Source of the DNA: an uncultured delta proteobacterium | Lineage (GTDB): Bacteria > Myxococcota_A > Polyangia > Polyangiales > Polyangiaceae | Assembly: GCA_963841435.1 (NCBI GenBank) | Contig: CAWJCS010000002.1 | Location: forward strand, 768,001-832,000 | Length of the DNA stretch: 64,000 bases | Direction of reading: 5' to 3' | Part shown: piece by piece, positions 1-64,000 of the stretch | Layout of the letters: the number at the start of each line of letters is the position of its first letter | Numbering within the stretch: position 1 is the stretch's first letter | Translations under genes and position numbers: made by a program | Notes under the pieces: model-generated | Seen by the model: only the letters and a program-made list of their open reading frames with translations | Told to the model about the DNA's origin: nothing | The model's database searches: none

Positions 1-1621
1 CGATGCCGAGCAGGTGGCGGTCGCCGTCCACCACGGGGTAGACGTGTCGGGCTTCGGGCTCACGACACAGGTCGAGGACCTTGTTGGCGCTCATGCCCGG
101 GGCGAGCGTCACGTACTGCACGTCCCCTAGCAGCCCGTCGACGCGCCGCTGCATCGGCGTGTGGGTGACGGGCGGCTCGATCTTGATGCCGTCCTGCTCG
201 AGCAGTGACTCGTAGATCGAGTGAGCGCGAAAGCGGCGTGCGAGCACGTAGGCCGTCATGTTGGCGATCATCAGCGGCAAGATCAGCGAGTAGCCACGCG
301 TCATTTCGATGATGATCAGCACCGAGGTGATCGGCGCGCGGACCACGCCCGCGAACACGGCGCCCATACCAACGAGCGCGAAGGCGCCGACCGGCTCGTC
401 CGTGTGCCCGAGCCAGGTCCCGTTCAGCGTGCCGATCGCGCCCCCCAGCGTGCCGCCCACGAAGAGAGCCGGAGCGAAGATCCCGCCGGCGCCGCCGCTC
501 GAATACGAAGTGACGGTCGCGCCGAGCTTCAGCACGCTGAGCCCGAGCATGACCCGCCAGGCAAGCTCGCCGTTCAGCGCCCGCGACAGCGTGTCGTAGC
601 CGCCGCCCGTGACGCCCCTCGAGCCGAACGCCGCGAGCGCGACGATCGCGCACGCCCCCGTGACGAGCCCTCCCACACCGGGCCGTGTCCAGGCCGGCAG
701 GAACGTCATCTTTCGAAAGCGCAGGCGCAGCCAGAGTAGTGACTCCGTGAAGGCGATGGACGCCCCCGCCGCGGCGAGCCCAATACCCGCGTAGAGGAGC
801 ATCGACGTCGCGTGCCTGAGCCCGTAGCTACCCGGGACGTCGAAGATCGCGCTCTCGCCGAGGATGCCGCGCTCGATCACGGCGGCGAGCGCGGCCGCCA
901 CGATCACGCCGGACAGCACGGCCTGATCGAGGCTTCCCACGATCTCTTCGATCGTGAAGGTCACCGCGGCAATCGGCGCGTTGAACGCTGCGGCGATGCC
1001 GGCCGCCACGCCGACCGGCAGGAGCCGGCGCTGGCTCTTCGGACCCACGCCGATCACCCGGCCGAGGAAGCTCGCGATTCCCGCGCAGATCTGCACGGTG
1101 GGTCCCTCGCGACCGAGCGCCGCGCCAGAGCCGATCTGCAGGGAGCCGACCACGAACTTGCCGACCGCGTCTCGCATCGGGACGACGGGGGGCGTGCTGG
1201 CGAAGGCCGCCTTGATCTGCGGGATGCCGCTGCCGCGTGCGTTCGGCACCACGTACTCGAGCAACGCGCCGCACAGAAGCCCGCCAAACGTCGGCGTGAT
1301 CAGGGTCCACGCCATCCAGGTCCGGCCGGGGGCCCTGAGCGCCGGCTCGATGAGGCGACTCTCGCAGAAGCTGATGCTGAGGTGAAACGCGACCGCGGCC
1401 AGGCCGCACAGCGCCCCGATCGCGATCGTGAGAAGGAAGAGCCGCTGCGCCTCGGTCGGCGCCAGCCGGATCTCGACGCGCAGGAGGTACAGGCGCCAGA
1501 GACGCGAGAGGCGCCGCAGTCGACGCGAAAGCGGGCTTTGCGCTGGCTGCCCTGCGCCGGGCAAGGTCTTGCTACTCGATGGAGGTTGCTCCGTTCCCGG
1601 AGCGCGGCCCGACCCGGTCAC
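1..1621 (-). CDS. ClC-family chloride channel / H+:Cl- antiporter with start of a C-terminal CBS region (3' end runs off the window)
   Basis: Manual minus-strand translation gives the ClC motifs GSGIPQIK, GREGPTVQI, FNAPIAAVTFTIEE, GGIFAPALFVG and IYESLL. GTG start at 1621 is preceded by GGGAGAG. No stop before base 1, so it is absent from the ORF track. Confidence 0.9.
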   Translation of the reverse strand, partial: MTGSGRAPGTEQPPSSSKTLPGAGQPAQSPLSRRLRRLSRLWRLYLLRVEIRLAPTEAQRLFLLTIAIGALCGLAAVAFHLSISFCESRLIEPALRAPGRTWMAWTLITPTFGGLLCGALLEYVVPNARGSGIPQIKAAFASTPPVVPMRDAVGKFVVGSLQIGSGAALGREGPTVQICAGIASFLGRVIGVGPKSQRRLLPVGVAAGIAAAFNAPIAAVTFTIEEIVGSLDQAVLSGVIVAAALAAVIERGILGESAIFDVPGSYGLRHATSMLLYAGIGLAAAGASIAFTESLLWLRLRFRKMTFLPAWTRPGVGGLVTGACAIVALAAFGSRGVTGGGYDTLSRALNGELAWRVMLGLSVLKLGATVTSYSSGGAGGIFAPALFVGGTLGGAIGTLNGTWLGHTDEPVGAFALVGMGAVFAGVVRAPITSVLIIIEMTRGYSLILPLMIANMTAYVLARRFRAHSIYESLLEQDGIKIEPPVTHTPMQRRVDGLLGDVQYVTLAPGMSANKVLDLCREPEARHVYPVVDGDRHLLGI

Positions 1622-1869
1622 GTTCGGTGCACTCTCCCCGAGCGTCGGCGATGGGCGCGCCGTTCGGCGACGACCAAAGATGGCGGCTCGTCACGGGATG
1701 GCGTCGAAACTTTCGTCATTCGGCTGGGCTACCGCTACCACCCCATACTTTGAAGTTCAACATCGGCCCGGTGCACGCGCGAGTTCGTGTCGTTCGGGCG
1801 ACTGGGCTGGGGACAAGCCCCCGGAAACGGAGCGCGCTCGTGGCGCACGTGTCCACGTGCGTTCTAGGG

Positions 1870-1898
1870 TTGATACTCCGGGGAGTGTCCAGTATGGT
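1870..1898 (+). promoter_or_regulatory. Putative sigma70-type promoter of the asnB-methyltransferase operon
   Basis: TTGATA (1870-1875), 17-nt spacer, TATGGT (1893-1898), in an AT-richer stretch 27 nt upstream of ATG 1926. Confidence 0.5.
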
Positions 1899-1925
1899 TG
1901 CTGCTCAAACTATTTTTAGTGTATC

Positions 1926-3444
1926 ATGTGTGGTATCGCAGCAGCATTCGGGGCCGGTCCGGAGGCGAGCGTCGCTCTCCTGGCCGACATGATCTCCAGG
2001 CACTTGTCACATCGTGGGCCCGACGGGGTGGGCGTCGCTCAGCACGGGCGCTCGGTCGTGGCGCACTCGCGCCTCGCCATCGTCAACGTGGGCGGCGGCC
2101 AGCAGCCCATGCACTCGGAGGACGGTGGAGCGCTACTCGTTTGCAACGGGGAAATCTACAACCATCGCGCGCTTCGCGATCAGCTCGCGCCACACCATCA
2201 GCTCAAGACGAACAGCGATTCGGAGGTGGTCGTGCACCTGTTCGAGGACGGCGGCGCCGAGGTCGTCCGAAAGCTAGACGGTATGTTCGCCTTCTTCGTG
2301 ACGGACGGTGAACGTTTCGTCGCCGCGCGCGACCCGTTCGGCATCAAGCCGCTCTACGTTGGGGAGGATCGCCGCGGTGGCTTGTGGTTCGCCTCGGAGC
2401 TCAAGGCCCTCGTGGGGCGGTGCGCCACGATGATCGCGGTTCCGCCCGGTGCGTACCTCACCGAGTCGCAGCGCGTGACGCGCTGGTTCCGACCCGCGTG
2501 GATGACGCGAACGGGCACGGCGACGGCCACGGCACAGGAGCTCGTCGCGGCGCTCGAGCCCGCCGTCGTCAAGCGCCTCATGAGCGACGTGCCCGTCGGC
2601 GTCTTGCTCTCGGGAGGGCTCGATTCGAGCCTCGTCGCAGCGCTCGCCGCCAAGCATTTGCCGCGAATCGCCACGTTCGCCGTGGGCGTGGAGGGCGCGC
2701 CGGATCTCGCGGCGGCGCGCGTCGTCGCCGAGCACATCGGCGCCACCCACCACGAGTGCACGTTCGGCGTGCCCGACGTCTCGCGGCACCTCGACGAGAT
2801 CATCTACCACCTGGAGTCGTACGACGCGGCGCTCATCCGCAGCGCCATGCCCTGCTACTTCGTGTCGGGCTTGGCCGCCCAACGGGTGAAGGTGGTGCTC
2901 ACAGGGGAGGGAGCGGACGAGCTCTTCGCCGGCTACGGCTACATGCAGCGCATGCGCGACCCGACGGCGCTGCACCACGAATGCACGCGCCTGCTGCTCG
3001 GTCTTCACGCCATGAACCTGCAACGTGTCGATCGCATGACGATGGCGCACGGGCTCGAGGGACGGGTCCCCTTTCTGGACGTCGACTTCGTCGACTTCGC
3101 TATGGGTCTCGATCCGGCGCTCAAGGTGCGTGCGCCGCGCGGCCTCGAAAAGGCACTCCTGCGAGCCGCCGCCTGCCACCTCTTGCCGGAACGAATCGCA
3201 GCGCGCCCGAAGCTCGAGTTCTCGGAGGGCAGCGCCACGGACGTCTCTGCTCGGGCAGTACGCCGAGGCGCGCGTCAGCGACTGGGATTTTTCGCACGCT
3301 CGGGTGCGCTTTCCGACGGACACGCCGAAGAGCAAGGAAGAGCTCTTGTATCGCTTGGTCTTCGACGAGCTCTTTCCGGGCGAAGCGGCGCGCGAGACGG
3401 TCTCGCGTTGGCGGGTGCCGCAAGCCGAGCCCTGGATTTCCTAA
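1926..3444 (+). CDS. asnB: Asparagine synthetase B-like glutamine amidotransferase; single frameshift near 3245
   Basis: N-terminal MCGI (Ntn Cys), HRGPD, NGEIYNH, RDPFGIKPLY, LSGGLDSS, GEGADELFAGY, RVPFLD. The conserved C-terminus TPKSKEELLYRLVFDELFP is in the shifted frame (ORF 3130..3444) and ends TAA at 3444. Confidence 0.85.
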
Positions 3445-3458
3445 AACGAGAGGAGCAC

Positions 3459-4775
3459 ATGGCACATTCGGAGCCCCAAGGACACGTGTCCGACGTGAGC
3501 GGAACCTGGACCTATTCCGAGACGGTGGCTCGCGGTCTTTACGAGAAGGATCACGGCGGGCTGTTCGGCAAGCACGACAACGTCAGAACCTACTGGGAGG
3601 ACGAGCTGACGCGCATTGCCTTGCGCCCGTACGTGCGCGAACGCGCCGTTTCGTGCGCAGCGAGTGGCCGGCGCCTGCGCGTCGTGGACCTCGGCTGCGG
3701 CTCGGGGCAGGGCTACGAGCTCTTGACGCGGATCCGCCAGCGCGACCTGAGCCTCGAGGATGCCCAGCGCTACGTGCTCACCCCCGAGCAGTTCGAGCTC
3801 TACCTGGGCCTCGATCTCAGCGACGTCATGGTCGAGCAGGGGCGTCACAACTATCGCAAGGTCCCGCACGTGGCGTTCCGGAGGGCAGACCTGCGTGAGG
3901 GGCTCGGCCCCGTGGCGCGCGAGCGTCCGTTCGACATCTATTTCTCGTCATACGGCTCGCTGTCGCACCTCGGCACGAACGAGCTCAGGACGTGTCTGCG
4001 CGGCATCGCGCGGCACGCGGCCCCCGGCGCGCTCATCGTGATGGACCTGATCGGTCGCTTCTCGCCCGAATGGCCCGGCTACTGGCACCTCGCCGACGAG
4101 GCCGAGAAGGTCCAGCCCTACTCGATGAGCTACCTCTTTGCCGACGAAGAGCGCCGCACTGGAAACGTCCAGAAGTTTCCGCTCCGCTTCTGGAGCGGCG
4201 ACGAAGTGCGCGTCGTGTGCGACGAGGTGTCCGCGGATACGGGTGTCGATCTCGACGTCGTGGAGATCCTCGATCGGTCTATTTTCGTGGGTCGCCACGT
4301 TGACACGCGCGAGTACGGGACGTCCCTGCCGCCGCTCCGCCGCCTCGTGAACCACCTCTACGAGCACAACGTGCGCACGCATCTCGAGCAGCTGCTCGTC
4401 GATTACCAGGCGACGAGCGGCCCCGAACGGCTCAATGCGCATTTCTCCCGGCTTTCGCTATGCTGGAACACCGTGATCCAGTTCGCCCAAGCGCGCCTTT
4501 CGGGGACCCGCATCGACCTTGCGGAGATGCCCGGCTGGCGGGACTTTCCGGCGGCGCTCCAGATGGCGCTCGTCACCATGGATCGCATCGTCAACAGTGT
4601 GGCTTGGATCGACGTCGGCGACGTACGCGCCAACATCATCGAGCCGCAGCTCGCCTACGTGCTCCGGCGGATGCAGTCTCGGCTGCAAGACGGCCGAGGT
4701 TGCGGTCACGGGTTGCTCGCGCTCGTGCGCGTGTCCGGTTCCCCGAACGACTCACCGCCGAACGCGCCGTCATGA
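3459..4775 (+). CDS. Class I SAM-dependent methyltransferase (~438 aa) with a long C-terminal extension
   Basis: Own RBS (GAGAGGAG) and ATG at 3459. Motif I VVDLGCGSGQG, then YLGLDLSDVM, FRRADL and FDIYFSSYGSLSH. Confidence 0.8.
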   Translation: MAHSEPQGHVSDVSGTWTYSETVARGLYEKDHGGLFGKHDNVRTYWEDELTRIALRPYVRERAVSCAASGRRLRVVDLGCGSGQGYELLTRIRQRDLSLEDAQRYVLTPEQFELYLGLDLSDVMVEQGRHNYRKVPHVAFRRADLREGLGPVARERPFDIYFSSYGSLSHLGTNELRTCLRGIARHAAPGALIVMDLIGRFSPEWPGYWHLADEAEKVQPYSMSYLFADEERRTGNVQKFPLRFWSGDEVRVVCDEVSADTGVDLDVVEILDRSIFVGRHVDTREYGTSLPPLRRLVNHLYEHNVRTHLEQLLVDYQATSGPERLNAHFSRLSLCWNTVIQFAQARLSGTRIDLAEMPGWRDFPAALQMALVTMDRIVNSVAWIDVGDVRANIIEPQLAYVLRRMQSRLQDGRGCGHGLLALVRVSGSPNDSPPNAPS

Positions 4776-5539
4776 TCGAGGTCCGTGACCTCGGCGTTCG
4801 CTTCGGATCCGTCCGGGCCGTCGAGGCCGTCACTTTCGACGTGGCCCAGGGTGAGCTCGTGGCGATCGTCGGGGGCTCCGGCTCGGGCAAGACGACTCTT
4901 CTCAAGTTGATCAATCGGCTGATCGAGCCCACGGAGGGCAGCGTGCGCATCGGCGGCGAGCACGTGAGCCTCCGGCCCGAGCACGAGCTCCGGCGCAGCA
5001 TCGGCTACGTCTTTCAGAAGGTCGGGCTCTTTCCCCACATGACGGTCGCCGAGAACATCGGGATCACGCCTTCGCTTCTCCACTGGGAGCGTGGCGCGAT
5101 CGAGCGCCGCACGCGCGAGCTCATGGACCTTCTCGAGCTCGACCCGACGCTCGCAAAGCGGCTCCCCTCGGAGCTTTCGGGTGGTCAGCAGCAGCGCGTC
5201 GGCGTCGCTCGTGCGCTCGCGGCGCGCCCCAAGCTCATGCTGCTCGACGAGCCGTTCGGCGCGCTCGACCCGCTGACGCGCGATCGGTTGCAGCAATCGT
5301 TCGACCGCATCCGGCGGGAGCTCAAGATGACCGCCGTGCTCGTGACGCACGACATGGCCGAAGCCCTCTTCCTCGCCGATCGCATCGGTGTGCTGCAGGT
5401 GGGGCGGCTCGTGCAGATCGCCACGCCACGGGAGATCCTGACGCGCCCTGCCACCGAGTACGTCGAACGCTTGATGGAAACGCCGCGCCGCCAGGCGCGC
5501 CTTTTCGACGAGCTCGCGAGCGGAGCGGGCGATGGGTGA
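4772..5539 (+). CDS. Osmoprotectant (OpuA/OpuC/ProV-like) ABC transporter ATP-binding subunit
   Basis: ATGA overlap with the methyltransferase stop. GGSGSGKTT, IGYVFQKVGLFPHMTV, LSGGQQQRV, LLDEPFGALDP, VTHD. Confidence 0.9.
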   Translation: MIEVRDLGVRFGSVRAVEAVTFDVAQGELVAIVGGSGSGKTTLLKLINRLIEPTEGSVRIGGEHVSLRPEHELRRSIGYVFQKVGLFPHMTVAENIGITPSLLHWERGAIERRTRELMDLLELDPTLAKRLPSELSGGQQQRVGVARALAARPKLMLLDEPFGALDPLTRDRLQQSFDRIRRELKMTAVLVTHDMAEALFLADRIGVLQVGRLVQIATPREILTRPATEYVERLMETPRRQARLFDELASGAGDG

Positions 5540-7076
5540 CGAGCTCGCGCGTCTTCCCGAGCTTTTCACGGCGCATCTAGGCCTGACACTGTTCCCGCTT
5601 CTGTTCGGTGTGTGCGTGAGCGTACCGCTCGGCGTGCTGGCGACGCGCTCACGGCTGCTCGGCCGGGTCGCGCTCAACGCGGCCGCCCTGATCCAGACCG
5701 TCCCGAGCCTCGCCCTGCTCGCCCTGATGGTTCCCATCCTGGGGGCGCTCGGCGCTTCCAGCATCGGGTACCTGCCGGCGTTCGTCGCGCTCGTGCTCTA
5801 CAGCATCCTGCCGATCCTCAGAAACACGGTGACGGCGCTCGGCGGCATCGACCCCGCCGTCGTCGAAGCCGCACGCGGTGTCGGCATGAGCAGCCGCGAG
5901 CGCCTGCTGCGCGTCGAGCTGCCCCTTTCGCTTCCCGTCATCGTGGCGGGCGTGCGCACGGCCGCCGTGTGGACCGTCGGGGCGGCCACGCTCGCGACCC
6001 CCGTGGGCGCGGATAGCCTCGGAAACTACATCTTCGCCGGGCTGCAGACACGCAACGTCGGGTCCGTGGTGATCGGTTGCGTGGCGGCGGCCGTGCTCGC
6101 GCTCTCGCTGGACGGCCTGGGAAAGCTGCTGTTCGTGGGGGTCGAGCGTCGCAGCCGCCCCCTCACGCTCGTCGCCCTTTCGAGCTTCCTTTTGCTCTAC
6201 CTCTATACGGGTGTGGCGCTCGCGGCCCGTTTCGCGCCGAGCCGCGCCGAGCGTGCCACCATCGGGGCCAAGACCTTCACGGAACAGTACATCCTCGCCG
6301 ACATTCTCGCGCAGCGGCTGTCGGGCGCCACCGGCCTCGACACGAAGGTGAAGCAATCGCTCGGTTCCTCGGTAGCGTTCGACGCCCTGCGGCAGGGCTC
6401 GATCAACGTCTACGTGGACTACACCGGTACGATCTGGAGCAATATCATGAAGCGCCGCGACGTGCCGCGCGACCGCCGCGTCCTGTTCGACGAGATGAGC
6501 AAGTTTCTACGCGAGCGGGATGGAATCCGTACCGTCGCTCGGCTCGGCTTCGAGAACAGCTACGCGCTCGTCATGCGCCGCGCCGACGCCGAACGGCTCG
6601 GGGTCCGTCGTATCGGCGACCTGCAAAGCTTTGCTCGGCAGCTCACGATCGGCGGTGACTACGAGTTCTTCAGCCGCCCCGAGTGGCGCGCGCTCAAGCG
6701 CACCTACGGGCTCGAATTCCGCAGTCAGACGTCGATGGACTCCTCGCTGATGTACCAGGCGGTGCGCGACCGCGCGGTCAACGTCCTCAGTGCATTCTCG
6801 ACGGACGGCCGCATTGCGGCCTTCGATCTGGTCGTGCTCGAGGACGAGCGGGGCGCCATCCCCCCCTACGACGCCGTGATCCTCGCGAGCCGTGCGTTCG
6901 CCGCGCGCGCACCGCAGGCCATCGAAGCACTGCGGGGCCTCGAGGGGCGCCTCGACGCGCGGCAGATGCGAAAGATGAACCTTGCCGTCGACGCGGGCGG
7001 GCGCTCGCCGGCCGACGTCGCGCGAGAGTTCGTCTCGACGCTCGGGCCCACGCCCGCGCGGAAGGAGGAGCCATGA
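5532..7076 (+). CDS. Fused permease + substrate-binding protein of a quaternary-amine/osmoprotectant ABC importer (OpuBC/OsmF/EgtU-like architecture)
   Basis: N-terminal TM region with QTVPSLALLA and the EAA loop EAARGVGMS. C-terminal SBP with GAKTFTEQYIL, YVDYTGT, GFENSYAL, FSTDGRI, PPYDA. Confidence 0.9.
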   Translation: MGDELARLPELFTAHLGLTLFPLLFGVCVSVPLGVLATRSRLLGRVALNAAALIQTVPSLALLALMVPILGALGASSIGYLPAFVALVLYSILPILRNTVTALGGIDPAVVEAARGVGMSSRERLLRVELPLSLPVIVAGVRTAAVWTVGAATLATPVGADSLGNYIFAGLQTRNVGSVVIGCVAAAVLALSLDGLGKLLFVGVERRSRPLTLVALSSFLLLYLYTGVALAARFAPSRAERATIGAKTFTEQYILADILAQRLSGATGLDTKVKQSLGSSVAFDALRQGSINVYVDYTGTIWSNIMKRRDVPRDRRVLFDEMSKFLRERDGIRTVARLGFENSYALVMRRADAERLGVRRIGDLQSFARQLTIGGDYEFFSRPEWRALKRTYGLEFRSQTSMDSSLMYQAVRDRAVNVLSAFSTDGRIAAFDLVVLEDERGAIPPYDAVILASRAFAARAPQAIEALRGLEGRLDARQMRKMNLAVDAGGRSPADVAREFVSTLGPTPARKEEP

Positions 7077-7690
7077 ACGCCTTCGTTAGCTCCGCGGTGC
7101 TGTTGCTCGTGATCCTCAACCCGTTCGCACTCGCCGTTTACTTGATCGATCTTTTTCGCACGACCCGCCTCGTGGAGCTCTTCTACATTCTCGTGCGCGC
7201 CATGCTGATCGGTGCGTGCGTGTTCTGCCTGTTTGCCTGGTCCGGTCAGGCGGTCTTCACCAACGTGCTGCAGATACGCTTCGCGGCCTTCCAGGTTTTC
7301 GGTGGAGTCGTCTTCTTGGTGATGGCGCTACGTTTCATGCTGAACGGCAGCGAGACGCTCGTCGCGTTGCGCGGACCGCCTGGGCGCGTGGCCGGCGCGA
7401 TCGCGATGCCGTTCCTGATTGGCCCGGGAAGCGTCAGCGCCGCGACGCTTGCGGGTCTCAAGCTGCCGACCGCCTGGGCGCTCTTAGCGATCGGCTCGGC
7501 GCTCGGTGTCGTCGTGCTCGTGCTCTGCGTGCTCAAGGTGCTGTTCGACTGGGTGAGCGTCAGGAACGCGCCGCTCGTCGAGCGCTACGTCGAGATCGCG
7601 AGCCGCGTGAGCGCCATGGTCGTCGGGAGCATCGCCGTCGAGATGACTTTCGACGGCGTCGAGGCGTGGCTCACGAGCTTTCATCACTGA
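7073..7690 (+). CDS. MarC-family integral membrane protein
   Basis: ATG 7073 after AAGGAGGAG, overlapping the upstream stop. LLVILNPF, AFQVFGGVVF, IAMPFLIGPGSVSA; about 6 TM segments. Confidence 0.85.
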   Translation: MNAFVSSAVLLLVILNPFALAVYLIDLFRTTRLVELFYILVRAMLIGACVFCLFAWSGQAVFTNVLQIRFAAFQVFGGVVFLVMALRFMLNGSETLVALRGPPGRVAGAIAMPFLIGPGSVSAATLAGLKLPTAWALLAIGSALGVVVLVLCVLKVLFDWVSVRNAPLVERYVEIASRVSAMVVGSIAVEMTFDGVEAWLTSFHH

Positions 7691-7723
7691 ACGCCGCGCG
7701 GCGAGCGGGCTCGTTCGTCTCTC

Positions 7724-8221
7724 TCACTCCCACTTGAGGGAGCTGCCGCGGGCGTCGCGGATCGAGCCGGTCGCCGCCAGAACGATGTCAACCGTGTGCC
7801 AGATGCCGCAACCTCCGGCCGTCAGGAGCTTGGCGATGCCGAGCCCCACCTGGTCGAGCATGAAGCGATCGAGCCCCAAGCTGCCGCCCAGAATCCCCGC
7901 GACGAGCAGGTGATTCGCAGGGACGCGTGGCTCGCCGAACATCGCCGGGGGTCGGAGCGGCCGGCCCTCGCGATCCTTGAGCACGTCGAGCGCGAACAAC
8001 ACGAGATCGATCAACCACCAGAGGGTACAGCCTCCGAGCGTGAGCAGCTTGAGCACGCCGAGCCCGTAGTGGCCGACGTAGAATCGATCGGCGCCGAAGA
8101 TGCCGAGGAAATAGGACAGCAAGATGGCCGTCGAGCGCTGCCTGTCGGAGTACTCGCGCACCACCGGCGGCGGGGGCGCGTAGGGAGGCGGATAGTGACC
8201 GGGCGGAGGAGCGAAGCCCAT
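7724..8221 (-). CDS. TM2 domain-containing protein (two TM2 repeats, Pro-rich N-terminus)
   Basis: FLGIFGADRFYVGHYGLGVLKLLTLGG and LGGSLGLDRFMLDQVGLGIAKLLTAGG. Confidence 0.85.
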   Translation of the reverse strand: MGFAPPPGHYPPPYAPPPPVVREYSDRQRSTAILLSYFLGIFGADRFYVGHYGLGVLKLLTLGGCTLWWLIDLVLFALDVLKDREGRPLRPPAMFGEPRVPANHLLVAGILGGSLGLDRFMLDQVGLGIAKLLTAGGCGIWHTVDIVLAATGSIRDARGSSLKWE

Positions 8222-8260
8222 CGTGGTCGTTCGGACGTTCGACGGGAACGCCGCTGACCG

Positions 8261-8953
8261 CTACTCGCCCTTGTCGGCGCTCGTGATGCCGATCTTGGCG
8301 TCGTAAACCAGGCGGCCGACTTCCGGGTCCTTGATCACGATCGAGAACTCGTTCGGCACCTCGATGACGACTTCCTTCGGTACGTTGCGCATCGGCGTGC
8401 GGCCCGTGTCCCGGCCCGTCGTCTTCAACGTGATGCTCGTGCCTTTTTCCTCGCCGAACTCGAAGGGGATCTTGTGCAGGGTCGTGAGCGAGCTGCCCTT
8501 CCGGCGCAGCGTGAGCCACACCCAGCCGCCCTTGTCCTGCTTGAACTGCATGCCGTCTTCGCCGAACTTCGAGCGCGCCCTCTTCATGCAGTCGGCCATC
8601 TTCTTGCCGACGCCCTTCGTCTGCGCCTGGCACTTCTCCTCGGCCTTCTCGTGCGGCTCCGAGCCGTTGAAGTTGAACATGAACGTGACCTCGGGTGCGG
8701 TCAGCATGTCCTTCGGGCCGCGCGTGACTGGTCCCGGGCCCGAGTCCGGCCCGCCCTCGTCCTTTTTGGCTTCGTCCTTCTCCTTCTCGTCGGGCTTTCC
8801 TTCGTCGCTCTTGGCCTCGTCGCTGGAGTCCGCGGAGGCGGCCTTTTCTTCACCGCCAGACGCGGGCTCTTCCGCCGGCGGCTGCGAGCCGCCGCACGCT
8901 GCGAGCGCGAGGATCGAGAACAGGAACAGGGCGGAACGCATCGGCATGGCCAT
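8261..8953 (-). CDS. Hypothetical lipoprotein
   Basis: Signal peptide with lipobox LAAC, acidic linker, globular C-terminal domain, strong GC3 codon bias. Confidence 0.7.
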   Translation of the reverse strand: MAMPMRSALFLFSILALAACGGSQPPAEEPASGGEEKAASADSSDEAKSDEGKPDEKEKDEAKKDEGGPDSGPGPVTRGPKDMLTAPEVTFMFNFNGSEPHEKAEEKCQAQTKGVGKKMADCMKRARSKFGEDGMQFKQDKGGWVWLTLRRKGSSLTTLHKIPFEFGEEKGTSITLKTTGRDTGRTPMRNVPKEVVIEVPNEFSIVIKDPEVGRLVYDAKIGITSADKGE

Positions 8954-9059
8954 GGGCGGATTGTACCTCCTGAGACGGGGTTCGCGGGTACCACGGGTCG
9001 CGCGCGGCGAGAACCTGACAACGGCCGGAGCCGCCCCGGGCTTCGGCCGGGCTCTGGCC

Positions 9060-10085
9060 TCAGCGCTGCACGCGGCCCGAGCCGTCGCCCGCGACGAGCG
9101 CCTCGACCTCGGCGATGCTCACGAGGTTCAGGTCTCCCGGAATGGTGTGCTTCAGCGCCGAGGCGGCCGTCGCGAACTCGATGGCGCCCTGCCTGTCCCG
9201 CCCCTCGATGAGCGCGTGGATGAGCCCCGCCGCGAAGGAGTCACCGGCGCCGACACGGTTGACGAGCGTGATGTCGTAGTGACGGCTGAAGGCGTGCCCC
9301 TCGCGGTCGGCGAGCAGTCCGCTCCAGCCGTTCTCGCTCGCGCTCTTGCTCTCGCGCAACGTGATGGCCGCGTGCTTCACGGACGGAAAGCGTTCGAGCA
9401 CCTGACGGGTGACGTCGAGGTAGCGGTCGTGCTGGAGCGTTCCGCTTGCCACGTCCGTCGAGCCGGCGCGAATGCCGAAGACCGACTCGCAGTCCTCCTC
9501 GTTCGCGATCAAGACGTTGGTGTGCTCGACGAGCTTTGCCATGACTTCGCCCGCCTTTGCTTTCGACCACAGCTTCTTTCTGTAGTTGAGATCCACGGAG
9601 GTGGTGATGCCGGCTTTTCGTGCGGCGCTGAGGGCCTCGAGCGTGGCCTCGGCACAGCCTTCCGACAGCGCTGGCGTGATGCCCGTCGTATGGAACCAGC
9701 GAGCCCCGGCAAGCGCGCGGCTCCAGTCCACCTGCCCCGGGCCGACGCTGCTGATGGCGGAGCCCGCGCGGTCGTAGAGCACCTGCGAGGCGCGCTGGCT
9801 CGCGCCGGCCTCGAGGAAGTAGATGCCGAGGCGGTCCCCCTTTCGCAGCACCGAGCGAACGTCCACACCGAGGCCGCGTAGCGTCGTGAGCGCCCACTCG
9901 CCGATGGGATTGTCGGGAACGGCGGACACCCAGCGCGATTCGTGACCGAAGCGCGCCAGACTCGCTGCGACGTTCGCTTCGCCGCCACCGAAGGTTGCTT
10001 CGAGCCGCGGCGTCTGGACGAAGCGCGCGAAGCCGGGCGTCTTGAGCCGCAACATCAGCTCGCCGAAGGTGGTGACGATGGCCAT
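9060..10085 (-). CDS. kdgK: 2-keto-3-deoxygluconate kinase (PfkB family)
   Basis: TFGELMLRL, FGGGEANVA, DLNYRKKLW, NRVGAGDSFAAGLI, LKHTIPGD; adjacent to eda. Confidence 0.9.
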   Translation of the reverse strand: MAIVTTFGELMLRLKTPGFARFVQTPRLEATFGGGEANVAASLARFGHESRWVSAVPDNPIGEWALTTLRGLGVDVRSVLRKGDRLGIYFLEAGASQRASQVLYDRAGSAISSVGPGQVDWSRALAGARWFHTTGITPALSEGCAEATLEALSAARKAGITTSVDLNYRKKLWSKAKAGEVMAKLVEHTNVLIANEEDCESVFGIRAGSTDVASGTLQHDRYLDVTRQVLERFPSVKHAAITLRESKSASENGWSGLLADREGHAFSRHYDITLVNRVGAGDSFAAGLIHALIEGRDRQGAIEFATAASALKHTIPGDLNLVSIAEVEALVAGDGSGRVQR

Positions 10086-10109
10086 GGGTAGGATTTGGGT
10101 TTCGACGGA

Positions 10110-10751
10110 TCAGGCGGCGCGCGCCCGCGACAGCGCGGCGCTGACGCTGCGCGCCGCTTTTTCGATCGCTTCGAGGCTCCCGCTGGCCAGGGCGCCACCC
10201 ATCCCGACGGCGACGGCCCCGGCCGCGAGCCAGTCGCCGAGGTTCGTCGCGTCGACGCCGCCCGTGGGCATGAGCGGGATGTGGGGGAGGGGGCCGCGTA
10301 GCGCCTTGACGTAAGACGGTCCGACGGCCGAGCCCGGAAAGAGCTTCACGCAGGCCGCACCCGCCCGGTGGGCGCGCACGATCTCGGTGGGCGTCAGCGC
10401 ACCCGGCAAGTACGGAATGCGCCGCTCACGCGCGGCGAGCGCGAGTGTCTCGTCGAAGTGCGGGCTCACGAGGAAGCTCGCGCCGGCGTTGGTGGCGGCT
10501 TCGAGCTCGGCGAGGTCGAGCACGGTCCCCGCCCCGACGAGGGCACCCGGCAGCTCCCGTTTCGTACGGGCGATGGCATCGGGAGCACCCGGAGTCGAAA
10601 ACGTGATTTCGATCCCGAGCACACCGCCGCGCACGAGCGCCTCGCTCATCGCGACGGCGGCGTCCGCCGATGCGGCGCGGATCACGGCGACGACGCCGAC
10701 GCTTCGGAGGCGCTCGACGAACGGGCTGGAGAGCTTCGTGTCCGGGGGCAT
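10110..10751 (-). CDS. eda: KDPG/KHG aldolase
   Basis: VVAVIR, IEITF, GAGTVL, FLVSPH, PGALTPTEI, VKLFPG, MPTGGV; likely ATG at 10751. Confidence 0.9.
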   Translation of the reverse strand: MPPDTKLSSPFVERLRSVGVVAVIRAASADAAVAMSEALVRGGVLGIEITFSTPGAPDAIARTKRELPGALVGAGTVLDLAELEAATNAGASFLVSPHFDETLALAARERRIPYLPGALTPTEIVRAHRAGAACVKLFPGSAVGPSYVKALRGPLPHIPLMPTGGVDATNLGDWLAAGAVAVGMGGALASGSLEAIEKAARSVSAALSRARAA

Positions 10752-10843
10752 GCTCGGGCGGCTCGGCCTCGCGATATAATGCCGAAAACGCCCCCGGCCG
10801 ATCGCCCGGGGCTCCAATTTCTGCGCTGCCGCCGCTTTTGTGC

Positions 10844-11716
10844 TCAGCCGGCGCTGCCGGAGTCGAACAGAAGTCGGTAAAGCACCCGGACCTCGCGCCC
10901 CGGTGCTTGGGGGAAGGACAGGGCGTAGAAGCCCTCGGCGACACAGTTGACGAGCGGTCCGTCGTCGAGCTCGGAGCCCGCGTCGCGCACGCTCGCGACG
11001 CTGCCGTCGGCGCCGATCACGAAGCGCAAGCGGACGACGCCGGAAAGCCCGGGGTGGCGTTCGAGCGCCGAGCGGTAGCAATGCGCGAACAAACCGAAGT
11101 TTGCCTCGACGATGTCGTCGACCGCGCGCGGCTCCATGAACCCTGGCGACGACGACTCGATGCTCACGCCCTTCTCGTGCTCTTGCGACTCGCGCTCGGC
11201 GCTCTTCTTTGCGCTCCCTCGGTGCTTGGCTTTCTCCTCGTCGGGAGGTGGCGGCACGAACAGCCGCGATACGAACGTCCAGCGTGCCTCGGCGGGCGAC
11301 TCGCGCTCACCGAAGTGAAGGCTCTCGATCTGCTCGCCCAGGCACTGCCCGACGATGGGCAGCGCCCCTATCTGCTTCTCGACCTCGGCGCTCCGCGCGA
11401 CGCCTGACGGGTCCACGCGCCAGCGCAGACGCAGCACGCTCTTTGCGTCGGTCGCGCCGAGATCGAAGCAAGCGTGCAAGGAAGCTTCGTTCCCCCTGAG
11501 GGCGGTCAGAACGGCGCGCGGCTCCAGGGTACCGGCGGGCGAAGGGCTCCGGGTCCTCGAGGCGGCGGTGCTCGGCGGGGGGGCCTCGCCCCCGCACGCC
11601 GCTGCCACGAGGGCGCTCGCGCCGGCGACGACCGCAGGCCAGGCGACGGGAGCGCAGCGCATCTCGGCGGTCGCTCTCCACCATGGCGCCCGGGGCGAAG
11701 CAAGCCCCCTGGCCAC
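10844..11716 (-). CDS. Lipoprotein with two AgmX/PglI (TonB-C-like) domains
   Basis: Lipobox-like AAAC. Two repeats of the pattern C(F/Y)...L.GxVxLRFVIxxDGSV...CV..F..LxF(P). Start position uncertain. Confidence 0.7.
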   Translation of the reverse strand: MARGLASPRAPWWRATAEMRCAPVAWPAVVAGASALVAAACGGEAPPPSTAASRTRSPSPAGTLEPRAVLTALRGNEASLHACFDLGATDAKSVLRLRWRVDPSGVARSAEVEKQIGALPIVGQCLGEQIESLHFGERESPAEARWTFVSRLFVPPPPDEEKAKHRGSAKKSAERESQEHEKGVSIESSSPGFMEPRAVDDIVEANFGLFAHCYRSALERHPGLSGVVRLRFVIGADGSVASVRDAGSELDDGPLVNCVAEGFYALSFPQAPGREVRVLYRLLFDSGSAG

Positions 11717-11764
11717 GAGGCCTGGGGGCCTTCACGATGCAGAGCTTCGTGCTAAAAAATTCCG

Positions 11765-13078
11765 ATGAGGACCATTCTTAATGGCTTTTGGCTGACGAGC
11801 TTCGGGGCGCTTTCGCTCCTGGCATGCAGCGCGGGCGAAAAGCCTCCCGGGGGCGACGGCATTGGCAATGGTGGCACCTCCGGGTCGAGCGGTGGGACGC
11901 TCGCCGTCGGTGGGAGCAGCGCGTCCGGGGGGACGGGCGGGAGCGCGGGCGGCTCCGGCGGCAGCATCAGCGTGGGCGGCGCGGGCACGGGCGCCATGGG
12001 TGGCATGGGGGGTATCTGCCAGGAGCTCAGCGTCATTCCCACGCCCCAGGTCCCGGCCGTCATGCTCGTCGTCGACACGTCGTCGAGCATGTGGCGCGAC
12101 ACGACTCCTCAGGCCTGGCCCATCCTCCACACGGCGCTCATGGATCCGGCCAATGGCGTCGTCTACGCCCTGAAGGACAAGATCCGCTTCGGCTTCGAGA
12201 GCTACAAGGGCACGGCCAGCTCGAGCGCGGAGTGCGCCGAGTTCTCGAAGGTGCCGCCCGCGCTCGACAACGCCGACGCCATCGAGGCGGCCTATGGCGC
12301 CATCGACTACCCGATCGATCAGCCCAAGTGGGACACGCCGACGCACTACGCCATCGACACCGCCGTCGCCGATCTCGCGGCGTACATGCCCGACCCACCC
12401 GGTCCCAAGTTCATCCTGCTCGTCACCGACGGCAATCCGGACACCTGTGACAACTTCGATCCGAACTGCGGTCACGACCTCGCCATCAAGGCCGCGCAGG
12501 ACGCCTACGCCGCGGGTGTCGGCCTCTACGTGCTCGGTGTGGGCGACATCGTCGTCAACGGCAACAGCGGCTGTGCCACCTCCGCGCGCTGCGGGCTGCT
12601 CCATTTGCAGGACATGGCGAACGCCGGCGTCGGTGCCGACGTCCAGGCGCCGCCCGGTTGCGTCGATCCGAGCGATCCGGGCTGCGGCTTCAAATACGAG
12701 GCGTGCAACAACAACACGCTGCTCTCGAGCTACGTCGAAACCGCGCCCGCCGTCGGCACCGCCTACACGGTTGACACGACGGCCGGCAATGCACCGGATA
12801 CGCTCGTGACCACGCTCACTGGCCTGTTGAACAACGTGATCTCGTGCACCGTCGAGCTCGACGCCGTGGTGACCGGCAACCCGGCGCTCGGCATGGTCAC
12901 CGTCGGCGGCAGTCCCGTCGCTTACAACGACCCCGACGGCTGGATGCTCGACATGACCACGCTCTACGACGTTACCCTGACGGGTGCAGCGTGCGCCACG
13001 TTCAAGAGCGGCGCTCCCCTCGACATCAAGTTTCCCTGCGACCCGCTGACGGGCAAGCCGGTTGCGGAGCCGCGGTGA
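11765..13078 (+). CDS. VWA-domain lipoprotein (CglB-like family)
   Basis: Lipobox LLAC, Gly/Ser linker, MIDAS residues VVDTSSSM...TPT...LVTDG, Cys-rich C-terminus. Confidence 0.8.
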   Translation: MRTILNGFWLTSFGALSLLACSAGEKPPGGDGIGNGGTSGSSGGTLAVGGSSASGGTGGSAGGSGGSISVGGAGTGAMGGMGGICQELSVIPTPQVPAVMLVVDTSSSMWRDTTPQAWPILHTALMDPANGVVYALKDKIRFGFESYKGTASSSAECAEFSKVPPALDNADAIEAAYGAIDYPIDQPKWDTPTHYAIDTAVADLAAYMPDPPGPKFILLVTDGNPDTCDNFDPNCGHDLAIKAAQDAYAAGVGLYVLGVGDIVVNGNSGCATSARCGLLHLQDMANAGVGADVQAPPGCVDPSDPGCGFKYEACNNNTLLSSYVETAPAVGTAYTVDTTAGNAPDTLVTTLTGLLNNVISCTVELDAVVTGNPALGMVTVGGSPVAYNDPDGWMLDMTTLYDVTLTGAACATFKSGAPLDIKFPCDPLTGKPVAEPR

Positions 13079-13950
13079 GACGACACCTGGCTTTCGGCGC
13101 GGCACTTTCGACGCTCGCGATCGGAGCCTACGTCTCGTTTCGCGATGCACCGCCCGTGCACGCCGAAAAGCTCGCGCCTCCGCCCCCCGCGGGGACCGCC
13201 CGGAGCGCGAAGGCCTCCGCTCCCGAAAAGGGCCCGCCCGCCTGCCCCGCCGAGATGGCGCCCACCGGCGACGCATGCATCGATCGCTGGGAAGCGAGCC
13301 TCGAAAGGCCGGTGCCCGGCGGCGCCCCGGCCCCGTTTCCACCTTACAAGCGGCCGAAGAGCGACAGGCTCGTCGCGCGCTCGCGCCCCGGCGGGCGACC
13401 CCAGGCTTACGTGAGCCGCATCGAGGCGGCGAGCGCCTGCGAGAACGCCGGCAAGAGGCTCTGCTCGGTGTCCGAGTGGTATCGCGCGTGCCGGGGCAGC
13501 GCGGACACGCTGTACCCCTACGGTCCAGCGTTCCTTCGCGGTCGCTGCAACGTCGGTCGCCCGCACCTGCTCTCCATCCTCCACGGCAACGATCCCAAGC
13601 GCTGGCGCTACGAGGAAGATTTCAACGACCCGGCCCTCGACCAGCGCCCGGGCTTCCTCGCCGCGACGGGCGCCTTCTCGGGCTGCGTCAACGACGCGGG
13701 CGTGTTCGACCTCGTCGGCAACTTGCACGAATGGGTTTCGGATTCGGTCAACCGATCGCTCCCCGGCAAGCTCCCCCTCACCCCCGGCATTCGCGCTCGT
13801 CTACACGCCAATCAAGGCAAGGGGATCTTCATGGGCGGCTTCTTCAGCACGACCGACCAGCACGGCGAGGGCTGCAACTTCGTCACCATGGCGCACGAGC
13901 CCGGGTACCACGACTATTCGACTGGTTTCAGGTGCTGCCGGGACTTGTGA
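13075..13950 (+). CDS. Formylglycine-generating-enzyme (SUMF1/FGE-sulfatase) domain protein
   Basis: GTGA overlap with the VWA gene. CIDRWE, GKRLCSVSEWYRAC, YPYG, GVFDLVGNLHEWV, TGFRCC. Confidence 0.85.
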   Translation: MRRHLAFGAALSTLAIGAYVSFRDAPPVHAEKLAPPPPAGTARSAKASAPEKGPPACPAEMAPTGDACIDRWEASLERPVPGGAPAPFPPYKRPKSDRLVARSRPGGRPQAYVSRIEAASACENAGKRLCSVSEWYRACRGSADTLYPYGPAFLRGRCNVGRPHLLSILHGNDPKRWRYEEDFNDPALDQRPGFLAATGAFSGCVNDAGVFDLVGNLHEWVSDSVNRSLPGKLPLTPGIRARLHANQGKGIFMGGFFSTTDQHGEGCNFVTMAHEPGYHDYSTGFRCCRDL

Positions 13951-14002
13951 CCGGGCCGAGTCGGGGCGCGACCCAGGCGAGGACGCGCGTCGCTGCTGCG
14001 GG

Positions 14003-14317
14003 TCACTGTTTGCAGTGCTGGAGCAGCTCGTCTATGTCTTTGTCGAGCTGAATCAGCGCCGGACACTCCTCGGCCGACGGCTCGCCGTGACACGGATGGT
14101 CGGACGGGTTCAGGCAGCACTCGACCCTCGCCTTTTTCATCGCGGCACCCGTCATCTTCTCGATCTCACTTTCGCAGGGCGAGTGGTTCTCGCACGTGGC
14201 GACCGAGAACAGCACCAGAGCGAGGGCGACACCCCGCGCGAGGAAAAGGACCGTCGGTAAAACGTCCCACGAAGGAACATCGCAACTCTGTGCGACGATG
14301 TGAAGCGGTCTCTCCAT
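14003..14317 (-). CDS. Small Cys-containing secreted/lipoprotein, hypothetical
   Basis: Hydrophobic segment ending VATC, followed by a short Cys-rich domain; directly downstream of the WYL gene. Confidence 0.45.
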   Translation of the reverse strand: MERPLHIVAQSCDVPSWDVLPTVLFLARGVALALVLFSVATCENHSPCESEIEKMTGAAMKKARVECCLNPSDHPCHGEPSAEECPALIQLDKDIDELLQHCKQ

Positions 14318-15375
14318 CTGTCACTTGCGCTTCGGACGCTCCCTTGCTCTACACCCCGCCCATCTCGCGATCCGTGAGAACGTCGCGGCGCGCGCGCCGT
14401 CGATTTTTGTGCGCGTGTCTTGGCGGGCCCTGGCGCCGCCCGGTAGCGGCCGGCCGCACGCGCGAGCTCGCGGGCGACGGCCTGGCGCAGCTCCGGCGGG
14501 TGCACGGCTTCGGCTCCTGCTCCCCAGCCGAGCACCCAGCGCATCGCTTCGACCAGGCCGCTCACCTCGGCCTCCACGAGGACGGAGCCGTCGCGAGCCG
14601 TGGTGACGCGCTGCCCGGGAAGCGGATACTCGGCGGCGAGCCAGCCCACCTGCGGGTCGAGTCGCACCCCCACCCGCACGAGGTCGCCCGACCAGGCCTT
14701 CAGCGAGTGCGCGAAGGCGTCCGTGACCGTCTGGCCACGGTACGTCGCCCGCTGGTCCGAGAGCCGGATGCTCGTGATGCGGGCAAGCTTGTAAGTGCGC
14801 TCCGCCCGGCGCTCGACGCAGTACGCGCGCACGTACGGCTCGCCACGGACCAGCCGGACCTCGATGGGCTCGATGTGAACCGTGGTCGGCCTGCCCGCAC
14901 GCGACGCCGCACGATATTCGACCAGCGCGCGGCGCCGCGAGCGGCGCGCCGCGTCCATCACCTTGAGCACGTCGGGGCGCGTGGGCGGCACGGGCGCAAG
15001 GCGGAGCGACTGCTGCGGCTCGGGGGGGCGGAGCTTTTCGAGTAGCGCGTCGAGCTCGGTGACGACCTCCGTCCCTGTGAGCGGCTCGAGGCTCTGACGG
15101 GCGAGAAAGAGAGCCGCAATCTGCAGCGGCGTGAGGCCGAGCGCCGGCAGCTCGCTCGTCCCGAGCAGCCGGTGCCGCGCCCCCTCGCCACGACCCTCGG
15201 CCGTGAGGGGGACCCCCGCTTCGTTCAACAGCGAGAGGTAGCGGTACACCGTTGCGCGCGCGGCGCCGGTCACCGCTTGGAGCTCGGCCAACGTGAGCCC
15301 GCGCTTGCTCCCGGCGAGCGCCGACACCAGCTGCCACTGGCGGATGAGCATGTCGCGGTAGCGCTTGCTGGCCAT
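14152..15375 (-). CDS. HTH-WYL-WCX transcriptional regulator (PafB/PafC/YafY-like)
   Basis: N-terminal wHTH (GLTLAELQAVTGAARATVYRYL), WYL region (IEPIEV..GEPYVRAYC..RAERTYKLARI), WCX region (RWVLGWGAGAEAVHPPELR). The last ~70 aa look like read-through, so the real end may be near 14350. Confidence 0.85.
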   Translation of the reverse strand: MASKRYRDMLIRQWQLVSALAGSKRGLTLAELQAVTGAARATVYRYLSLLNEAGVPLTAEGRGEGARHRLLGTSELPALGLTPLQIAALFLARQSLEPLTGTEVVTELDALLEKLRPPEPQQSLRLAPVPPTRPDVLKVMDAARRSRRRALVEYRAASRAGRPTTVHIEPIEVRLVRGEPYVRAYCVERRAERTYKLARITSIRLSDQRATYRGQTVTDAFAHSLKAWSGDLVRVGVRLDPQVGWLAAEYPLPGQRVTTARDGSVLVEAEVSGLVEAMRWVLGWGAGAEAVHPPELRQAVARELARAAGRYRAAPGPAKTRAQKSTARAPRRSHGSRDGRGVEQGSVRSASDRWRDRFTSSHRVAMFLRGTFYRRSFSSRGVSPSLWCCSRSPRARTTRPAKVRSRR

Positions 15376-15567
15376 CGAGCCCCTCGGCGAAACGTCCCGC
15401 CCGGTAGACGTGTGCCTACGCTAGCCGCCGAGGGCGAAGCCGGGCAACGGCTCTGCTCAGATCTGCTCCCAGGCGTCCGTCGCCACTGCTCATGCGTTCA
15501 ATGCCGCACGGAGTCCCGCGCCCGCCGCCCTCGACGACGAAACGCTCCGCGGCCCGTGCCTCGGGCC

Positions 15568-18333
15568 TTACCAGCGGTTGAAGTTGCCCGAGAGCGTCAG
15601 CGCCGTGAGCAGGCCGACGGTCGCGTTGTAGTAGGTGTACGCGGCATCCGATCCGCTGAGGAATGTCGGGTCCGCCGTGTAGAAGGCCGACATCAGGAAC
15701 TGCCAGGACTTGTCGACGAAGGCCTGGTTGCCCGCCGCCATCGCGCCGGCCGCCGCCGTGCCGATGATCGACATCGAGTTGTACGCGGCGTTGCCGCCGG
15801 TACCGCCGCCCGGCGCGTAGTAGATGTCGGCGATGCGGCCCATGCCGTTCGCGGCCTTGCCGGCGAAGAACGTCGTGGTCTTGCCGACGTAGGTCTTGGC
15901 GCCCGACGTGCCGTTCCAGCACGCGTCCAGGCCTATGCGCCAGGGCGTACGGTGCGAGTCGTACTGGTACATGGTCTCGTCGGTGTAGTTGAGGCCACCG
16001 GAGCCGGCCGTGCCGCAGTTGTTCGTGCACCACGCCGGGACGAGGCCCGTCGAGGCCCACGCGGAGTTGTTGACGAGGCTGATGGAGGTGTCGGCGACGG
16101 ACCCCCAGCCGTGGCCCGAGTTGACCTTGGCGAACTCGCGGTAGAACGCGGGTGCGAGGTACGACGGGTTCACGGGGTTGTTGCTCGAGAAGTTGCTGCC
16201 GCCCGTCGGCGTGTTGCTCTTGATGTCGCCGTTCCAGACGTCCGTGATGATGCCGGAAGCGCTGTATCCGCCCGACGTCCACTGCTTGCTCGCCATGAGC
16301 ACCGCGAACGCAGCGTCCTCGTCGGCGTCCGTCGCCGAGCCCGCGCCCTGCGTGCCGCCGCCGCTGTTGATCTGCCAGTTCATCAGCCCGCCGGCGACCG
16401 CGTGCGCCTTCCAGTACGTATAAAGACCGTCGAACAGCGTTTTGTCGTTCATGTAAACGGCGATCAGCATGCCGTAGGCGATGCCTTCGGACACCGAGTC
16501 GTTGCCGTTCTCGGGGCGCTGCACGCGCACGCCGCTGCCGGCGCCGTTCGCGGTGACGAACGTCGCCTTCCACTTCAGGTACGCCTCGATGAGGTGCTTG
16601 CCCTGCGCGCCCGTCGGCTTCACGCAGCCGTTGCTCGGCGCTTCGTCGCGCGGGAACGGATGGGCGGCGCCCGCCGTTTGCGTGTAGGTGGGCAGGCCCG
16701 CGTCGCCCGTGGTGAGCGCCACGTCGTCCACGTAGAGATCGTAGGCGCCCGAGGTCGAGAACTGATCGTAGAGCGCGAACTGGAGGCCGAGAGCGCTCGC
16801 GGGCTTGAACGAGGGCGCCTCGCAGTTCGTCGAGGCGCTCGAGCACCCCGTGGCGTTGTCGGCGGGCAAGTAGCGGGGCCCGAGCGTTGCGAAGGGCAGC
16901 GTCACGGTCTGCCAGGTGGTGCCGATGTTCGGGATCACCTTGCCACGCGTGTTGTACGCGTTGACGCCGCCGTTCAGCGCGGTGCCACCGGCATCGCCGC
17001 AAGCCGAGCCGTTGTTCGTGCACGACGGGCCCGGCTGGTTCTCTTTGGTGAGCATTTCGAACCAGATCGGCGGCTGGGTGCCGCTTCCCGACCGGATCTT
17101 GAAACTGACGCCGGTGTACATCGACAGGTCCACGGCGGCCTTGGCGTTGTCGGCCGTGCCCGTCGGGTGGAACGTCGCGCCGAAGCCCACGTAGTTCGGG
17201 TGGCCCGTGCACGTGGAGTGGAACGTCGAGGTCTGGCAGTTCCCCGCGGTGTCACCCGGCGGCAGGCCCGCCTTCATCACGGCCGCACCCGCCACCTTGG
17301 CCGGCGTTTGCGAGCCGCCGCCCGTATCGGCGAACACGTACCACCAGCCGTCCCGCCCCTCGGCCTTGTTGACCAACGCATCCGTGCCGGTCTCCTCGAA
17401 GTCCGCGATCAGCGACGACGCGGCCGGGCAACCCGGCGGGCGCCCCTCCGTCGAGCTGCACATGCCGCCGCTGCAGGTCGAGGGCGCCGTGCATGCCGCG
17501 CCGCAGGTGCCGCAGTTCGCGGCGTCGGTCATCGTGTCGACACAGCTGCCGCTGCACGCGGTCTCCCCCCCTGCGCAGCCGCACATGCCGTTGCTGCACC
17601 CCTGACCCATCGGGCAGGCCATGCCGCAGCCTCCGCAGTTGTTGGGGTCGTTGCCCATCGTGTTGACGCACGCGCCATTGCAGTCGGTCTTGTCGCAGGT
17701 AGCCGAGCAGGCACCGCCGGAGCAAAACGGCGTCGTGACGTTGCACGCCGTGCCACACATGCCCGTGCTGCTGCAGAACATGGCGCTCGAGCTCGGATCG
17801 ACGCAGGTCGGCGGAGTCCCGCAAGCGACGAGGGGCGGCGCACAAGCACAGGCGCCGTTCGTACACTGCTGCCCTGCGCCACACGCCATGGTGCAGTCGC
17901 CGCAATTGGCCTCGTCCGTCGCCGTATCGACGCAGGCGCCGCCGCAGGCCTTGTAGGTTGCCCCGAGGCCCGAGCACGAGCACATGCCGCTGACGCACTG
18001 TTGCCCCGCGCCGCACGCCATGCCGCACGAGCCGCAGTTCATGGTGTCGGCTTGGAGATCCGCGCAACCACTCGGGCACTGCATCTGCCCGGCCGCGCAT
18101 TGCACGACTCCACCGCTTCCACCCGCGCCGCTCTGAGCAGCGCCCCCCGCCGTGCCACCGGCGCCGCTCAGCGCGCCACCGGTGCCCGTGCCGGACGTGC
18201 CGCCAGCGCTGACGGTCCCGCCGCCGCCGCCGCTGCCTTTGTTGTTGCCGTCGTCGAGCGCCTTCGGCGCGCAGGCGAGGACGGCAAGTCCCACCGTGAT
18301 CGAAAGACAAACGAAGAGATCGCGAACTCCCAT
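15568..18333 (-). CDS. Modular GH8 endoglucanase-like lipoprotein: Gly linker, Cys-rich repeats, CBM11-like domain, GH8 catalytic domain
   Basis: ATG 18333 with lipobox VLAC. GH8 motifs DSVSEGIAYGML, SATDADEDAAFA, NPSYLAPAFYREF, YQYDSHRTPWRIGLD. CBM11-like VDLSMYTGVSFKIR...WQTVTLPF...LYVDDV. Confidence 0.85.
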   Translation of the reverse strand: MGVRDLFVCLSITVGLAVLACAPKALDDGNNKGSGGGGGTVSAGGTSGTGTGGALSGAGGTAGGAAQSGAGGSGGVVQCAAGQMQCPSGCADLQADTMNCGSCGMACGAGQQCVSGMCSCSGLGATYKACGGACVDTATDEANCGDCTMACGAGQQCTNGACACAPPLVACGTPPTCVDPSSSAMFCSSTGMCGTACNVTTPFCSGGACSATCDKTDCNGACVNTMGNDPNNCGGCGMACPMGQGCSNGMCGCAGGETACSGSCVDTMTDAANCGTCGAACTAPSTCSGGMCSSTEGRPPGCPAASSLIADFEETGTDALVNKAEGRDGWWYVFADTGGGSQTPAKVAGAAVMKAGLPPGDTAGNCQTSTFHSTCTGHPNYVGFGATFHPTGTADNAKAAVDLSMYTGVSFKIRSGSGTQPPIWFEMLTKENQPGPSCTNNGSACGDAGGTALNGGVNAYNTRGKVIPNIGTTWQTVTLPFATLGPRYLPADNATGCSSASTNCEAPSFKPASALGLQFALYDQFSTSGAYDLYVDDVALTTGDAGLPTYTQTAGAAHPFPRDEAPSNGCVKPTGAQGKHLIEAYLKWKATFVTANGAGSGVRVQRPENGNDSVSEGIAYGMLIAVYMNDKTLFDGLYTYWKAHAVAGGLMNWQINSGGGTQGAGSATDADEDAAFAVLMASKQWTSGGYSASGIITDVWNGDIKSNTPTGGSNFSSNNPVNPSYLAPAFYREFAKVNSGHGWGSVADTSISLVNNSAWASTGLVPAWCTNNCGTAGSGGLNYTDETMYQYDSHRTPWRIGLDACWNGTSGAKTYVGKTTTFFAGKAANGMGRIADIYYAPGGGTGGNAAYNSMSIIGTAAAGAMAAGNQAFVDKSWQFLMSAFYTADPTFLSGSDAAYTYYNATVGLLTALTLSGNFNRW

Positions 18334-18371
18334 GACCCGAGAACTCTTGCACGAGTTCGCGCGCTCGCCCA

Positions 18372-18385
18372 CGGGACCGGTCCCG
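18372..18385. promoter_or_regulatory. Perfect 14-bp palindrome CGGGACCGGTCCCG, candidate LacI-family operator
   Basis: Lies in the divergent GH8/ABC intergenic region, ~40 nt upstream of the GH8 start. Confidence 0.5.
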
Positions 18386-18523
18386 CACGCGGCAGGCTCG
18401 CCCCTGGCCCGGCCGCCCATCTTGCGAGAGCGAAAACTTGGCGTCTCGCCGGAGTGGCCGACGGGCCACCGCTCTCGGTGCCGCGTGGCGGGCTCCTTGC
18501 CAAAAATCCCTGGAATTTCGGTA

Positions 18524-18538
18524 AGAAACCGGTTCCAG
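18524..18538. promoter_or_regulatory. Candidate LacI-family operator AGAAACCGGTTCCAG
   Basis: Near-palindrome with central CG in the same divergent region; matches 62890-62903 at 12/14. Confidence 0.5.
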
Positions 18539-18738
18539 TGCCGCGCCTGCTGCGCAGCGTCATGCGGTAGGCTCGCCGAGCGCCACATTGCGCGCCGGGC
18601 AACCGCCGGGCGCTTCGCTTGACCCTACCCAGCCCTTCGCCTACGAGTCCGAGCGCCCCCATCCGACTCGTGGGTTTGCGCGGCGATTCGTCGGGTTTGT
18701 CGCCGCCCTCGGTCGGCCACCTCCACACCACGGAAAGA

Positions 18739-20550
18739 ATGAGCATGGTCGTCAACCGTCTGCGCTACGCCCTCGCCGCCCTCGCCGTCCTTTCGCTCGC
18801 GCTGGGCGGCTGTCGGAAGCACAAGCCCGCGGGCCAAAAGGGCTCGAGCTCGGCGCCCACGAGCTTCGCGCGCAACGAAACGCTCTACGTCGGTGGACGC
18901 CAATGGGGTGAGCCAAGCTCGTTCAATCCGCTCGCGGGCTGGCAGGACTGGCCCGTGAACTCGATGAACCTCATTTACGAAACGCTGCTCATGTACGAGC
19001 CGCTCGCGGGCAAGCTGACACCACTCTTGGCCGAGTCCTGGGACATTAAGGACGACTCGGTCGAGATCGTGGTCAACCCCGCGGCGCGCTGGAGCGACGG
19101 CAAGCCGGTGACGGGCGAGGACGTGAAGTACACGTTCGATCTGGGCAAGAAATACAAGAGCCTGCTGCAATCGCCGCTCTGGTCGTACCTGTCGGACGTG
19201 AAGCTCGCGGAAAAGGACGGGAAAAGTCACGTCACTTTCGTGCTCGACCCCGAGAAGAAGAACGCGCTGCCCGTGCTCGACGCCTTCGTCGAGATCCGCA
19301 TCGTGCCAAAGCACGTGATCGAGCCGCTTTTGGCCAAAGCCAAAGACAACATCGACGATTTCTTGAAACTGAAGTTCGACAAGGATCCGGTCGGCTCGGG
19401 TCCCTACAAGCTGCTTTCGTACAACAGCGAGAAAATCGTTACCGTGCGTGACGACAACTACTGGGGCAACAAGGTGTTCTTCGGCGGCAAGCTCGCCGCA
19501 CCGAAGTACGTGGTGCACCCGATCTTCAAGAGCAACGACCACTTCAGCGTGGGGCTCCAGCAGGGCACGGTCGACGTGTCGGCCTCGTTCATTCCGCGCA
19601 TCCAGGAGAAGAAGGGCGTCAAGGCCTGGTACGACAAGGAACCGTTCTTCGTGTCGGCCACCATCCCGATGCTGTGGCTCAACGTGCTGCACCATCCGCT
19701 CGATGACGTCCACCTCCGCCGCGCGATGGCATTCTCCATCAACTACAAAGACATCCGGGAGCTCGCGGTATCCGGGTACAGCGACCCGATCGAGCCCGGC
19801 CTGATCATGAACGTGGGCCTCGAAAAGAAGTTCTTCTCCGCAGAGGATGCGAAGCAGTTCGGCGCATCGCGCTACGACGTCGAGGCGGCCAAGGCGGAGC
19901 TCAAGGCGGGCGGCTTCCGGTCCATCTTCAAGGACGGCGAGCTCGTCGAGATGCGCGACAAGTCGGGGAAGAAGCTCGAGACGGTGTACATCAAGTCGCC
20001 GACCGGCTGGACCGACTGGGAGTCGATTGTCCGCATCGCGGTGAAAGGCATGCGCGAGGCGGGCATCGACGCGCGCGAAAGGTTCGTGGACGCGAGCTTG
20101 TTCTGGGGAGCCCTCTACTCGGGTGATTTCGACCTCATCATGTTCACCCCGCCGGCGCCACCGTCGCCTTCGACCCCGTGGCGTCGCTTCGACATCGTGT
20201 TGAACTCGAGCGAATGGGCGCCCGTGGGCGAGAAGCGCTACAAGGACATGGGTCGCTTCAACAACCCCAAGGCACCCGGCTACATCGCCCGCATCGACGA
20301 GCTCTTGAACGAGATCCCCCGCATCAAGGACGACGCCGAGCTCGTCAAGGCGTACCGCGAGCTCAACGTCCTTTACATGAAAAACCAGCCTACGATCCCG
20401 CTCGTCTATCGCGCGGATCAGTTCTACGAATTCACGGAGCGGGCCTGGAAAGGCTTCCCGACCTCCGCGAACCCGTTCCTCCCTCCGCAGATGCCCGGGG
20501 ACCGGTTCGGCACGCGCATCCTCTGGCATATCCAGCCCGTCGCCCACTAA
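18739..20550 (+). CDS. ABC transporter substrate-binding lipoprotein, family 5 (Opp/Dpp-like); probably oligosaccharide (cellodextrin)-binding
   Basis: Lipobox LGGC; IYETLL, PLLAESW, ARWSDGKPVTGEDVKYTF, VGSGPYKL. The substrate is inferred from the divergent GH8 gene. Confidence 0.85.
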   Translation: MSMVVNRLRYALAALAVLSLALGGCRKHKPAGQKGSSSAPTSFARNETLYVGGRQWGEPSSFNPLAGWQDWPVNSMNLIYETLLMYEPLAGKLTPLLAESWDIKDDSVEIVVNPAARWSDGKPVTGEDVKYTFDLGKKYKSLLQSPLWSYLSDVKLAEKDGKSHVTFVLDPEKKNALPVLDAFVEIRIVPKHVIEPLLAKAKDNIDDFLKLKFDKDPVGSGPYKLLSYNSEKIVTVRDDNYWGNKVFFGGKLAAPKYVVHPIFKSNDHFSVGLQQGTVDVSASFIPRIQEKKGVKAWYDKEPFFVSATIPMLWLNVLHHPLDDVHLRRAMAFSINYKDIRELAVSGYSDPIEPGLIMNVGLEKKFFSAEDAKQFGASRYDVEAAKAELKAGGFRSIFKDGELVEMRDKSGKKLETVYIKSPTGWTDWESIVRIAVKGMREAGIDARERFVDASLFWGALYSGDFDLIMFTPPAPPSPSTPWRRFDIVLNSSEWAPVGEKRYKDMGRFNNPKAPGYIARIDELLNEIPRIKDDAELVKAYRELNVLYMKNQPTIPLVYRADQFYEFTERAWKGFPTSANPFLPPQMPGDRFGTRILWHIQPVAH

Positions 20551-20558
20551 GCCCGCAG

Positions 20559-21626
20559 ATGCTCAGACGCTACCCGACCCTTCGTCACATCCTGGGGCGC
20601 GCGGGCTGGTATTTCCTTACCTTCCTCGTCGCCATCACCGTCAACTTCTTCCTGCCGCGCCTCGGCGACGCGAACCCCGTCGACGCCATCATGGCGCGCG
20701 CCGGCTCGAACCTCGATGCCGCGTCGGCACGCGAGAAGGAAGACGCGTACCTGCGCGAGTTCGGCCTCGTGGAGACCGACGACGAAGGCAACGTGATTCG
20801 CGAGAACGGCAAGCCCGTGAAGACGGCGCTCGTCGAGCAGTTCGCGAACTACCTCTCCATGAGCCTGCAGGGGGACCTCGGCACTTCGATCCTGCAGTAT
20901 CCGAAGCCCGTCGGCGAGATCATCGAAAATGCATTGCCGTGGACGCTCGCGCTGCAGCTACCGACCATCATTTTGGGCTGGTTGGTCGGCAATCTTTTGG
21001 GCGCACTCGCCGCGTACAAGCGCGGCGTCTTCGACCGGGTATTTTATCCACTCGCGCTGCTCGCGAGCGCGGTGCCCGCCTTCTGCGTCGCCATCCTCAT
21101 GGTGTACGTGTTCGGCATCAAGCTCGAGTGGTTCCCCGCCGTCGGCGGCTACGACCCGGGCCAGGTGCCGGCAGCGTCGTTCGAGTTCTTGGTGAGCGCT
21201 AGCTACTACTACGTGATGCCGTTCCTCTCGATCTTCCTGATCGTGGTCGGCGGCCAGGCCATCGGCATGCGCTCGATGTGCATCTACGAGCTCGGGACGG
21301 ACTACGTGAAATACGCGAAGCTCCTGGGGCTCACGGAGAACAAGATCCTGATCTACATCTTTCGCAATGCGATGCTGCCGCAGCTCACCGGCCTCGCGCT
21401 CGCGCTCGGTGCCATGGTCGGCGGCGCGCTCATCACGGAGATCATCTTCAGCTACCCCGGTCTCGGCATGGCAATCCTGACGGCCATCCAGGGCAACGAC
21501 TACCCGGTCATCACCGGTTGCACGCTGCTCATCGCGGCTTGTGTACTGCTCGCGAACTTCAGCGTCGACGTGCTGGTCGGCATCCTCGACCCGCGCATCC
21601 GCGCCGCCCAGGCAGGAAGCAAGTAG
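20559..21626 (+). CDS. ABC permease (OppB-like)
   Basis: NFFLPRL, GDLGTSI, DYVKYAKLLGL, RNAMLPQ, EIIFSYPGLG, DPRIR. Confidence 0.9.
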   Translation: MLRRYPTLRHILGRAGWYFLTFLVAITVNFFLPRLGDANPVDAIMARAGSNLDAASAREKEDAYLREFGLVETDDEGNVIRENGKPVKTALVEQFANYLSMSLQGDLGTSILQYPKPVGEIIENALPWTLALQLPTIILGWLVGNLLGALAAYKRGVFDRVFYPLALLASAVPAFCVAILMVYVFGIKLEWFPAVGGYDPGQVPAASFEFLVSASYYYVMPFLSIFLIVVGGQAIGMRSMCIYELGTDYVKYAKLLGLTENKILIYIFRNAMLPQLTGLALALGAMVGGALITEIIFSYPGLGMAILTAIQGNDYPVITGCTLLIAACVLLANFSVDVLVGILDPRIRAAQAGSK

Positions 21627-21629
21627 CCC

Positions 21630-22469
21630 ATGCAGCTCGTCAAGGGGCTCTTCAAGCAGCCGGCCTTTCTGGTCGGGCTCGTGCTGTTCCTGGGCACGCT
21701 CGGCATCGCGCTGCTCGCGCCGCTCGTCATGCACCTCGACGTGAAGGATCGCGTCGGCGGGCCGTACATGCCGCCGTCGGCGGAGCACTGGCTCGGGACC
21801 GATCACTTGGGCCTCGACATGGTGTCGATGCTCGTGGCGGGCCTGCGTGCCTCGCTCTACGTGGGCTTCTTGGCCGGCACGATCGCGACCGTCGTCGGCA
21901 CGCTGATCGGCGTCTACGGCGGCTACAAGGGCGGCCTAATCGACGACATCCTGACCTCCCTCACGAATCTGTTCCTGGTGATTCCCACCCTCATCGTGTT
22001 GATTTTGCTCTCGAGCAGCATGGAAAAGGGGCGGAGCCTCACGCTGATTGCCGTCATCATCGGCTGCACGACCTGGACGTGGAGCGCCCGCGCCGTGCGC
22101 GCTCAGGCCTCCAGCCTACGAGCTCGTGATCACGTGGCGCTCGCGCGCATCAACGGCTTTAGTACGCTCGAAATCGTCATCGAGCAAATCCTGCCGTACC
22201 TCTTGTCGTACATCTTCATGGTGTTCATCTTGCAGACGGCGACGGCGATCCTCTCGGAGGCGACGATCAGCATGCTCGGCCTCGGCCCCTACGACTCCAT
22301 CTCGCTCGGTAAGATTCTCAACGAGGCGAAAACCAACGAGGCGCTGACCGGCGGAGCCTGGTGGGCCTTCATGCCTGCCATGGTGCTCATCACGCTGATT
22401 GCCTTTTCGCTCTATGTCATCAATACGGCGATGGAAGGTGTTTTCAATCCGAGGTTGAGGAGAGGTTGA
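21630..22469 (+). CDS. ABC permease (OppC-like)
   Basis: PSAEHWLGTDHLG, AILSEATISMLGLG, GAWWAF, FNPRLR. Confidence 0.9.
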   Translation: MQLVKGLFKQPAFLVGLVLFLGTLGIALLAPLVMHLDVKDRVGGPYMPPSAEHWLGTDHLGLDMVSMLVAGLRASLYVGFLAGTIATVVGTLIGVYGGYKGGLIDDILTSLTNLFLVIPTLIVLILLSSSMEKGRSLTLIAVIIGCTTWTWSARAVRAQASSLRARDHVALARINGFSTLEIVIEQILPYLLSYIFMVFILQTATAILSEATISMLGLGPYDSISLGKILNEAKTNEALTGGAWWAFMPAMVLITLIAFSLYVINTAMEGVFNPRLRRG

Positions 22470-22508
22470 GAAAGTGATGCGTGCGGGTGAAGGCGTGAGG
22501 CTCGGGAA

Positions 22509-23486
22509 GTGAGCGCCACCGTTCTCGAGGTCGAAGACCTGCGTGTCCACTACGTCACTCGCTTCGGCGCGAAGATCCAGGCGGTGGACGGCGTCTCCTT
22601 CAAGCTCAAGCAAGGCGAAATCCTCGGGATCGCCGGTGAGTCCGGTTGCGGCAAGACGACGCTCGTCTCCGGCTGCATGGGCCTGTACATCCCGCCGCTC
22701 TATCACTCGTCGGGCGACGTGCGCATCGACGGAAAATCGATCATCGGCCTCGGCCAGGAGCGGAATCGGAAAGAGGTGCTCGGCCGTCAGATCGCGATGA
22801 TCCCGCAGGGGGCGCTCAACTCGCTCAACCCCACGCGCAAGATCAAGGACATGGCCGCCGACATGATCCTGAGCCACGACGAAGGCGCGGACAAGAAGAC
22901 CATCAACGATCGCCTGCGGGAGCGCTTCAGCCGCATCGGCCTCGACGCCGACACGGTGCTGAACTCTTACCCCGTGCAGCTCCCCGCGGGCACGAAGCAG
23001 CGCTGCGTGATCGGCATCTCCACGTTGCTCAATCCCAAGGTCGTGGTGGCCGACGAGCCCACCTCGGCGCTCGACGTTTCGACGCAAAAGTCCGTGATCC
23101 GGCTGCTGTTCGAGCTGATGGACCAGGAAATCATCTCGAGCATGCTCTTCATCACGCACGAGCTCCCGCTGCTGCGCCACGTTTCGAGCTCCATCGCCGT
23201 CATGTATGCGGGCGAGTTCGTCGAATACGGCACGACGGAGCGCGTGATCCTCGACGGGCGTCAGCCCTACACGAAGGCGCTCATGGGCTCGATGCTCTCG
23301 GCCGAGCCCGGCCAGAAGAGCCGGCCGCCCGTCGCCATCGAGGGCGCTCCGCCCAAGCTCGACCACGAGATCCCCGGTTGCCGCTTCGCGGACCGCTGCC
23401 CGGAGGCGCGCCCGGACTGCAGCACGGAGAAGCAAAGCCTGCGCGTTCTTGCGGAGCGAGAGGTTCGCTGCAAGTACGCTGTCTGA
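22509..23486 (+). CDS. ABC ATP-binding subunit (OppD-like) with C-terminal Cys motif; degenerate signature
   Basis: GESGCGKTT, ADEPTSALDV, ITHE, GCRFADRCP...C...VRC; the signature reads YPVQLPAGTKQR. Confidence 0.9.
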   Translation: MSATVLEVEDLRVHYVTRFGAKIQAVDGVSFKLKQGEILGIAGESGCGKTTLVSGCMGLYIPPLYHSSGDVRIDGKSIIGLGQERNRKEVLGRQIAMIPQGALNSLNPTRKIKDMAADMILSHDEGADKKTINDRLRERFSRIGLDADTVLNSYPVQLPAGTKQRCVIGISTLLNPKVVVADEPTSALDVSTQKSVIRLLFELMDQEIISSMLFITHELPLLRHVSSSIAVMYAGEFVEYGTTERVILDGRQPYTKALMGSMLSAEPGQKSRPPVAIEGAPPKLDHEIPGCRFADRCPEARPDCSTEKQSLRVLAEREVRCKYAV

Positions 23487-23574
23487 AGACGTTCATGTTG
23501 ACCAGCATCAGCCACGAGCGCCCCGCGACCCGCGCGCGCGTTGAACCACCCGGTGCCGGCCTAGGAGTAGCCCC

Positions 23575-24393
23575 GTGAGCGACGCACTCAAGTTCGAAGG
23601 CAAGCACCTTACCCGGGTCTTCGGGCACGGGCGCAAGCGCATCGTTGCCGTCGACGACGTTTCGTTCAAGATCAAAGACCGCGAGATTATCTCGCTCGTG
23701 GGCCAGTCCGGCTGCGGCAAGACCGTGCTCGCGAAGATGCTCCTGCGCCTCGAAACTCCGACGAGCGGCGAGCTCTCGTTCAATGGTAAGCCCATCGAAT
23801 CCGTGCGCGATCCGCGCGAGCACTGGCGCCAGGTGCAGGCGGTGTTCCAGGATCCGTTCTCCTGCTTCAACCAGTTTTTCACGATCCGCGCCCAGCTCAA
23901 GAGCTCGTTCCGCCTGTTCCAGAACAAGCCGAGTCCGAAGGAGATGGAGGATCGCGTCGATGAGGCGCTGCTCGCCGTCAACATCAAGCCCAAGGAGATC
24001 GAGGGGAAATACCCGTTCGAGCTCTCGGGCGGTCAGATGCAGCGCATGCTGCTCGCACGCATCTTCATTCTCAAGCCGCAGGTGCTCATCGCAGACGAGC
24101 CGACCAGTATGGTCGATGCCTGCAGCCGCGCGAGCATCCTCGACTACCTGATGAAGCTCAAAGAGGAGCTGTCGATGACGATCGTCTTCGTGACGCACGA
24201 CATCGGGCTCGCCTATTACGTTTCGGACGCCATCTACATCATGCACAAGGGCAAGATCGTGGAGCAGGGGCCGCCCGACAAGGTGACGCAGTCGCCCGAG
24301 AGCGATGTCACCAAGCAGCTGCTCGACGACATCCCGAGCGTCCACAAGCAGTGGATCGAGCGTGGGCCGCCCGGTCGCACCGCGACCGGATAG
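23575..24393 (+). CDS. ABC ATP-binding subunit (OppF-like)
   Basis: GQSGCGKT, VFQDP, YPFELSGGQMQR, ADEPTSMVD, VTHD. Confidence 0.9.
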   Translation: MSDALKFEGKHLTRVFGHGRKRIVAVDDVSFKIKDREIISLVGQSGCGKTVLAKMLLRLETPTSGELSFNGKPIESVRDPREHWRQVQAVFQDPFSCFNQFFTIRAQLKSSFRLFQNKPSPKEMEDRVDEALLAVNIKPKEIEGKYPFELSGGQMQRMLLARIFILKPQVLIADEPTSMVDACSRASILDYLMKLKEELSMTIVFVTHDIGLAYYVSDAIYIMHKGKIVEQGPPDKVTQSPESDVTKQLLDDIPSVHKQWIERGPPGRTATG

Positions 24394-24411
24394 CCGTGGG
24401 GCGCCGCGGCG

Positions 24412-25845
24412 TCAGCGCACGCACTTCACGAACGCCGACGTGAAGTAGTTCCAGTCGCCGCTTGCGCCGGCGTTGAAGCCCGTGAAGCCGTCGTCGAAGT
24501 TGATGGCCCAGGCGGCGGTCTGGCTGCCGCGCGAGTGGTGGGAGCCCCAGTACCAGTTGTTGCTCCGCGAGCCGTACTTCGTGTTCGGGAACATCGTCAC
24601 GTTGATGGCCGGGGCGACGCGCGCCTCGTCGACGAGGGTTGCGAGCTCGCGGATGCTCGGCACGCGCCAGGTGTGGCCACCGAGCGAGAGGCCCGCGCAG
24701 TAGGGTGCCGCCTCGTCGAACGTCAGGCCGGCGTCCGAGTAGCCCTGCTGCCAGACGAGCCCCGTGTAGGTGTCCTTTATCTCGCCCGCGGCGAGCTCGG
24801 TGTACTGGCTCGGGGGCGCGACGGCGGGGTCGCTCGGCGCCTCACCCGCGCCGCCGCCGCGCACGCAGCGGTTGCGGGCGGCGGTTGCCTTCGAGTATGC
24901 GTTGCTCACGATGCCGTCGCCGAGGTTGTACGCCCACGCGAAGTCCTTGCCGGCCCCGGCGCCCTTCTGCTGGATGGTGAGGATCCAGTCGGACGCCGTC
25001 TTGTGAAAGCCGCTGGCGCCGCCCGGAAAGCCCGTCTTGTCGAGGGCGGGGCCCTGCGTAAAATCGACGATCGACGCCATCTCGACGCGCGTCGGCAGCC
25101 GCCAGTCGTCGTGCCCCGCGAGCGTGAGGCCGTCACAGTAGTCGAGCGCGTCCTGCCAGGTGAGGTTCGTGCTCGGCGGCGTCTTCTGCCATTCGAGGCA
25201 GGTCACGTCGTCGACGGTCGTGTCGGTACCGACCGTGTAGCTTGCTTCGTTGGGCAAGCTGCTGCCGACCGGGTTCGGCATCGGCCAGCACGCCCATTTG
25301 TGGGACCCGCAATTGGGCTGGCAAGTGCCGGTCATGCCTGTCGAGCCAGCCGAGCCCGCTGTACCGCCGCTGCCGGAACCGCCACCCGCGGCTCCGGAGC
25401 TCCCACCGCTGTCGCCTCCTGCGCCCGCCGTGCCACCGGCATCGCCGGCCGAGCCGCCTGCTCCGCCGACGCCCGCCGTGCCGCCGTCAGCCGCTGCGCT
25501 GCCCCCTGAGGCCGCTGCACCGCTGGCACCGCCGGCACCGCCGGCACCGCCCAAGCCGGCACTGCCGCCGACCTGACTCGAACCCCCCGTAGCTCCGCCG
25601 GAGCTGGCACCGCTCGCGCCCGCTGTTGCAGCACCGCTCCCGCCGACTCCGCCCGTGCCCAGGCCTGACGCGCCACCTTGGCCGGAGCCCGCGCTGCCGC
25701 CGACCCCCCCGCTGGCCTTGCCACCGGTGCCCCCCGTCTCCGGCGCCGTGGTCTCGACGCTGCACGCGCACGCCGCCAGCGCGATCAGCCAAAAAGGGAC
25801 GAAGGAGAGTCGCACGGTGGGGCTCCCGAGTACGGTCGCCTCCAA
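24412..25845 (-). CDS. Lipoprotein with two DUF1566 (Lcl C-terminal-like) domains
   Basis: Lipobox, Gly-rich linker, then two repeats of DxxTxLxWQ...A..YC..L.L.G...WR(L/V)P...E(M/L)...VD. Start may be GTG ~25815. Confidence 0.8.
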   Translation of the reverse strand: MEATVLGSPTVRLSFVPFWLIALAACACSVETTAPETGGTGGKASGGVGGSAGSGQGGASGLGTGGVGGSGAATAGASGASSGGATGGSSQVGGSAGLGGAGGAGGASGAAASGGSAAADGGTAGVGGAGGSAGDAGGTAGAGGDSGGSSGAAGGGSGSGGTAGSAGSTGMTGTCQPNCGSHKWACWPMPNPVGSSLPNEASYTVGTDTTVDDVTCLEWQKTPPSTNLTWQDALDYCDGLTLAGHDDWRLPTRVEMASIVDFTQGPALDKTGFPGGASGFHKTASDWILTIQQKGAGAGKDFAWAYNLGDGIVSNAYSKATAARNRCVRGGGAGEAPSDPAVAPPSQYTELAAGEIKDTYTGLVWQQGYSDAGLTFDEAAPYCAGLSLGGHTWRVPSIRELATLVDEARVAPAINVTMFPNTKYGSRSNNWYWGSHHSRGSQTAAWAINFDDGFTGFNAGASGDWNYFTSAFVKCVR

Positions 25846-26037
25846 ACGCGCTGGTCAGTCACGCGAGCCGATCCCGCGCTCCCCACCGAGGGTCGAAGCC
25901 ACCCAAGACGACAAACCGGCGGGACGGGCGCCGGCTGTTTTCAGCGTCGCGAAGGGCGCAGGGCGCCTCCCTACGAGGCGCCCTGCGAAGAATCAGGGTA
26001 CGAAATCAAGCGGCGCCAGGCCGCTCGCGTCCGCACC

Positions 26038-29000
26038 TCAGTTGATGCTGCCGCACTTGCTTGGGACGCCGCCACCGCCGCAGGTGAGCGGGGGCGTGCA
26101 GGTACCGCAGTCGAGCAGCCCGCCGCAGCCGTCGGCGGCCGGGCCGCACTCCGCGTTCTGCTGACTGCAGGTGCGCGGGACACAGCCGCCCGCGCCGCAC
26201 TGGTTCGGCACGCCGGCGCCGCCACAGCTCTGTCCGGCCGGGCAGGTGCCGCAGCTCAGCACGTTGCCGCAACCGTCACCGACGGCGCCGCAGTTGGCGT
26301 TCGCCTGCGAGCAGGACTTTGGCGCGCAGTTCCCGTTGCCGCAGAGGTTCGGGCCGCCGGCGCCGCACGTCTGGCCCGGGGGGCAGACGCCGCACGAGAG
26401 GACACCGCCGCAGCCGTTGCTCGTGGCGCCGCACTCGGCACCCGCTTGCTGGCAGGTGCGCGGGGAGCAGGAGCCGCCGCACTGGCTCGGCGTGCCGCCG
26501 CCGCCGCAGATTTCCGGAGCCTGGCAGGTGCCGCAGTTGAGCGTGCCGCCACAGCCGTCGCCGATGAAGCCGCAGGTAGCGCTTGCCGCCTGGCACGTGC
26601 GCGGGACGCAGCCACCGCCGCAACGGTTCGGGCCGCCGGCGCCGCACGTCTGGCCGGTCGGGCAGGTGCCGCAGCTCACGGTGCCGCCGCAGCCGTCACC
26701 GATGAAGCCGCACTGAGCGTTTTCGCCCTGGCACGTCTTCGGGTTGCAGCTGCCGGTGCCGCACTGGTTGGGCGTGCCGCCGCCGCCACAGGTCTGGCCG
26801 CCCGTGCAGGTACCGCAGTTGACGGTGCCGCCGCAGCCGTCGGCGATGGGGCCGCAGGTCGCGTTGACGCTCGCGCAGCTGCGCGGCGTGCAGCTCGGGG
26901 TGCCACACACGTTCGGCGTGCCGCCGCCGCCGCAAACGGCCGGCGAGGTGCAGGCGCCGCAGGTGAGCACCCCACCGCAGCCGTCGGCGATGACGCCGCA
27001 GTTGGCGCCTTGCGCGCCGCAGGTGGTCTGCGTGCACGTGTGGCCGCACTGGTTCGGCGTGCCGCCGCCGCCGCAGGTGTCGGGGGCGCCGCAGGTGCCG
27101 CAGTCGAGCAGCCCGCCGCAGCCGTCGGCACGGTAGCCGCAGGTGGCGCCGAGGTCATTGCAGGTCTTCGGGGTGCACGTCGGGATGCCGGGCGGATTGC
27201 CGACCGAGACGCACGACGAGAGGTCGAAGAGCATGAACTCGAGGACCTTCTCCTGCGCTGTGAGGGCGCCGGTCGAGCAGTGGTTCGGGAAGACGGCGCT
27301 GCCCGTGGTGCTGCCGACGGCGACGTGGAACGCGCTGTAGAGCACGCGCCCGCAGATGTTGTTCGCGTTGGCGCCCACCGGCGTGTTGAACGCGTATTCT
27401 TGCGTCGAGTTGTGCGTCGAGAGCTGGTGGCCCGACACGCGCACGCTGCTGTCGGTGTAGACGAAGCGCTCGCTCAACGTCGCGCTGTTCGCCTGCACGT
27501 AGTAGCGCGGGTCCAGGATGTCGATGTACCCGTTGCCGTAGGTGGTGCTGTACGAGTTCGTGACGCCGAGCCACGTGTTGAAGGTCTGACCCTTGTTCGT
27601 GGTCTTGTCGATGATACCGACGGTGTTGCTCTCCGAGCCCGTGCCGCCCCAGGTGGCCGTCGTCGCGAAGTCACCGTTGTCGTGTAGGTAGGTGTAGCTG
27701 TAGTGCGACGCGAACACGCGGCCGCCGGCGTCGGCGAAGGCGTGGAGCTTGGCGTCGTAGTTGTTGCCGTGCTCGTTGGCGCTGCCCTCGCAGTCGAAGA
27801 TCGCGAGATCGTAGTTGCTGACGGTGTTGCCCTGGAAGAGGTCCGAGAGCGGAGCCGAGACCCGGTTTCCGCTGCTGCAGTTGCCGTTCTGCCAGTGCGA
27901 GCAGGACTGGTAGGCGCCGTTCGCCCGGTAGAGGTGCACGCGGCCCTGGCCGGTCGGCAGCGTGAACTCGGAGTCGCTCACGCCGATCTTGCGCACGACG
28001 CACTCCATGGCGTCGTAGTTACCGGTCGCGATGGCCATCTGCGGCAGGCTCACGAACTGCTGGTTGCCGGCCGAGGCGTCCGTCTTGTTGCGCGGTAGGC
28101 GCGTCTGGTCGGCGGTGAGGTTCTTGTTCGTGCACTGCGGCGTCGACGTGATCGTCACGACGCGGCGCCACTTGCCGATTTTCACGACCAGCGGAAAGTC
28201 GATGCCCGCCGGCACGTTGCGCAGCACGAACGTGCCGTCCGCGCCCGTGACGGCGCCGGCGATGGGGCTGCCGAGGTCCTCGTCCTGGCAGCGATCGCAG
28301 CTCGGGCCATGCGTGATGGCGGGCAGCGGCGCGTTCGGTACGTAGACGAGCGCGTTCGGCAGCGGCTCGGTGCCGTTCGGCGCGTACACGGTGCCGGTCA
28401 GGCGCGTCTCCTGGTTCGTGGGACACGAGGCCTGGTACTGACAGAGGCCCGTGCAGGTGGTGCCGCTGTCGTTGCCGCACACGCTCGCCTGGCCGCCGCC
28501 GCCGCAGATCTCGGGCGACGAGCAGGTGCCGCACGATTGGATGATGCCGCCGCAGCCGTCGCCGATCGGGCCACAGTTGGCGCCGACGTCCTGACAGGTA
28601 AGCGGCGTACAAGGCGGCGTGCCGCAGACGCTAGGCGTCCCGCCGCCGCCGCAGGTGTTCGGGGCCGAGCAGCCGCCGCAATTGACAGTGCCGCCGCAGC
28701 CGTCGCTCTGGATGCCGCAAAGGCCGGTGCAGACCTGCTGCGCCGTCTTGGGCACGCACACGACCGGCGTGCAGACGTTGGCGTTGCAGACGTTACCGCT
28801 CGAGCAGGTGCCACAATTCAAGGTGGCGCCGCAGCCGTTGGGGATCGAGCCGCAATTCGCGTTGAAATTGCCGCAGGTCTTCGGCACGCACGCCGGAGCG
28901 CCGCACTGACCGGGCGTGCCGCCGCCGCCACAGGTTTCGGCGCCCGAGCAGGAGCCGCAGTCGATGAGGCCGCCGCAACCATCGCTGATGGAGCCGCAGT

Positions 29001-29928
29001 TGGTGGAGCCGCAGTCCGCCGTCGTGCGCGGCACGCAGGATTGCCCCTGACCGCAGACGTCAGGGGTGCCGCCGCCGCCGCAGGTCTCGCCGCCCGTGCA
29101 CGCGTCCGCGCAGTTCTCGATCTCGCCGCCGCAGCCATCGGAAACGAACCCGCAGTAGTTGTCGGGAAGGCTCGCGAGCGCCTCCTCGCAGGTGATCGGC
29201 TCGCACATCGCCGTGCCGCATTTCCCGGGCTCCTGGGCGCCGCAAATCTCGTCGCTCGCGCAGTCGAAACCGCAGTCGATGGTTTCGCCGCAGCCGTCGG
29301 GGACCTCACCGCAGATGCCGGCGTTGGCGTCGTAGTCGTCGCAGGTGAGCGGCGTGCACGAGCCGCCGGGGACGGAGCACTCGCCATCGACGCATTGTTC
29401 GCCGGTTCCGGCGCATTTCTCTTTCGAGTCCGGCCAGCAATTCAGGACGCCGCCGCACCCGTCGGCCTGCATGCCGCAGTCGGCCTTGAGGTCCTTGCAG
29501 GTCTTCGGCACGCACGCCGCGCTGCCGCCGCAGCGGCTAGGCTCGCCGCCGCCGCCGCAAGTCTCGGGCGCCGTGCAGCCGCCGCAGTTGATGAGGTCGC
29601 CGCAGCCGTCGCTGATGGGGCCGCACTCGTCGGAGTCGCAGGTGGTCTTGCAGCCGTTGCCGCTCTCGCCGGCGTCGCCGGGGCCGATGATCGGTCCGCC
29701 GAGGTTGTTGCCTTCGCCGCCTTCACCGAGCGAGCCACTGCTCCCACCGGACCCCTTGCCGGCGCTGCCAGCACTGCCGGCCGTAACACCTGTCCCGTTG
29801 GTCGAAACGTCGGGGCGCCCCGAGCAACCGAAGGCCAGTGCCGAGAGCAGGATACAGCCAGAAATACGCGCGATGAGCTTCGGGACCAAAGGAGCCTCCG
29901 GCAAAAAGGGTGCGATGACCCCGGACAC
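26038..29928 (-). CDS. Large Cys-rich repeat lipoprotein with a central carboxypeptidase-regulatory-like / globular region
   Basis: Lipobox AFGC. Repeats CxPxTC...CG...DGCGG...CG.C..P.TCGGGG.P..CG flank a core starting LTGTVYAPNGTEPLPNALVYVP. Confidence 0.85.
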   Translation of the reverse strand: MSGVIAPFLPEAPLVPKLIARISGCILLSALAFGCSGRPDVSTNGTGVTAGSAGSAGKGSGGSSGSLGEGGEGNNLGGPIIGPGDAGESGNGCKTTCDSDECGPISDGCGDLINCGGCTAPETCGGGGEPSRCGGSAACVPKTCKDLKADCGMQADGCGGVLNCWPDSKEKCAGTGEQCVDGECSVPGGSCTPLTCDDYDANAGICGEVPDGCGETIDCGFDCASDEICGAQEPGKCGTAMCEPITCEEALASLPDNYCGFVSDGCGGEIENCADACTGGETCGGGGTPDVCGQGQSCVPRTTADCGSTNCGSISDGCGGLIDCGSCSGAETCGGGGTPGQCGAPACVPKTCGNFNANCGSIPNGCGATLNCGTCSSGNVCNANVCTPVVCVPKTAQQVCTGLCGIQSDGCGGTVNCGGCSAPNTCGGGGTPSVCGTPPCTPLTCQDVGANCGPIGDGCGGIIQSCGTCSSPEICGGGGQASVCGNDSGTTCTGLCQYQASCPTNQETRLTGTVYAPNGTEPLPNALVYVPNAPLPAITHGPSCDRCQDEDLGSPIAGAVTGADGTFVLRNVPAGIDFPLVVKIGKWRRVVTITSTPQCTNKNLTADQTRLPRNKTDASAGNQQFVSLPQMAIATGNYDAMECVVRKIGVSDSEFTLPTGQGRVHLYRANGAYQSCSHWQNGNCSSGNRVSAPLSDLFQGNTVSNYDLAIFDCEGSANEHGNNYDAKLHAFADAGGRVFASHYSYTYLHDNGDFATTATWGGTGSESNTVGIIDKTTNKGQTFNTWLGVTNSYSTTYGNGYIDILDPRYYVQANSATLSERFVYTDSSVRVSGHQLSTHNSTQEYAFNTPVGANANNICGRVLYSAFHVAVGSTTGSAVFPNHCSTGALTAQEKVLEFMLFDLSSCVSVGNPPGIPTCTPKTCNDLGATCGYRADGCGGLLDCGTCGAPDTCGGGGTPNQCGHTCTQTTCGAQGANCGVIADGCGGVLTCGACTSPAVCGGGGTPNVCGTPSCTPRSCASVNATCGPIADGCGGTVNCGTCTGGQTCGGGGTPNQCGTGSCNPKTCQGENAQCGFIGDGCGGTVSCGTCPTGQTCGAGGPNRCGGGCVPRTCQAASATCGFIGDGCGGTLNCGTCQAPEICGGGGTPSQCGGSCSPRTCQQAGAECGATSNGCGGVLSCGVCPPGQTCGAGGPNLCGNGNCAPKSCSQANANCGAVGDGCGNVLSCGTCPAGQSCGGAGVPNQCGAGGCVPRTCSQQNAECGPAADGCGGLLDCGTCTPPLTCGGGGVPSKCGSIN

Positions 29929-30175
29929 ACCGATCCCCTGCCGTGCGGGGGTGTCGCGCGGAGGGGCCGGTCGGCACTCTGCGAGTACCCTCCCGGGGTT
30001 GGTTGCTCGTGACTCACTCCTCGCGAATCACGAAGACCAACAACGGACGAACGTACCTCGCCACATAAGGTCAATCAAGAGCTACGGCGCATTCCGCATG
30101 CAAATACATGCGAGCTTTGCCCACCTTCATGCACGGGCATCACACATGTCGGGCCAAAAACTTGGGCTTCGACGA

Positions 30176-30210
30176 CGCCCCGGTTTCCTTTGATAGTGAA
30201 AACCGGGGCG
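30176..30210. terminator. 11-bp inverted repeat (hairpin) downstream of the LysM/M15 gene
   Basis: CGCCCCGGTTT-13nt-AAACCGGGGCG. No clear U-tract, so it could be a protein-binding site instead. Confidence 0.35.
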
Positions 30211-30282
30211 CGAGTGTGTCGGATCGATGCGCCTTGGGTGTTAAACCTTCCGAGCGATCCCAGCGACCGCGCTTCTTTGGCC

Positions 30283-31446
30283 CTAGGGCCGCGGGTGTCG
30301 CGGGGCGCGGTGCGGCGCACTCTCGTGCGTCTCGGCCGCCGCGAGCGGCGGGTCGCCGTCGTCGTCCGCTGTGCCCCGTCCCGGAGCTGTGGCTTCCGGT
30401 AGCGCTTCATCGGCGACATCGGGGACGTCGTCGTTCGCGCCGGGATCGTGCGACGCCTTGCCTTTGGGGAGCTTGCGGACGCCGTTCGACGCGCTCGGCG
30501 CGGCCGGAATCGCGGCCTCCATCTCGGCGACGACGTTTTCGGCGATGTCGTCGAGGTCCGCCGGTCGAAGCTTCTTCGCGAACCTCTGCGCCGGCGACGT
30601 GCGCGGCGCTTCACCGGGGCCGGCGTAGTCCACCCACTGCATGACGCAGGGGCGCACGTCGAGGTGAACGAAGGACGAGTTTGGGTAATAGCCGACGCCG
30701 ACGTTGTCGAGCAGCAAGAGGTACTGTCGGAGAACGGTGTTCGGCACGCCCGGAATGCTGAAATCCACCGCCTCGCTGCGCTTGTGGCGCGAGTCGGAGA
30801 AGAACGAGCTGTTTCGATAACCGCTCACGACGCGGAGCGACTTCCCACCGAAGGTGTCGCTCACGCGCACGAGCAGCCGAATGAGGCGATCCGGTACGGG
30901 GGGGCGCGAGCCGGTGGCACCGAGCACGGCCGAGATCTCGCGCCTTGCCGACTCGGAGATACGGCCCGAGCCAATGGTCCCGCGAAAGCGTCGCTTGTAG
31001 CCGACGAGGTCGAGCCGGCCGGGATTTTTTGCTTTGCGCGCGTACTTCAGCCAGTCGTCGCCGCCGCCGGGCCGGTGGTGCTCGGGGATCACGAGAACGT
31101 CACCCGCTCGAATCACGTCGTCGTTGCGCAAGCCGTTCGCGGCCGCCAGCGCCTTGACCGACGTGCCATGGTGGTAGGCGATGACGCTCAGCGAGTCGCC
31201 GCGCGCGATGCGGTAGCTGCGCATCGAAACGCTCTCGTGGCCGACTTGCTTGGCCGGGCAGACGCGGGCGAGCGATGCCGTTCTCCGCGCCTTTTTGGCA
31301 TGGGCACGGGGGCTCGTGCGGTGAGGGTGCGATTCGGCGCCGTGGTGCGCAGAGCGTGCCGTTCTCGCGTGGGGGGGCGCCCCGTGGGCGAGCCCCGTGG
31401 CAAGAAGCAGCCCGAGCGGCAGGGCGGCATGGATCCAGCGCGACAT
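30283..31446 (-). CDS. LysM + DUF882/YcbK (peptidase M15) cell-wall peptidase
   Basis: LysM YRIARGDSLSVIA...LAAANGL...IRAGDVLVIP. M15 motifs VVSGYR, SRHKRSEAVDF, GVGYYPNSSFVHLDVR. ATG at 31446. Confidence 0.85.
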   Translation of the reverse strand: MSRWIHAALPLGLLLATGLAHGAPPHARTARSAHHGAESHPHRTSPRAHAKKARRTASLARVCPAKQVGHESVSMRSYRIARGDSLSVIAYHHGTSVKALAAANGLRNDDVIRAGDVLVIPEHHRPGGGDDWLKYARKAKNPGRLDLVGYKRRFRGTIGSGRISESARREISAVLGATGSRPPVPDRLIRLLVRVSDTFGGKSLRVVSGYRNSSFFSDSRHKRSEAVDFSIPGVPNTVLRQYLLLLDNVGVGYYPNSSFVHLDVRPCVMQWVDYAGPGEAPRTSPAQRFAKKLRPADLDDIAENVVAEMEAAIPAAPSASNGVRKLPKGKASHDPGANDDVPDVADEALPEATAPGRGTADDDGDPPLAAAETHESAPHRAPRHPRP

Positions 31447-31681
31447 GAGCCCCGAGGGCTGCCACAGGTCACCCGAAAGGGGCCAGATTTCGGGGTCGAT
31501 TGCGGGCGGTCTCGAAACCGCGCGGTCACATCCTCGTCGTCCCCCCGAGGCGCGTCGCAACCCGGCGTGATTGTTTTTTTTTGCTTTCCCGATAGCCGTT
31601 GCCGCGAGATCGGAGCCATGGGTAAGAGCCGATCCGGGACCGAGTAGGCCCCGCTCACCCTCTTTCGTGCCTCCGAACGCT

Positions 31682-33187
31682 ATGGCCAAAGCCTCTTTGT
31701 CGCGCATCTTCGTGCCCTTGGTTTCGACGTTGACGCTGGGGCTCGCCGCCTGTGGCTCCCAGGAGTCGAAGCAGACGTTCCCCCCTCAAACGGCAGGCTC
31801 CGCGGGAGCGGCGAGCGGCAGTGCTGGCGCCGGCGGCGCTTCTGGTGCGGGGGGCAGCGGAGGCACGGCAGGTGGAGCCGGCAGCGCCGGCGTAGCGGGC
31901 GGCTCGGGTGCGGCTGGCAGCGGAGGCGCCGCGGGCGGCGGGGCCGCGGGAGGCACGAGCGGGGCGGGAGGTGGTGGCGGTGTCGTGGCCGTGCTGCCCG
32001 CGGTTCTCGTGGGCCATTTCGCCCCGCTACCGGACTACGCGTCGATGGATCTTTCCGGACAGGCCGTCGTCTACCGGAAGAGCACGGGCGACACCGTCAT
32101 TTCCATTCAGGTGCTGGGCCTCGAGGCTTCCACCGAGTACCAGAGCCACGTTCACAATCAGCCGTGCGCCGTGAGCGCAGGCGGGCACTACCTGCGCGAT
32201 CCCGCAGCCGCGGCCGGCGAGTCGAACGAGATCTGGCTCCCCTTCCAGTCGGGCGCCGACGGCGTCGGCTCTACCGAGGTGACGGTGCCGCATGCGCTCC
32301 GCGGCGACGCCCTGTCGATCGTGGTGCACGAGCCCACGAGCGGCAACAAGATGGTGTGCGCGGACCTGAGCCTGAGCTCGGACGCAACGCCCGCGGCGCA
32401 CGGAACCTTCAAGGCCTTCGCCGCAGCCGAGACGCTGGACCAGACGATCGGAGGCACGGCCACGCTCGAGCGTTCCACCGCCGGCACCACGGTGACGCTC
32501 GGCGTCACGGGCCTCGACCCGGCGTCCATGTACATGAGTCACGTGCACCAGTATCCGTGCGATGTGAGCGATGCCGGCGGCCACTACAAGATCGACCCGA
32601 CCGTCATGACCGCCGACGAGGCCAACGAGCTCTGGCCGGACCTCGGCGACACCACCGCTGGAACGGCCACGGGTATGACCACTTTCACGCACCGCGCCCG
32701 CCTGGACGGCGCCTCCGTCGTGATCCACCGCACCTCCGCCGACATGGCGCCGAAGGTGGCCTGCGCGACCTTGCTGCCCGACGCCTTCCCCGACGTCGAA
32801 GCGAAGGGCATCGGCGAGCAGCTGCCGGCGGCCAGCCCCAACTACACGGCGCTCGAAGCGACCGCCGAGCTCGTCCGCGGCGTCGACGGGACGACGAAGG
32901 TGCACGTTGCTGCAGCGGGCCTCATGGCCGCCGTCACGTATCCGGCGCACGTCCACGATCGTCCCTGCAGCGTGGATAGTGGCGGAGCGCACTACGTGCG
33001 CGACAAGGCCGGAGCCGCCGGCGAGATGAACGAGCTCTGGATGATGCTCGACGGCAGCTCGGCTCCCATGGCCGAGGCTTCGCTTACCGTGGCACACCTC
33101 GCCGCCGCCGACGCGCGCTCGATCGTCATCCACGACCCGGGCTCGGACCCGGCCAACGCGCGCCTGATCTGCATCGATCTCGAGTGA
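31682..33187 (+). CDS. Lipoprotein with three tandem Cu/Zn-SOD-fold (Cu-only-type) domains
   Basis: Lipobox LAAC, Gly linker, three copies of HVHxxPC..GxHY...NE(I/L)W...S(I/V)V(V/I)H...C. Confidence 0.75.
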   Translation: MAKASLSRIFVPLVSTLTLGLAACGSQESKQTFPPQTAGSAGAASGSAGAGGASGAGGSGGTAGGAGSAGVAGGSGAAGSGGAAGGGAAGGTSGAGGGGGVVAVLPAVLVGHFAPLPDYASMDLSGQAVVYRKSTGDTVISIQVLGLEASTEYQSHVHNQPCAVSAGGHYLRDPAAAAGESNEIWLPFQSGADGVGSTEVTVPHALRGDALSIVVHEPTSGNKMVCADLSLSSDATPAAHGTFKAFAAAETLDQTIGGTATLERSTAGTTVTLGVTGLDPASMYMSHVHQYPCDVSDAGGHYKIDPTVMTADEANELWPDLGDTTAGTATGMTTFTHRARLDGASVVIHRTSADMAPKVACATLLPDAFPDVEAKGIGEQLPAASPNYTALEATAELVRGVDGTTKVHVAAAGLMAAVTYPAHVHDRPCSVDSGGAHYVRDKAGAAGEMNELWMMLDGSSAPMAEASLTVAHLAAADARSIVIHDPGSDPANARLICIDLE

Positions 33188-33638
33188 GGCGCGCAGACGC
33201 CGGCGGGGTTCGGCGCTTCACGGCGGGCTCGCGCGCCGCATCGGCGGGCTTCAGCGCCTCAAAGCACCGCGTAGCCGCGCAGGCACGTTTCGAGCGTCGT
33301 CTCTTCGTCGAAGCAGGAAACGCTGATCGGAAAAGGAACGTCGGGGATGCACCCCCACCCTTCCGGCGCCGCCTGGTTGTTGCAGATCGTATTCGAGATC
33401 GGCGAGTCGATCGGATCCAGCTCGGCAAAGATTGCCGTAGCGCTTCATGCACTCGGGCCGTACGGGATCCACGTAGGTGCACTCCGCGCAGCAGTCCTCG
33501 TAGCTCTGGCAGCCGGGGAGAGTGGCGCCGGCCGCGCACATCGTCGCGCAGTCCTTCGCGAGCGGTGTGCCGCAGGCGTGCCTACGCTCGGCGGGTGCGC
33601 GGCTTGCGACCCACCCACCCCGGCATTCGTCGGTCGCG

Positions 33639-34334
33639 TCAGGCCGATACGGCGATGCGCCCGAGTGATTCGAGTCGGAACGTTCCACTCCGCGAGCGTG
33701 CGTAGTGCAGCCGGGACTCTTCCTCGATGACCCGCGCGCGCAGCGCCGCACGCCCCGAGGTGCAAAACTTGCGGAAGATTGCGCCCATCTGATTCGCGAC
33801 CGTTCGCGGTGACGTGCTGCGCTCGGCAGCCATTTCCTGATGCGTCTTACCCTCCATCACGAGGCGCAGCACGTCGCTCTCGCCCGGGCTCAGGCGCGCC
33901 GCGAGCTCGGCGCCTGGAAGCTCTGCGCTGGCAATCCGCACGCCGTCCGCACGTTTTTCGAGCAGCGCCGGCGGAGGCGCAAGACCCCGCGCCGCGAGCG
34001 CCGCCATGACCAACAGGATGGGGGTGCGCGAGATTGGCGCGGACGCTCCCAGCGCTCGCAGCGCGCTGGCGCTCCGTACGGAAAGGGCGGCCAGGGACAA
34101 GCCGATGTCCGCGGCAACGACCTTCTGCGGCGCGCCCGACAGGAGTCGTTCGAGCGCGTCGCGCGTGTTGGGTCGGAGCATGGGTCGCGCCGGATCGCAT
34201 GTCGCAAGGACCCCGAAGCAACGGCCGTCGCGATGGGCGGTCGCAGTCAGCGTCACTTTGCCATCGACCAGTGAGCGCCAAAGCTCGCCGAGGTCGAGCT
34301 CTTCCACTATCGTTCGAGTGAGCAGCGGTTCCAC
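33639..34334 (-). CDS. LuxR-type HTH transcriptional regulator (myxobacterial double-HTH type)
   Basis: C-terminal LSPGESDVLRLVMEGKTHQEMAAERSTSPRTVANQMGAIFRK; second HTH-like GAPQKVVAADIGLS. Confidence 0.8.
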   Translation of the reverse strand: MEPLLTRTIVEELDLGELWRSLVDGKVTLTATAHRDGRCFGVLATCDPARPMLRPNTRDALERLLSGAPQKVVAADIGLSLAALSVRSASALRALGASAPISRTPILLVMAALAARGLAPPPALLEKRADGVRIASAELPGAELAARLSPGESDVLRLVMEGKTHQEMAAERSTSPRTVANQMGAIFRKFCTSGRAALRARVIEEESRLHYARSRSGTFRLESLGRIAVSA

Positions 34335-34539
34335 GCTGCACGGGGGAGCAAGGCCCGTGCCGGGCGGATTCCGCCCCCATCCGTGCAGGGCCCTTCACAC
34401 TTCGGCACGCTCATGCCCTCGAGGTGTGAGGCGTTCGACACACTTCGCCGTGCAGCGGCCTGCACACCAACGCTGTTATGCCCCCGGGTCCTCCGGGCAG
34501 GCTCTGCGCCGTTGCGGGGAACGCTCTCGAGGGAGGGCG

Positions 34540-36013
<1,474 letters not shown>

Positions 36014-36061
36014 GCTAGAAGGCGAGAATACTACAGCTCATCGTGTCTTTGACCGACTCCG

Positions 36062-36924
36062 ATGCCCGAACCCGGCGCCCAACTGCATCACTACGAAGTC
36101 GAAGCGCTCGTCGGAGTGGGGGGAACGAGCGGCGTCTGGTCGGCGCGGGACACGCGTACGGGTGAGCCAGTCGCGCTGAAGCTCTTGCGCACGAGCGCAA
36201 CGCTGGAGGACGCGGCGGGCGAGCGACTCCTGCGAGAGGCCCGCGCCTCACGAGCTGTCTCGCATCCGGCGGTCGTGCCCGTACGGGACGTGTTTCTCCA
36301 CCAGGGCGCTCCGGTGCTCGTGATGGAGCTGCTCCAGGGGGAAACGTTGAGGCAGCGCTTCAATCGCGAGGGTCGGCTGACCCTCGGACAGGCCGCGGCG
36401 CTGCTCCTGCCGATCGGAGAGGCGCTGGTCGAGGCGCATCGCTCGGGGATCGCACACCGTGATCTCAAACCGGAGAACATCTTTTTGCAGCTCCCGAGCC
36501 CCGATGCAGAGCGTCCCGCGGTGCGTTTGCTCGATTTTGGTGTGGCGCGGTTCTACGAACCCCCGCCCGGTAGCGATCTCGTCCCCATCACGGGGCTCGA
36601 GGTATTGCTCGGCACGCTTTCCTACATGGCTCCGGAGCAAGCGCTACGACCCGCCGAGTGTGATCAGCGGGTTGACGTGTGGTCGTTCGGAGTGACCTTG
36701 TACGAAGCATTGGCCGGGTGCCGCCCCATCGAAGGGGAGAGCCCCCAGGACACCCTGCGCCAGCTGCTCCTTGGCGGAGTGGTTCCGCTGGGGGTGCTGG
36801 TCCCCGATTTGCCGGATGATGTTGCGGGCTTTCGTCCCAGCTCCTCGTCAGGAACCCGGCGGCGCGGGCCCCCGATCTGCAGCAAGCGGTCGAGGTGCTC
36901 GGCCGCTACCTCGAGCATTCGTGA
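36062..36924 (+). CDS. Hanks-type Ser/Thr protein kinase (cytoplasmic; frameshift near 36830)
   Basis: GVGGTSGV, VALK, HRDLKPENI, DFG, GTLSYMAPEQ, DVWSFG; the shifted frame ends ...GRYLEHS* at 36924. Confidence 0.85.
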
Positions 36925-36996
36925 AAAAATGACGTGATCGCCGCCCGGCGCGACCCCTTTCGGTCCGGCCGGCGGCTCCCCTATAATTGTGCCACC

Positions 36997-38510
36997 TTGA
37001 GCGCAGGGCCGGATCTCGCAGGGTCGGTGATCGCCGAGCGGTACGAGCTCGTGCGCCTGATTGGTCGCGGCGGGATGGGGTCCGTCTACGAGGCCCGCCA
37101 CACCGGCACCCACAAGCGCTGCGCCGTCAAGGTCCTGAGCTCGTTCGAGCTTTCGGCCGACGCCGAGCTCACGAAGCGTTTCTTTGGGAGGCCCGCGCGA
37201 GCGGGCTCATCGAGAGCCCCCATGTCGTTGCTGCCTACGACTCGGGCATCGATTCTGCCGGTCTGGTCTATTACGTCATGGACTGCCTGCGCGGGGAGGA
37301 TCTCGCGCAGACCCTGAAGAAGGTCGGCGCCCTCGCTCCGGTTGCCGCGATCAAGGTCGTCGTTCAGGCGGCGGCAGGGCTCGCTTGCGCCCACGAGCTC
37401 GGCGTGATCCACCGCGACGTGAAGCCGGCCAATCTCTTCTTGGCGCGCGGACCGGACGACGACGTGACCGTCAAGGTCCTCGACTTCGGCGTCGCCAAGG
37501 TGAGGATGCAGATCTTCGGTGAGAGCGGCAACACGCTCACCCACGGCGGGGCCCTGCTCGGCACCCCGCAGTACATGTCGCCGGAGCAGCTCAAGCGCGC
37601 GTCCTCGATCGAGGAGACCACCGACGTTTGGTCGCTGGCCGTCGTGCTCTTTCATTGCTTGACCGGAACGCTGCCCTGGGGTGAGGCCGAATCCATGGGC
37701 GAGTTGATTGCTGCCGTGCTGACGGCCCCGATCCCCTCCGTTCAGGATCTCGCTCCCTGGGTCCCCGCGTCGCTCGCGCGCGTCGTCCGCGAGGGGCTCG
37801 TGCGCGACCCAAAAGGACGAACGGCGAGCGCCCTGGAGCTAAGGGACGCCCTTCAGCAGCTCTTGCCGGGACCGGCCACGCTCCGCTGGGAGGAACTCAC
37901 GGGGCCCTCGGGCACCGAGCGCAGCGTGCCTGCCGCGCGCCTCGCGCTCGCCGACACGCTGAGCCAGACGACCCATAGCGACGCGCCGGTCGTGCGCGAG
38001 CGAAGGCGAGGCGTTTCACCCGCATTGCGGTGGCCTCTGTACGCGCTCTCGCTGGCAGGTGCGGGCGGGCTCGCCGGTTGGGCGCTCGTTTCGACTCCAG
38101 GCTCGAAAACACCGACCGCCCCGGCGGCCGGTGTGACGACGAGACCAGCCTCGGTTTCGGTCCCTCCGACGACCCCGTCCAGTGACCCGGCCGTGCGCCG
38201 ATACCCGCTCGACATCGAACCGCCCGAAGCCGTCGTCGAGGTTGACGGCGAGCCCGTCGCGGTGCGTGACGGGCAAGTGATCATCGTGGGGCAGGTGGGG
38301 TCGGTCCACGCCGTCTCGGCCGCGTTTGCCGGCCGCAGCGCCGAGCAGCGCGTCGCGATCACGATGGAAGCGCTCGTGCCCTCGCGCGTTGCGGTTGCTC
38401 GGGACAAGCCGCGACGCAAGGAGTCGCGACCACCCGAATCGGTCCCGGTGAGTTCGTTGACTGCACCAGCCCCGTCGATGGCCGCCGAACTCTCTCAGAA
38501 ATTCGAGTAG
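36997..38510 (+). CDS. Membrane Ser/Thr protein kinase with extracellular PEGA-like domain (frameshift near 37185)
   Basis: GRGGMGSVY and CAVK in one frame; HRDVKPANLF, DFG, GTPQYMSPEQ, TM helix and IEPPEAVVEVDG in another. Confidence 0.85.
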
Positions 38511-38531
38511 CTCTGCTAGGGTGCTCGAGCG

Positions 38532-40328
38532 ATGTCGGTATCGCTGCCCACCCGGGGGGGGTGGCTTCGAGGGCTCGCTCTCGTGGTCGGGCTGCATTTG
38601 CCGGCGAAACACGCTGCGGCTCAGGCGGCGCCCACTGACGGCAACACCACGGGCAACCAGACTCCCGAGGATGACCGAGCGCGGCGTGCAGAAGCCGAGG
38701 CGCACTTTTCGCGGGGCCTTGCCCTCGGCAACACCGGTGACGGCTGGGAGGCGGCGCTCGCGGAGTTCCAGGAATCGCGCCGGCTCTTCCCGACTCGCAG
38801 CGCGACGCGCAACGCGGCTATCGCGTCTCAGGCTCTCGGTCACTACGCCGACGCGCTGGAGCTCTACGACGTGCTCGTGAGCGACTTCGGGGCCGAAATG
38901 TCCGACGCCGAGCGGGAGGGGCTCGAAGCCGAGCGCCGCGCGTTGCTCGCCCACTTCGGGCAAGTCGTCGTGCGCGTCGGGGAGGCGGGCGTGCGCGTCG
39001 TCGTCGATGGCCGCAGCCGGGGCGTGAGCCCCTATCCGGGCCGCTCTGGCTCCAGGCCGGTTCGCACGTCGTGCACTTCGAAAAGCTCGGTTTCGAAGCT
39101 CAGGATCACCGCATCGTCGTTACGGCGGAAAGCAGCCGCGCGCTCGCGGTCGAGATGGCGCCGCTCGCAGGAGCGCGGACGCTCGTCGTCACCGAGGCTG
39201 CGAATCGACGGCTCGACGTTGTGCTTGACGCCGCCGTCGTCGGGGTGACGCCCTGGCGCGGCGTCGTTTCCCCGGGGCTGCACTCGTGGCACTCCGTGGT
39301 CACCGGCTCGGGACGGCACCGACCGCGGTTGACTTCGGAGCGCGGCGGTCCGAGACGCTCACGTTGCGGGCGGTGACGCTCGACGCCGAGGCCACGGTGG
39401 TCCTCGAGCCTGAAAAGTCGGCGGTCTACGTCGATGGGCAGTTCGCCGGGATGGGCAAGTGGTCGGGAGGCCTGCCGAGCGGCACTCACCACTTCGACGT
39501 TCTCGCGCCCGGCTATCTGCCATTTCGCCGTGACCTCCGGCTGAACCCGGGCACGAAGACGTCGTGATGGCGCGCCTGCCCCCGAACCCGCCGCGCGATG
39601 CGTCGCCGCGCTTCTACGTCGAGCCGAACGCGGCGCTGATCCTCGCGCGGAGCTTGCGCGGCAGCACCGACGCTGCCTGCGACTGCCCGACGCGGTCACG
39701 GCCGTTCGGCTGGTCGGCTTCGGCACGGGTCGGCTACTCGCTGCTGCGCCGTCTGGCTGCCGAGCTCGGGGGCGGCTACCTCACGCTGAAGGAGCGTTCG
39801 ACGCGCACCGTGGCCGCGGGCAGCGAGCCCGGCACGTTCGGCTTCCATTCGACCGACGAGCGCGACTCGGTGGCATTTCGGCCTGTTCCTGCAAGCCGGT
39901 GTGGCCGCGCGTTTCTTTCGCACGTATCCGCTCACCGCGCGCCTCTCGGCCGGCACTGCCCTCGTCAACGCAGAGCTCGGCAACGGCGGAACCCTCACGG
40001 GGCTCGTCTACGACGACGGTGCCGGGGTGTGGGCAACCGCGACGGGCCGTTTGGCCGTCCCGGAGTCGAGCGCGTGGGTGTTGCTCCCTTTCACCTCCAC
40101 CGAGCTCAGACTGGGCGTGCCTTGACGTTGCGGTTGAGCGCCGACCTGGGTATTGCCATGACCCTGTACCTGCCTCCGAAGGTGGTGCGATCGGGCCGTA
40201 CCGGCTTGCTGAGCGGCGTGAGCGCGCCCGAGCGCTACGGCGCCGGAGTGCTCACTCTCCCGGACGAGCGGGCCCTGCGTGCGTTCATCGCCCTCGTCCC
40301 GTCCGTCGGCCTACGGCTGGAGCTTTGA
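38532..40328 (+). pseudogene. TPR + multiple PEGA domain outer-membrane protein, many frameshifts
   Basis: AEAHFSRGLAL...WEAALAEFQES...YADALELY (TPR); VRVVVDG and VYVDG...GTHHFDVLAPGY (PEGA); ends VGLRLEL*. Split across at least 5 ORFs. Confidence 0.7.
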
Positions 40329-40339
40329 GCAGCCTTGCC

Positions 40340-41713
40340 TCAGAAGGGCTCGGGTCCATCTGCTTGGGCAACAGTGAGCGAAGCGCCCTGGTCACACTCT
40401 CTTCGGGGTAAGGCTTGCCGGCGGAGAGCACGGACCCGTCTCCCTTTCCATCGACCGACAGCACCGGCACGAACTGTCGAGGCTGGCCCTCCGGCTCCAG
40501 GATGATGAAGTAGCGATTCAACTGAGGAACTTTCAGTACCTTCGGCGGCTTGCCCTTCTCGCTCACCGTCATCTGCCCGTGAGCGAGAGCGCCGAGCGCG
40601 CTCTGGATTGCCGCGGCGGCCCCCTTGTTCCCGTAAGCTATTGGGTACCACGACGCTTGCCGGCGCAGCACCTCCATCATCCCGCGTGCTTTGCCGTCGA
40701 GCAGGAATAGGTACGTGGCGAGCGCGGGATTCGACGCGACGGCAGGGTACCGAGGTGCTCGTGGCAAGCTGGGGGAGCACCACTCGACGATGTCGAGTTG
40801 CTCGGCGACGAGATTGCCGCGGCAGCGGTCCTTCGCCTCCGCGGCGGTCAATCCGAGGCTCTCCGGGTGGGTGACGCGAGCATGCAAGCCCGCCGAGCCG
40901 AGGTCAACGGCCAGCTCGAGTGTCGCGAAGCCTTGAGCGGCAGCGGTGGAGGGCTCGCAGGCGGCACGTTGAGCCACGTGGTGCAGGCCGGTGCCGTCGC
41001 CGTGCCGTCTCCCCCTGGCTTCTTTCGCCGGAGTCGGTGGCGCACTGGCCGCCACACGCCGCAAGCTTGTATATGTCTTTGCCATTCGCCGGCCGGGGAC
41101 GCCAAGCTCGTAGTCCGCGTACTCGTGCCACCAGTAGGCGCCGGGCTCGGCCGGGTCGTAGGTCTCGAGGAGGCGGTCGCCGTTGACGGTCTTGCAACCG
41201 GTCGCGATGAACATGTGGGCGGAGGGTTGCGGACCGTAGGAATGCTCTTCGACGAGGCCGAGCGGCCGCCCCCCATAGAGCTCGTCCGTGACGTTGCTCC
41301 AGCTCGGCCAGCGGTCCTCGTGGACCGTCACCGAGAACCGTGTGGCGTAAACTTGGGAAACTCGGGACGATCACACTGCTCTGGTCGGGGCACGCTGCAG
41401 CAATCGAGGGGTGTGCCGCCGGGGGCAAGGCGTCGTTCGCAAAGTCGCACTGACGAAGCTCGTTCTTTCTGTCGGCTGCGAGGAACGATGTGAGCATCGA
41501 GGCGCTCGCGGCCCAGCACCACAACGGTTCCTCTTGCGTGTGCGTCTCGACCGGCAGCACTAGGCCCTCTTCGCAGGCCGCGGACCCAGATCCGAGTGAA
41601 GCTGTCTGGGGCGCGCGCGGTGGCGGGCACCCGCAGCTGCAGCTCACCGCCAAGACGGCCGTTGAGAACAGGAGCCCCCCGAGCGCCAAGGTTCCGTTTC
41701 CGTTTGCGTACAT
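40340..41713 (-). pseudogene. Papain-like (C39-like) cysteine peptidase lipoprotein, frameshifted; 3' end uncertain
   Basis: ATG 41713 after AGGAG, lipobox AVSC. QEEPLWCWAASASM (Cys), SAHMFIATG (His) and ETYDP (Asp) lie in successive frames. Confidence 0.55.
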
Positions 41714-41903
41714 GGCTCCTCGCCTGTGCCAGTGAGCGTCGTGGCCGCACCTGGCCACGCCGGCGCCGTTTGGCAAGCGTTGATTGACAAATGACCATGC
41801 TGGTGATCTCGTGTCACGAAACCCGCGGGCAGAGGCGAAAAATCATTGCCATGGGCTGGACGGATGCGCGGGGTTATCCCTTGCTGAGTGATCGACTCGG
41901 GCC

Positions 41904-43968
41904 ATGTTTCCGATTAGCCGCCAAACGCCCGTCCTGGTGCTTGCACTGTGCGTGGGCGGTTGTCAGCTCGATCGGGCAGAAAGCGTTTCGCGGGACGTTG
42001 CTTCTGCGGGCGCCAAGTCTCCGGTCCCGGGAACCGCGGATCTCGAGCCGCTCGTGGTACCGACCCTGGTCGGCGAGAGCGAGTACGGCTGGGCGTTGGC
42101 GCTGTCCGGTAATCTCGTGTTGGTCGGCGCCCCGGCGGCTGTCGTGAACGAGGTCGATTCGGGTGCGGTGTACGCGTTCAGTCGAAGCGCGGGAAGCTGG
42201 ACGGGCGTGGGGACGCTCCTGCCCGTGTCGCCGACTTCGGGGCAGCGCTTCGGCGTGACCGTGGCCGTTGCGGGCGAGCTCGCTGCCGTCACTTCGATGC
42301 CGTTGACGAGCGGCACGCCGTCGTCAACGGGGCAGGGAGTTTGGCTGTTTACGCCGGAAGGGGGCGACTGGTCGAGCAGGCTGCTCGCGCGGCCCGTGGA
42401 GTCGGCTGGCGACTCGGAGTATGGAATCAGCCTCCAGCTCGATTCCTCGACGCTGGTCGTTGGCGCTCCGAGCACGAAAGAGGCAGGGCGTGTGTACGTT
42501 TTCGACGGGGATTTCTCGAGCTTCGGCGCCGCCCAGACACTCGAACCGGCCGAGCCAACGGTCGGCGGGCAATTCGGATACGCGCTCGCCCTCGACGGTA
42601 ATCGGCTGGTGATCGGCGCACCGGGCGAGGATGGCGTCGGCGCCGCGTACGTCTTCGAGCGCGCCGGCACGACGGACGCGCAGGGCAGGCAGTGGCACTC
42701 GGTGCAGCGGCTCGATGCCCCCGCGGGAACCGCTATGTCGTTCGGCAAGGTCGTTGCCGCCAGGGGCAATCAATTGTTCGTTGCGGCCCCGAAGGATTGA
42801 GACGGCGAAGGTGTCCTCTACGTTCTCTCGCAGTCGCGGGGGGTTTGGTCCGTCACGAAGACAGTCGCCGCGGAAGGAGCCGAGCCCAATGACTACTTCG
42901 GTGCCGCGCTGGCGGTATCCGATACCGAGCTCTACGTGGGCGCCCCGAAAGCGGCCTTCCACGAAATCGTCTCGGGGAGCGTGCACGTGTTCTTGCGGGA
43001 CGGCGAGCTCACCGAGCAGGGCGTGTTGACCCCTCCCTACGCGACCGATTACGAGTACTTCGGCTCGGCGCTGGCGGCGTCCGACCTCCACGCTGATCGT
43101 TGCAGAGAGCGGCGCGGTATTCGCTCGCCTTCCGGGGCTCGGCAGCGAATGCTCCGAGGAGTACGAATGTCGGAGTGGTCACTGCTCCGAGGGCGTCTGC
43201 TGCGACCGTCCTTGCGACGGCGTTTGCGTCTCGTGTCTGGGCGAGAACAAGCAGGGTGGGGATGGCACCACCGGTATCTGCGAGGCCGTCGATGCCGCGA
43301 CGGATCCTCGGGACGACTGCTCCGCTTCGACCGATGCCTGCGGCCAGACGGGTGCGTGCGACGGGCACGGCGCTTGTGCGCTCGCGCTCGCCGGTACGGC
43401 CTGCGGCGATCCCGAGTGCGCGTCGTCGTTCGAATCGGTCGCGGCGGGTTCTTGCGACGGCGCCGGCCGCTGCGCGCTGCCCAAGAAAACGGCGTGCGAC
43501 GTGGGCTACGCGTGCCGGCGCGGCGCGTGCCGGAGCTCTTGCAGCAACGGCCTGGACTGTGACGGTGAAGCAGGCTTTTACTGCTTCGAGAGCAGGTGCG
43601 TGACGGGCGCCCGCTGCTCGCTGGATCGCACGCTGGCTTACGACGACCGCGGGGCGACCACGCGCTGCACGACGCTGCTCTGCGAAAATGGCGCCTGCCT
43701 CGACTCTTGTCGTCGCACGGCGGACTGTGCGGTCGGCCTCGTCTGTGATCCGTACCGAAATGCCTGCGTCAGCGAGGCCGCCCTCGGCGCGGGTCGTACT
43801 GCCACGATCGTGAGCTGTCGTGTCGGAAGAGTCGCGCCGACGCTGGCGGAGCTTTGGTGGCTGCTCTTGGCCGCACCCCTCGCTCGCCGTCGCTTTCGTC
43901 GTCGTCTCGTCCGTGGGGGGCCTAGAACGGCGCCTTCGCTCCACCCCACCGGCCCCAAACCCCCATGA
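41904..43968 (+). pseudogene. FG-GAP repeat + Cys-rich secreted protein, frameshifted
   Basis: Repeats (Y/F)G.(A/S)(L/V)A(L/V).G...VGAP...G.(V/A)YVF; Cys-rich HCSEGVCCDRPCDGVCVSC; hydrophobic/basic tail WWLLLAAPLARRRFRRR. Confidence 0.7.
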
Positions 43969-43984
43969 GAAGAAGGATCTTACC

Positions 43985-44361
43985 ATGAAATTCACGGCCT
44001 TGCTCACCTCGCTCACGATGCTCGGCGCGGTCGCCTGCTGCTGCTGCCCCGGTTATTCGCCTGCCCAGCCTTCCGGGTATTTGCAGGCGCTTCCGGCGGC
44101 GGATCCTTGGGCATCCCGTATCGCTCGTGCTCGAAGGACAGTGAGTGCACGTCGAAGGCGCTCGTTGACAGCCAAATCGATCCAAAAGGCGATCTCGAGT
44201 ACGAGCTGGGCTGCCAGAGCTCCTATTGCCGCGCCCACTATCGAGCCGGCAAGGTGTGCTTGACCGGCGACACGATCACTTGCGGCAAAGGCTCCGGAGG
44301 CACCACTCCCGCATTCGGTATCTCCACCTGCCAGAAGGCCGGCTGGGGACCGTGCACGTGA
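43985..44361 (+). CDS. Small Cys-rich lipoprotein (one frameshift near 44107)
   Basis: AAGGA RBS; MKFTALLTSLTMLGAVACCCCP joins GIPYRSCSKDSEC...CQKAGWGPCT*. Confidence 0.5.
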
Positions 44362-44364
44362 GCT

Positions 44365-46318
44365 TCACGACGAAGGCTCGGGCGCCCCACTGCCGCTCGT
44401 CGTAGGCGCCGCCTCGGTCACCATGCCGTTGACGACGAAACCGTCGGCGGCAACGGCGGTCACGCGGTTGCTGCTCGCGCACAGGCCGACGAGCCGCGCC
44501 GTCGGCGCGCGCCGCGGCCACGCCTCGGTCCAGGCGCCGTCGTTCACCACAGGCTTCCCTCGGCCGCCAGCCAGATGCGGCCAGTCGGGTCCAGCGTCAC
44601 TGCGCTCGCCGAAAGGGTGCCGGGTGAGCGGTACTCCGCGCGATCTTCGGCCGTGAACCGCACGAGCCGCCCGTCCTCGAAGGCGCAGATTGCGGCTCCG
44701 AGCTCGGGGCGCGAACCGCAGGCCGTGACGGCGCTGCCCGGAAGGCGGAGCAACGTCGAGGTTTCCTTGCGCGAAAGCTCGACCAAAAGCACGGTGCCGG
44801 CACCGGTCGCGTCGTTGCCCGCGACCAGATAGCGGCCGCCCCGACCGCCACGCACTCGATCACTTGGGTGATGTCGGCCAAAGCGCTCGCGCGCTCGAAG
44901 CGTTTGGCGCGGAGCATCCAGAGCTCGTGAGCGCCGGACTCACGGCGACCGACGGCCACGATGCCCGAATCGAACGACCCGGAGAGCGCGACGAACGCAA
45001 CGCGCGGGTCGGCGGTGACGGTGCGCGCCACCGCACCGTTCGCAAAGTCCTGGATGGCGCCCTGACCTCCGATGAGCCAACGCCTGAGGCCCGTGCGGTG
45101 CACGACCCTCGGCGCCCGCTGCGTCTCGAGCGGCACGGCGCGAAAGCTCCAATCGTCCCAGTAGGCAAGGCCCGACTCCGTCGCCGCAAGGAAGTGGCCG
45201 TCGGCGTCCCAGGCGACCTGCCGGATGCCGGCCATGCGTCCCGGTGCGGCGCGAACACCGAAGTGGAAGCTGCTGGCGGGCGGCCGCTTCGCCGCGACCG
45301 ACACGACGGTGGCGCCGGTGCGTTCGCGCGGGGTATCGACGTCCGGAGCGAGCAGCGGCAAGAGTCCTGCGCCGAGCTCCGCGGCGCCGCGCGTGCGTTG
45401 CCGGGGGTCGGCGCGCGTCGCAAGCGACAGGATCCGATCGATCTTGCTGCAAACGTTCGGTCGTGCTCTGAGCTCGGGCGCGAGAGCGCGAGCGTCGAGC
45501 AAGCGTGGGCGCTCTGCCCCATACGCCGCGACCATCGTTTCGGCGATCGTCTCGGCGGCGAGGTAGCGCTCTCCGGTCATCGAGAAGTAGAGGCAGCAAG
45601 CCAGGCCGAACACGTCCGTATAGGGTCCGACGCCGAGCGGGTCGGGGAAGCTTTGCTCCGGAGCGCAATAGCCCGGTGTCCCGAGCAGCACGTTGCCGAA
45701 AGTCGCCACGTCGCCGACGCGCGCCAGTCCGAAGTCAGTGATCTTGAAGAGCTCGTCCTCCCCGCTGCCGGAGCAGAGCACGTTGCCCGGCGCGATGTCG
45801 CGATGCACGACGCCGACCTCGGCAATCGCACACGCCCCAGCGATCATCGCCCTTGCGAGACACTCGATTCTCGCGCGCGAGAACGCGTACCCCGTGCGTT
45901 CGACGGTCTCCTTGACTCGCGCCCGCAGCGTCGTGCCCCCGTCATGACCATTGACGAGCTCGACCGCGATCCAGGGGAGGGCCAGCACACCGTCGCGCAC
46001 GCTCACGGTCCCTGCATCCAGGAACTTCACCACGTACGGTGTCGGCGGAAAGCGTTCCGCGAGACCCTCGAGCGCGCGGACCTCCTTGTCCACCTGAGCC
46101 GCGGCACGACCGCCGAGCTGACGGATCGCGCGCGGTCGGAGCACCTTGACGACCACGAGCACCGAGGTGTCTCCGAGTTCCCGCGTGGCAACGAAGGCGA
46201 TGCTCGTCGCGCCGCTGCCCAGCACGCGGTCGATCCGGTAGCGCACGCCGTCGTAGCGCGTGGAGGCGATGGTCGCTCCCGCGAGACGCAAGAGGTCGTC
46301 GTCCGAGCTTCCAGACAT
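44365..46318 (-). CDS. Ser/Thr protein kinase with C-terminal beta-propeller-like domain (frameshifts near 44840 and 44555)
   Basis: ATG 46318; GSGATSIAF, VVVK, HRDIAPGNV, DFG, GTPGYCAPEQ, DVFGLA. Confidence 0.8.
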
Positions 46319-46447
46319 TGCCGTCCGCGGCAAGCCAAGCCCCGACTCATCGTGAAAAGCAAGGGCTCTTCTTCGCGAGCGACGCGCGCGGCGCGGTTTC
46401 AGGGCGCCGCGTGCCCGGACGAGTCCGAGGACTCCTCGAGATCGTCG

Positions 46448-46531
46448 TGCCGAAGGTGGGAGTTGAACCCACACTCCCTTTCGGGAAACGGATTTTGAGT
46501 CCGCCGCGTCTGCCGGTTCCGCCACTTCGGC
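46448..46531 (-). tRNA. tRNA-Leu(CAA)
   Basis: GCCGAAGTGGCGGAACCGGCAGACGCGGCGGACTCAAAATCCGTTTCCCGAAAGGGAGTGTGGGTTCAACTCCCACCTTCGGCA: cloverleaf, long variable arm, CAA anticodon, CCA not encoded. Confidence 0.95.
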
Positions 46532-46574
46532 TGGTGGAGCGGGCTCTTTAGCAGAGGTCGGTCGGCGTGGGTAG

Positions 46575-47495
46575 CTACGGCGAGAGGGCCGCGAGCTTCG
46601 GGATGGCGCGGCGCGCGAGCGCGAAATAGCGCGCGTCGCGCTCGATGCCGATGCTCCGGTAGCCCACGGCGAGCGCGGCGGCGAGCGTCGAGCCCGAGCC
46701 CGCGAATGGGTCGAGCACCGTGCCCGCGCCGAGCGGCAATGCGGCACGCACGAGCATTCGAAGGAACGCCTGTGGCTTGAGCGACGGGTGGGGCGCGAGG
46801 CGACGTTCCGCCTCGTTCGTGGGGGCCGAACGGATGACGTCGAGGAACGGCGCGCTCTCGGATGGGCGGCGCAAACCGCCCGTCTTCCACTTTCTCAGGT
46901 TGTCCTGCACGCGCCCTTCGCACGGTTTGCGGAACACGCCCCACGGCTCCCAGCCGGAGCGCGGCATCACCGTCACGCCGGAAAACTCCGCTTCGGCATT
47001 CTTCGGGCGATCACCGCCGCGCAGCGTCTGGACGAGGCGCACCACTTCGCCTCGCTTCTCGAAGCCCGCCTCCAGGAGCGGCTCGTACACGAAGTGCGAA
47101 AGCAGCGGGTTCGTCGCGATGAAGACGTGCCCGCCCGGGACGAGCACCGAGAACGCCGCGCGCGCGACCTCGCCGAAGAACGCGCGCAGCCGCGCGTGGT
47201 CGGCGGCATCGAGCACGGTGAAGCGTGGCAGGGGCCGGCGCCGGTGGCCGTCGAGCGTGGGGGGAATTCGCCACACGCCGCCGCGGCCGCGACGTAGCTT
47301 TCGCTGTTCGTCGCGCTGGTACTCGCGCAAGCCGTAGGGCGGATCGGTCACGATGGCCTCGACGCTGGATGGCGGCTGCGCCGCCATCCAGGCGATGCCG
47401 TCGCCTTTGAGGAGCTCGAATGCGGGCTCGACCCGGGCTGCCCGCTTCGGCGCGCTTTGTCTCGAGACCTCGTGGGGCATCCGGTTGCTCGGCAT
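46575..47495 (-). CDS. N4/N6 DNA methyltransferase, beta-class motif order, apparently orphan
   Basis: Catalytic IVTDPPYG precedes HPSLKP and SAM-binding VLDPFAGSGST, GIERD. Confidence 0.85.
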   Translation of the reverse strand: MPSNRMPHEVSRQSAPKRAARVEPAFELLKGDGIAWMAAQPPSSVEAIVTDPPYGLREYQRDEQRKLRRGRGGVWRIPPTLDGHRRRPLPRFTVLDAADHARLRAFFGEVARAAFSVLVPGGHVFIATNPLLSHFVYEPLLEAGFEKRGEVVRLVQTLRGGDRPKNAEAEFSGVTVMPRSGWEPWGVFRKPCEGRVQDNLRKWKTGGLRRPSESAPFLDVIRSAPTNEAERRLAPHPSLKPQAFLRMLVRAALPLGAGTVLDPFAGSGSTLAAALAVGYRSIGIERDARYFALARRAIPKLAALSP

Positions 47496-47554
47496 CGTGG
47501 CACTGCTTCGGCCGGGTCGCGACCTAGACGCCGATCTACTAGGCTTCCCGTTCC

Positions 47555-49096
47555 TTGAGCGACACCGAGATCCACGACGGCGGGGCGTTCGCTCGACGGG
47601 CGGGGCGGAGCAGCGTGGCAAGCGCGTTCTTCGCCCAGGCGCGGCAGAAGCCCGCGGCGCTGGCCCTCGAAGAGGGAGATCGTCGGCTGAGCTACGGTGC
47701 GCTCGGTGCTCGCGTCCTCGCGCTCGCCGGCGCGCTTCACGCTCGGGGAGTCGGCCGCGGCGATCGCGTCGCCGTCCTCAGTGAGAATCGCGCAGAGTAT
47801 CTGGAGGTTTTCCTTGCGGCAGCGAGCGTCGGCGCGCTCGTCGCCTGCCAGAGCTGGCGGCTCGCCGCGCCCGAGCTCGCGCATTGCGTCGGCCTCGTGT
47901 CGCCGAAGCTCGCGTTCGTTTCGCCGCGGCACCGGGCGGCGATGGATGGCGTCGCGGGCGCGCCACCGCGCGTCGTTTTCGGCGACGACTACGAGGCGCT
48001 GCTCTCGAGCGCAACGCCGCTCGCCGCGCCCGAGGAGCTCGACCCGGAGGACGCCTTCCTCGTTCTTTACACGAGCGGAACCACGGGCCTACCGAAGGGC
48101 GCCGTCATCAGCCATCGCGCGGAGCTCGCACGAAACCTCGTGGTGCTCGCCGAGTTCGGCGTGCGCCCGGACGACACGTTCGTCGCGTGGTCGCCTCTCT
48201 ACCACATGGGTGGTGCGGACTACTCGCTCGGCACGCTCATGTCCGGCGGCAAGGTCATGCTCGTCGACGGCTTCGATCGCGCGCGCCTCGCGGAGATCGT
48301 CGCGAGCGAGACGTTAGGCTGGCTCATCCTCATGCCCGGCATGGTCTCGACGTTTGCGGTCGAGCTCGAGGCGCGTCGTGTCGAGCCACGCGGCGTGCGC
48401 CTATGCGGCGTGATGGCCGACCTCGTCCCGCCCGCTGAGATCGCGCGCATCACGCGTCTGCTTCGCGCGCCCTACGCGAACACCTTCGGCGCCACCGAGA
48501 CCGGCTGCCCGCCGTGCTCGTCGAATCTCATCCCCGTCGGGATCGTGCCCGAAAGGCTCTCGAAGGAGCCGAGTCGCTTCTGCGAGATCCGCCTGGTCGA
48601 CGCCGACGACAGGGACGTTCCGGACGGCGCGCCCGGCGAGCTCTGCCTCCGGGGGCCCACGCTGTTCAGCGGCTACTTTCGGGCGCCCGAAGTCAACGCG
48701 CACGAGTTTCGCGGCGGCTACTTCCACATGGGCGACGTGTTCGTACGAAACTCGGACCGCACGCTCGACTTCGTCGACCGCGTGAAATACCTCATCAAGT
48801 CGGGCGGCGAGAATATCTACCCCGCCGAGATCGAGCGCGTGCTGTTGCGCGACCCGCGCGTCGCGGAGGCAGCCGTGGTGCGCGCCCGCGACCCGAAGTG
48901 GGGCGAGGTGCCGGTCGCCTACCTCGCCGTCAACGACGAAAGCCTCGGCGAGGACGAGCTCAAGCAGCTGTGCCGGGCCGCGCTCGCGGGGTACAAACAG
49001 CCGAAGGCCTTCCGTTTCATCGCGCTCGAGGATTTCCCTCGCAGCGCATCCGGGAAAATCCAGCGCCACGAGCTGGAGAAGCGAGAGCGACGATGA
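47555..49096 (+). CDS. AMP-forming acyl/aryl-CoA ligase
   Basis: YTSGTTGLPKG, PLYHMGG, FGATET, FHMGD, DRVKYLIKSGGENIYPAEIE, SGKIQ. Confidence 0.9.
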   Translation: MSDTEIHDGGAFARRAGRSSVASAFFAQARQKPAALALEEGDRRLSYGALGARVLALAGALHARGVGRGDRVAVLSENRAEYLEVFLAAASVGALVACQSWRLAAPELAHCVGLVSPKLAFVSPRHRAAMDGVAGAPPRVVFGDDYEALLSSATPLAAPEELDPEDAFLVLYTSGTTGLPKGAVISHRAELARNLVVLAEFGVRPDDTFVAWSPLYHMGGADYSLGTLMSGGKVMLVDGFDRARLAEIVASETLGWLILMPGMVSTFAVELEARRVEPRGVRLCGVMADLVPPAEIARITRLLRAPYANTFGATETGCPPCSSNLIPVGIVPERLSKEPSRFCEIRLVDADDRDVPDGAPGELCLRGPTLFSGYFRAPEVNAHEFRGGYFHMGDVFVRNSDRTLDFVDRVKYLIKSGGENIYPAEIERVLLRDPRVAEAAVVRARDPKWGEVPVAYLAVNDESLGEDELKQLCRAALAGYKQPKAFRFIALEDFPRSASGKIQRHELEKRERR

Positions 49097-49869
49097 GCGA
49101 CCTTCCCGAGCACCAGACGACGAGCATTGCCACCTCCACCGTCGACGACGTGTGGATCCGCGACAAGAGCCTGTGCCGCGAGCTCATCGGCAAGCTGAGC
49201 TTCACCGAGGTCCTGTATTTCCAGATCCTGGGGAAAATGCCCAGTCCCGGCGAGCGAGACGTCGTGGACGCCTGCCTCGTCACGCTCATGGAGCACGGTC
49301 TCACGCCGAGCGCGCTCACGACGCGGCTCGTGTACTCGAGCGCCGAGGAGGCGCTGCAGGCCGCCGTCGCGGCAGGATTGCTCTGTGTCGGCAGCCGCTT
49401 CGTGGGGACGACGGAGGGGGCAGGGGAGCTCATCGAGCGCATCGTCTCAGCGGGCGACGCGGGCGCGGCGGAGGCCGAGCGTATCGCTCTGGAGTTTCGC
49501 GCCGCCAAGCGCCCGCTGCCGGGCTTCGGTCACCCGTTCCACAAGCCCGACGATCCGCGGACGCCACGCCTGCTCGAGCTCGCTCGCGAGCGAGGCGTCG
49601 CAGGCGCGCACGTGCGCGCCATCGAGCTCTTGGCGGACGCCGTGGATCGCACGTGCGGCCGGCACATCACGCTCAACGCGACCGGTGCCGTCGCCGCCGT
49701 GCTGGGCGACTGTGGCGTTCCGCGTCGCGTGCTGCGCGGCTTCGCGGTCATCGCACGGGCGGCGGGGCTCGTCGGCCACGTCCACGAAGAGCAGGAACGA
49801 CCCGCCATGCGCGCCATCTGGGAGGCGGCCGAACGCAAGGTCGCCTACGACGGAAAAGCAGGCCGTTGA
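49093..49869 (+). CDS. Citryl-CoA lyase-like (citrate synthase family) protein
   Basis: ATGA overlap; LMEHGLTPSA, PGFGHP.HKPDDPR, LNATGA, RAAGLVGHVHEEQ. Confidence 0.85.
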   Translation: MSDLPEHQTTSIATSTVDDVWIRDKSLCRELIGKLSFTEVLYFQILGKMPSPGERDVVDACLVTLMEHGLTPSALTTRLVYSSAEEALQAAVAAGLLCVGSRFVGTTEGAGELIERIVSAGDAGAAEAERIALEFRAAKRPLPGFGHPFHKPDDPRTPRLLELARERGVAGAHVRAIELLADAVDRTCGRHITLNATGAVAAVLGDCGVPRRVLRGFAVIARAAGLVGHVHEEQERPAMRAIWEAAERKVAYDGKAGR

Positions 49870-49931
49870 CCGCGGTCGCGCCGTGACGCGACATGCTAGA
49901 GTCCTGCCCCTTTCCAAGAGGAGAACGGTCC

Positions 49932-50606
49932 ATGAAGCTCTACATGCATCCAGTGTCCATGACGAGCCGGCCCGTCCGGCTGTTCATCGCCGAGAACGAA
50001 ATCCCCTGCGAGGAGCAGATCGTCGATCTGATGAAGGGCGAGCACTTGCAGGAGCCCTACGCCGCGATCAATCCGAACAAGCTCGTTCCCGTGCTCGAGG
50101 ACGGCGATCTCCGCCTTACGGAGAGCTCCGCCATCCTCAAGTACCTCGCCGACAAGATCGAGTCGCCCACCTACCCGAAGGACCTGAAGAAGCGGGCGAA
50201 GGTGAACGAGATGATGGATTGGTTCAACACCAACTTCTATCGCGACTACGGCTACGGAATGGCGTACCCGCAGATCTTTCCCCATCACAAGCGGCCGACC
50301 GATGACGTGCAGAGCGCGACGATCGCCTGGGGCACCGAGCGCGCCCGCAGCTGGCTCAAGATCCTCGACGAGCACTGGATTGGGCCCAAGCGTGCCTACG
50401 TGACGGGCGACTCCATCACGATCGCCGACTACTTCGGCTCGTGCCTCGTGACGCTCGGCGAGGTGTTGCGCGTCGATTTCGAGCCATTTCCCAACGTGCA
50501 GCGTTGGCTCGGCAACATGAAGAAGCTCAGGAGCTGGCCGAAGGTGAACGAGGCGCTCTATGGTCTCCAGGGCGCGCTGAAGGACCTGCCGTTCGTCACC
50601 GTTTGA
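49932..50606 (+). CDS. Glutathione S-transferase family protein
   Basis: INPNKLVPVLEDGD, TESSAILKYL, SITIAD; ATG 49932. Confidence 0.9.
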   Translation: MKLYMHPVSMTSRPVRLFIAENEIPCEEQIVDLMKGEHLQEPYAAINPNKLVPVLEDGDLRLTESSAILKYLADKIESPTYPKDLKKRAKVNEMMDWFNTNFYRDYGYGMAYPQIFPHHKRPTDDVQSATIAWGTERARSWLKILDEHWIGPKRAYVTGDSITIADYFGSCLVTLGEVLRVDFEPFPNVQRWLGNMKKLRSWPKVNEALYGLQGALKDLPFVTV

Positions 50607-50614
50607 TCCCCGCG

Positions 50615-51103
50615 ATGCTCAAGGGCCTGCACCACAACGCCTACCGCTGCCGCGATTCGGAGGAGACCCGCAAGTTCTACGAGGACTTCTTGGGTCTCCC
50701 CCTCGCGGCGACGTTGGAGCTCAAGGAAACGAAGACCGGCCGGCCCACGGAGACGCTGCACACCTTCTACCGCCTGGACAACGGGTCGTTCCTCGCGTTC
50801 TTCGAGGCGCCGGACATGCCCTTCGAGTTCAAGGTGCAGCACGACTACGATCTGCACATCGCGGTCGAGGTCGAGTACGGAGATCTCGCGCCGATGCTGG
50901 CCAAGGGGAACGCCGCCGGGATCGCGACGCGCGGCATCTCGGACCACGGCTTCATCCACTCGATCTATTTTCAGGATCCCAACGGGTACATCATCGAGCT
51001 CACGGCCAAGCTCCCGCACCACGACGAGTCGGTCGATCCAACGAAAAATGGGGCGCGGAGCAAGCTTGACGCCTGGCAGCAGCGCAAGCCGCAGCCGCAC
51101 TGA
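50615..51103 (+). CDS. VOC (glyoxalase/bleomycin resistance/dioxygenase) family protein
   Basis: LHHNAYRCRD...FYEDFLGL, LHIA, SIYFQDPNGYIIEL. Confidence 0.85.
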   Translation: MLKGLHHNAYRCRDSEETRKFYEDFLGLPLAATLELKETKTGRPTETLHTFYRLDNGSFLAFFEAPDMPFEFKVQHDYDLHIAVEVEYGDLAPMLAKGNAAGIATRGISDHGFIHSIYFQDPNGYIIELTAKLPHHDESVDPTKNGARSKLDAWQQRKPQPH

Positions 51104-51125
51104 GCTCGGTGGTTCGTCGAGGTCC

Positions 51126-52140
51126 GTGAAGGGGCTCGTCGCGTGGTTCGTCGTGCTCGGCGCACTCCTCGTGCCGCTTCCCGCGAGCGCCGAGGACGCC
51201 GTGCCGTTGCCGAGCATGCCGGGCGAGCAGCCCGAGCCAGCGCTTCCGACGACGCCGGATGATGCGGCACCCCCGGCGCCGCCCGCTGCCGAGCCGGAGC
51301 CGCCCCCGACCGAGCCGCCCGCTGCCGAGCCGCCCGCTGCCGAACCGGAGCCGCCCCCGGTGCCGCCCGCCGCGTCCTTTCCCGAGACATCAGCGGTCGA
51401 GCCACCGCCTGCCGCGCCGCCGCCCGCGAGCGCCGCGCCGCCCGCACAGCACCTGCTCGGTCCCGCACCGGAGTCGCCGGCGCCCGAGCGTCGCTGGACC
51501 TCCGCACCGCCCGAGAAGAACAAGGACGACGAGGGCGGGATTTTCGGCCCGTTTCGCATCGGGCCCTTCGTGAGCTTCGGGACGCCGAGCCTGGTCGGCG
51601 TGGGCGCGATGATCAAGCTCACGCGCTACGTCGCCGCGGGCGCGCACGTCGGTCTGATTCCGACCCTTCGCTTCAAGTACTACGGCGAAGCGACCGTCTC
51701 GTACCAGGACTACACGCTTTTCGGCCGGTTGCATCTGCTCGGCGGCGGCTTCTTCCTCGGCGCAGAGGTGGGCTACGCGCACATGCGGGGGACCTACGAC
51801 GAAACGATCAACGTCTCCGAAGTACACGGGCTCCGTGCCGGGCCTGCCGACGAGCGTCGATTACTCGAGCACCGGTACGGTGAAGACCTTGGTTTTGACG
51901 CCCGAGATCGGCTACTTCAAGACCTTCGGCTCGGGCTTCAGCATCGGCGTGGACTTCGGCGTTCAGGTTCCCATTGCGCCGAGCGAGGTGAGCTTCCAGC
52001 GCAAGGTGAGCTCGGGCTTGCCGGACACGCTCGTCGATCAGCTCCTTGCGCCCGAAGACGAGAAAGTGAAGAGCACCCTCGAAAAGCTCGGGCGCACCGT
52101 GCTCCCCGCGCTCCACGTGCGCATGGGCTTTTTGCTCTAG
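51126..52140 (+). CDS. Hypothetical outer-membrane beta-barrel-like protein with Pro-rich N-terminus (frameshift near 51820)
   Basis: Signal peptide, PPAAEP repeats, alternating beta-strand pattern, ends VRMGFLL*. Confidence 0.6.
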
Positions 52141-52168
52141 GAGCGGCGGCATTCGCCGGAAAAGACGT

Positions 52169-55111
52169 TCAGGTCGGCGCGAAACGCGGGCGGTGCACGC
52201 CCCAGACGCCGCCGAAATCCGCCACGCGCTCGGGTGCGCTCTTCGCCCAGCGGCTGAGCGAAAGTGGCAACGTCGTTTCGAACTGGAACCACAGCGCCTG
52301 GTCCGAGTAGCGGTGCGGGCGATCCGCGACCTTGGGTGACTGCGCGAGGATCCGGCGCGTGAGCGCGGCGCCGGGTCCGTGCGGCGTCATGCCGGGCGTG
52401 ATGAACAGCGCGCCCGGTGCGAAGAACGTTTCGCGCGTCGTGATGTCGCGCACGATGCCGTTGATCTCGGTCGTGCCGTTGCGATGAAAATACGGCGGGC
52501 GGAACGTGCCCTCGGTCGCGTCCCAGCGCGGGGCGAAGACCACGAGGTCGAGGCTCGCCGTGCCCGGCTCGTCGAGCGGCGCGCTCAGCACGGTGTGGAC
52601 GGACGGATCCACGTGATCGACTCGCGCGTTGCCGACGGGCGAGAAGAGCGAAAGATCGTAGACGACGGGCGTGTAGTTGCCGTGCCAGGCGACGACGTCG
52701 AAGGGTGAATGGTCCTGGCGCGCTTCGTAGAGCTTGCCGCCGAGCTTGTGCGTGAGCCGGAAGCCCGGGCTCAGGCGGTTCTCGAACCAGGCGGCAGGCC
52801 CGCGAAAATGGCGCGGATCGGCCAGGCCGTTGGCGCCTATCAGGCCGCGCTCCGGCAGCCCGAAGTGGCGGCCGTAGACCTCGGCGAGGTAGCCGCGCGC
52901 CGTCGCGTCGCGAAGTAGCACGCTGAACCGGATGCCGCGCGGCACGAGGGCGAGCTCACCGGGCCGAACCTCGAGTGCTCCAAGCTCCGTCAGCAACGTG
53001 AGCCGGCCCTGCTGCGGCAAGAGCAAGAGGTCACCGTCGGCGTTGCAGACGGCGCGCTCCTCCATGCTGCGGTTGGCGGCGTAGACGTGCACGGCAAAGC
53101 CACGCCGCGCGGCGGCGGAGCCGGAGCCCCCGATGGTGCGCACGCCGGCGACGAAATCCGTGGGTGTGACGGGCGGGGCGAGCGGCGCGAAGCCCGTGAG
53201 GTTCGCTTCGAGCGGCTCGGCGCAAAAGTCGTCGGAGAACAGCGCGCCGTCGAGTGGCACGAACGGTGAGGCGTTGGTGCTCGGCCGTACCCGGTACATC
53301 CAGACGCGCGCGTTCTCGGCACGCCGAGCCGTGAAGCCGGTGCCGTTCAGCTGCTCGGGGTAAAGGCCGTAGGGCGCGTGACGTGGCGTGTTCTGGGCCG
53401 CGGGCAGGGCGCCGGGGAGCGCCTCGCTCGCATGGTGGTTGCCGAAACCGAGCGGCGCCGGCGGCGGCGCTCGCCCGGCGAGCGCGGCGTGCGCGAGCAG
53501 GCGGTGCTCGGCGTGGAGGGTGTGCGCTTCGCCCGCCGCCATGGCGAGCGTCACGTCGAGCCCGGCTGTCGCGAGGTGCTTGGCGGTGCGCTCAACGTCA
53601 CCCTCGCCGAGCCAGGGATCGCCGCGGCTCGCTCCGACGAGCACCGGCATGCCGCGGAGCGCGCTCGGGGGCGCGAGCTCTTCGCCCGGTGCGCCGATGT
53701 TTGCGCCCGAGAGCGCGACGACGCCTGCGAGCCGCTCGCTCCGCCTCGACGAGAGCTCGAGCGCGAGACACGCGCCCTGTGAGAACCCGTACAAGGCGAC
53801 GTGCTCCGCGCCCGCCTCGGAAACGGCGTGATCGAGCACCTTGCCGGTTGCGGCGAGAGCGCCCTCGAGCTCGGCGAGCTCCCGTTTCGGCGCGCTGTAG
53901 CGCCCGGTGTACCAGGCGTTGTCCGTCGCCTGGGGTGCGAGGATCGCGAGCTCGGGATCGTCACCCGTGAGCTCGAGCACGCGAGCGACGGCGCCGTCCG
54001 CCGTCGCGCCACGCCCGTGCAGCGCCACGATCACGCGTCGCGCCGTCGCCGGCGCGGGGCCGTGCACGGCGACCGGTTCGGAGAGGCCGAAATCCTCGTG
54101 GCGCGTCGCACGTGAGGGGCGGCGGCCGTGGTACGCGCTCCGGAGCAGCGCACGCGGTAGCTCCGCGTGGGACAGAAGGATCGCGTCGAGCTTCGCGAGC
54201 GTCACGCCGAGCGCCTTGAGCGAGGTGGGTGCGCCCGCGCGTACCAGGGCATCGAACAGCCCTGCTTCCAGGTCACCCACGGCGAGGCGCGCTTCGACCT
54301 CTCGTACGACGGGTGCGTGGGTCGCACGGGCGGCGTGCACGGTGTGCGGGAGCAACGCGGCGTGCAGCGCGCCATGCTCGAGATCGAGCATGCCTCCGAG
54401 CCGGTGAACGAGCTCGTGGTGCGCCCCCACTTTCGCGCCCTCGAGCAGCCGGGCCGCCTGAGCCGCGCCGCGCAGCGCCGCGGCGCGCGCGCCAGGGTCC
54501 ACGGGTGAGCGCAGGATGCCGTCGATCGCGCCGTAGACGCGCTCGATCGCCGCGAGCGCCTGCTCGGAGCGCTGTTCGCCGTCGGCCGTCGTGAGGAGCG
54601 TGCCGAGCGGATGGGCCAGCGCGTTGAGCAGGCTCGTGACGCTGAGTGCCTTGGGCATGTCGAGCGTGAGCTCCACGTCGTGGATGACGAGGCGCGGGCG
54701 CACGCGGTCGTCCCGGCCCGTGACCTTCTTGCCGTTTTCGAGGCGGCCGTGGATGTTGGTGTGCTCGGAGCCCGAATACGTGGTGGGAATCGCCACGAGG
54801 GTGATCGCGTGCTCGAGCCCGAGCACCTTGGCGAGGCCGATGGCGGAGCCGCCACCGAGCGCGATCACCGTGTCGGCGCCGCTTGCCGCGAGCGCCTGCG
54901 TTGCTTCGGCGACAACGTCCTCGGGTACGTGGCGGCGAGCGCCCGAGTAGACGCCCACGGCTCGCTCGCCGAGCAGCGGCTTTACCCGGTCGAGGTAGCG
55001 CTCACTCGGCCCCGTCACGACGAGCACACGGCGACTGCCGAGCGCGTCGAGCGCTGCCGGCAGCGCGGCGAGCTCGTCCGCCTCGAGTGGTGGGCCCGGA
55101 ACCGCGCTCAC
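52169..55111 (-). CDS. Three-domain fusion: maleylacetate reductase-like Fe-ADH + alpha/beta-hydrolase (carboxylesterase) + homogentisate 1,2-dioxygenase-like domain
   Basis: GGGSAIGLAK, IPTTYSGSE, NALAH, HHELVHRLGG; LHGRG, GFSQGA, GDPW, EAH; GFGN..SEALPGALP, PYGLYPEQL, FDVVAWHGNY, DHVDPS, FRPPYFHRN..E, MTPHGP. Confidence 0.85.
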   Translation of the reverse strand: MSAVPGPPLEADELAALPAALDALGSRRVLVVTGPSERYLDRVKPLLGERAVGVYSGARRHVPEDVVAEATQALAASGADTVIALGGGSAIGLAKVLGLEHAITLVAIPTTYSGSEHTNIHGRLENGKKVTGRDDRVRPRLVIHDVELTLDMPKALSVTSLLNALAHPLGTLLTTADGEQRSEQALAAIERVYGAIDGILRSPVDPGARAAALRGAAQAARLLEGAKVGAHHELVHRLGGMLDLEHGALHAALLPHTVHAARATHAPVVREVEARLAVGDLEAGLFDALVRAGAPTSLKALGVTLAKLDAILLSHAELPRALLRSAYHGRRPSRATRHEDFGLSEPVAVHGPAPATARRVIVALHGRGATADGAVARVLELTGDDPELAILAPQATDNAWYTGRYSAPKRELAELEGALAATGKVLDHAVSEAGAEHVALYGFSQGACLALELSSRRSERLAGVVALSGANIGAPGEELAPPSALRGMPVLVGASRGDPWLGEGDVERTAKHLATAGLDVTLAMAAGEAHTLHAEHRLLAHAALAGRAPPPAPLGFGNHHASEALPGALPAAQNTPRHAPYGLYPEQLNGTGFTARRAENARVWMYRVRPSTNASPFVPLDGALFSDDFCAEPLEANLTGFAPLAPPVTPTDFVAGVRTIGGSGSAAARRGFAVHVYAANRSMEERAVCNADGDLLLLPQQGRLTLLTELGALEVRPGELALVPRGIRFSVLLRDATARGYLAEVYGRHFGLPERGLIGANGLADPRHFRGPAAWFENRLSPGFRLTHKLGGKLYEARQDHSPFDVVAWHGNYTPVVYDLSLFSPVGNARVDHVDPSVHTVLSAPLDEPGTASLDLVVFAPRWDATEGTFRPPYFHRNGTTEINGIVRDITTRETFFAPGALFITPGMTPHGPGAALTRRILAQSPKVADRPHRYSDQALWFQFETTLPLSLSRWAKSAPERVADFGGVWGVHRPRFAPT

Positions 55112-55938
55112 GGGCTCTCCAAGTGGAGGAGCGCGCGCGCCTCGCTCGGGGTTGCGATGCTGCGGCCGTGCTCGCGGGCGAGCGTGGCGACGCGGGCGAC
55201 GAGCTCCGCGTTGCTCGCGGCGAGTCGATGCTCGTCGAATCGCACGTTGTCCTCGAGCCCGGTGCGAACGTGCCCACCGAGCTCGAGCGACCAGCGGTTC
55301 ACCGTGAGCTGGTGCTTGCCCATCCCGGCGGCCGTCCAGCTGGCGCCCGGCATCACGCTGGCGAGCTCGCGCACGAGAAACTCGAAAAGCTCACGTCGGG
55401 CCGGCAGCGCGTTCTTCAGGCCGAGCACGAACTGCACGTGCGCCGGCGCGCGGACGAGCTGCCGCTCGACGAGCGCGGCCGCGTTGTAGAGCATGGCGAC
55501 GTCGAACACCTCGATCTCGGGCTTGATCCCGCGCGCCAGCATCTCGCTTGCGAGCCCCTCGATGAATTCGGGGGGATTCTCGTACACGGAGGTGGGAAAG
55601 TTCACGGAGCCCGTCGCGAGCGAGGCCATGTCGGGTCCGAGATGAAGCATCGAGCCACGCTCCGCGAGCGAGCGCCCACGGCCACCCGTCGAAAATTGGA
55701 CGATCATGCCCGGGCAGTGCTCCTTCACGCCCTCCATCACGCGCGCGAAGCGCGAGGGGTCCGAGGACGGGTGACCCTCGTCGTCGCGGACGTGCACGTG
55801 CACGAGTGCGGCGCCGGCCTCGTAGGCGGCCTGGGTCGACTCGATCTGTTCGCTCGGACTGATCGGGACGTTCGGATTGTTCGCCTTCTGCGGAAGGGAG
55901 CCGGTGATGGCGACGCTGATGATGCAGGGCTCGGCCAC
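55108..55938 (-). CDS. Beta-keto acid cleavage enzyme (BKACE / Kce / DUF849)
   Basis: IISVAITGS, NVPISPSEQ, VHVHVRD, QFSTGG, MASLATGSVNF, KPEIEVFD, HVRTGLEDN; GTGA overlap with the fusion gene. Confidence 0.9.
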   Translation of the reverse strand: MAEPCIISVAITGSLPQKANNPNVPISPSEQIESTQAAYEAGAALVHVHVRDDEGHPSSDPSRFARVMEGVKEHCPGMIVQFSTGGRGRSLAERGSMLHLGPDMASLATGSVNFPTSVYENPPEFIEGLASEMLARGIKPEIEVFDVAMLYNAAALVERQLVRAPAHVQFVLGLKNALPARRELFEFLVRELASVMPGASWTAAGMGKHQLTVNRWSLELGGHVRTGLEDNVRFDEHRLAASNAELVARVATLAREHGRSIATPSEARALLHLESP

Positions 55939-55964
55939 GCCCCCGCATCATCCCCCAAACCGCC

Positions 55965-57296
55965 TCAGGGCGCTGCCCCGAGCTCGCTCAGGGACCTCAA
56001 AAAATAAGCACTGTCCTTGGGTCGCCGCACCTGGGTCGCGAAGTCCACGTGAAAAAGCCCGTAGCGCAGCGTGTACCCCTCCGACCATTCGAAGTTGTCG
56101 AGCAGCGACCAGGCAAAGTAGCTCTCGACGGGCACGCCCTCGCGCCGAGCGATGGCGATCTCCGCCAGGTGCGCTGCGAGGAACTCGGTGCGCCCGCGAT
56201 CGTGGATTTTGCCGTCGGCCTCGAGCGCGTCGTCGAAGGCGGCGCCGTTCTCCGTGACCACGAGGCGCGAGAATCCGTAGTCACGATGGAGGCGAGTCAG
56301 CGTCTCGCGAATTCCCGGCGCGTAGATCTCACGGTCCGCCGTGCGCGGCAGGCCGGTGTCGCGGACCCGGCGCTCGGAGAGCACGCCGCCCGCCGGGTCG
56401 TGGGCGACGACGGCGCGCTCGTAGTAGTTGACGCCGAGCACGTCGATGGGCTCGGCCATCCGCTCGAGGTCACCGGGCGCCATGGCCGGCATGCGCGAGC
56501 CGTAGAGCTCGCACATGTCCGCCGGGTAGCCGCGGCCGACCAGCGGCTCGACGAACCAGCGATTGAAGTTGCCGTCGACGCGCCGGGCCGCCGCGCGGTC
56601 CTCGGGTGAATCGCTCGCGGGGTGGGCCGGCAGATAGTTCACGGCGATTCCGACGGGCGCGCGCGTGCGCGTCCGGAGCGCTCGCACGGCCTCGCCGTGC
56701 GAGATGAGCAGATGGTGGGCGCAGAGCAGCGCCTCGCCGAGATCGTGGTGACCGGGCGCGAACAGGCCAGTGTGGTAGCCGAGGAATGCCTGGCACCACG
56801 GTTCGTTGTGCGTGAGGTAAAGCGCGACACGGTCACCGAGCCGCGCGCCGACCGCGTCCGCGAACTCCGCGAAGGCCCCCACCGTGTCGCGCGAAAGCCA
56901 GCCGCCGGGGAGGGCGTCCGGCAGGTCCCAGTGGTAGAGCGTGGCGTTCGGGCGGATGCCGCGCTCCAGCAAACGATCGACGAGGCGATCGTAGAAATCG
57001 AGCCCCCGCTGGTTGACTTGGCCACGTCCGAGCGGGACCACGCGGGGCCAGGCGATGCTGAACCGGTAGGCGTTCACGCCGAGCCACCCGAGCAGGGCGA
57101 GGTCCGCTTCGAATCGATGGTAGTGGTCGCAGGCGATGTCCGCGTGGTGGCCGAGCTTGGTCTTCCCGAGCGTGTGCGAGAACCTGTCCCAGATGCTCGG
57201 GCCCCGGCCGTCCTCGTTCACGGCGCCCTCGATCTGGTAGGAGGACGTGGCGACGCCGAGCTGGAAGTCTTGGCCGAGATCCGCGCGCGCGAGCAT
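55965..57296 (-). CDS. GH1 beta-glucosidase
   Basis: GVATSSYQIEGA, CDHYHRF, YRFSIAWPR, TLYHWDLP, acid/base HNEP, nucleophile VTENG, WSLLDNFEWSEGY. Confidence 0.95.
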   Translation of the reverse strand: MLARADLGQDFQLGVATSSYQIEGAVNEDGRGPSIWDRFSHTLGKTKLGHHADIACDHYHRFEADLALLGWLGVNAYRFSIAWPRVVPLGRGQVNQRGLDFYDRLVDRLLERGIRPNATLYHWDLPDALPGGWLSRDTVGAFAEFADAVGARLGDRVALYLTHNEPWCQAFLGYHTGLFAPGHHDLGEALLCAHHLLISHGEAVRALRTRTRAPVGIAVNYLPAHPASDSPEDRAAARRVDGNFNRWFVEPLVGRGYPADMCELYGSRMPAMAPGDLERMAEPIDVLGVNYYERAVVAHDPAGGVLSERRVRDTGLPRTADREIYAPGIRETLTRLHRDYGFSRLVVTENGAAFDDALEADGKIHDRGRTEFLAAHLAEIAIARREGVPVESYFAWSLLDNFEWSEGYTLRYGLFHVDFATQVRRPKDSAYFLRSLSELGAAP

Positions 57297-57493
57297 TCGC
57301 CCCCTTTTGAGTCGATTCCTTCACGCAAATCAAGTTGTCCCGCCCTGAGACGCGCCTTGCCGCGCGGGCCCGCGCTCCGGCGTCATCCCGCCCGAGCGGC
57401 TACCGACTCCCGACTCGCTGTCGCGTTCGACGCGATCGCGGCGCTCGACGCGAGAAGGCGTGCCGAGCACACGATAAAGATCCATAGTAGTTT

Positions 57494-58918
57494 ATGGCGG
57501 CTTATCGGCCGAACAACCTGATCGCGATTTCCGACCTGCACCTTGGGGCGGACCTCGTGCATCACGTGCGGCCCGACGCCCCGGCGCGCTCCCTCTCGAG
57601 CGAGCGCAGCGACCGAGAGCTCGTCGAGCTGCTCGCCTGGTACCGCGACCACCGCGTGGACGACAAGCCGTGGCGATTGGTGATCGGCGGCGACTTCATC
57701 GACTTCGCGGGCATGGCCATGACGGCTCGTGGTGCAGAGCTATCGACGCCGCCCACGGAGGAGGAGCTCTATCACGGCCTCGGCAGCTCCATGGATCACG
57801 CGCTCGTCAAGCTCCAACTCGTGCTCGTGCATCACGCAGGAGTGATGGAGGCGCTCGCTCGTTTCGTCGCAGCGGGCAACACCCTCGTCATCGTGCGGGG
57901 CAACCACGACGTGGACTGGCACTGGCGCCCGGTGCAGCGCGCTTTCAGGCGCGCACTCGAAGCGTACGCGCCCCTGCCACGCGGTGCCGTCGCCTTCGAG
58001 CCGTGGTTTTACTACGAGGAGGGTCTCGTCTACGTCGAGCACGGGCATCAGTACGATCCGTGCTGCAGCTACGACAACGTGCTCTACCCCATTTCCCCCA
58101 CGGACCCGCTGCGTACGGCAAGGTCGCTCGCGGACGTGCTCTTGCGCTACGTCGTGCGTCCCACGCGCGGCATGCGAGAAAGTGGTCACGAAGCCGCGAG
58201 CCTCCTCGACTATCTGAGATTCGCCGTTCGGCTCGGGGCGCGCGGTGCCGTCGCGCTCGTGGGGCGCTTCGCGGCCGCGAACCGCGCGCTGCTAGCCCTC
58301 TGGCGCGGGCACCTGCGAGGCGCCTCGGATCGGGTCAAGGCCGTCCATCGCCGGCGCATGCGCGCGCTGAGCACCTTCTATCGCATTCGGCTCGAACGCC
58401 TCGAGAGCCTCGCGAAGCTGCAGTACGCCCCGGTGACGCGCAGCCTCGCCGGCATCCTCACGAGCGTCATGCTCGATCGCGTGCTGCTGGTCGCCGTCGC
58501 CCTGCTCGGAACGGCGGTGTTGCTCCTGTTCACGCCACGCTGGGTGGCGGTGCCCGGGGTGGCGCTGCTCGTCGCGGTGCTGCTCGCCGGATTCCGTCAC
58601 GTCTTTCCCGTCCGCAGCGTGGAGCCGAGCGCACTCTTGCGCGAGCGCTCGATGCTCGTGGCAAAGCTCTTTCCCGCAGCCTTTGTCGTCATGGGGCACA
58701 CCCACCTGCCCGAGGTTCGCTCGCGAGAGCGCGTGACGTACGTGAACCTCGGTGCCTGGGCCGAGCCCGACTCCGCCGAGGGCGGCGCCGCGCCGCCACC
58801 CGCGGCGCGGACTCATCTCGTCTTGTTGCGTGCAGAAGGTGGCATGACGGCAGAGCTCCGGGCCTGGCGAGCGACGGGCCCCGAAGCGTTCGTCGGCGGC
58901 GAGCCGCGCGCCTGCTGA
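57494..58918 (+). CDS. Calcineurin-like metallophosphoesterase with internal TM hairpin
   Basis: ISDLHLG, GGDFID, RGNHD, EHGHQYD, MGHTH, YVNLGAW. Confidence 0.85.
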   Translation: MAAYRPNNLIAISDLHLGADLVHHVRPDAPARSLSSERSDRELVELLAWYRDHRVDDKPWRLVIGGDFIDFAGMAMTARGAELSTPPTEEELYHGLGSSMDHALVKLQLVLVHHAGVMEALARFVAAGNTLVIVRGNHDVDWHWRPVQRAFRRALEAYAPLPRGAVAFEPWFYYEEGLVYVEHGHQYDPCCSYDNVLYPISPTDPLRTARSLADVLLRYVVRPTRGMRESGHEAASLLDYLRFAVRLGARGAVALVGRFAAANRALLALWRGHLRGASDRVKAVHRRRMRALSTFYRIRLERLESLAKLQYAPVTRSLAGILTSVMLDRVLLVAVALLGTAVLLLFTPRWVAVPGVALLVAVLLAGFRHVFPVRSVEPSALLRERSMLVAKLFPAAFVVMGHTHLPEVRSRERVTYVNLGAWAEPDSAEGGAAPPPAARTHLVLLRAEGGMTAELRAWRATGPEAFVGGEPRAC

Positions 58919-59005
58919 GTCTGCCGCGCGCGCGCGTCGGGGCGGCGCGGGGCCCCACACGCCAAAGAACGAGCCAAAACACGCCGTTGGCCCCTTCGGG
59001 TCCGC

Positions 59006-60181
59006 GTGGCACACTCGGCTCCCTCGCGCTTCCCGATGTTCGAGAGGTCAATCGTCGTACGCGTGGGGCGCTCGGCGGTGCTCGCCGTGCTCTTCGGCGC
59101 GCCCGCAGCCCCCGCCGCTCCGGGCGCACGCGCGCACACGCCCGCCCGGCGCGCCGCGGCGGCGCCCGAAAAGGCGAAGCCCGAGCCGCGCTCGCGGCGA
59201 GCAAAGCTCACTGCGGGCCGTGACCTGATGCGGACGGCGCCCGCAGCAGCGTTGATGGACTCCGCATGGTCCGGCGCCTTGCAGCTCGGTACGCTCGTTT
59301 CGAGCCGGCGCTACGACGGTCCGCAGCCCAAGGGCTTGCTCGCCCACGAGGCCACGCGCTTCCTCTACGGCACGAGCTGGACCGCCATGCTGGCCCTCGA
59401 AGCGTTCGCCGTCGCGAGCGCCGGAAGCGGTGATTTTCGGCTCCTTTCCAGCGCGAGCTACCGCGCGAGCTGGCTTTTGGCAGGCTCGCTCCCAGAGTGC
59501 CCCGCGCGCGTCTCGCTCGCGGGCTGCGGCGTCGGCATGGGAGGGTTCGGCAGCGTCGGGGTTCGCTTCAAGGGCTCCGTCCTGACGTACGAGGCGGGTG
59601 GGGGCTGGCTCGAGCAGCGCGTTTCGAACGACACGACGCGCACGCTGTCGGAATCCATGTGGGTGCTCACGCCCGTGTCGGTGCTCGTCCCCGTCGAAAC
59701 GGCTAAAGCGCCGCTCCAGCTCTACATGATCGGCGGCCCCGCGCTGTCGTTCGGCATGCACGCTGCGCACGTCCACCCGACCGAACTCGGTTCGCACACG
59801 CTCGACGTGCCCTGGCACGAGCTCTACCCGCTCGAGCTCGGCGTCGGGCCGGGTGGGGCGCTGCGTGCGGGACTGCGCATCGCGGGTCGCGTCGCGCTCG
59901 AGGGTGAGCTCGCCTTTGCGATCTTCACCCTCGGCACGCGGCACGTGTCGCCGCCTCCCCAAGTGAGTCCTTTCGGCCCAACCGAGGGCGTGCCGACCTT
60001 TCGCATGCTTTCCGCGGGCGTAAAATATGCTGACCCAGGAACACCGATGGACTTCGGCGTCGGCGTGTTCGGCGCCGAACTCTCCTCTCGGCCCATCGGG
60101 CGACTGGGTCATACGGGAGCGATGATTCACCTAAGATTCCCGCTTTCCGTCGACCGCGCGCGCCCGGAGTCTTCGCGTTAG
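59006..60181 (+). CDS. Hypothetical secreted/outer-membrane protein
   Basis: Long ORF with signal-like N-terminus and beta-strand-rich pattern; start uncertain (59006 or 59036). Confidence 0.55.
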   Translation: MAHSAPSRFPMFERSIVVRVGRSAVLAVLFGAPAAPAAPGARAHTPARRAAAAPEKAKPEPRSRRAKLTAGRDLMRTAPAAALMDSAWSGALQLGTLVSSRRYDGPQPKGLLAHEATRFLYGTSWTAMLALEAFAVASAGSGDFRLLSSASYRASWLLAGSLPECPARVSLAGCGVGMGGFGSVGVRFKGSVLTYEAGGGWLEQRVSNDTTRTLSESMWVLTPVSVLVPVETAKAPLQLYMIGGPALSFGMHAAHVHPTELGSHTLDVPWHELYPLELGVGPGGALRAGLRIAGRVALEGELAFAIFTLGTRHVSPPPQVSPFGPTEGVPTFRMLSAGVKYADPGTPMDFGVGVFGAELSSRPIGRLGHTGAMIHLRFPLSVDRARPESSR

Positions 60182-60366
60182 TCACCCGTGCCCATCGATC
60201 TCGACACGCGTCGTGGTTGCGAAGCACTCGACCTCAATCGTTGCCTCGTCGCGCTTCGATGTAGGCACTTCTCCGTGCGTGTCGTCTCGGGTGCGCCGAG
60301 CGCGACCCACACAGTGTGGTAGTTTTTAGGCGCCCGGCTCTCGCCGGCTCGGAGGTCGCACCGTTC

Positions 60367-61629
60367 ATGATTCACACCAGTAGTACGCGTCGCAGCTTTC
60401 ACGTCGCGCTCGGGACCCTGTTGCTCGCCGCCGTCGCCGGCACCGGGTGCAGCTCCGACGATTCGGGCACGGGCGGTGGGCTCGGCGCGAAATCGGGCGG
60501 CGGCACTGGCGGCACCATCAGCCTGACAGGCGGATCCAACGGCTCGGGCGCGACCATCGGTGTCGGCGGCTCGAGCTCGGGTGGCTCGGCCGCGTCGCAG
60601 AGCTCGGGCGGGTCGGGCGGCGGCTGCGTCGGGACGAGCGCCGTCGGCATGAAAGGAGAGGCCGCCGTCGTGATGTTGCTCGTCGATACGAGCCTGTCGA
60701 TGAATCAAAACGCACGCGGCGACAATCAGACCAAGCTTGCCGCCACGAAGCAGGCGCTCGTGCAGGCCGTCGGGAACCTTCCCGCGGAGCTCAACATCGG
60801 CCTGATCTTCTATCCAGGTCCCGGGGCCCAGACCGGGGCGAACAATCAGATGTGCATGGACAAGTTGACCGCGGTACCGATCGCGCCGCTCAACCAGGCG
60901 CAAGCGCAGCGGCTCACGCAGGCGATCAATGGCGCGAACGCCGGCGGCGCGACGCCCACGCACGATGCGTACGTTTACGCGCTCGACCAGCTCAAAGCTT
61001 CGACCGCGGAAGGGCAGAAGTTCCTCGTGCTCATCACGGACGGGTCGCCGACCTATGCACTCGGTTGCATGGGCACGGGCATGCCCGACTCGCCCGCCCC
61101 GACCCAACCGCTCGTCGACGAAGCGACCAAAGCGTTCAGCCAGGACGACATCAAGACCTTCGTGGTTGGCTCACCAGGTAGCGACAACCCCGACGCTCGT
61201 CCGGCCCTTTCGGCGATGGCGCGGGGTGGTGGCACGGGACCGGCCGGCTGCCGCGACACCGGCGGACCGTACTGTCACTTCGACATGACCGCGGCGACGA
61301 ACGTGAGCGCCGCGCTGCTCCAGGCGCTCGGCCAGATCTCTCAGCAGATCCCCGCCAATTGCAACTTCACCATCCCGCCGAACCCCATGGGCGGCACCAT
61401 CGACGTGAACCAAGTGAACGTCGCGTACACCGTGAACGGGAGCGAGCATCAGGTGGGCAAGGATCCGAGCGGCGACTGCAGCACCGACGGCTGGTATTTC
61501 GACGACCCGAATGCCCCGAGCGAGGTCATCTTGTGCCCGTCGCTGTGCGACGACGTGCAGGCCGACGCGTCCGCGAGCGTCAGCATCGAGTTCGGCTGCG
61601 AGACTCGCGTCGCCGGCCCCGTCACCTGA
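60367..61629 (+). CDS. VWA-domain lipoprotein (CglB-like family)
   Basis: GGAGG RBS, lipobox GTGC, MIDAS residues LVDTSLSM...ATPT...ITDG, C-terminal C..DGWYFD...LCP..C...FGC. Confidence 0.85.
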   Translation: MIHTSSTRRSFHVALGTLLLAAVAGTGCSSDDSGTGGGLGAKSGGGTGGTISLTGGSNGSGATIGVGGSSSGGSAASQSSGGSGGGCVGTSAVGMKGEAAVVMLLVDTSLSMNQNARGDNQTKLAATKQALVQAVGNLPAELNIGLIFYPGPGAQTGANNQMCMDKLTAVPIAPLNQAQAQRLTQAINGANAGGATPTHDAYVYALDQLKASTAEGQKFLVLITDGSPTYALGCMGTGMPDSPAPTQPLVDEATKAFSQDDIKTFVVGSPGSDNPDARPALSAMARGGGTGPAGCRDTGGPYCHFDMTAATNVSAALLQALGQISQQIPANCNFTIPPNPMGGTIDVNQVNVAYTVNGSEHQVGKDPSGDCSTDGWYFDDPNAPSEVILCPSLCDDVQADASASVSIEFGCETRVAGPVT

Positions 61630-61663
61630 CGCGGCCGCGCGCCGCTCCTCCGAGCAGGCACCG

Positions 61664-62167
61664 TCAGGCCGGCGGGCGGATCGTGCGCACGGCGTCGAGC
61701 ACGCTCTTCCAGGAGGAACCGCTGTCAACCTGCAGCAGCGCGGCAATCTCGCCGAGCGCCGCTTCCTCTTCGGAGGTGACCAACGTCGGGTCGTGCAGGG
61801 ACTCCGCGGTCGCCGCGGCGAGTGCTTCGGCGTGCACGACGAGGTCGGGCAGCTCCGACACGTCGACCTCGAGCATGTCGTCGTCGAGCGCGATACCGAG
61901 CAATCCGACGAGCCCGCTCTCGATGTAGCTCTTGCTCGGTGCGGTCTCCATCCAGCCTTCGATGACCCGCATCGTCTCCGCCGTCAGGTGCAAGCGCGAG
62001 CGCGCGAATTTGAGGATCAGCTCGCGCTCGACGTTCTGCACGTGGCCGTCCGCCCACGCGACGTAAACGAGCGGCAAGAGCATGAGGGCGCGATAAGTCG
62101 AGGGCGAGAGACCGAGGCCCGCGAGCGTCCGCTCGAGCTCGGTGCGGTTAGGCGGGGACGTGGCCAT
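61664..62167 (-). CDS. TerB-like (tellurite-resistance fold) protein
   Basis: LVYVAWADGHVQNVERELI and SEEEAALGEIAALL patterns. Confidence 0.6.
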   Translation of the reverse strand: MATSPPNRTELERTLAGLGLSPSTYRALMLLPLVYVAWADGHVQNVERELILKFARSRLHLTAETMRVIEGWMETAPSKSYIESGLVGLLGIALDDDMLEVDVSELPDLVVHAEALAAATAESLHDPTLVTSEEEAALGEIAALLQVDSGSSWKSVLDAVRTIRPPA

Positions 62168-62178
62168 CGAGGCGAAGC

Positions 62179-62754
62179 TTACTTCTTTCCCTTCTTGCCC
62201 GCTGGAATCTCGCCGTCCATGTTGCCGTGAGGCTTCTTGTCGGCGTCTTTTCCGGCCTTCTCGCCGTCCTTGCCCTCTTCACCCTCGGCCTTGTCTTCCG
62301 AGGCAGCTGGCGCCGCCGGCACCGGCTCCTTCAGCTTGTCGGAGCAGAGCCACTCGCACTCGCACTCCATGAGCTTCCCGCCGGACTCGCTGCAGCCGTC
62401 TTGGAATGCCGCGCTGGTTTCCGGGAGCTCGCACTTTTCACTGGGGGCCTCGCAGGCCTTCTCTTTGTTCTGCGCGTCGAAGCCCTGCCGCTTGCCGACG
62501 ATGTTGCCCATGCAGAGCTGCTCGCAACCGCAAAGCTGCATACTGAAGCCCGCCTCGCTACACCGATCTTTGAAGTCGAGCGTGGCGTCGATGGTCTCTT
62601 CGCAGTTGGAGCGTGGCTCGGGGCAGGGCTTCGAGTTGCCCTCCGAGTCGTAGCCGATGGCGTCTCCCGACGAGGAGCTCGCACCACCCCCACGGTGGCA
62701 GGCGATGGGGCAAGCGGCGACGAGTGATATGGAGATAGCGGCGATCCAGCGCAT
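62179..62754 (-). CDS. Lipoprotein with two tandem 6-Cys repeats
   Basis: Signal plus Cys; G(Y/F)D......C..P...C......F.D.CSE.G.....C.CE.LC occurs twice; charged tail. Confidence 0.65.
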   Translation of the reverse strand: MRWIAAISISLVAACPIACHRGGGASSSSGDAIGYDSEGNSKPCPEPRSNCEETIDATLDFKDRCSEAGFSMQLCGCEQLCMGNIVGKRQGFDAQNKEKACEAPSEKCELPETSAAFQDGCSESGGKLMECECEWLCSDKLKEPVPAAPAASEDKAEGEEGKDGEKAGKDADKKPHGNMDGEIPAGKKGKK

Positions 62755-62888
62755 GACGCGCCCATAACGCGGCCATGTTCGCGAATCTACGTCTGGATTC
62801 GCGGCTCGCGGCGGCACTCACGCTCCGGGTTCAATTTCACAGGCGCCCGGCACACGATTGGGGCATTTTGTTCGTCCTTTCGCGACAC

Positions 62889-62903
62889 CGGAACCGATTC
62901 CAG
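62889..62903. promoter_or_regulatory. Candidate LacI-family operator CGGAACCGATTCCAG
   Basis: Upstream of the CBM11-like lipoprotein gene; matches the site at 18525-18538. Confidence 0.45.
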
Positions 62904-63032
62904 ATCCGGGCTGGACAGACCCTTGGCCCACAAGTAGCCTTACGGTCCCTTTTTGCTTTTCGTCGATCCGTTCAGGGGCACCCAGTTCCCATGAACGGAT
63001 TCCCGTTGGCCCCCGGGCCGGAGGTAGTGATC

Positions 63033-64000
63033 ATGGTTCGCACTTGGAAGATCGGAGCTGCTGGTTCGGTTTTGCTTTCGGTGGCGCTCACCACGTCGTG
63101 CCTCTCGAGCAGTGGTGACGACGACAGTGGTAGCGGGGCCAAGGGTGGTACGGGAACCGGCGTGGGTGGTGTCGCCGGAGTCGGCGGCGTCGGAGCCGCG
63201 GGCGGTGTCGGTGGCACGGCGGGTCAAGCCGTAGGCGGCACGGCGGGCGCGGGAGCTGGCGGCACTTCGGGTGCGGGAGCTGGTGGCGTCGGTGGCGCGG
63301 GCGCGGCGGGTGCCTCGGGCTCGGGCGGCTCGACGGGGCCCTTCACCTGCAAGGCTACCCCCGCCGAGTGCAACATGATCACTGATTTCCCCGTGGCCCC
63401 CGGTCAGTGGGGTCTGGGCGATTTCCACGGCGGCGTCTCCGTCTTTGGCACCGGTCTGACGCGCATGGAAGAGACCGACACGACCAAGCTGCACGTGGCG
63501 GGCACCGTCGCCGGCTACGGTCGCGGTTTCAATCTCTGGATCAGCTACTGCTCGAGCCTTACGGCGTTCACGGGCATCACATTTACGGCCAGTGGCACGT
63601 CGGCTTCGGCCACCGCGATGAACATGATCGACTTCCAGCTGCAGACCAATTCCACGTATCCGTGGGAGGTGGCGCCGGCGGATATGAAGGGTGGCTGCAC
63701 GGCCCCGACGGGTATGGATCCGTGGAGCGTGTGTCTCGCGCCGACCCTCAGCGTGCCGCTCGGCGACGCGCCGCAGACCGTCACTTGGGCTCAGATGATG
63801 GGCGGTGCCCCGGCGGCGTGGGACGCCACCGTGAGCCCGGGCGAGATCATCGGCATTCAGTGGCAGTTCCCCTGGGCCGAGGGTGCCGTGGAGTACGCGG
63901 TTGACGTGACGATCGACGACGTAAAGTTCGAAGGCGCAGCGATGCCGATTGACTGCGGCACGTACATGGCGAGCGGTGGCTCGGGTGGCATGGCCGGTTC
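63033..64000 (+). CDS. Lipoprotein with Gly linker and CBM11-like carbohydrate-binding domain (partial, runs off the window)
   Basis: GGAGG RBS, ATG 63033, MVRTWKIG...LTTSC; SLTAFTGITF, QTVTWAQM, IIGIQWQF, VTIDDVKF. No stop in the window, so it is absent from the ORF track. Confidence 0.75.
   Translation, partial: MVRTWKIGAAGSVLLSVALTTSCLSSSGDDDSGSGAKGGTGTGVGGVAGVGGVGAAGGVGGTAGQAVGGTAGAGAGGTSGAGAGGVGGAGAAGASGSGGSTGPFTCKATPAECNMITDFPVAPGQWGLGDFHGGVSVFGTGLTRMEETDTTKLHVAGTVAGYGRGFNLWISYCSSLTAFTGITFTASGTSASATAMNMIDFQLQTNSTYPWEVAPADMKGGCTAPTGMDPWSVCLAPTLSVPLGDAPQTVTWAQMMGGAPAAWDATVSPGEIIGIQWQFPWAEGAVEYAVDVTIDDVKFEGAAMPIDCGTYMASGGSGGMAG

Follow-up and report, generated by a model that had tools for sequence, protein, structure and literature searches.

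Compatible solutes are known to shape the microbial survival of salt and drought, and they are also a main supply of methylated amines, precursors of methane and labile nitrogen in seas and sediments. Several described systems come close to the locus presented here. One of them is the synthesis of glycine betaine by GSMT and SDMT, in which, as in the route proposed below, an amino acid is N-methylated stepwise in a SAM-dependent manner to give a zwitterionic solute. Another is the NAGGN pathway, where an AsnB-family enzyme, AsnO, amidates the osmolyte, and the two-gene module of AsnO and Ngg responds to osmotic stress. In other operons, choline is imported and then oxidised to glycine betaine. 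On the side of transport, A. fulgidus ProX, L. lactis OpuA and the EgtUV importers carry an OpuAC domain with an aromatic cage, and betaine ABC importers have a two-gene layout of an ATPase and a fused permease and substrate-binding protein (SBP). The MtgBCA system, in turn, demethylates betaines in a corrinoid-dependent manner.

The locus lies in a window of 64,000 nucleotides (the whole stretch of DNA that was analysed) from an uncultured delta proteobacterium, where positions 1926-7690 form a single operon of five genes. According to Pfam and NCBIfam, these encode, in order, a protein with GATase_7 and Asn_synthase domains (AsnB), a class I methyltransferase, an ABC_tran protein, a BPD_transp_1 and OpuAC protein, and MarC. 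When the junctions were re-read, the five genes proved to be coupled just as a previous sequence-only reading had described them. The asnB stop codon (3442-3444) is followed, after a 14-nt gap, by the methyltransferase ATG at 3459, which has GAGGAG 6 nt upstream. The methyltransferase TGA (4773-4775) overlaps the ATPase ATG at 4772 as ATGA, the ATPase TGA (5537-5539) and the permease ATG at 5532 give an 8-nt overlap, and the permease TGA (7074-7076) overlaps the MarC ATG at 7073, again as ATGA. The MarC stop codon is at 7688-7690. The sigma-70-like promoter claimed upstream of asnB is present as one candidate site (TTGATA-17-TATGGT, 1870..1898, plus strand), a consensus match only and a weak one, as shuffled sequence yields 0.4 such sites on average and the real sequence 1. 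The Voltage_CLC (ClC channel) gene recognised by Pfam/NCBIfam at 2..1621 on the minus strand is indeed divergent from the operon. A riboswitch and RNA search over 1400-8400 returned two sub-threshold chance matches and nothing else.

The first gene had been taken for one open frame, and a one-base shift in it was thereby overlooked. Residues 6-445 of an AsnB homologue align to 1926-3242, and residues 446-505 to 3244-3426 in the next frame; as the alignment changes frame there, one extra base is placed near 3243-3246. The N-terminal 440 codons (1926..3245, plus strand) hold the GATase_7 and Asn_synthase domains, the MCGI start and the SGGLDS PP-loop. The C-terminal ~67 codons (3244..3444, plus strand) follow in the +1 frame up to the TAA, match positions 465-516 of NF006949 and are 57-66% identical to the C-termini of intact homologues. 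The ORF as printed, therefore, runs over 1926-4775 and yields 949 aa, made up of the N-terminal 440 aa of AsnB, 71 out-of-frame residues and the methyltransferase. An assembly error is the probable cause of the shift, given that a second gene of the same window, a sigma-54 activator gene at 34310-36037, is broken over three frames; the operon of the living organism is thus probably complete. A genuine shift would mean a broken pathway here. Public contigs matched to the stretch do not cover 3233-3273, and a run search gave 3 DNA runs with small shares and listed no RNA run. A genome-wide scan produced 999 frame-switch candidates, an unvalidated upper bound.

Even by themselves, the N-terminal 440 aa of AsnB score 520.4 bits against the equivalog model NF006949 (cut-off 499) and 412 bits against TIGR01536 (cut-off 267.1). 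The N-terminal Cys (MCGI) and the SGGLDSS PP-loop of a class II amidotransferase are present. The protein aligns to the structure of E. coli AsnB (1CT9, E 7e-97), and the residues matching its E348, D351, E352 and Y357, which we take to be functional residues, are retained. The window AsnB is predicted to be a standard, Cys-bearing, equivalog-level asparagine synthetase. As in the NAGGN pathway, an AsnB-family enzyme is proposed to serve osmolyte synthesis; here, however, its partner is a methyltransferase. The AsnO model TIGR03104 gives 248.8 bits against a cut-off of 570.1, and the operon genes and the scanned neighbours showed no Ngg-type acetyltransferase; the earlier view that this is not a NAGGN system agrees with both results. 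Three further AsnB-family genes of the source genome exceed the TIGR01536 cut-off. Among the methyltransferase-linked AsnBs scanned, 18 of 28 start with MCG and satisfy the equivalog model for AsnB; the other 10 belong to a second, Cys-less AsnB-like type which, judged by its sequence, would be unable to use glutamine in the usual way. An argument from the substrate pocket was also considered, as the methyltransferase-linked profile differs from 1CT9 at D384 (N) and at K376. It was dropped because the motif is much like the one in the AsnB family at large.

The second gene (3459..4775, plus strand) encodes a class I SAM-dependent methyltransferase of 438 aa from an uncharacterised, highly conserved family, as assigned from Pfam, conservation and a structure model. 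Its Rossmann domain takes up residues ~60-230, and the ~200 aa C-terminal to it are conserved. The Pfam matches are Methyltransf_25 (41 bits against 27), Methyltransf_11 and Methyltransf_12. Further, the residues of the glycine-rich motif I, D77, G79, G81, G83 and G85, characteristic of class I, are invariant, and the AF2 model (mean pLDDT 78.5) has a class I fold. Its likeness to solved structures is only generic, both in Foldseek (TMq <=0.38) and in a PDB profile search (E>=1e-4). Small-molecule N-methyltransferases (TylM1, CalS10, GNMT, GSMT, CcbJ, CypM and NmbA) make up many of the nearest PDB matches in Foldseek, again at the level of the generic fold, with a TMq of 0.34 for GSMT (5H02); C- and O-methyltransferases are also among the top matches. 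None of the glycine/sarcosine methyltransferase family models of NCBIfam and Pfam matched the enzyme, and an atlas look-up returned only clusters of its own family, all generically named. The earlier reading had described it as unlike the short glycine/sarcosine methyltransferases. In contrast to GSMT and SDMT, it has the conserved extra C-terminal part, fits no specific family model and is linked, sometimes fused, to an asparagine synthetase, which is unneeded for glycine betaine synthesis. SAM-cycle genes are sometimes found in clusters of both kinds. CpcM, the phycobiliprotein asparagine N-methyltransferase, was examined as a possible relative and rejected, since in three cyanobacterial genomes the methyltransferase profile did not pick up another full-length paralogue; the distant matches in that comparison fall into clusters with generic names.

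A neighbourhood survey covered 80 loci that carry a homologue of the 438-aa methyltransferase. In 47 of them, spread over at least nine phylum-level record labels, an AsnB gene is no more than 600 nt away, as it is in 42 of the 67 loci that have at least 1.5 kb on both sides; in 27 of the 80, no AsnB was seen within the available flanking DNA. An OpuAC-type permease/SBP gene is located within 5 kb in 25 loci. The sequence-only reading had named a methyltransferase without linkage to asnB or transporters as the outcome adverse to it, and the opposite was found. Where the methyltransferase is at least 54% identical to that of the window (22 loci), the linkage is tighter still, with an adjacent AsnB in 20 and the permease/SBP in 16. 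There are also four natural full-length AsnB-methyltransferase fusion proteins: P0126 and P0129, in which the AsnB C-terminus is intact, and P0276 and P0277, whose domain composition was confirmed. The core of the operon is a conserved, functionally coupled pair of a glutamine-dependent AsnB-type amide synthetase and the 438-aa methyltransferase, both activities being predicted. No description of the pair was found in the literature searched, which covered asparagine, aspartate and glutamine betaines, free methylated asparagine, and AsnB with methyltransferase and MttB.

It may be argued that AsnB merely serves the general asparagine supply and that the methyltransferase acts on an unrelated substrate, for example glycine on the way to glycine betaine, which would make it a novel sort of glycine/sarcosine methyltransferase, their adjacency being a matter of co-regulation. 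That AsnB passes the E. coli-type equivalog model and that GNMT and GSMT are structural neighbours of the methyltransferase would suit this explanation. So would those methyltransferase genes that lack an AsnB in their vicinity or in the whole genome. In five genomes where the methyltransferase has no intact adjacent AsnB, an AsnB over the cut-off occurs elsewhere in only two, which indicates that the methyltransferase is not strictly dependent on a dedicated AsnB. One Scalinduaceae genome with the methyltransferase had no AsnB over the cut-off, and in two diatom-endosymbiont genomes the methyltransferase gene is open and the adjoining asnB and glutaminase are remnants. However, the adjacency across so many phylum labels and the four covalent fusions make a shared pathway hard to avoid. 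The lack of any match to a glycine/sarcosine model, the three other AsnB-family genes of the genome and the absence of this AsnB type from the sampled congeners also speak against the explanation, which is considered decidedly unlikely.

The third gene (4772..5539, plus strand) encodes an ABC ATPase (ABC_tran) with a nucleotide-binding domain only. Its best model is TIGR01186, the proV subfamily, at 275.7 bits against a cut-off of 326.6; it differs from the known betaine importers in being only 255 aa long and in staying below the subfamily cut-off. The fourth gene (5532..7076, plus strand) encodes a protein of 514 aa, in which a BPD_transp_1 permease is fused to an OpuAC-type SBP (PF04069, 186.2 bits against 21.2), as seen by Pfam and a structure-relative search. 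The two-gene layout is that of the betaine ABC importers. The closest solved relative of the SBP is A. fulgidus ProX (1SW1/1SW2, E 6e-61), followed by EgtUC and OpuCC at ~1e-33. K13, Y63, T66, Y111, R149 and Y214 of ProX are retained; unlike ProX, the SBP has F at Y190 and N at D109. At the positions of the cage it thus shows Y, Y, F and Y, and at those for the carboxylate K, T and R; these are presumably the roles of the individual residues in ProX. All eight pocket residues, including the F and the N, are invariant where aligned in the window and 21 methyltransferase-linked homologues (22 of 22 sequences at three sites; 17 of 22, with 5 gapped, at the other five). The earlier assignment to a betaine-type SBP is consistent with the closeness to ProX and the retained cage. 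One report describes fully methylated head groups as being bound by aromatic cages (PMC6207618). The pocket shows signs that the ligand may be an onium compound, but as the full glycine-betaine/proline-betaine carboxylate triad is kept, the SBP may import nothing other than ordinary betaines.

In other lineages, the neighbours of the methyltransferase are different. In anaerobes, it is found within MttB/corrinoid demethylation operons, and genes for MttB-family proteins (27 loci), corrinoid proteins (27) and methyl-THF:corrinoid methyltransferase (23) share its operon. RACo, a homocysteine-MT/MTHFR fusion and SAH hydrolase are also encoded near it. The arrangement in the anaerobic relatives is like that of MtgBCA-type corrinoid-dependent betaine demethylation: the operon of the methyltransferase and AsnB also contains two MttB-family genes and genes for an MtgC-like corrinoid protein and a methyl-THF:corrinoid methyltransferase. 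Against the TIGR02369 cut-off of 525, their MttB1 scores 429-456 bits and MttB2 251-281 bits. The window, unlike these relatives, is without any of those demethylation genes. It was also observed that synthesis and MttB demethylation genes in one operon, as in the anaerobes, are an odd combination for pure biosynthesis. A tandem glutaminase A gene adjoins the methyltransferase in 15 cyanobacterial loci, and in Caldilineaceae the AsnB-methyltransferase pair is placed inside a peptide-type (SBP_bac_5) ABC operon instead. A Usp-methyltransferase fusion protein (P0158) hints at a stress role. The demethylation, SAM-cycle and glutaminase neighbours fit a high-flux SAM methylation that yields a methylated amine with an amide.

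The same neighbours bear on the possibility that AsnB and the methyltransferase are coupled for a product other than an osmolyte, such as a methylated asparagine derivative that serves to store nitrogen or methyl groups, to signal or to build larger molecules, the ABC system being an ordinary betaine importer under shared regulation only. The MttB/corrinoid/methyl-THF operons of anaerobes suggest methyl-group economy and not turgor control; moreover, the transporter is absent from 55 of the 80 loci, and the carboxylate and cage residues kept from ProX are typical of glycine-betaine/proline-betaine binders. On the other hand, the invariant N and F of the methyltransferase-linked SBPs suggest a dedicated ligand, the SAM-cycle genes (SAH hydrolase, homocysteine-MT/MTHFR) point to bulk flux, and the distribution over marine and soil taxa, together with the Usp fusion, fits stress protection. 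Such a non-osmolyte product appears unlikely. A further alternative is that the importer brings in a partly methylated or carboxylate-bearing onium precursor, which AsnB and the methyltransferase amidate and methylate into the final solute, analogous to the choline-importing operons. The placement of the enzymes inside transporter operons in several lineages, including the peptide-type ABC of Caldilineaceae, and the Cys-less AsnB-like type could be read in this way, but the window AsnB is of the standard type, no precursor is known, and the simplest chemistry does without import. An imported precursor is, hence, very unlikely.

The preferred reading is that the operon probably produces a methylated, amide-bearing protective solute. 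AsnB would make extra asparagine from aspartate with the use of ATP and glutamine, and the methyltransferase would N-methylate this asparagine, perhaps as far as the trimethyl 'betaine'. A zwitterionic compatible solute with an amide group would result, and the two-gene importer (the ATPase and the permease with its ProX-like domain) would recapture or scavenge it or its close analogues. The contents of the operon, the coupling of its genes, their conserved linkage, the natural fusions and the conservation of the binding pocket are direct results; the substrate, the number of methyl groups transferred, the role as an osmolyte and the transport direction are inferred. Whether a horizontally acquired module makes an N-methylated, asparagine-derived zwitterionic solute, with re-uptake, is in our estimate evenly poised. 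The amidated, methylated osmolyte with re-uptake that had been proposed before is supported by the AsnB and SBP linkage, the fusions and the onium-type neighbours. The flanking genes find little or no such support, ClC being linked to the methyltransferase in 0 of the 80 loci and MarC in 6, five of them labelled Myxococcota. The fifth gene (7073..7690, plus strand) does encode a MarC/NAAT-family membrane protein of 205 aa (PF01914, 48.2 bits against 23.9, spanning residues 1-199), which stays below the cut-offs of the NCBIfam NAAT models. MarC, whose linkage is weak, would be a lineage-specific add-on, perhaps a neutral-amino-acid or solute efflux/uptake protein.

Searches of 24 genomes of the genus and 16 of the order did not reveal the methyltransferase, and a wider search of another 300 genomes from the phylum (E<=1e-40) did not either. 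The best match of the window AsnB in 25 same-genus genomes is 37% identical, and the methyltransferase-linked AsnBs of other phyla are 52-65% identical; the window AsnB type was not found among the sampled congeners. In four regions from the same genus, the DNA upstream of the ClC orthologue has no TM2, PfkB or aldolase genes in common with the window, which says nothing for or against an insertion. The module is accessory, with horizontal acquisition as its probable origin.

Found in nine or more phylum-level groups, the two-enzyme module has ties to betaine transporters and to B12-dependent demethylases but no assigned product. Being conserved, sometimes fused and linked to transporters and demethylases, it offers a concrete starting point, open to direct testing, for finding a new solute and the pathway of its turnover. 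It is tentatively proposed, as a doubtful but specific possibility, that the pair makes a never-described betaine, most simply N,N,N-trimethyl-asparagine ('asparagine betaine'), which would be a widespread, overlooked compatible solute. If true, asparagine betaine would be present in soil bacteria, marine nitrogen-fixing cyanobacteria (Crocosphaera/Cyanothece), anammox Scalindua and sulfate-reducing sediment bacteria, with dedicated MttB/corrinoid demethylases in the anaerobes and a dedicated glutaminase in the cyanobacteria. It would then constitute a hidden pool of methylated nitrogen that feeds the methyl-group and methylamine cycles. The module has cultured carriers in Crocosphaera watsonii WH 8501, Cyanothece, Leptolyngbya PCC 7375 and Desulfurivibrio, and the prediction is therefore accessible to standard metabolomics and enzyme assays, the calculated [M+H]+ of N,N,N-trimethyl-asparagine being expected near m/z 175.108.

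The genes of the operon, established by ORF listing and translation and then by Pfam and NCBIfam scans, all lie on the plus strand: asnB (from 1926), a class I SAM methyltransferase of 438 aa, here termed MT (3459-4775), an ABC ATPase (4772-5539), a fusion of permease and OpuAC-type substrate-binding protein, SBP (5532-7076), and a MarC/NAAT protein (7073-7690). A ClC channel gene (2-1621, minus strand) diverges from the operon, and the TM2, PfkB and KDPG-aldolase genes lying 3' of it on the minus strand are unrelated to it. Between asnB and MT there are 14 nt, which include a Shine-Dalgarno sequence (GAGGAG); MT and the ATPase gene overlap by ATGA, the ATPase and permease genes by 8 nt, and the permease and MarC genes again by ATGA. 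The gap and overlaps described in an earlier, sequence-only reading were thus recovered exactly. A sigma-70-like site is present at 1870-1898, one being seen against 0.4 expected by chance. That reading, which proposed a compatible-solute synthesis and recycling operon, was right about the genes and their junctions but overlooked a frameshift in asnB.

Residues 6-445 of an intact AsnB homologue align to 1926-3242 and residues 446-505 to 3244-3426 in the next frame; one extra base is therefore placed near 3243-3246. The out-of-frame reading stays open into the MT frame, so that the printed ORF reaches 949 aa, and the merged AsnB-MT ORF stands in the protein collection in that form. The shift is either very recent or an error, since the 67 C-terminal codons remain conserved in their shifted frame (57-66% identical to homologues) and end with a TAA placed 14 nt before the MT start. 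Public contigs for this stretch leave the site uncovered. An assembly indel is clearly the likelier cause, because a sigma-54 activator/response-regulator gene in the same window (34310-36037, minus strand) is also split over three frames. These cover positions 1-86, 76-131 and 126-166 of the Sigma54_activat profile, with two frameshifts inside about 120 nt, which suggests assembly indel errors or pseudogenisation. A GC3 frame-switch scan gave 9 candidate frameshifts in the window, among them 25347 and 25686 (plus) and 31795, 31936, 44833 and 47632 (minus). No Pfam match was obtained for the ORFs at 24394-27684. A candidate switch adjoins each of two minus-strand ORFs, one for a DNA methylase (N6_N4_Mtase, 46578-47777) and one for a Ser/Thr protein kinase (44600-46894). 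Over the whole 7.78-Mb assembly the scan returned 999 candidates, the asnB site and 998 others, an unvalidated upper bound; the comparison with protein families covered two of them, asnB and the sigma-54 activator gene.

Of 8000 candidates scored against MT, 697 were relatives at E<=1e-3, the best 120 of them being 57-79% identical, and an exhaustive search at the same threshold gave 321 cluster representatives. Their names are generic throughout, and no specific Pfam or NCBIfam model matched MT. In an alignment of 23 sequences the mean column identity was 69%, and conservation is dense in motif I as well as over some 200 C-terminal residues. A PDB profile search returned generic methyltransferases alone (E>=1e-4). 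The AlphaFold model (mean pLDDT 78.5, pTM 0.81) gave a TMq of 0.38 or less against solved class I methyltransferases; many of its matches are small-molecule N-methyltransferases, along with C-methyltransferases and others. That the structural matches are generic counts against an N-methylated solute as the product. Two relatives carry additional domains: P0158 (597 aa) has a universal stress protein domain fused to MT, and in P0212 (350 aa) MT is combined with a fragment of a B12-binding domain, although this gene call may be partial or merged.

A survey using one genome per species yielded 173 loci with an MT relative, of which 80 were kept and compared by tblastn with the window proteins. 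AsnB lay within 600 nt of MT in 47 of the 80 (42 of the 67 with flanks of 1.5 kb or more on each side) and anywhere in the DNA compared in 53, while a permease/SBP was found within 5 kb in 25. The sequence-only reading would have been overturned by MT homologues standing apart from asnB and transporters, which is clearly not the pattern observed. MarC was linked to MT at six of the 80 loci, five of them labelled Myxococcota, and ClC at none of the 80. In the 22 loci whose MT shares 54% identity or more with that of the window, AsnB is adjacent in 20 and a permease/SBP present in 16; the gene order in the closest loci is typically that of the window. Phylum labels, assigned from record titles, include Myxococcota, Pseudomonadota MAGs, Binatia, Acidobacteriota, Chloroflexota, Nitrospirota, Desulfobacterota, Cyanobacteria and Planctomycetota. 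In addition, AsnB and MT are naturally fused in four proteins; an intact AsnB C-terminus was read in P0126 and P0129, and the domain composition was confirmed for P0276 and P0277. The earlier interpretation thus gains partial support: MT and AsnB are strongly linked, and the solute is a predicted product.

The DNA compared holds no AsnB at 27 of the 80 loci, which counts against a solute made by a shared pathway. So does a set of five genomes in which no intact AsnB adjoins MT: only two of them have an AsnB above the cut-off at another place, and a Scalinduaceae genome has none. In two further members of the set, reduced genomes of diatom-endosymbiont cyanobacteria (L073 in G044, L079 in G043), the MT gene is open at about 420 aa, and the asnB and glutaminase beside it are fragments, some with stop codons. 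MT may accordingly act on a substrate unrelated to AsnB, the latter being merely co-regulated; with the fusions and the close linkage on the other side, this is considered quite unlikely.

The 28 MT-linked AsnBs scanned fall into two types. The first (18 of 28), to which the window's AsnB belongs, starts with MCG and exceeds the AsnB equivalog cut-off. The second (10 of 28) falls below it and lacks the Cys nucleophile of the glutaminase, because it starts with MSG or MGG; it lies beside MT in anaerobes (L028, L033, L041, L045, L052, L055, L056, L063, L071 and L078), and both types occur in tandem at L045, L063 and L078. ORF clustering and family scans of the MT loci showed that in anaerobes (Nitrospirota, Desulfobacterota, Phycisphaerae and others) MT, with 35-41% identity along the full length, stands at the end of a conserved operon: MarR, a MetH-activation-domain protein, MttB, methyl-THF:corrinoid methyltransferase, a second MttB, an MtgC-like corrinoid protein, MT and AsnB. 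By locus, MttB genes were counted at 27, the corrinoid protein at 27 and the pterin-binding enzyme at 23. The genes that come next are sometimes RACo, a fusion of homocysteine methyltransferase with MTHFR, and SAH hydrolase. L050, L053 and L066 (Desulfurivibrio/Desulfobulbaceae) have, after MT with or without AsnB, genes for a bifunctional homocysteine S-methyltransferase/MTHFR and for SAH hydrolase; with the MttB and corrinoid genes that lie upstream, this is a complete predicted methyl-relay neighbourhood. Demethylases co-transcribed with MT are odd for pure biosynthesis and count against the solute reading. A product of AsnB and MT that is no osmolyte is, nevertheless, deemed unlikely.

Elsewhere, a tandem glutaminase A (about 656 aa) adjoins MT in 15 cyanobacterial loci, sharing its operon direction in Leptolyngbya PCC 7375 and a Prochloraceae MAG. 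In two Caldilineaceae MAGs (L025, L026), MT and AsnB sit inside an ABC operon of the Dpp/Opp (peptide) type, not the OpuAC type, with SBP_bac_5, two permeases and a double ATPase. The window version is the aerobic form, with a Cys-bearing AsnB and a transporter and without MttB.

The nearest solved relative of the window SBP is Archaeoglobus fulgidus ProX (E 6e-61), followed by EgtUC and OpuCC. Residues aligned to ProX K13, Y63, T66, Y111, R149 and Y214 are retained, while Y190 is replaced by F and D109 by N. Across the window protein and 21 MT-linked fused permease-SBPs, the eight pocket residues are invariant where aligned (22/22 at three sites; 17/22, with 5 gapped, at the other five). These positions presumably form the aromatic cage and carboxylate clamp described for ProX. 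Aromatic cages of this kind generally take N, S or As head groups that are fully methylated (PMC6207618). As the cage residues are kept, the pocket would suit a ligand with a glycine-betaine substructure. This substructure would be present in an alpha-trimethylammonium amino-acid amide and is present in ordinary betaines too; that the SBP could simply import the common ones counts against the solute reading. That the module converts an imported precursor is considered very unlikely.

AsnB, SAM methylation and an onium importer, with onium demethylases and an amidase in other lineages, together suggest that the module's compound is a small amino-acid derivative, methylated and bearing an amide. 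In the simplest chemistry, a standard AsnB-type step, forming an amide with ATP and glutamine, would convert aspartate to asparagine, which MT would N-methylate, possibly up to the trimethyl betaine, by a high-flux type of SAM methylation; the cage-type importer would take up the onium compound. On these genomic grounds, an N-methylated asparagine-type compatible solute with re-uptake has about an even chance, and the trimethyl betaine of asparagine in particular is a tentative, rather doubtful proposal. The module would resemble GSMT/SDMT in being SAM-dependent betaine synthesis and, through its enzyme of the AsnB family, would recall the NAGGN pathway, but it fell outside both in membership tests. 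In the full-text literature, where few subscription journals were covered, no paper was found on the AsnB-MT pair or on a free methylated asparagine solute.

The genome holds three other AsnB-family genes over the TIGR01536 cut-off. The best match to the window AsnB in 25 same-genus genomes is 37% identical, whereas MT-linked AsnBs of other phyla reach 52-65%. MT itself was not detected in 24 same-genus and 16 same-order genomes, nor, at E<=1e-40, in 300 further genomes of the phylum. Thus, the asnB-MT-transporter unit is a rare module, probably acquired horizontally, and not one for housekeeping asparagine synthesis.

What the first reader, a model, noticed from the sequence alone, without database searches (positions are those of the whole stretch)
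52169..55111. Single-chain maleylacetate reductase :: alpha/beta-hydrolase :: homogentisate dioxygenase fusion
Seen: one uninterrupted 980-aa ORF with three recognisable enzymes. These are a MAR-like Fe-ADH (~55111-54120), a hydrolase with intact Ser-Asp-His (GFSQG/GDPW/EAH, ~54080-53470) and an HmgA-like cupin (~53450-52169) keeping the Fe ligands H and E in PPYFHRNGTTE and H in MTPHGP. Both junctions lack stop codons in all frames and lack an RBS/ATG, and the HmgA part starts directly at GFGN with no Met, which argues against an indel-made fusion. Established: HmgA normally works with maleylacetoacetate isomerase and fumarylacetoacetase, whereas MAR belongs to the hydroquinone/hydroxyquinol/chlorocatechol routes. 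I know of no described protein with this architecture. Inference: a channelled ring-cleavage, hydrolysis and reduction enzyme that bypasses MaiA/FahA. It could reduce maleylacetoacetate to succinylacetoacetate, or make maleylacetate and then 3-oxoadipate.
Basis: partly seen in the sequence, partly recalled or inferred. Interest (0 to 1): 0.88.

Follow-up and report, generated by a model that had tools for sequence, protein, structure and literature searches.

The report
Three-enzyme hydroquinone-to-3-oxoadipate fusion protein
A myxobacterial gene joins a ring-opening dioxygenase, an esterase and a reductase into one protein that probably turns a plant-derived methoxy-type hydroquinone, not the tyrosine product homogentisate, into 3-oxoadipate for central metabolism.

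Summary
Window 52169-55111 (-) is one 980-aa frame with three domains: maleylacetate-reductase-like Fe-ADH, Ser-Asp-His Abhydrolase_2 esterase, and homogentisate-dioxygenase (HGD) family cupin. It is not an assembly accident: 118 full-length colinear homologues at 48-68% identity were listed.

- The dioxygenase keeps its iron ligands (119/119) but lacks two features of true HmgA. The lid Tyr that binds homogentisate's carboxylate is present in 1/119, against 74/74 canonical. The His365 equivalent is present in 0/119, against 74/74.
- The genome has a separate hppD / HgmA-like / maiA / FAA-hydrolase set.
- The translationally coupled upstream gene scores above the curated cut-off as 3-oxoadipate:acetyl-CoA acetyltransferase. 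In the genus it occurs in exactly the six genomes that carry the fusion.

The same three enzyme types form the Aspergillus niger methoxyhydroquinone route: MhdA, a maleylacetate-reductase homologue, and the esterase OmeA.

Best reading (about 0.5): a single-chain lower pathway from an O-substituted hydroquinone to 3-oxoadipate. It is a new variant of a known kind. No biochemical test has been done.

The parts
52169..55111 (-). Whole three-domain ORF (980 aa, GTG start, P0001)
   Evidence: 118 full-length colinear homologues were listed.
54107..55111 (-). Residues 1-335: maleylacetate-reductase-like Fe-ADH domain (GGGS loop G86-G88; invariant H232, H236, H246, H250)
   Evidence: Pfam Fe-ADH and ADH_Fe_C. 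Best PDB matches are MARs: 3HL0 E 4.8e-54 over residues 18-311, then 3JZD and 3W5S.
53477..54094 (-). Residues about 340-545: Abhydrolase_2 carboxylesterase domain with triad S444 (53780-53782), D498 (53618-53620) and H530 (53522-53524)
   Evidence: PF02230 scores 37.6 bits against a cut-off of 23. 4H0C matches at E 1.5e-22. The triad is invariant in 33 of 33 sequences.
52169..53455 (-). Residues 553-980: HGD-family cupin dioxygenase. Fe ligands are H876 (52484-52486), E882 (52466-52468) and H911 (52379-52381). Thr905 (52397-52399) stands where canonical HmgA has His. The lid segment has no Tyr.
55108..55938 (-). Upstream gene: BKACE family, 3-oxoadipate:acetyl-CoA acetyltransferase type. Its TGA stop overlaps the fusion's GTG start (GTGA), and GGAGAG lies just upstream.
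   Evidence: PF05853 E 1.2e-95. NF053568.1 scores 452.3 bits against a cut-off of 350. The gene is adjacent to the fusion in 4 of 4 fetched same-genus loci and occurs in the same six genomes as the fusion.
55965..57296 (-). GH1 beta-glucosidase, 26 nt upstream of the BKACE gene on the same strand; probably the first gene of the operon
   Evidence: PF00232. TIGR03356 scores 548.6 bits against a cut-off of 478.5. It is also upstream of BKACE plus fusion in 2 of 4 same-genus loci.
47555..51103 (+). Convergent neighbouring cluster: acyl-CoA ligase (47555-49096), citryl-CoA-lyase-like protein (within 48514-49869), GST (49893-50606) and a small VOC/glyoxalase protein (within 50441-51103). Possibly the same pathway; this is only an association.
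   Evidence: The same set lies next to the fusion in L107. GST, the lyase-like gene and the ligase lie next to two-domain MAR-HGD-like genes in L111 and L112. VOC plus GST lie directly upstream of a MAR-esterase gene in L110.

Best explanation
The 980-aa protein is a single-chain 'lower pathway' for a 2-O-substituted hydroquinone, most likely 2-methoxyhydroquinone or a close relative derived from plant or lignin phenolics.

Proposed steps:
1. The C-terminal HGD-family Fe(II) dioxygenase opens the ring between the hydroxyl carbon and the substituted carbon. This gives the ester form of maleylacetate (4-hydroxy-6-methoxy-6-oxohexa-2,4-dienoate and its keto tautomer).
2. The N-terminal maleylacetate-reductase-like domain reduces the C=C bond with NAD(P)H.
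3. The central Ser-Asp-His carboxylesterase removes the alcohol, yielding 3-oxoadipate. The order of steps 2 and 3 is open.
4. In this genus the translationally coupled upstream BKACE enzyme then converts 3-oxoadipate plus acetyl-CoA to succinyl-CoA plus acetoacetate.
5. The GH1 beta-glucosidase at the head of the operon may free the hydroquinone from a glucoside.

Shown here: domain identities, conserved catalytic residues, loss of the homogentisate-specific residues, conservation of the fusion, and co-inheritance with the BKACE gene.

Inferred: the substrate, the order of steps, any channelling between domains, and the role of GH1.
For: 1. All three domains keep their catalytic residues across 33 diverse homologues, and 118 full-length homologues were listed.

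2. The dioxygenase is HGD family but not HmgA type.
- It scores 442 bits against the hmgA cut-off of 510.75.
- The lid Tyr column is Y in 74/74 canonical HmgA and in 1/119 fusion proteins.
- The His365 equivalent is H in 74/74 canonical, and T (114) or S (5) in the 119 fusion proteins.
- The Fe ligands are kept in 119/119 (all counts).
- A review states that this Tyr binds homogentisate's carboxyl, and that PcMHQD2, which has Phe there, does not convert homogentisate while PcMHQD1/2 prefer methoxyhydroquinone (PMC11634970, section 7).
- The fusion-type domains are split from canonical HmgA by a branch with SH-aLRT 100.

3. The same three enzyme types make up the A. niger route (PMC8336404, passages).
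- MhdA is annotated as homogentisate 1,2-dioxygenase and cleaves methoxyhydroquinone to the methyl ester.
- A candidate reductase is homologous to maleylacetate reductase.
- The neighbouring carboxylesterase OmeA gives 3-oxoadipate.

4. The upstream gene scores 452.3 bits on NF053568.1, 3-oxoadipate:acetyl-CoA acetyltransferase, against a cut-off of 350.
- Its stop overlaps the fusion's start.
- It is adjacent to the fusion in 4 of 4 fetched same-genus loci.
- Among the 36 genus genomes searched for both genes, it is found in exactly the 5 that carry the fusion and in 0 of the other 31. The window's own genome has both.

5. The same esterase subfamily recurs beside hydroquinone or maleylacetate enzymes.
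- Two-domain MAR plus esterase proteins of 556-617 aa exist (Atlas cluster of 54 members).
- P0298 is an MhqO/PcpA-like hydroquinone ring-cleaving dioxygenase fused to this esterase.
- Firmicute mhqED operons pair a dioxygenase with a phospholipase/carboxylesterase and are induced by methylhydroquinone (PMC6798810, passages).

6. A separate tyrosine-route gene set lies on contig C1: hppD, an adjacent HgmA-like gene, maiA at 245.7 bits against a cut-off of 171, and an FAA-hydrolase family gene.
Against: - There is no biochemical or expression evidence. No RNA run was found.
- The substrate is inferred by analogy with fungi. The Pfam family of OmeA is unknown to me.
- The BKACE neighbour is specific to this genus. 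It is absent from the flanks of 6 of 6 other fused loci. It was found above the cut-off elsewhere in only 1 of 5 of those genomes.
- Flanking genes of those six loci are otherwise unrelated to aromatic catabolism.
- Two-domain MAR-HGD-like proteins without an esterase exist (L111, L112). The esterase step is therefore not universal, or is supplied in trans.
- At 44-49% identity to canonical HmgA, residual homogentisate activity cannot be excluded.
- PcMHQD1 keeps the lid Tyr and still prefers methoxyhydroquinone, so the Tyr is informative but not decisive.
- Abhydrolase_2 enzymes are generic esterases or thioesterases.
Confidence: 0.5

Rival explanations
1. The dioxygenase cleaves homogentisate to maleylacetoacetate. 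The MAR domain reduces it to succinylacetoacetate. The hydrolase then cleaves that beta-diketone to succinate plus acetoacetate, or the BKACE takes it to 3-oxoadipyl-CoA plus acetoacetate. The result would be a glutathione-independent bypass of MaiA/FahA.
For: - The HGD-family domain is 44-49% identical to canonical HmgA. Its Fe ligands, the His292 equivalent (103/119) and the PPY pocket are largely kept.
- Databases name these proteins homogentisate 1,2-dioxygenase.
- BKACE enzymes include diketo-acid-cleaving members (NF053538 is a weaker hit).
Against: - The lid Tyr is lost (1/119) and the His365 equivalent is lost (0/119), against 74/74 each in canonical HmgA.
- The domain scores below the hmgA equivalog cut-off.
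- The genome has a separate hppD-linked HgmA-like gene, a true maiA and an FAA hydrolase.
- The BKACE scores above the cut-off for the 3-oxoadipate enzyme specifically.
- C-C hydrolysis is not a known activity of PF02230 carboxylesterases. That last point is recalled, not tested here.
Confidence: 0.12
2. The enzyme works on hydroxy- or halo-hydroquinones (hydroxyquinol, chlorohydroquinones). Ring cleavage gives maleylacetate, an acyl halide or a dienelactone. The hydrolase acts like a serine dienelactone hydrolase, and MAR gives 3-oxoadipate. This would be a fused analogue of the LinD/E/F or PcpC/A/E lower pathways.
For: - The hydrolase domain also matches Pfam DLH weakly (E 1e-4).
- A GST and a VOC protein recur next to MAR-containing fusions (window, L107, L110, L111, L112). 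That recalls the GST-dioxygenase-MAR trios of the chlorohydroquinone pathways; the comparison is recalled, not tested.
- The esterase-less MAR-HGD-like forms fit a substrate that needs no ester hydrolysis.
- The product, 3-oxoadipate, fits the BKACE neighbour.
Against: - The nucleophile is Ser in a carboxylesterase-type GFSQG motif, not the Cys of classical dienelactone hydrolases (recalled).
- PcMHQD1/2, the characterised non-homogentisate members of the HGD family, do not act on trihydroxybenzene.
- No dehalogenase function is shown for the GST. It scores 68 bits on maiA and matches no curated model above its cut-off.
Confidence: 0.15
3. The protein is a quinone/hydroquinone detoxification enzyme like firmicute MhqE/MhqD. 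It would act on alkyl-hydroquinones, with the hydrolase as a C-C hydrolase on the diketone product. It would not be a growth-supporting catabolic route.
For: - The same esterase subfamily is fused to an MhqO-like dioxygenase in P0298.
- It is paired with MhqE in methylhydroquinone-induced operons.
- The fusion is a patchy accessory gene: 5 of 36 other genus genomes. In the phylum sample, 13 of 301 genomes matched the MAR C-terminus plus esterase query. Six of those 13, counting the window's own genome, have frames of about 1000 aa or more.
Against: - Alkyl substituents would not yield maleylacetate or 3-oxoadipate, which is the substrate predicted for the co-inherited BKACE. This is chemical reasoning.
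- The presence of MAR and a CoA-level exit points to carbon assimilation.
Confidence: 0.1

Closest known systems
[quoted passage not shown] Lubbers et al. 2021, PMC8336404; passages read.
   Same: The same three enzyme types occur (HGD-family dioxygenase, maleylacetate-reductase homologue, carboxylesterase), and the end product is 3-oxoadipate. In the fungus the dioxygenase and esterase genes are neighbours.
   Different: The fungal enzymes are three separate proteins and the reductase is only a candidate. Here all three are one bacterial polypeptide in the order MAR, esterase, dioxygenase. Sequence relatedness to MhdA and OmeA could not be tested because no sequences were available. The substrate here is unproven.
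Phanerochaete chrysosporium PcMHQD1 and PcMHQD2. Kato et al. 2024 was not held; known here only through review PMC11634970, section 7.
   Same: They are HGD-family enzymes that prefer methoxyhydroquinone. PcMHQD2 lacks the lid Tyr and does not convert homogentisate.
   Different: They are stand-alone fungal enzymes. PcMHQD1 keeps the Tyr. Here the lid is rebuilt as a whole and the His365 equivalent is Thr or Ser.
Canonical homogentisate 1,2-dioxygenase (human HGD 1EY2; P. putida HmgA 3ZDS; TIGR01015)
   Same: Same fold and Pfam domains, and the same His/Glu/His iron site. E-values are about 1e-102 to 1e-109, and identity to bacterial HmgA is 44-49%.
   Different: It scores below the equivalog cut-off. 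There is no YDAK lid and no SLH histidine. It forms a separate clade. It is fused to two other enzymes and is not linked to hppD, maiA or fahA.
Maleylacetate reductases (A. tumefaciens 3HL0; Rhizobium GraC 3W5S). TfdF, LinF and PcpE are recalled.
   Same: The alignment is near full length, E 4.8e-54. The proposed role is the same: reduction of a maleylacetate-type enone to 3-oxoadipate.
   Different: The domain has no free C-terminus, since it continues into a conserved linker and the esterase. Its substrate may be the ester rather than free maleylacetate.
Firmicute MhqE/MhqO ring-cleavage dioxygenases with the MhqD phospholipase/carboxylesterase (PMC6798810, passages; PDB 3OAJ)
   Same: A hydroquinone-type ring-cleaving dioxygenase is paired with a PF02230 esterase. 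A fused MhqO-like plus esterase protein also exists (P0298).
   Different: The dioxygenase there has the VOC fold, not the HGD cupin fold. There is no MAR. The role there is detoxification.
BKACE 3-oxoadipate:acetyl-CoA acetyltransferase (NCBIfam NF053568.1)
   Same: The upstream gene scores above this curated equivalog cut-off (452.3 against 350).
   Different: This is the partner gene, not the fusion itself. Its linkage to the fusion was seen only in this genus.

Membership tests
Homogentisate 1,2-dioxygenase proper (HmgA, TIGR01015 equivalog) | Score at or above the curated equivalog cut-off | tested here: not met
   442.1 bits against a cut-off of 510.75.
Homogentisate 1,2-dioxygenase proper (HmgA, TIGR01015 equivalog) | Lid tyrosine that contacts the carboxyl group of homogentisate (human Y350, P. 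putida Y346) | tested here: not met
   The aligned column is Y in 74/74 canonical HmgA and in 1/119 fusion proteins. The window protein has no Tyr in the lid. The residue's role is taken from the review read.
Homogentisate 1,2-dioxygenase proper (HmgA, TIGR01015 equivalog) | Second-shell His (human His365) hydrogen-bonded to the Glu ligand, assigned to proton transfer | tested here: not met
   H in 74/74 canonical; T in 114 and S in 5 of 119 fusion proteins; Thr905 in the window protein. The residue's role is taken from preprint passages.
HGD superfamily (Pfam HgmA_N plus HgmA_C cupin dioxygenases) | Both Pfam domains and the His/Glu/His Fe(II) triad | tested here: met
   PF20510 E 1.1e-99 and PF04209 E 7.5e-32. 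H876, E882 and H911 are conserved in 119/119.
Maleylacetate reductase (Fe-ADH superfamily) | Closest to characterised or annotated MARs over the full length rather than to alcohol dehydrogenases | tested here: met
   3HL0 4.8e-54, 3JZD 2.4e-53 and 3W5S 2.6e-51 over about residues 17-332. The next Fe-ADH types score 2.8e-16 or weaker.
Maleylacetate reductase (Fe-ADH superfamily) | NAD(P)H-dependent reduction of the C=C bond of maleylacetate | not testable with these tools
   Needs an enzyme assay.
Abhydrolase_2 phospholipase/carboxylesterase (PF02230) | Pfam match above the gathering score, with a Ser-Asp-His triad | tested here: met
   37.6 bits against a cut-off of 23. S444, D498 and H530 are invariant in 33/33 sequences. 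4H0C matches at E 1.5e-22.
Fungal methoxyhydroquinone lower pathway (MhdA, MAR homologue, OmeA) | HGD-family dioxygenase plus MAR homologue plus carboxylesterase acting in series to 3-oxoadipate | tested here: inconclusive
   All three enzyme types are present, and a 3-oxoadipate-using enzyme is co-inherited. Orthology to MhdA or OmeA and the substrate could not be tested.
BKACE 3-oxoadipate:acetyl-CoA acetyltransferase (partner gene) | Score above the NF053568.1 cut-off | tested here: met
   452.3 bits against a cut-off of 350. The five same-genus homologues score 441-463 bits.

The most novel reading that the evidence does not exclude
Myxobacteria carry a self-contained, three-active-site enzyme that takes methoxyhydroquinone (or another alkoxy-hydroquinone from lignin or plant glycosides) to 3-oxoadipate without prior O-demethylation. 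The intermediates would pass between the fused HGD-type dioxygenase, MAR and esterase domains, probably inside a large oligomer. The product would go to a BKACE that makes succinyl-CoA and acetoacetate without a CoA-transferase/thiolase pair.

If true, this would be the first bacterial HGD-type alkoxy-hydroquinone dioxygenase. It would also be the first direct assignment of a MAR homologue to the reductase step, which is only a candidate in fungi.
Probability: 0.35. Interest if true: 0.75.

Novelty: new variant of a known kind. Interest (0 to 1): 0.62.

Why it matters
If the reading is right, three things follow.
1. It shows a bacterial counterpart of the recently found fungal 'ring cleavage without demethylation' route for guaiacyl-type lignin fragments.
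2. It names the enzyme family for the reductase step, which is still only a candidate in fungi.
3. It offers a compact one-gene module (two genes with the BKACE) from a methoxylated hydroquinone to succinyl-CoA and acetoacetate. That is attractive for lignin valorisation and for studying substrate channelling.

It also corrects an annotation. More than 100 database proteins named 'homogentisate 1,2-dioxygenase' or 'iron-containing alcohol dehydrogenase' lack the residues that define homogentisate recognition.

Tried and rejected
- **Read support for the junctions.** One soil-metagenome run (X1) held 6% of the sampled words. Its contigs, once laid, cover only short pieces and none at about 53460 or 54100, so the junctions were not tested this way. 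No RNA holder was listed.
- **Promoter and terminator scan, 51000-58000.** It found 0 promoter-like and 2 terminator-like sites, fewer than in shuffles. Uninformative.
- **Earlier findings of this scan.** None by place or by sequence.
- **Papers not held.** Jeoung 2013 and Kato 2024. Their content is used only as reported in the review. PMC10058836 concerned 4-HPPD, not HGD, and gave nothing. PDB codes 9PZ4 and 9PH0 gave no relevant paper.
- **Minus-strand ORFs 50558-51622 and 51808-52152, downstream of the fusion.** Rejected as spurious. They have no family match and non-coding codon-position GC. Their tblastn 'conservation' is the antisense of a + strand VOC gene.
- **Conserved operon across all fused loci.** Rejected. 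None of the window's neighbours is found in L013-L018. Their flanks carry unrelated genes, with a Pirin gene next door in 2 of 6.
- **The window GST (49893-50606) as maleylacetoacetate isomerase.** Rejected. It scores 68 bits against a cut-off of 171, while a true maiA lies on contig C1.
- **Not run.** Structure prediction, fold search and complex prediction. They could not settle the substrate question.


Full report

Window 52169-55111 on the minus strand is a single 980-aa open frame starting at GTG.

Domain evidence:
- Pfam finds Fe-ADH (11-145) with ADH_Fe_C (158-310), Abhydrolase_2 (357-532; 37.6 bits, cut-off 23), and HgmA_N (555-820, E 1.1e-99) with HgmA_C (822-971).
- Against PDB sequences, the N-terminal third matches maleylacetate reductases far better than any other Fe-ADH. 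3HL0 scores 4.8e-54, 3JZD 2.4e-53 and 3W5S 2.6e-51, against 2.8e-16 or weaker for the rest.
- The middle third matches the carboxylesterase 4H0C (1.5e-22).
- The last third matches human and P. putida homogentisate dioxygenase (about 1e-102 to 1e-109).

Neither junction has a stop in any minus-strand frame or an in-frame ATG.

The fusion is conserved.
- A search of 5.8 billion clustered proteins listed 119 non-self proteins (best 120 of 449 hits). Of these, 118 are 963-1019 aa, carry all three domains and align over 97-100% of the query at 48-69% identity. The other is a 745-aa partial.
- In a 33-sequence alignment the esterase triad (S444, D498, H530), the iron ligands (H876, E882, H911) and the GGGS loop of the reductase are invariant. 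Parts of both linkers are nearly invariant too.
- The ESM Atlas holds a 116-member cluster of this architecture, mostly Myxococcota.

Read mapping across the junctions was not possible, because the one run found does not cover them. With this many independent colinear homologues it is hardly needed.

**2. The dioxygenase is not a normal HmgA.**

The domain scores 442 bits on NCBI's hmgA equivalog model, whose cut-off is 510.75.

I aligned three sets of HGD domains:
- 119 fusion proteins (P0001 plus the 118 homologues);
- two esterase-less two-domain relatives;
- 74 canonical HmgA genes translated from loci L019-L092. These come from the search for related loci, which returned the best 80 of 597 confirmed stretches. 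Six of the 80 were fused forms.

| Feature | Canonical HmgA | Fusion family | Two-domain forms |
|---|---|---|---|
| Fe ligands His/Glu/His | 74/74 | 119/119 | 2/2 |
| Lid Tyr (YDAK motif) at the aligned column | 74/74 | 1/119 | 0/2 |
| Any Tyr in the lid segment | 74/74 | 4/119 | 2/2 |
| His of the SLH motif (human His365) | 74/74 | 0/119 (Thr 114, Ser 5) | 0/2 (Thr 1, Ser 1) |

All counts are; the motif view is.

A review of fungal HGD-like enzymes (PMC11634970, section 7 read whole) makes three relevant statements.
- It is Phe in PcMHQD2, which does not convert homogentisate.
- PcMHQD1 and PcMHQD2 prefer methoxyhydroquinone.

A 2026 preprint (passages) assigns His365 to proton transfer and Gly347-Gly355 to the lid.

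A quick maximum-likelihood tree used 35 of the 119 fusion domains (P0001 plus a random 34), both two-domain forms and a random 30 of the 74 canonical ones. It separates canonical HmgA from the rest with SH-aLRT 100, and places the three-domain forms on one side of a branch with support 99. The tree is unrooted. The careful search did not finish, so these are quick-search values.

**3. The genome does not need this gene for tyrosine catabolism.**

Contig C1 carries a separate gene set:
- a 4-HPPD gene (268.9 bits, just under the 277 cut-off), directly followed by a short HgmA-like cupin of 384 aa;
- about 9 kb away, a maleylacetoacetate isomerase above its cut-off (245.7 against 171);
- next to that, an FAA-hydrolase-family gene.

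Whether the short cupin is the working homogentisate dioxygenase was not tested.

**4. Context points to 3-oxoadipate as the product.**

The gene immediately upstream (55108-55938, minus strand) is a BKACE-family protein. It scores 452.3 bits on NF053568.1, '3-oxoadipate:acetyl-CoA acetyltransferase', whose cut-off is 350. Its TGA overlaps the fusion's GTG (GTGA), and GGAGAG lies just upstream.

A GH1 beta-glucosidase (548.6 bits against a cut-off of 478.5) sits 26 nt further upstream on the same strand.

Co-inheritance within the genus:
- Among 36 other species genomes of the same genus, a fusion-type match was found in 5: G005, G013, G014, G025 and G036. Two of these are cut by contig ends.
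- A search for the BKACE model in 40 genus genomes found it above its cut-off in exactly those 5 and in none of the other 35. Of those 35, 31 had also been searched for the fusion.
- In the 4 loci I fetched, the BKACE gene is directly upstream of the fusion (73-79% identity). By coordinates it is also adjacent in G014. GH1 precedes it in 2 of the 4.
- These genomes are kin, so the pattern shows one co-inherited module. It is not six independent events.

Outside the genus the link is not seen.
- None of the window's neighbours occurs in the flanks of six other fused loci, L013-L018.
- Those flanks hold unrelated genes.
- A BKACE above its cut-off was found elsewhere in only 1 of 5 of those genomes.

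**5. The three-enzyme logic already exists in fungi.**

In Aspergillus niger (PMC8336404; passages):
- Methoxyhydroquinone is cleaved by MhdA, a protein annotated as homogentisate 1,2-dioxygenase. The product is 4-hydroxy-6-methoxy-6-oxohexa-2,4-dienoate, the methyl ester of the maleylacetate skeleton.
- A reductase then gives 4-oxo-monomethyl adipate. The proposed candidate is a maleylacetate-reductase homologue.
- The neighbouring carboxylesterase OmeA is proposed to give 3-oxoadipate.

The myxobacterial protein contains exactly these three enzyme types.

Simple chemistry (my inference) supports the match. Cleaving a 2-substituted hydroquinone next to the substituent gives R-CO-CH2-CO-CH=CH-COOH. 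Only an O-linked or halide R can leave by hydrolysis to give maleylacetate or 3-oxoadipate. An alkyl or carboxymethyl R, as in homogentisate, gives a ketone.

**6. The esterase subfamily repeatedly accompanies hydroquinone or maleylacetate enzymes.**

An exhaustive search of 1.84 billion representatives with the esterase domain alone found 1184 proteins at E up to 0.001. I scanned 27 of the best 150 with Pfam, chosen by length.
- Eleven were three-domain proteins or fragments of them.
- P0286, P0292, P0326, P0363 and P0381 (560-617 aa) are complete two-domain MAR plus esterase proteins, with both domains above Pfam's threshold. P0266 and P0309 are likely the same type, but their esterase part fell below the threshold I set.
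- The Atlas has a 54-member cluster of this MAR plus esterase type.
- P0298 joins the same esterase to a VOC-fold ring-cleaving dioxygenase. That dioxygenase matches B. subtilis MhqO (3OAJ, 4.4e-85) and 2,6-dichlorohydroquinone dioxygenase PcpA (4HUZ, 7e-42).

In S. aureus and B. subtilis, the dioxygenase MhqE and the phospholipase/carboxylesterase MhqD share a methylhydroquinone-induced operon (PMC6798810, passages).

Other relatives in the same order:
- G037 and G046 carry MAR fused directly to a fusion-type HGD domain, with no esterase.
- G060 carries a MAR-esterase gene preceded by a small VOC protein and a GST.

The same GST and VOC types lie convergent to the fusion in the window and in G025, together with an acyl-CoA ligase and a citryl-CoA-lyase-like gene. 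GST, lyase-like gene and ligase also lie beside the two-domain genes of G037 and G046. Their role is unknown. A GST plus ring-cleaving dioxygenase plus MAR recalls the chlorohydroquinone lower pathways LinD/E/F and PcpC/A/E. This comparison is recalled, not tested.

**7. Distribution.**

The architecture is a rare accessory trait.
- It was found in 5 of 36 other genus genomes.
- In an even sample of the phylum, 13 of 301 genomes (the window's own included) matched a query spanning the MAR C-terminus and the esterase. Six of those 13, counting the window's own genome, have open frames of about 1000 aa or more. The others look like two-domain or stand-alone forms.

**8. Verdict.**

The best-supported reading (about 0.5) is a fused lower pathway from an O-substituted hydroquinone, most plausibly methoxyhydroquinone, to 3-oxoadipate. 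In this genus the product would be handed to a co-inherited BKACE.

Rival readings:
- the homogentisate model (0.12);
- a hydroxy- or halo-hydroquinone route with a dienelactone-hydrolase-like step (0.15);
- alkyl-hydroquinone detoxification (0.10).

All functional statements are inference from sequence, context and analogy. No activity or expression data exist. I rate it a new variant of a known kind, of moderate-to-high interest, and directly testable with one recombinant protein.

Noticed in passing
G000 contig C1, locus L012: 6578-8892 (-) and 17028-18710 (-): A separate tyrosine-route gene set. It has 4-HPPD (268.9 bits against a cut-off of 277) overlapping by one base with a short 384-aa HgmA-like cupin that scores only 42 bits on hmgA. 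About 9 kb away lie a true maiA (245.7 bits against 171) and an FAA-hydrolase-family gene. Whether the short cupin is the real homogentisate dioxygenase is open.
   Followed up: partly
window 47555-51103 (+): A cluster of acyl-CoA ligase, citryl-CoA-lyase-like protein (NF004868, 304.9 bits against 193), GST and a small VOC/glyoxalase protein lies convergent to the fusion. The same gene types recur beside MAR-containing fusions in other families (L107, L110, L111, L112). Function unknown.
   Followed up: partly
window 51048-52310 (+) and 51835-52140 (+): Codon-position GC suggests + strand coding in one frame up to about 51850 and in another frame from 51835 to 52140. The longer ORF would overlap the 3' end of the fusion gene. 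This may be a frameshifted or mis-assembled small gene. There was no family match.
   Followed up: partly
L111 8976-11426 (G037); L112 8639-10984 (G046): Two-domain proteins (open frames of 816 and 781 aa) join MAR directly to a fusion-type HGD domain without the esterase. Each has a GST divergently upstream.
   Followed up: partly
L110 1605-4604 (G060); proteins P0286, P0292, P0326, P0363, P0381: Two-domain MAR plus Abhydrolase_2 proteins of 560-617 aa exist. In G060 the gene is preceded on the same strand by a VOC protein and a GST.
   Followed up: partly
protein P0298 (547 aa): An independent fusion joins an MhqO/PcpA-like VOC ring-cleaving dioxygenase (3OAJ E 4.4e-85) to the same esterase subfamily (4H0C E 3.9e-47).
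   Followed up: yes
L014 7026-7790 (+); L017 10781-11656 (+): A Pirin protein with a quercetinase-type C-terminal cupin lies directly next to the fused gene in 2 of 6 metagenome-derived loci. L017 also has a divergent LysR regulator.
   Followed up: no
PDB 9PZ4 chain A (alignment): This 496-aa structure is deposited as homogentisate 1,2-dioxygenase. In its aligned lid it also lacks the lid Tyr, and it has Gln where canonical enzymes have His365. It may be a non-homogentisate HGD-family enzyme. No paper was found.
   Followed up: partly

Follow-up and report, generated by a model that had tools for sequence, protein, structure and literature searches.

Gene organization of the locus

Analysis of the ORFs of the window, meaning the whole 64-kb stretch of DNA, revealed three co-oriented genes on the minus strand, which encode a GH1 beta-glucosidase, a BKACE enzyme and a fusion protein. 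The 26-nt spacer between GH1 and BKACE and the GTGA overlap of the BKACE stop with the fusion start could both be read from the sequence, exactly where the original prediction had placed them. The fusion gene it had proposed is real, but the protein comprised three domains rather than two, the esterase domain having been overlooked. The genes and domains were as follows.

55965–57296, minus strand: GH1 beta-glucosidase, 443 aa (PF00232, E 3.6e-142; TIGR03356, 548.6 bits, cut-off 478.5)
55108–55938, minus strand: BKACE, 276 aa (PF05853, E 1.2e-95; NF053568, 452.2 bits, cut-off 350)
52169–55111, minus strand: fusion gene, 980 aa, three domains (Fe-ADH/MAR, Abhydrolase_2, HgmA_N/HgmA_C)
54092–55111, minus strand: fusion residues 1–340, maleylacetate reductase (MAR; Fe-ADH family) domain (PF00465, PF25137)
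53477–54091, minus strand: fusion residues 341–545, Abhydrolase_2 carboxylesterase domain (PF02230, 37.6 bits, cut-off 23)
52169–53476, minus strand: fusion residues 546–980 and stop, HGD-like cupin dioxygenase (HgmA_N, E 1.1e-99; HgmA_C, E 7.5e-32)

The third-position GC of the three ORFs was 0.87–0.90 compared to approximately 0.69 overall, and GGAGAG was present upstream of the GTG start of the fusion gene. A simple scan detected no promoter-like site in 51000–57700 and two terminator-like sites, both outside the GH1-BKACE-fusion block.

Domain architecture of the fusion protein

Domain matches covered residues of about 11–310 (Fe-ADH/MAR), 357–537 (Abhydrolase_2) and 555–971 (HgmA_N and HgmA_C). 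The three solved structures that best matched the MAR domain, 3HL0, 3JZD and 3W5S (E 5e-54 to 3e-51), all belong to the maleylacetate reductase family, whereas Fe-ADHs of other named functions matched at E 8.5e-18 or weaker, and the fusion carried the only MAR of this genome. The best solved relative of the esterase domain was 4H0C (E 1.3e-23). Its triad of GFSQG (Ser444), Asp498 and His530 was retained by at least 98% of 119 full-length fusion proteins, across which the Fe ligands of the HGD-like domain were also conserved. Judged by these assignments, HGD-like, esterase and reductase domains are joined on one 980-residue protein in a soil myxobacterium.

The fusion had at least 449 homologs, and nearly all of the 120 matches listed showed the same three domains in approximately 965–1019 aa with 48–69% identity. 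MAR-HGD linkage was widespread, and the triple fusions fell in two separate subclades of the HGD-domain tree. At least 24 genomes of the family encoded two-domain MAR-HGD-like proteins lacking the esterase; thus, the ancestral substrate need not have been ester-forming.

The HGD-like domain forms a non-canonical subfamily

The HGD-like domain scored 442 bits against TIGR01015 (hmgA), below the cut-off of 510.75. It nevertheless shared the fold of the classical enzymes (human 1EY2; P. putida HmgA 3ZDS, 4AQ2 and 4AQ6), since its AF2 model (pLDDT 91.8) aligned to 1EY2 with a Z of 53.9 and an rmsd of 1.7 Å over 410 residues at 43% identity. The Fe ligands His/Glu/His together with His292, Pro295, Pro332 and Tyr333 were retained, whereas the lid Tyr350 (P. 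putida Tyr346) and His365 were both replaced. Among the fetched loci, the Tyr of the lid motif Y[DE]AK was missing and Thr/Ser-Pro occupied the His365 position in each of the 29 HGD domains linked to MAR or an esterase; both residues were present in four stand-alone HGD genes (L065–L068). A tree of 139 sequences, sampled with a bias towards relatives of the query, grouped the 128 non-canonical sequences in a clade excluding the 11 canonical ones (support 0.998). Together with fusion to MAR and an esterase, and no linkage to hppD, maiA or fahA, the sequence comparison indicates that the HGD-like domain is a subfamily separate from canonical HGD.

According to the consulted part of PMC11634970, the lid Tyr contacts homogentisate by binding its carboxylate, and PcMHQD2, which has no lid Tyr, is inactive on homogentisate. 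PcMHQD1 retains this Tyr (PMC11634970), so methoxyhydroquinone enzymes as a group cannot be recognised by its loss. A proton-relay role has been ascribed to His365 (bioRxiv 10.64898/2026.06.02.729205, consulted in part). The non-canonical active site speaks against homogentisate and, consequently, against the succinylacetoacetate branch offered in the original prediction; the domain is a predicted (methoxy)hydroquinone 1,2-dioxygenase.

BKACE and the predicted formation of succinyl-CoA

The BKACE family was reportedly characterised by Bastard et al. 2014. That work is cited for the family in bioRxiv 10.1101/2023.02.15.528638, as far as the consulted part of the preprint goes. The BKACE of this locus, the only one in the genome, matched PF05853 over its full length and, like members of the NF053568 family, passed the 3-oxoadipate:acetyl-CoA acetyltransferase equivalog at full length; its best solved relative was 3NO5 (373 bits). 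Arg87 of the STGGR motif was subfamily-specific, being Arg in 25/25 orthologs and Ala in 5/5 paralogs. The enzyme is predicted to convert 3-oxoadipate and acetyl-CoA to succinyl-CoA and acetoacetate.

Each of the 18 Polyangiaceae genomes that encode a close triple fusion also had a BKACE ortholog, and 24 of the 25 BKACE-ortholog genomes had a MAR-domain match. BKACE directly adjoined a MAR-containing gene at 14 of 24 ortholog loci; L118 and L120, both among these 14, were without the HGD part. In another clade, the fusion was followed by PcaI/PcaJ-family CoA-transferase genes (L051, L052, L054 and L055), with overlapping stops in L052; by family assignment, PcaIJ-type genes stand there in place of BKACE. 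Compared to known BKACE enzymes, the MAR-esterase-HGD-like fusion partner would provide a concrete physiological source of 3-oxoadipate. A literature search, which covered its sources in part, found no description of BKACE in this fusion context; the supplements of the NetSyn preprint may list such contexts.

Neither a pcaI/scoA-family gene nor a pcaF scoring above the cut-off was found in the genome (95% complete), in line with the earlier proposal that succinyl-CoA is formed without PcaIJ or PcaF. An acetoacetyl-CoA synthetase was encoded elsewhere in the genome (790 bits, cut-off 521).

Tyrosine-pathway genes in the genome

As previously claimed, fahA, hppD and pcaIJF were not present in the window, and no GST of the window passed the maiA model. 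On another contig (C1), an hppD-like gene (269 bits, just below the cut-off of 277) adjoined a distant 384-aa HGD-like gene, and maiA (246 bits, cut-off 171) and an FAA_hydrolase-family (FAH-family) gene lay approximately 10 kb away. By these matches, a classical tyrosine-pathway set is located separately from the fusion.

The GH1 beta-glucosidase

The NEP and ENG motifs were visible in the GH1 translation, which showed no obvious signal peptide. GH1 was found near BKACE at 4 of 24 ortholog loci, all within the same genus (4 of 7 genus loci). Three of these GH1 genes lay about 0.83 kb from BKACE and may be separated from it by an opposite-strand ORF; the fourth was 3.9 kb away. In G610 and G611, the syntenic site had kept its flanking genes but contained no GH1. 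No GH1 occurred in the 20 MAR/HGD loci of other lineages or in the 17 BKACE-ortholog loci outside the genus, and the view of GH1 as a conserved pathway member is not supported. It is probably a recent, genus-level and incidental neighbour, acting at most as a lineage-specific feeder on hydroquinone glucosides. Genes for a GH8 enzyme and for sugar catabolism also lie in the window.

Proposed pathway and comparison with known systems

The fungal methoxyhydroquinone pathway is, by analogy, the closest precedent, as the fusion appears to hold the same three activities. The original prediction had missed this precedent, as well as the non-canonical HGD-like active site and the separate tyrosine-pathway set. 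In the consulted part of PMC8336404 (2021), the A. niger HGD homolog MhdA converts methoxyhydroquinone to a methyl ester, the carboxylesterase OmeA encoded next to it hydrolyses 3-oxoadipate monomethyl ester, and a MAR-type reductase, whose enzyme was not identified in that source, acts between them. Both systems thus share a departing HGD-superfamily dioxygenase, a genetically linked carboxylesterase, a MAR-type reduction and 3-oxoadipate as the end point. The present system differs in being bacterial, in placing all three activities, reductase included, on one polypeptide, and in its exit through BKACE or a CoA-transferase. The likeness to MhdA, OmeA and PcMHQD is one of published descriptions.

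The best explanation, of intermediate confidence, is that the fusion and BKACE form a bacterial, fused counterpart of the MhdA/OmeA route, taking a methoxyhydroquinone-type substrate through 3-oxoadipate to succinyl-CoA and acetoacetate. The 980-aa protein would be a trifunctional enzyme acting on a substituted hydroquinone; the likeliest candidate is 2-methoxyhydroquinone or a closely related alkoxy compound from lignin or plants. The C-terminal Fe(II) dioxygenase would cleave the ring between C1 (O-alkyl) and C2 (OH), giving a maleylacetate monoester (4-hydroxy-6-methoxy-6-oxohexa-2,4-dienoate). The N-terminal MAR domain would then reduce the C=C bond with NAD(P)H, and the central serine esterase, predicted to hydrolyse the methyl (alkyl) ester either directly after ring cleavage or once it is reduced, would strip the alkyl group to yield 3-oxoadipate and methanol, these two steps occurring in either order. 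The translationally coupled BKACE would convert 3-oxoadipate and acetyl-CoA to succinyl-CoA and acetoacetate, replacing the missing PcaIJ and PcaF, and acetoacetate may be activated by the acetoacetyl-CoA synthetase. All substrates and activities of this scheme are those that we infer from domain families, catalytic residues, the non-canonical HGD site, linkage, co-occurrence and the replacement pattern. The original prediction is supported in part: its 3-oxoadipate core, from p-diphenol cleavage through MAR reduction to BKACE, agrees with the NF053568 match, the 14/24 adjacency, the 18/18 co-occurrence, the lack of a PcaI/ScoA-type transferase in the genome and the subfamily-specific Arg. If correct, lignin-type methoxy-hydroquinone would reach central metabolites by a route hitherto described in fungi only. 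No vanillate hydroxylase or other methoxyhydroquinone source was identified within the window.

MAR normally partners hydroxyquinol dioxygenases. The proposed route shares with intradiol-type MAR pathways the reduction of a maleylacetate-type intermediate and the course through 3-oxoadipate to succinyl-CoA; here, however, an Fe(II) HGD-family cupin would cleave the ring, an esterase step is added, and a single BKACE takes the place of PcaIJ and PcaF. This usual partnership, the absence of an intradiol dioxygenase from the genome, the esterase-less two-domain forms and a weak DLH match in the fusion (E 1e-4) are consistent with a non-ester route, in which the HGD-like domain would cleave 1,2,4-benzenetriol (hydroxyquinol) or a halo-hydroquinone to maleylacetate for MAR and BKACE, leaving the esterase as a dienelactone-hydrolase-like accessory or unrelated. 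It is considered unlikely, as the conserved esterase triad implies an obligatory hydrolytic step, the triple fusions are split over two subclades of the tree, and the HGD-type PcMHQD1 and PcMHQD2 of P. chrysosporium showed no action on trihydroxybenzene in the consulted part of PMC11634970. A reductive homogentisate bypass appears less probable still. It would lead from homogentisate to maleylacetoacetate (HGD), succinylacetoacetate (MAR-like) and finally 3-oxoadipyl-CoA and acetoacetate (BKACE or CoA-transferase), avoiding the GSH-dependent isomerase and FAH. The clear HGD family membership with retained Fe ligands, His292, Pro295, Pro332 and Tyr333, the widespread MAR-HGD linkage and the fusion domain being the genome's sole strong HGD match agree with it. 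The replaced lid Tyr and His365, the score below the hmgA cut-off and the hppD gene beside another HGD-like gene on contig C1 argue against it; moreover, the esterase would be left without a role, succinylacetoacetate is two carbons longer than the substrate of the BKACE equivalog, and BKACE remained paired with MAR at the two loci without the HGD part.

The least probable reading is the full operon of the original prediction, in which GH1 would hydrolyse an aryl beta-glucoside (arbutin or salicin or, in a refined version, a plant methoxyhydroquinone glucoside) and the aglycone would enter the fusion and BKACE. Plain hydroquinone released from arbutin would be cleaved to 4-hydroxymuconic semialdehyde, a compound that does not serve MAR as a substrate. 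The short spacer with no terminator-like site, the occurrence of GH1 in four genus genomes and the glycosylated methoxy- and dimethoxyhydroquinones reported from wheat grains (PMC7840630, consulted in part) favour such an operon. The absence of GH1 from loci outside the genus and from G610 and G611, the distances of 0.83–3.9 kb in relatives, and the match to a generic beta-glucosidase equivalog in a window with GH8 and sugar-catabolic genes weigh against it.

Neighbouring plus-strand genes

A conserved block of four plus-strand genes was observed beside the fusion, and it has no place in the proposed scheme.

47555–49096, plus strand: AMP-forming acyl-CoA ligase, 513 aa (PF00501, PF13193)
49093–49869, plus strand: citryl-CoA-lyase-like protein, 258 aa (NF004868, 307 bits, cut-off 193)
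49893–50606, plus strand: theta-like glutathione S-transferase (GST), 237 aa (GST_N, GST_C)
50615–51103, plus strand: single-module VOC (glyoxalase-fold) protein, approximately 163 aa (PF00903; start inferred)

The best solved relatives of the ligase were FadD5 (239 bits) and feruloyl-CoA synthetase (218 bits), and it adjoined MAR/HGD genes in L053, L056–L058, L106, L115 and L070. The citryl-CoA-lyase-like gene, whose ATGA start overlaps the ligase stop, had the solved relative 6HXP (E 5.8e-41) and was kept beside the fusion in L053, L106, L115 and L070. The GST scored 68 bits against the maiA model (cut-off 171) and is not a zeta-class maiA; its best solved relative was GST theta-1, and it was kept near the fusion in L049, L053, L058, L070, L072, L106 and L115. 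The VOC protein had the solved relative 9U42 (E 2e-21), and its relatives aligned with the long ORF from residue 59 onwards, which points to the ATG at 50615 as the start.

Gene content and junctions of the locus

The genome under study (7.78 Mb in 6 contigs, approximately 69% G+C content, 95% complete) carried three minus-strand ORFs, whose predicted positions were reproduced exactly by an ORF scan:

55965–57296, minus strand: GH1 beta-glucosidase (PF00232, E 3.6e-142; TIGR03356, 548.6 bits, cut-off 478.5)
55108–55938, minus strand: beta-keto acid and acetyl-CoA cleavage enzyme (BKACE; PF05853, E 1.2e-95; NF053568, 452.2 bits, cut-off 350)
52169–55111, minus strand: fusion protein of 980 residues with maleylacetate reductase (MAR), esterase and homogentisate dioxygenase (HGD)-like domains

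Third-position GC of the three ORFs was 0.87–0.90. The 26-nt spacer between GH1 and BKACE and the GTGA overlap of BKACE with the fusion gene could both be read in the sequence as described before, and no promoter- or terminator-like sites were seen between the three genes in a sequence scan. The observation behind the original prediction, which had proposed an operon for an aryl-glucoside or hydroquinone route ending at BKACE, was thereby confirmed, while its interpretation was partly supported. The fusion gene exists as claimed, but its domains are three, since Pfam analysis revealed an additional Abhydrolase_2 esterase domain (residues 357–537) between the Fe-ADH/MAR domain (approximately 11–310) and the HgmA_N and HgmA_C domains (555–971).

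Pfam analysis found no aromatic-catabolic genes in the rest of the window, which encodes a GH8 enzyme, an ABC transporter, a KDPG aldolase and a PfkB kinase. No convincing gene was found in the gap of approximately 1 kb between a VOC gene and the 3' end of the fusion gene (51104–52168), which contained one high-GC3 ORF of 101 aa (51835–52140) with no Pfam match. In three relatives' genomes (G610, G611 and G712) a gene of 506–569 aa with no Pfam match was observed near the fusion, which it directly follows in the first two, and tblastn detected no counterpart in the window.

MAR and esterase domains

The closest solved relatives of the N-terminal domain were the MAR-family entries 3HL0, 3JZD and 3W5S (E 5e-54 to 3e-51), while Fe-ADHs of other named functions matched at 8.5e-18 or weaker. 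Judged by these nearest relatives, the domain belongs to the MAR family, and it is predicted to use NAD(P)H to reduce maleylacetate or the corresponding monoester. The esterase domain scored 37.6 bits against PF02230 (gathering score 23), and its best solved relative was 4H0C (E 1.3e-23), in an alignment that included GFSQGA. Ser444 of GFSQG, Asp498 and His530, whose conservation across 119 full-length fusions is 98% or higher, presumably form the catalytic triad, with roles assigned by homology.

The HGD-like domain represents a distinct subfamily

The AF2 model of the HGD-like domain (mean pLDDT 91.8) could be superposed on human HGD (1EY2) with a Z score of 53.9 and an rmsd of 1.7 Å over 410 residues at 43% identity. 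The domain retains HgmA_N and HgmA_C, the HGD fold, the His/Glu/His Fe ligands, His292, Pro295, Pro332 and Tyr333. The hmgA model TIGR01015 (EC 1.13.11.5) scored 442.1 bits, which did not reach the equivalog cut-off of 510.75. In the fusion protein, Ile and a one-residue deletion take the place of the lid Tyr (human Tyr350, P. putida Tyr346), and Thr that of His365. According to published work, the lid Tyr contacts the homogentisate carboxylate, and P. chrysosporium PcMHQD2, which has Phe in its place, shows no homogentisate activity (PMC11634970, PMC6337169); PcMHQD1 retains the lid Tyr, which counts against a methoxyhydroquinone reading (PMC11634970). A preprint describes a hydrogen bond between His365 and Glu341 and a part of His365 in proton transfer (bioRxiv 10.64898/2026.06.02.729205).

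Residues were compared in an alignment of 34 HGD segments from fetched loci. The four stand-alone proteins of loci L065–L068 kept the human-type Y-D-A-K (Tyr350), S-L-H-N (His365) and N-x-M-S-E motifs, while the 29 MAR- and/or esterase-linked domains without exception, as well as the stand-alone protein of L063, had no lid Tyr motif and carried Thr/Ser-Pro at the His365 position. Adding 105 proteins, each 400 aa or longer, from 120 listed matches gave 139 sequences, which split into 128 non-canonical sequences (without lid Tyr motif and His365) and 11 canonical ones. A FastTree analysis (LG+gamma, 431 columns) placed the 128 in one clade with 0 of the 11 canonical sequences inside (support 0.998), this being an unrooted split in a sample skewed towards relatives of the query. 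Of the bacterial proteins near the query that were retrieved as 'homogentisate 1,2-dioxygenase', most (94 of the 105) had neither lid Tyr nor His365; such automatic names are probably wrong for a whole subfamily.

Within the non-canonical set, 24 proteins, mostly stand-alone and approximately 424–480 aa long, formed a subclade. A solved 496-aa 'homogentisate 1,2-dioxygenase' (PDB 9PZ4) likewise has no lid Tyr motif, carries Gln at the His365 position and N-T-A-V-E in place of N-C-M-S-E, and may be a hydroquinone-type enzyme.

A separate set for tyrosine catabolism was located on contig C1 of the same genome (locus L048:4578–18565). An HPPD-like gene there scored 269 bits, just below the cut-off of 277, and was adjoined by a distant HGD-like cupin of 384 aa (hmgA model 42 bits; HgmA_N E 7.6e-11); approximately 10 kb from this pair lay maiA (246 bits, cut-off 171), a 324-aa FAA_hydrolase-family gene and an aromatic amino-acid hydroxylase gene. 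This set is predicted to be the classical Phe/Tyr catabolism, apart from the fusion, and the organism's actual homogentisate dioxygenase is probably the 384-aa protein. Short HGD forms reportedly function in Bacillus (PMC4457819 abstract). In this genome the HGD-like domain of the fusion was not associated with hppD, maiA and fahA, which sit on C1, and a Pfam survey of selected neighbours within ±10 kb at 20 relatives' loci found none of these genes except at L066, where an HGD of canonical type had an HPPD-like neighbour. The window locus is not a classical homogentisate operon.

BKACE subfamily and its distribution in Polyangiaceae

The PF05853 match was full-length (positions 1–274 of 274), and this BKACE gene is the only one of the genome. 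The equivalog model passed by the protein, NF053568, describes 3-oxoadipate:acetyl-CoA acetyltransferase; the next model, Kce, stayed below its cut-off (285 against 382 bits), and the solved structure 3NO5 matched at 373 bits. HVHV and GLEDN were conserved in 30 of 30 aligned sequences, and we take the H-x-H and LEDN motifs to be the metal site. The Arg of STGGR (Arg87), for which binding of a distal carboxylate had been suggested, proved to be subfamily-specific, being present in 25 of 25 orthologs and replaced by Ala in 5 of 5 paralogs at 39–41% identity. This conservation is compatible with a subfamily-specific role of Arg87, putatively as the basic residue for a dicarboxylate. The predicted reaction is the conversion of 3-oxoadipate and acetyl-CoA to succinyl-CoA and acetoacetate, an activity reportedly discovered through in vitro screening.

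Family searches covered 383 Polyangiaceae genomes, with fusion counts to be read as a floor and tallies that include the unpublished G654 and G655, on which no specific claim relies. BKACE orthologs were found in 25 genomes (63–81% identity, E 1.7e-110 or better), the next matches being paralogs at no more than 42% identity. These 25 included each of the 18 genomes in which a close triple fusion was found. The remaining seven comprised five with MAR-only matches (G517, G708, G709, G711 and G715; an in-frame stop in four), one with MAR-esterase (G722) and one with no fusion match at E 1e-40 (G714). Of 46 other genomes in the genus, an identical set of 7 contained a BKACE ortholog and a fusion match.

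In 14 of 24 fetched BKACE-ortholog loci, BKACE lay directly upstream of a MAR-containing gene, which was a full or contig-truncated triple fusion in 12, MAR-esterase in L118 (G722) and MAR only in L120 (G517). No HGD remnant was found in these last two loci even at E 10, and they may represent decaying copies or a maleylacetate-only module. The MAR match of L120 contains an in-frame TGA. The neighbours in the other 10 loci (S1-domain, FdhD, DUF998, pirin or RHS genes) were uninformative, and in G305, G716, G717, G718 and G719 the fusion lay elsewhere in the genome, away from BKACE. The same BKACE/MAR-gene pair occurred on metagenome contig L069, with possible redundancy with G429. That BKACE is an incidental neighbour had first been suggested by the 20 relatives' loci of the phylum search, where neither BKACE nor GH1 was found within ±10 kb (tblastn, E<1e-8); the family-level search overturned this explanation.

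Most Polyangiaceae genomes also carried one or two BKACE paralogs (35–42% identity) in ORFs of approximately 430–470 aa, for example G738:C1:10048218–10049012 and G672:C8:749648–750448. Such a length would be compatible with the bifunctional 3-aminobutyryl-CoA ammonia-lyase/Kce type, for which the NF052389 profile has 440 positions.

Distribution of the fusion and the lower pathway

At least 449 fusion homologs were detected; among the 120 listed, nearly all had three domains at 48–69% identity, and their names were automatic only ('homogentisate 1,2-dioxygenase', 'iron-containing alcohol dehydrogenase'). In a phylum sample of 401 genomes, full triple fusions occurred in the present genome and six others, and MAR and HGD matches were adjacent in seven further genomes as two-domain fusions or split genes. 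In G111 a MAR-esterase gene adjoins an HGD gene, and G007 has an esterase-HGD gene at a contig end. The 383 Polyangiaceae genomes included at least 15 with a full-length close triple fusion (at least 51% identity), at least 3 with contig-cut fragments, and two with distant triple fusions (G745 and G541, 42–43% identity). At least 24 had adjacent MAR and HGD matches with no esterase match, mostly in one ORF of approximately 800–890 aa. The fusion relatives of 64–69% identity were not recovered by a metagenome scan (6 loci) or a genome-contig scan (4 loci).

In loci L051, L052, L054 and L055, the genes 3' of the fusion clustered with the L052 pair, which passed the 3-oxoacid CoA-transferase A and B models (TIGR02429, 236 bits, cut-off 128; TIGR02428, 269 bits, cut-off 244) and whose stops overlap; LysR-type genes lay upstream in L051 and L052. 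A PcaIJ-type CoA-transferase would thus functionally replace BKACE at the fusion in these four loci. Searches of the present genome found no PcaI/ScoA-family gene, no intradiol dioxygenase and no pcaF above the cut-off (best 317 against 597 bits), and detected an acetoacetyl-CoA synthetase (790 bits, cut-off 521).

Proposed pathway and its fungal precedent

A study on A. niger (PMC8336404) describes MhdA, an HGD homolog 50.8% identical to HmgA, as converting methoxyhydroquinone to 4-hydroxy-6-methoxy-6-oxohexa-2,4-dienoate. Deletion of omeA, the carboxylesterase gene neighbouring mhdA, led to accumulation of 3-oxoadipate monomethyl ester, and between the MhdA and OmeA steps the authors proposed a MAR-type reductase without assigning its gene (PMC8336404). 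Our locus resembles the fungal MhdA/OmeA/PcMHQD pathway in combining a dioxygenase, a carboxylesterase and a MAR-type step ending at 3-oxoadipate, here on one polypeptide; the likeness is a functional analogy, set on domain content rather than sequence homology. The exit in bacteria would be the gene adjoining the fusion, a 3-oxoadipate BKACE or a PcaIJ-type transferase, either being predicted as specific for a 3-oxoacid and here, by the curated model, for 3-oxoadipate. Since the fusion unites the three activities of the fungal route beside such a 3-oxoacid-specific neighbour, the module can be read as leading from (methoxy)hydroquinone through 3-oxoadipate to succinyl-CoA. The HGD-like domain would cleave the ring of (methoxy)hydroquinone to a methyl ester, the MAR domain would reduce the cleavage product, the esterase domain would hydrolyze the ester to 3-oxoadipate, and BKACE would convert the latter to succinyl-CoA and acetoacetate. 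The scheme logically needs the esterase, since BKACE could not accept the monoester, which is not a beta-keto acid. By this analogy the locus would be a new fused bacterial variant of the fungal-type pathway with a BKACE exit. All substrates being inferred, we consider the scheme evenly poised between right and wrong, and are less confident in methoxyhydroquinone as the exact substrate.

Other functions of the esterase were considered. Its action as a C–C hydrolase of succinyl- or maleylacetoacetate found no support and would leave BKACE with no substrate, while a thioesterase in a double-BKACE cycle is at odds with the fusion-bearing lineages, most of which have no BKACE ortholog. Several observations count against the ester route itself, namely the esterase-free MAR-HGD forms in at least 24 family genomes and the finding of no source genes for methoxyhydroquinone within the window. 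A conserved block of ligase, lyase, GST and VOC genes, for which the pathway proposal does not account, also stands against it. A 2024 review attributes bacterial methoxyhydroquinone cleavage to a different Fe(II) dioxygenase, which shares little identity with the HGD-type enzymes of fungi (PMC11634970). Our literature search met the HGD-type methoxyhydroquinone route in fungal papers only, and no description of a MAR-HGD fusion was found. Tentatively, and leaning slightly towards doubt, we suggest that Polyangiaceae and other Myxococcota may possess the first bacterial HGD-type (methoxy)hydroquinone dioxygenase, within one trifunctional polypeptide taking methoxyhydroquinone from lignin or plants to 3-oxoadipate with no prior O-demethylation, the MAR-type domain corresponding to the fungal reductase and BKACE replacing PcaIJ and PcaF.

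If this (methoxy)hydroquinone pathway is correct, direct HGD-type ring cleavage without O-demethylation, so far documented in fungi only, could enable cellulolytic soil myxobacteria to draw on guaiacyl-lignin or plant hydroquinone units, and a MAR-type enzyme would be indicated as the missing reductase of the fungal route. As a compact two-gene module, the fusion and BKACE would yield succinyl-CoA and acetoacetate from an aromatic ring, with possible use in lignin valorisation, and the orphan 3-oxoadipate BKACE would gain a physiological role and natural context as one enzyme in place of PcaIJ and PcaF. In that case, the large non-canonical clade (128 of the 139 sequences sampled) would imply that many bacterial genes automatically named 'homogentisate 1,2-dioxygenase' encode enzymes for other hydroquinones and are probably misnamed.

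GH1 and neighbouring genes

The NEP and ENG motifs, which we take to carry the catalytic Glu residues, were visible in the GH1 translation. As a conserved member of the operon, GH1 did not hold up: tblastn found it in 0 of 20 MAR/HGD loci of other lineages and in 0 of 17 BKACE-ortholog loci beyond the genus. Within the genus it was present in 4 of 7 BKACE-ortholog loci, approximately 0.83 kb from BKACE in G623, G629 and G619, with an unannotatable opposite-strand ORF in between, and at 3.9 kb in G634; in G610 and G611 it was missing from the same syntenic site with the flanking genes retained. Since GH1 is patchy in the genus and was found at none of the loci searched outside it, the 26-nt junction with BKACE looks like a recent juxtaposition. 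GH1 is probably incidental to the pathway, although in this genus the adjacent cytoplasmic enzyme might additionally split plant glucosides of methoxyhydroquinone to free the aglycone. The GH8 protein, of 1006 aa and with a cysteine-rich region resembling Stig1, is encoded (15568–18588, minus strand) divergently from a five-gene oligopeptide-type ABC transporter (18619–24393, plus strand), with the KDPG aldolase and PfkB kinase genes nearby, and these carbohydrate-use genes may explain the presence of GH1.

The ligase/lyase/GST/VOC block (47555–51103, plus strand) consists of an AMP-forming acyl-CoA ligase, a citryl-CoA-lyase-like protein, a theta-like GST and a small VOC protein. The ligase gene overlaps the lyase-like gene by ATGA, and its second-best solved relative was feruloyl-CoA synthetase (218 bits); acetoacetyl-CoA synthetase was rejected as its identity, the bona fide one lying elsewhere in the genome. 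The block was also found beside the fusion in G610, G611, G192 and metagenome contig L070 (copies at L053:13022–16954, L070:1–2262, L106:2–3164 and L115:13717–16805), and in G192 and one metagenome contig it lay on the strand of the fusion. It might act as an upstream feeder, for example in phenylpropanoid side-chain removal.

Elsewhere in the window (34540–36013, minus strand), a sigma-54 activator was apparently divided into two ORFs approximately 290 nt apart, one matching positions 1–86 of 168 of the Sigma54_activat profile and the other AAA_lid_14 and HTH_8. A frameshift or a pseudogene may lie behind this division, or the ORF filter may have produced it.
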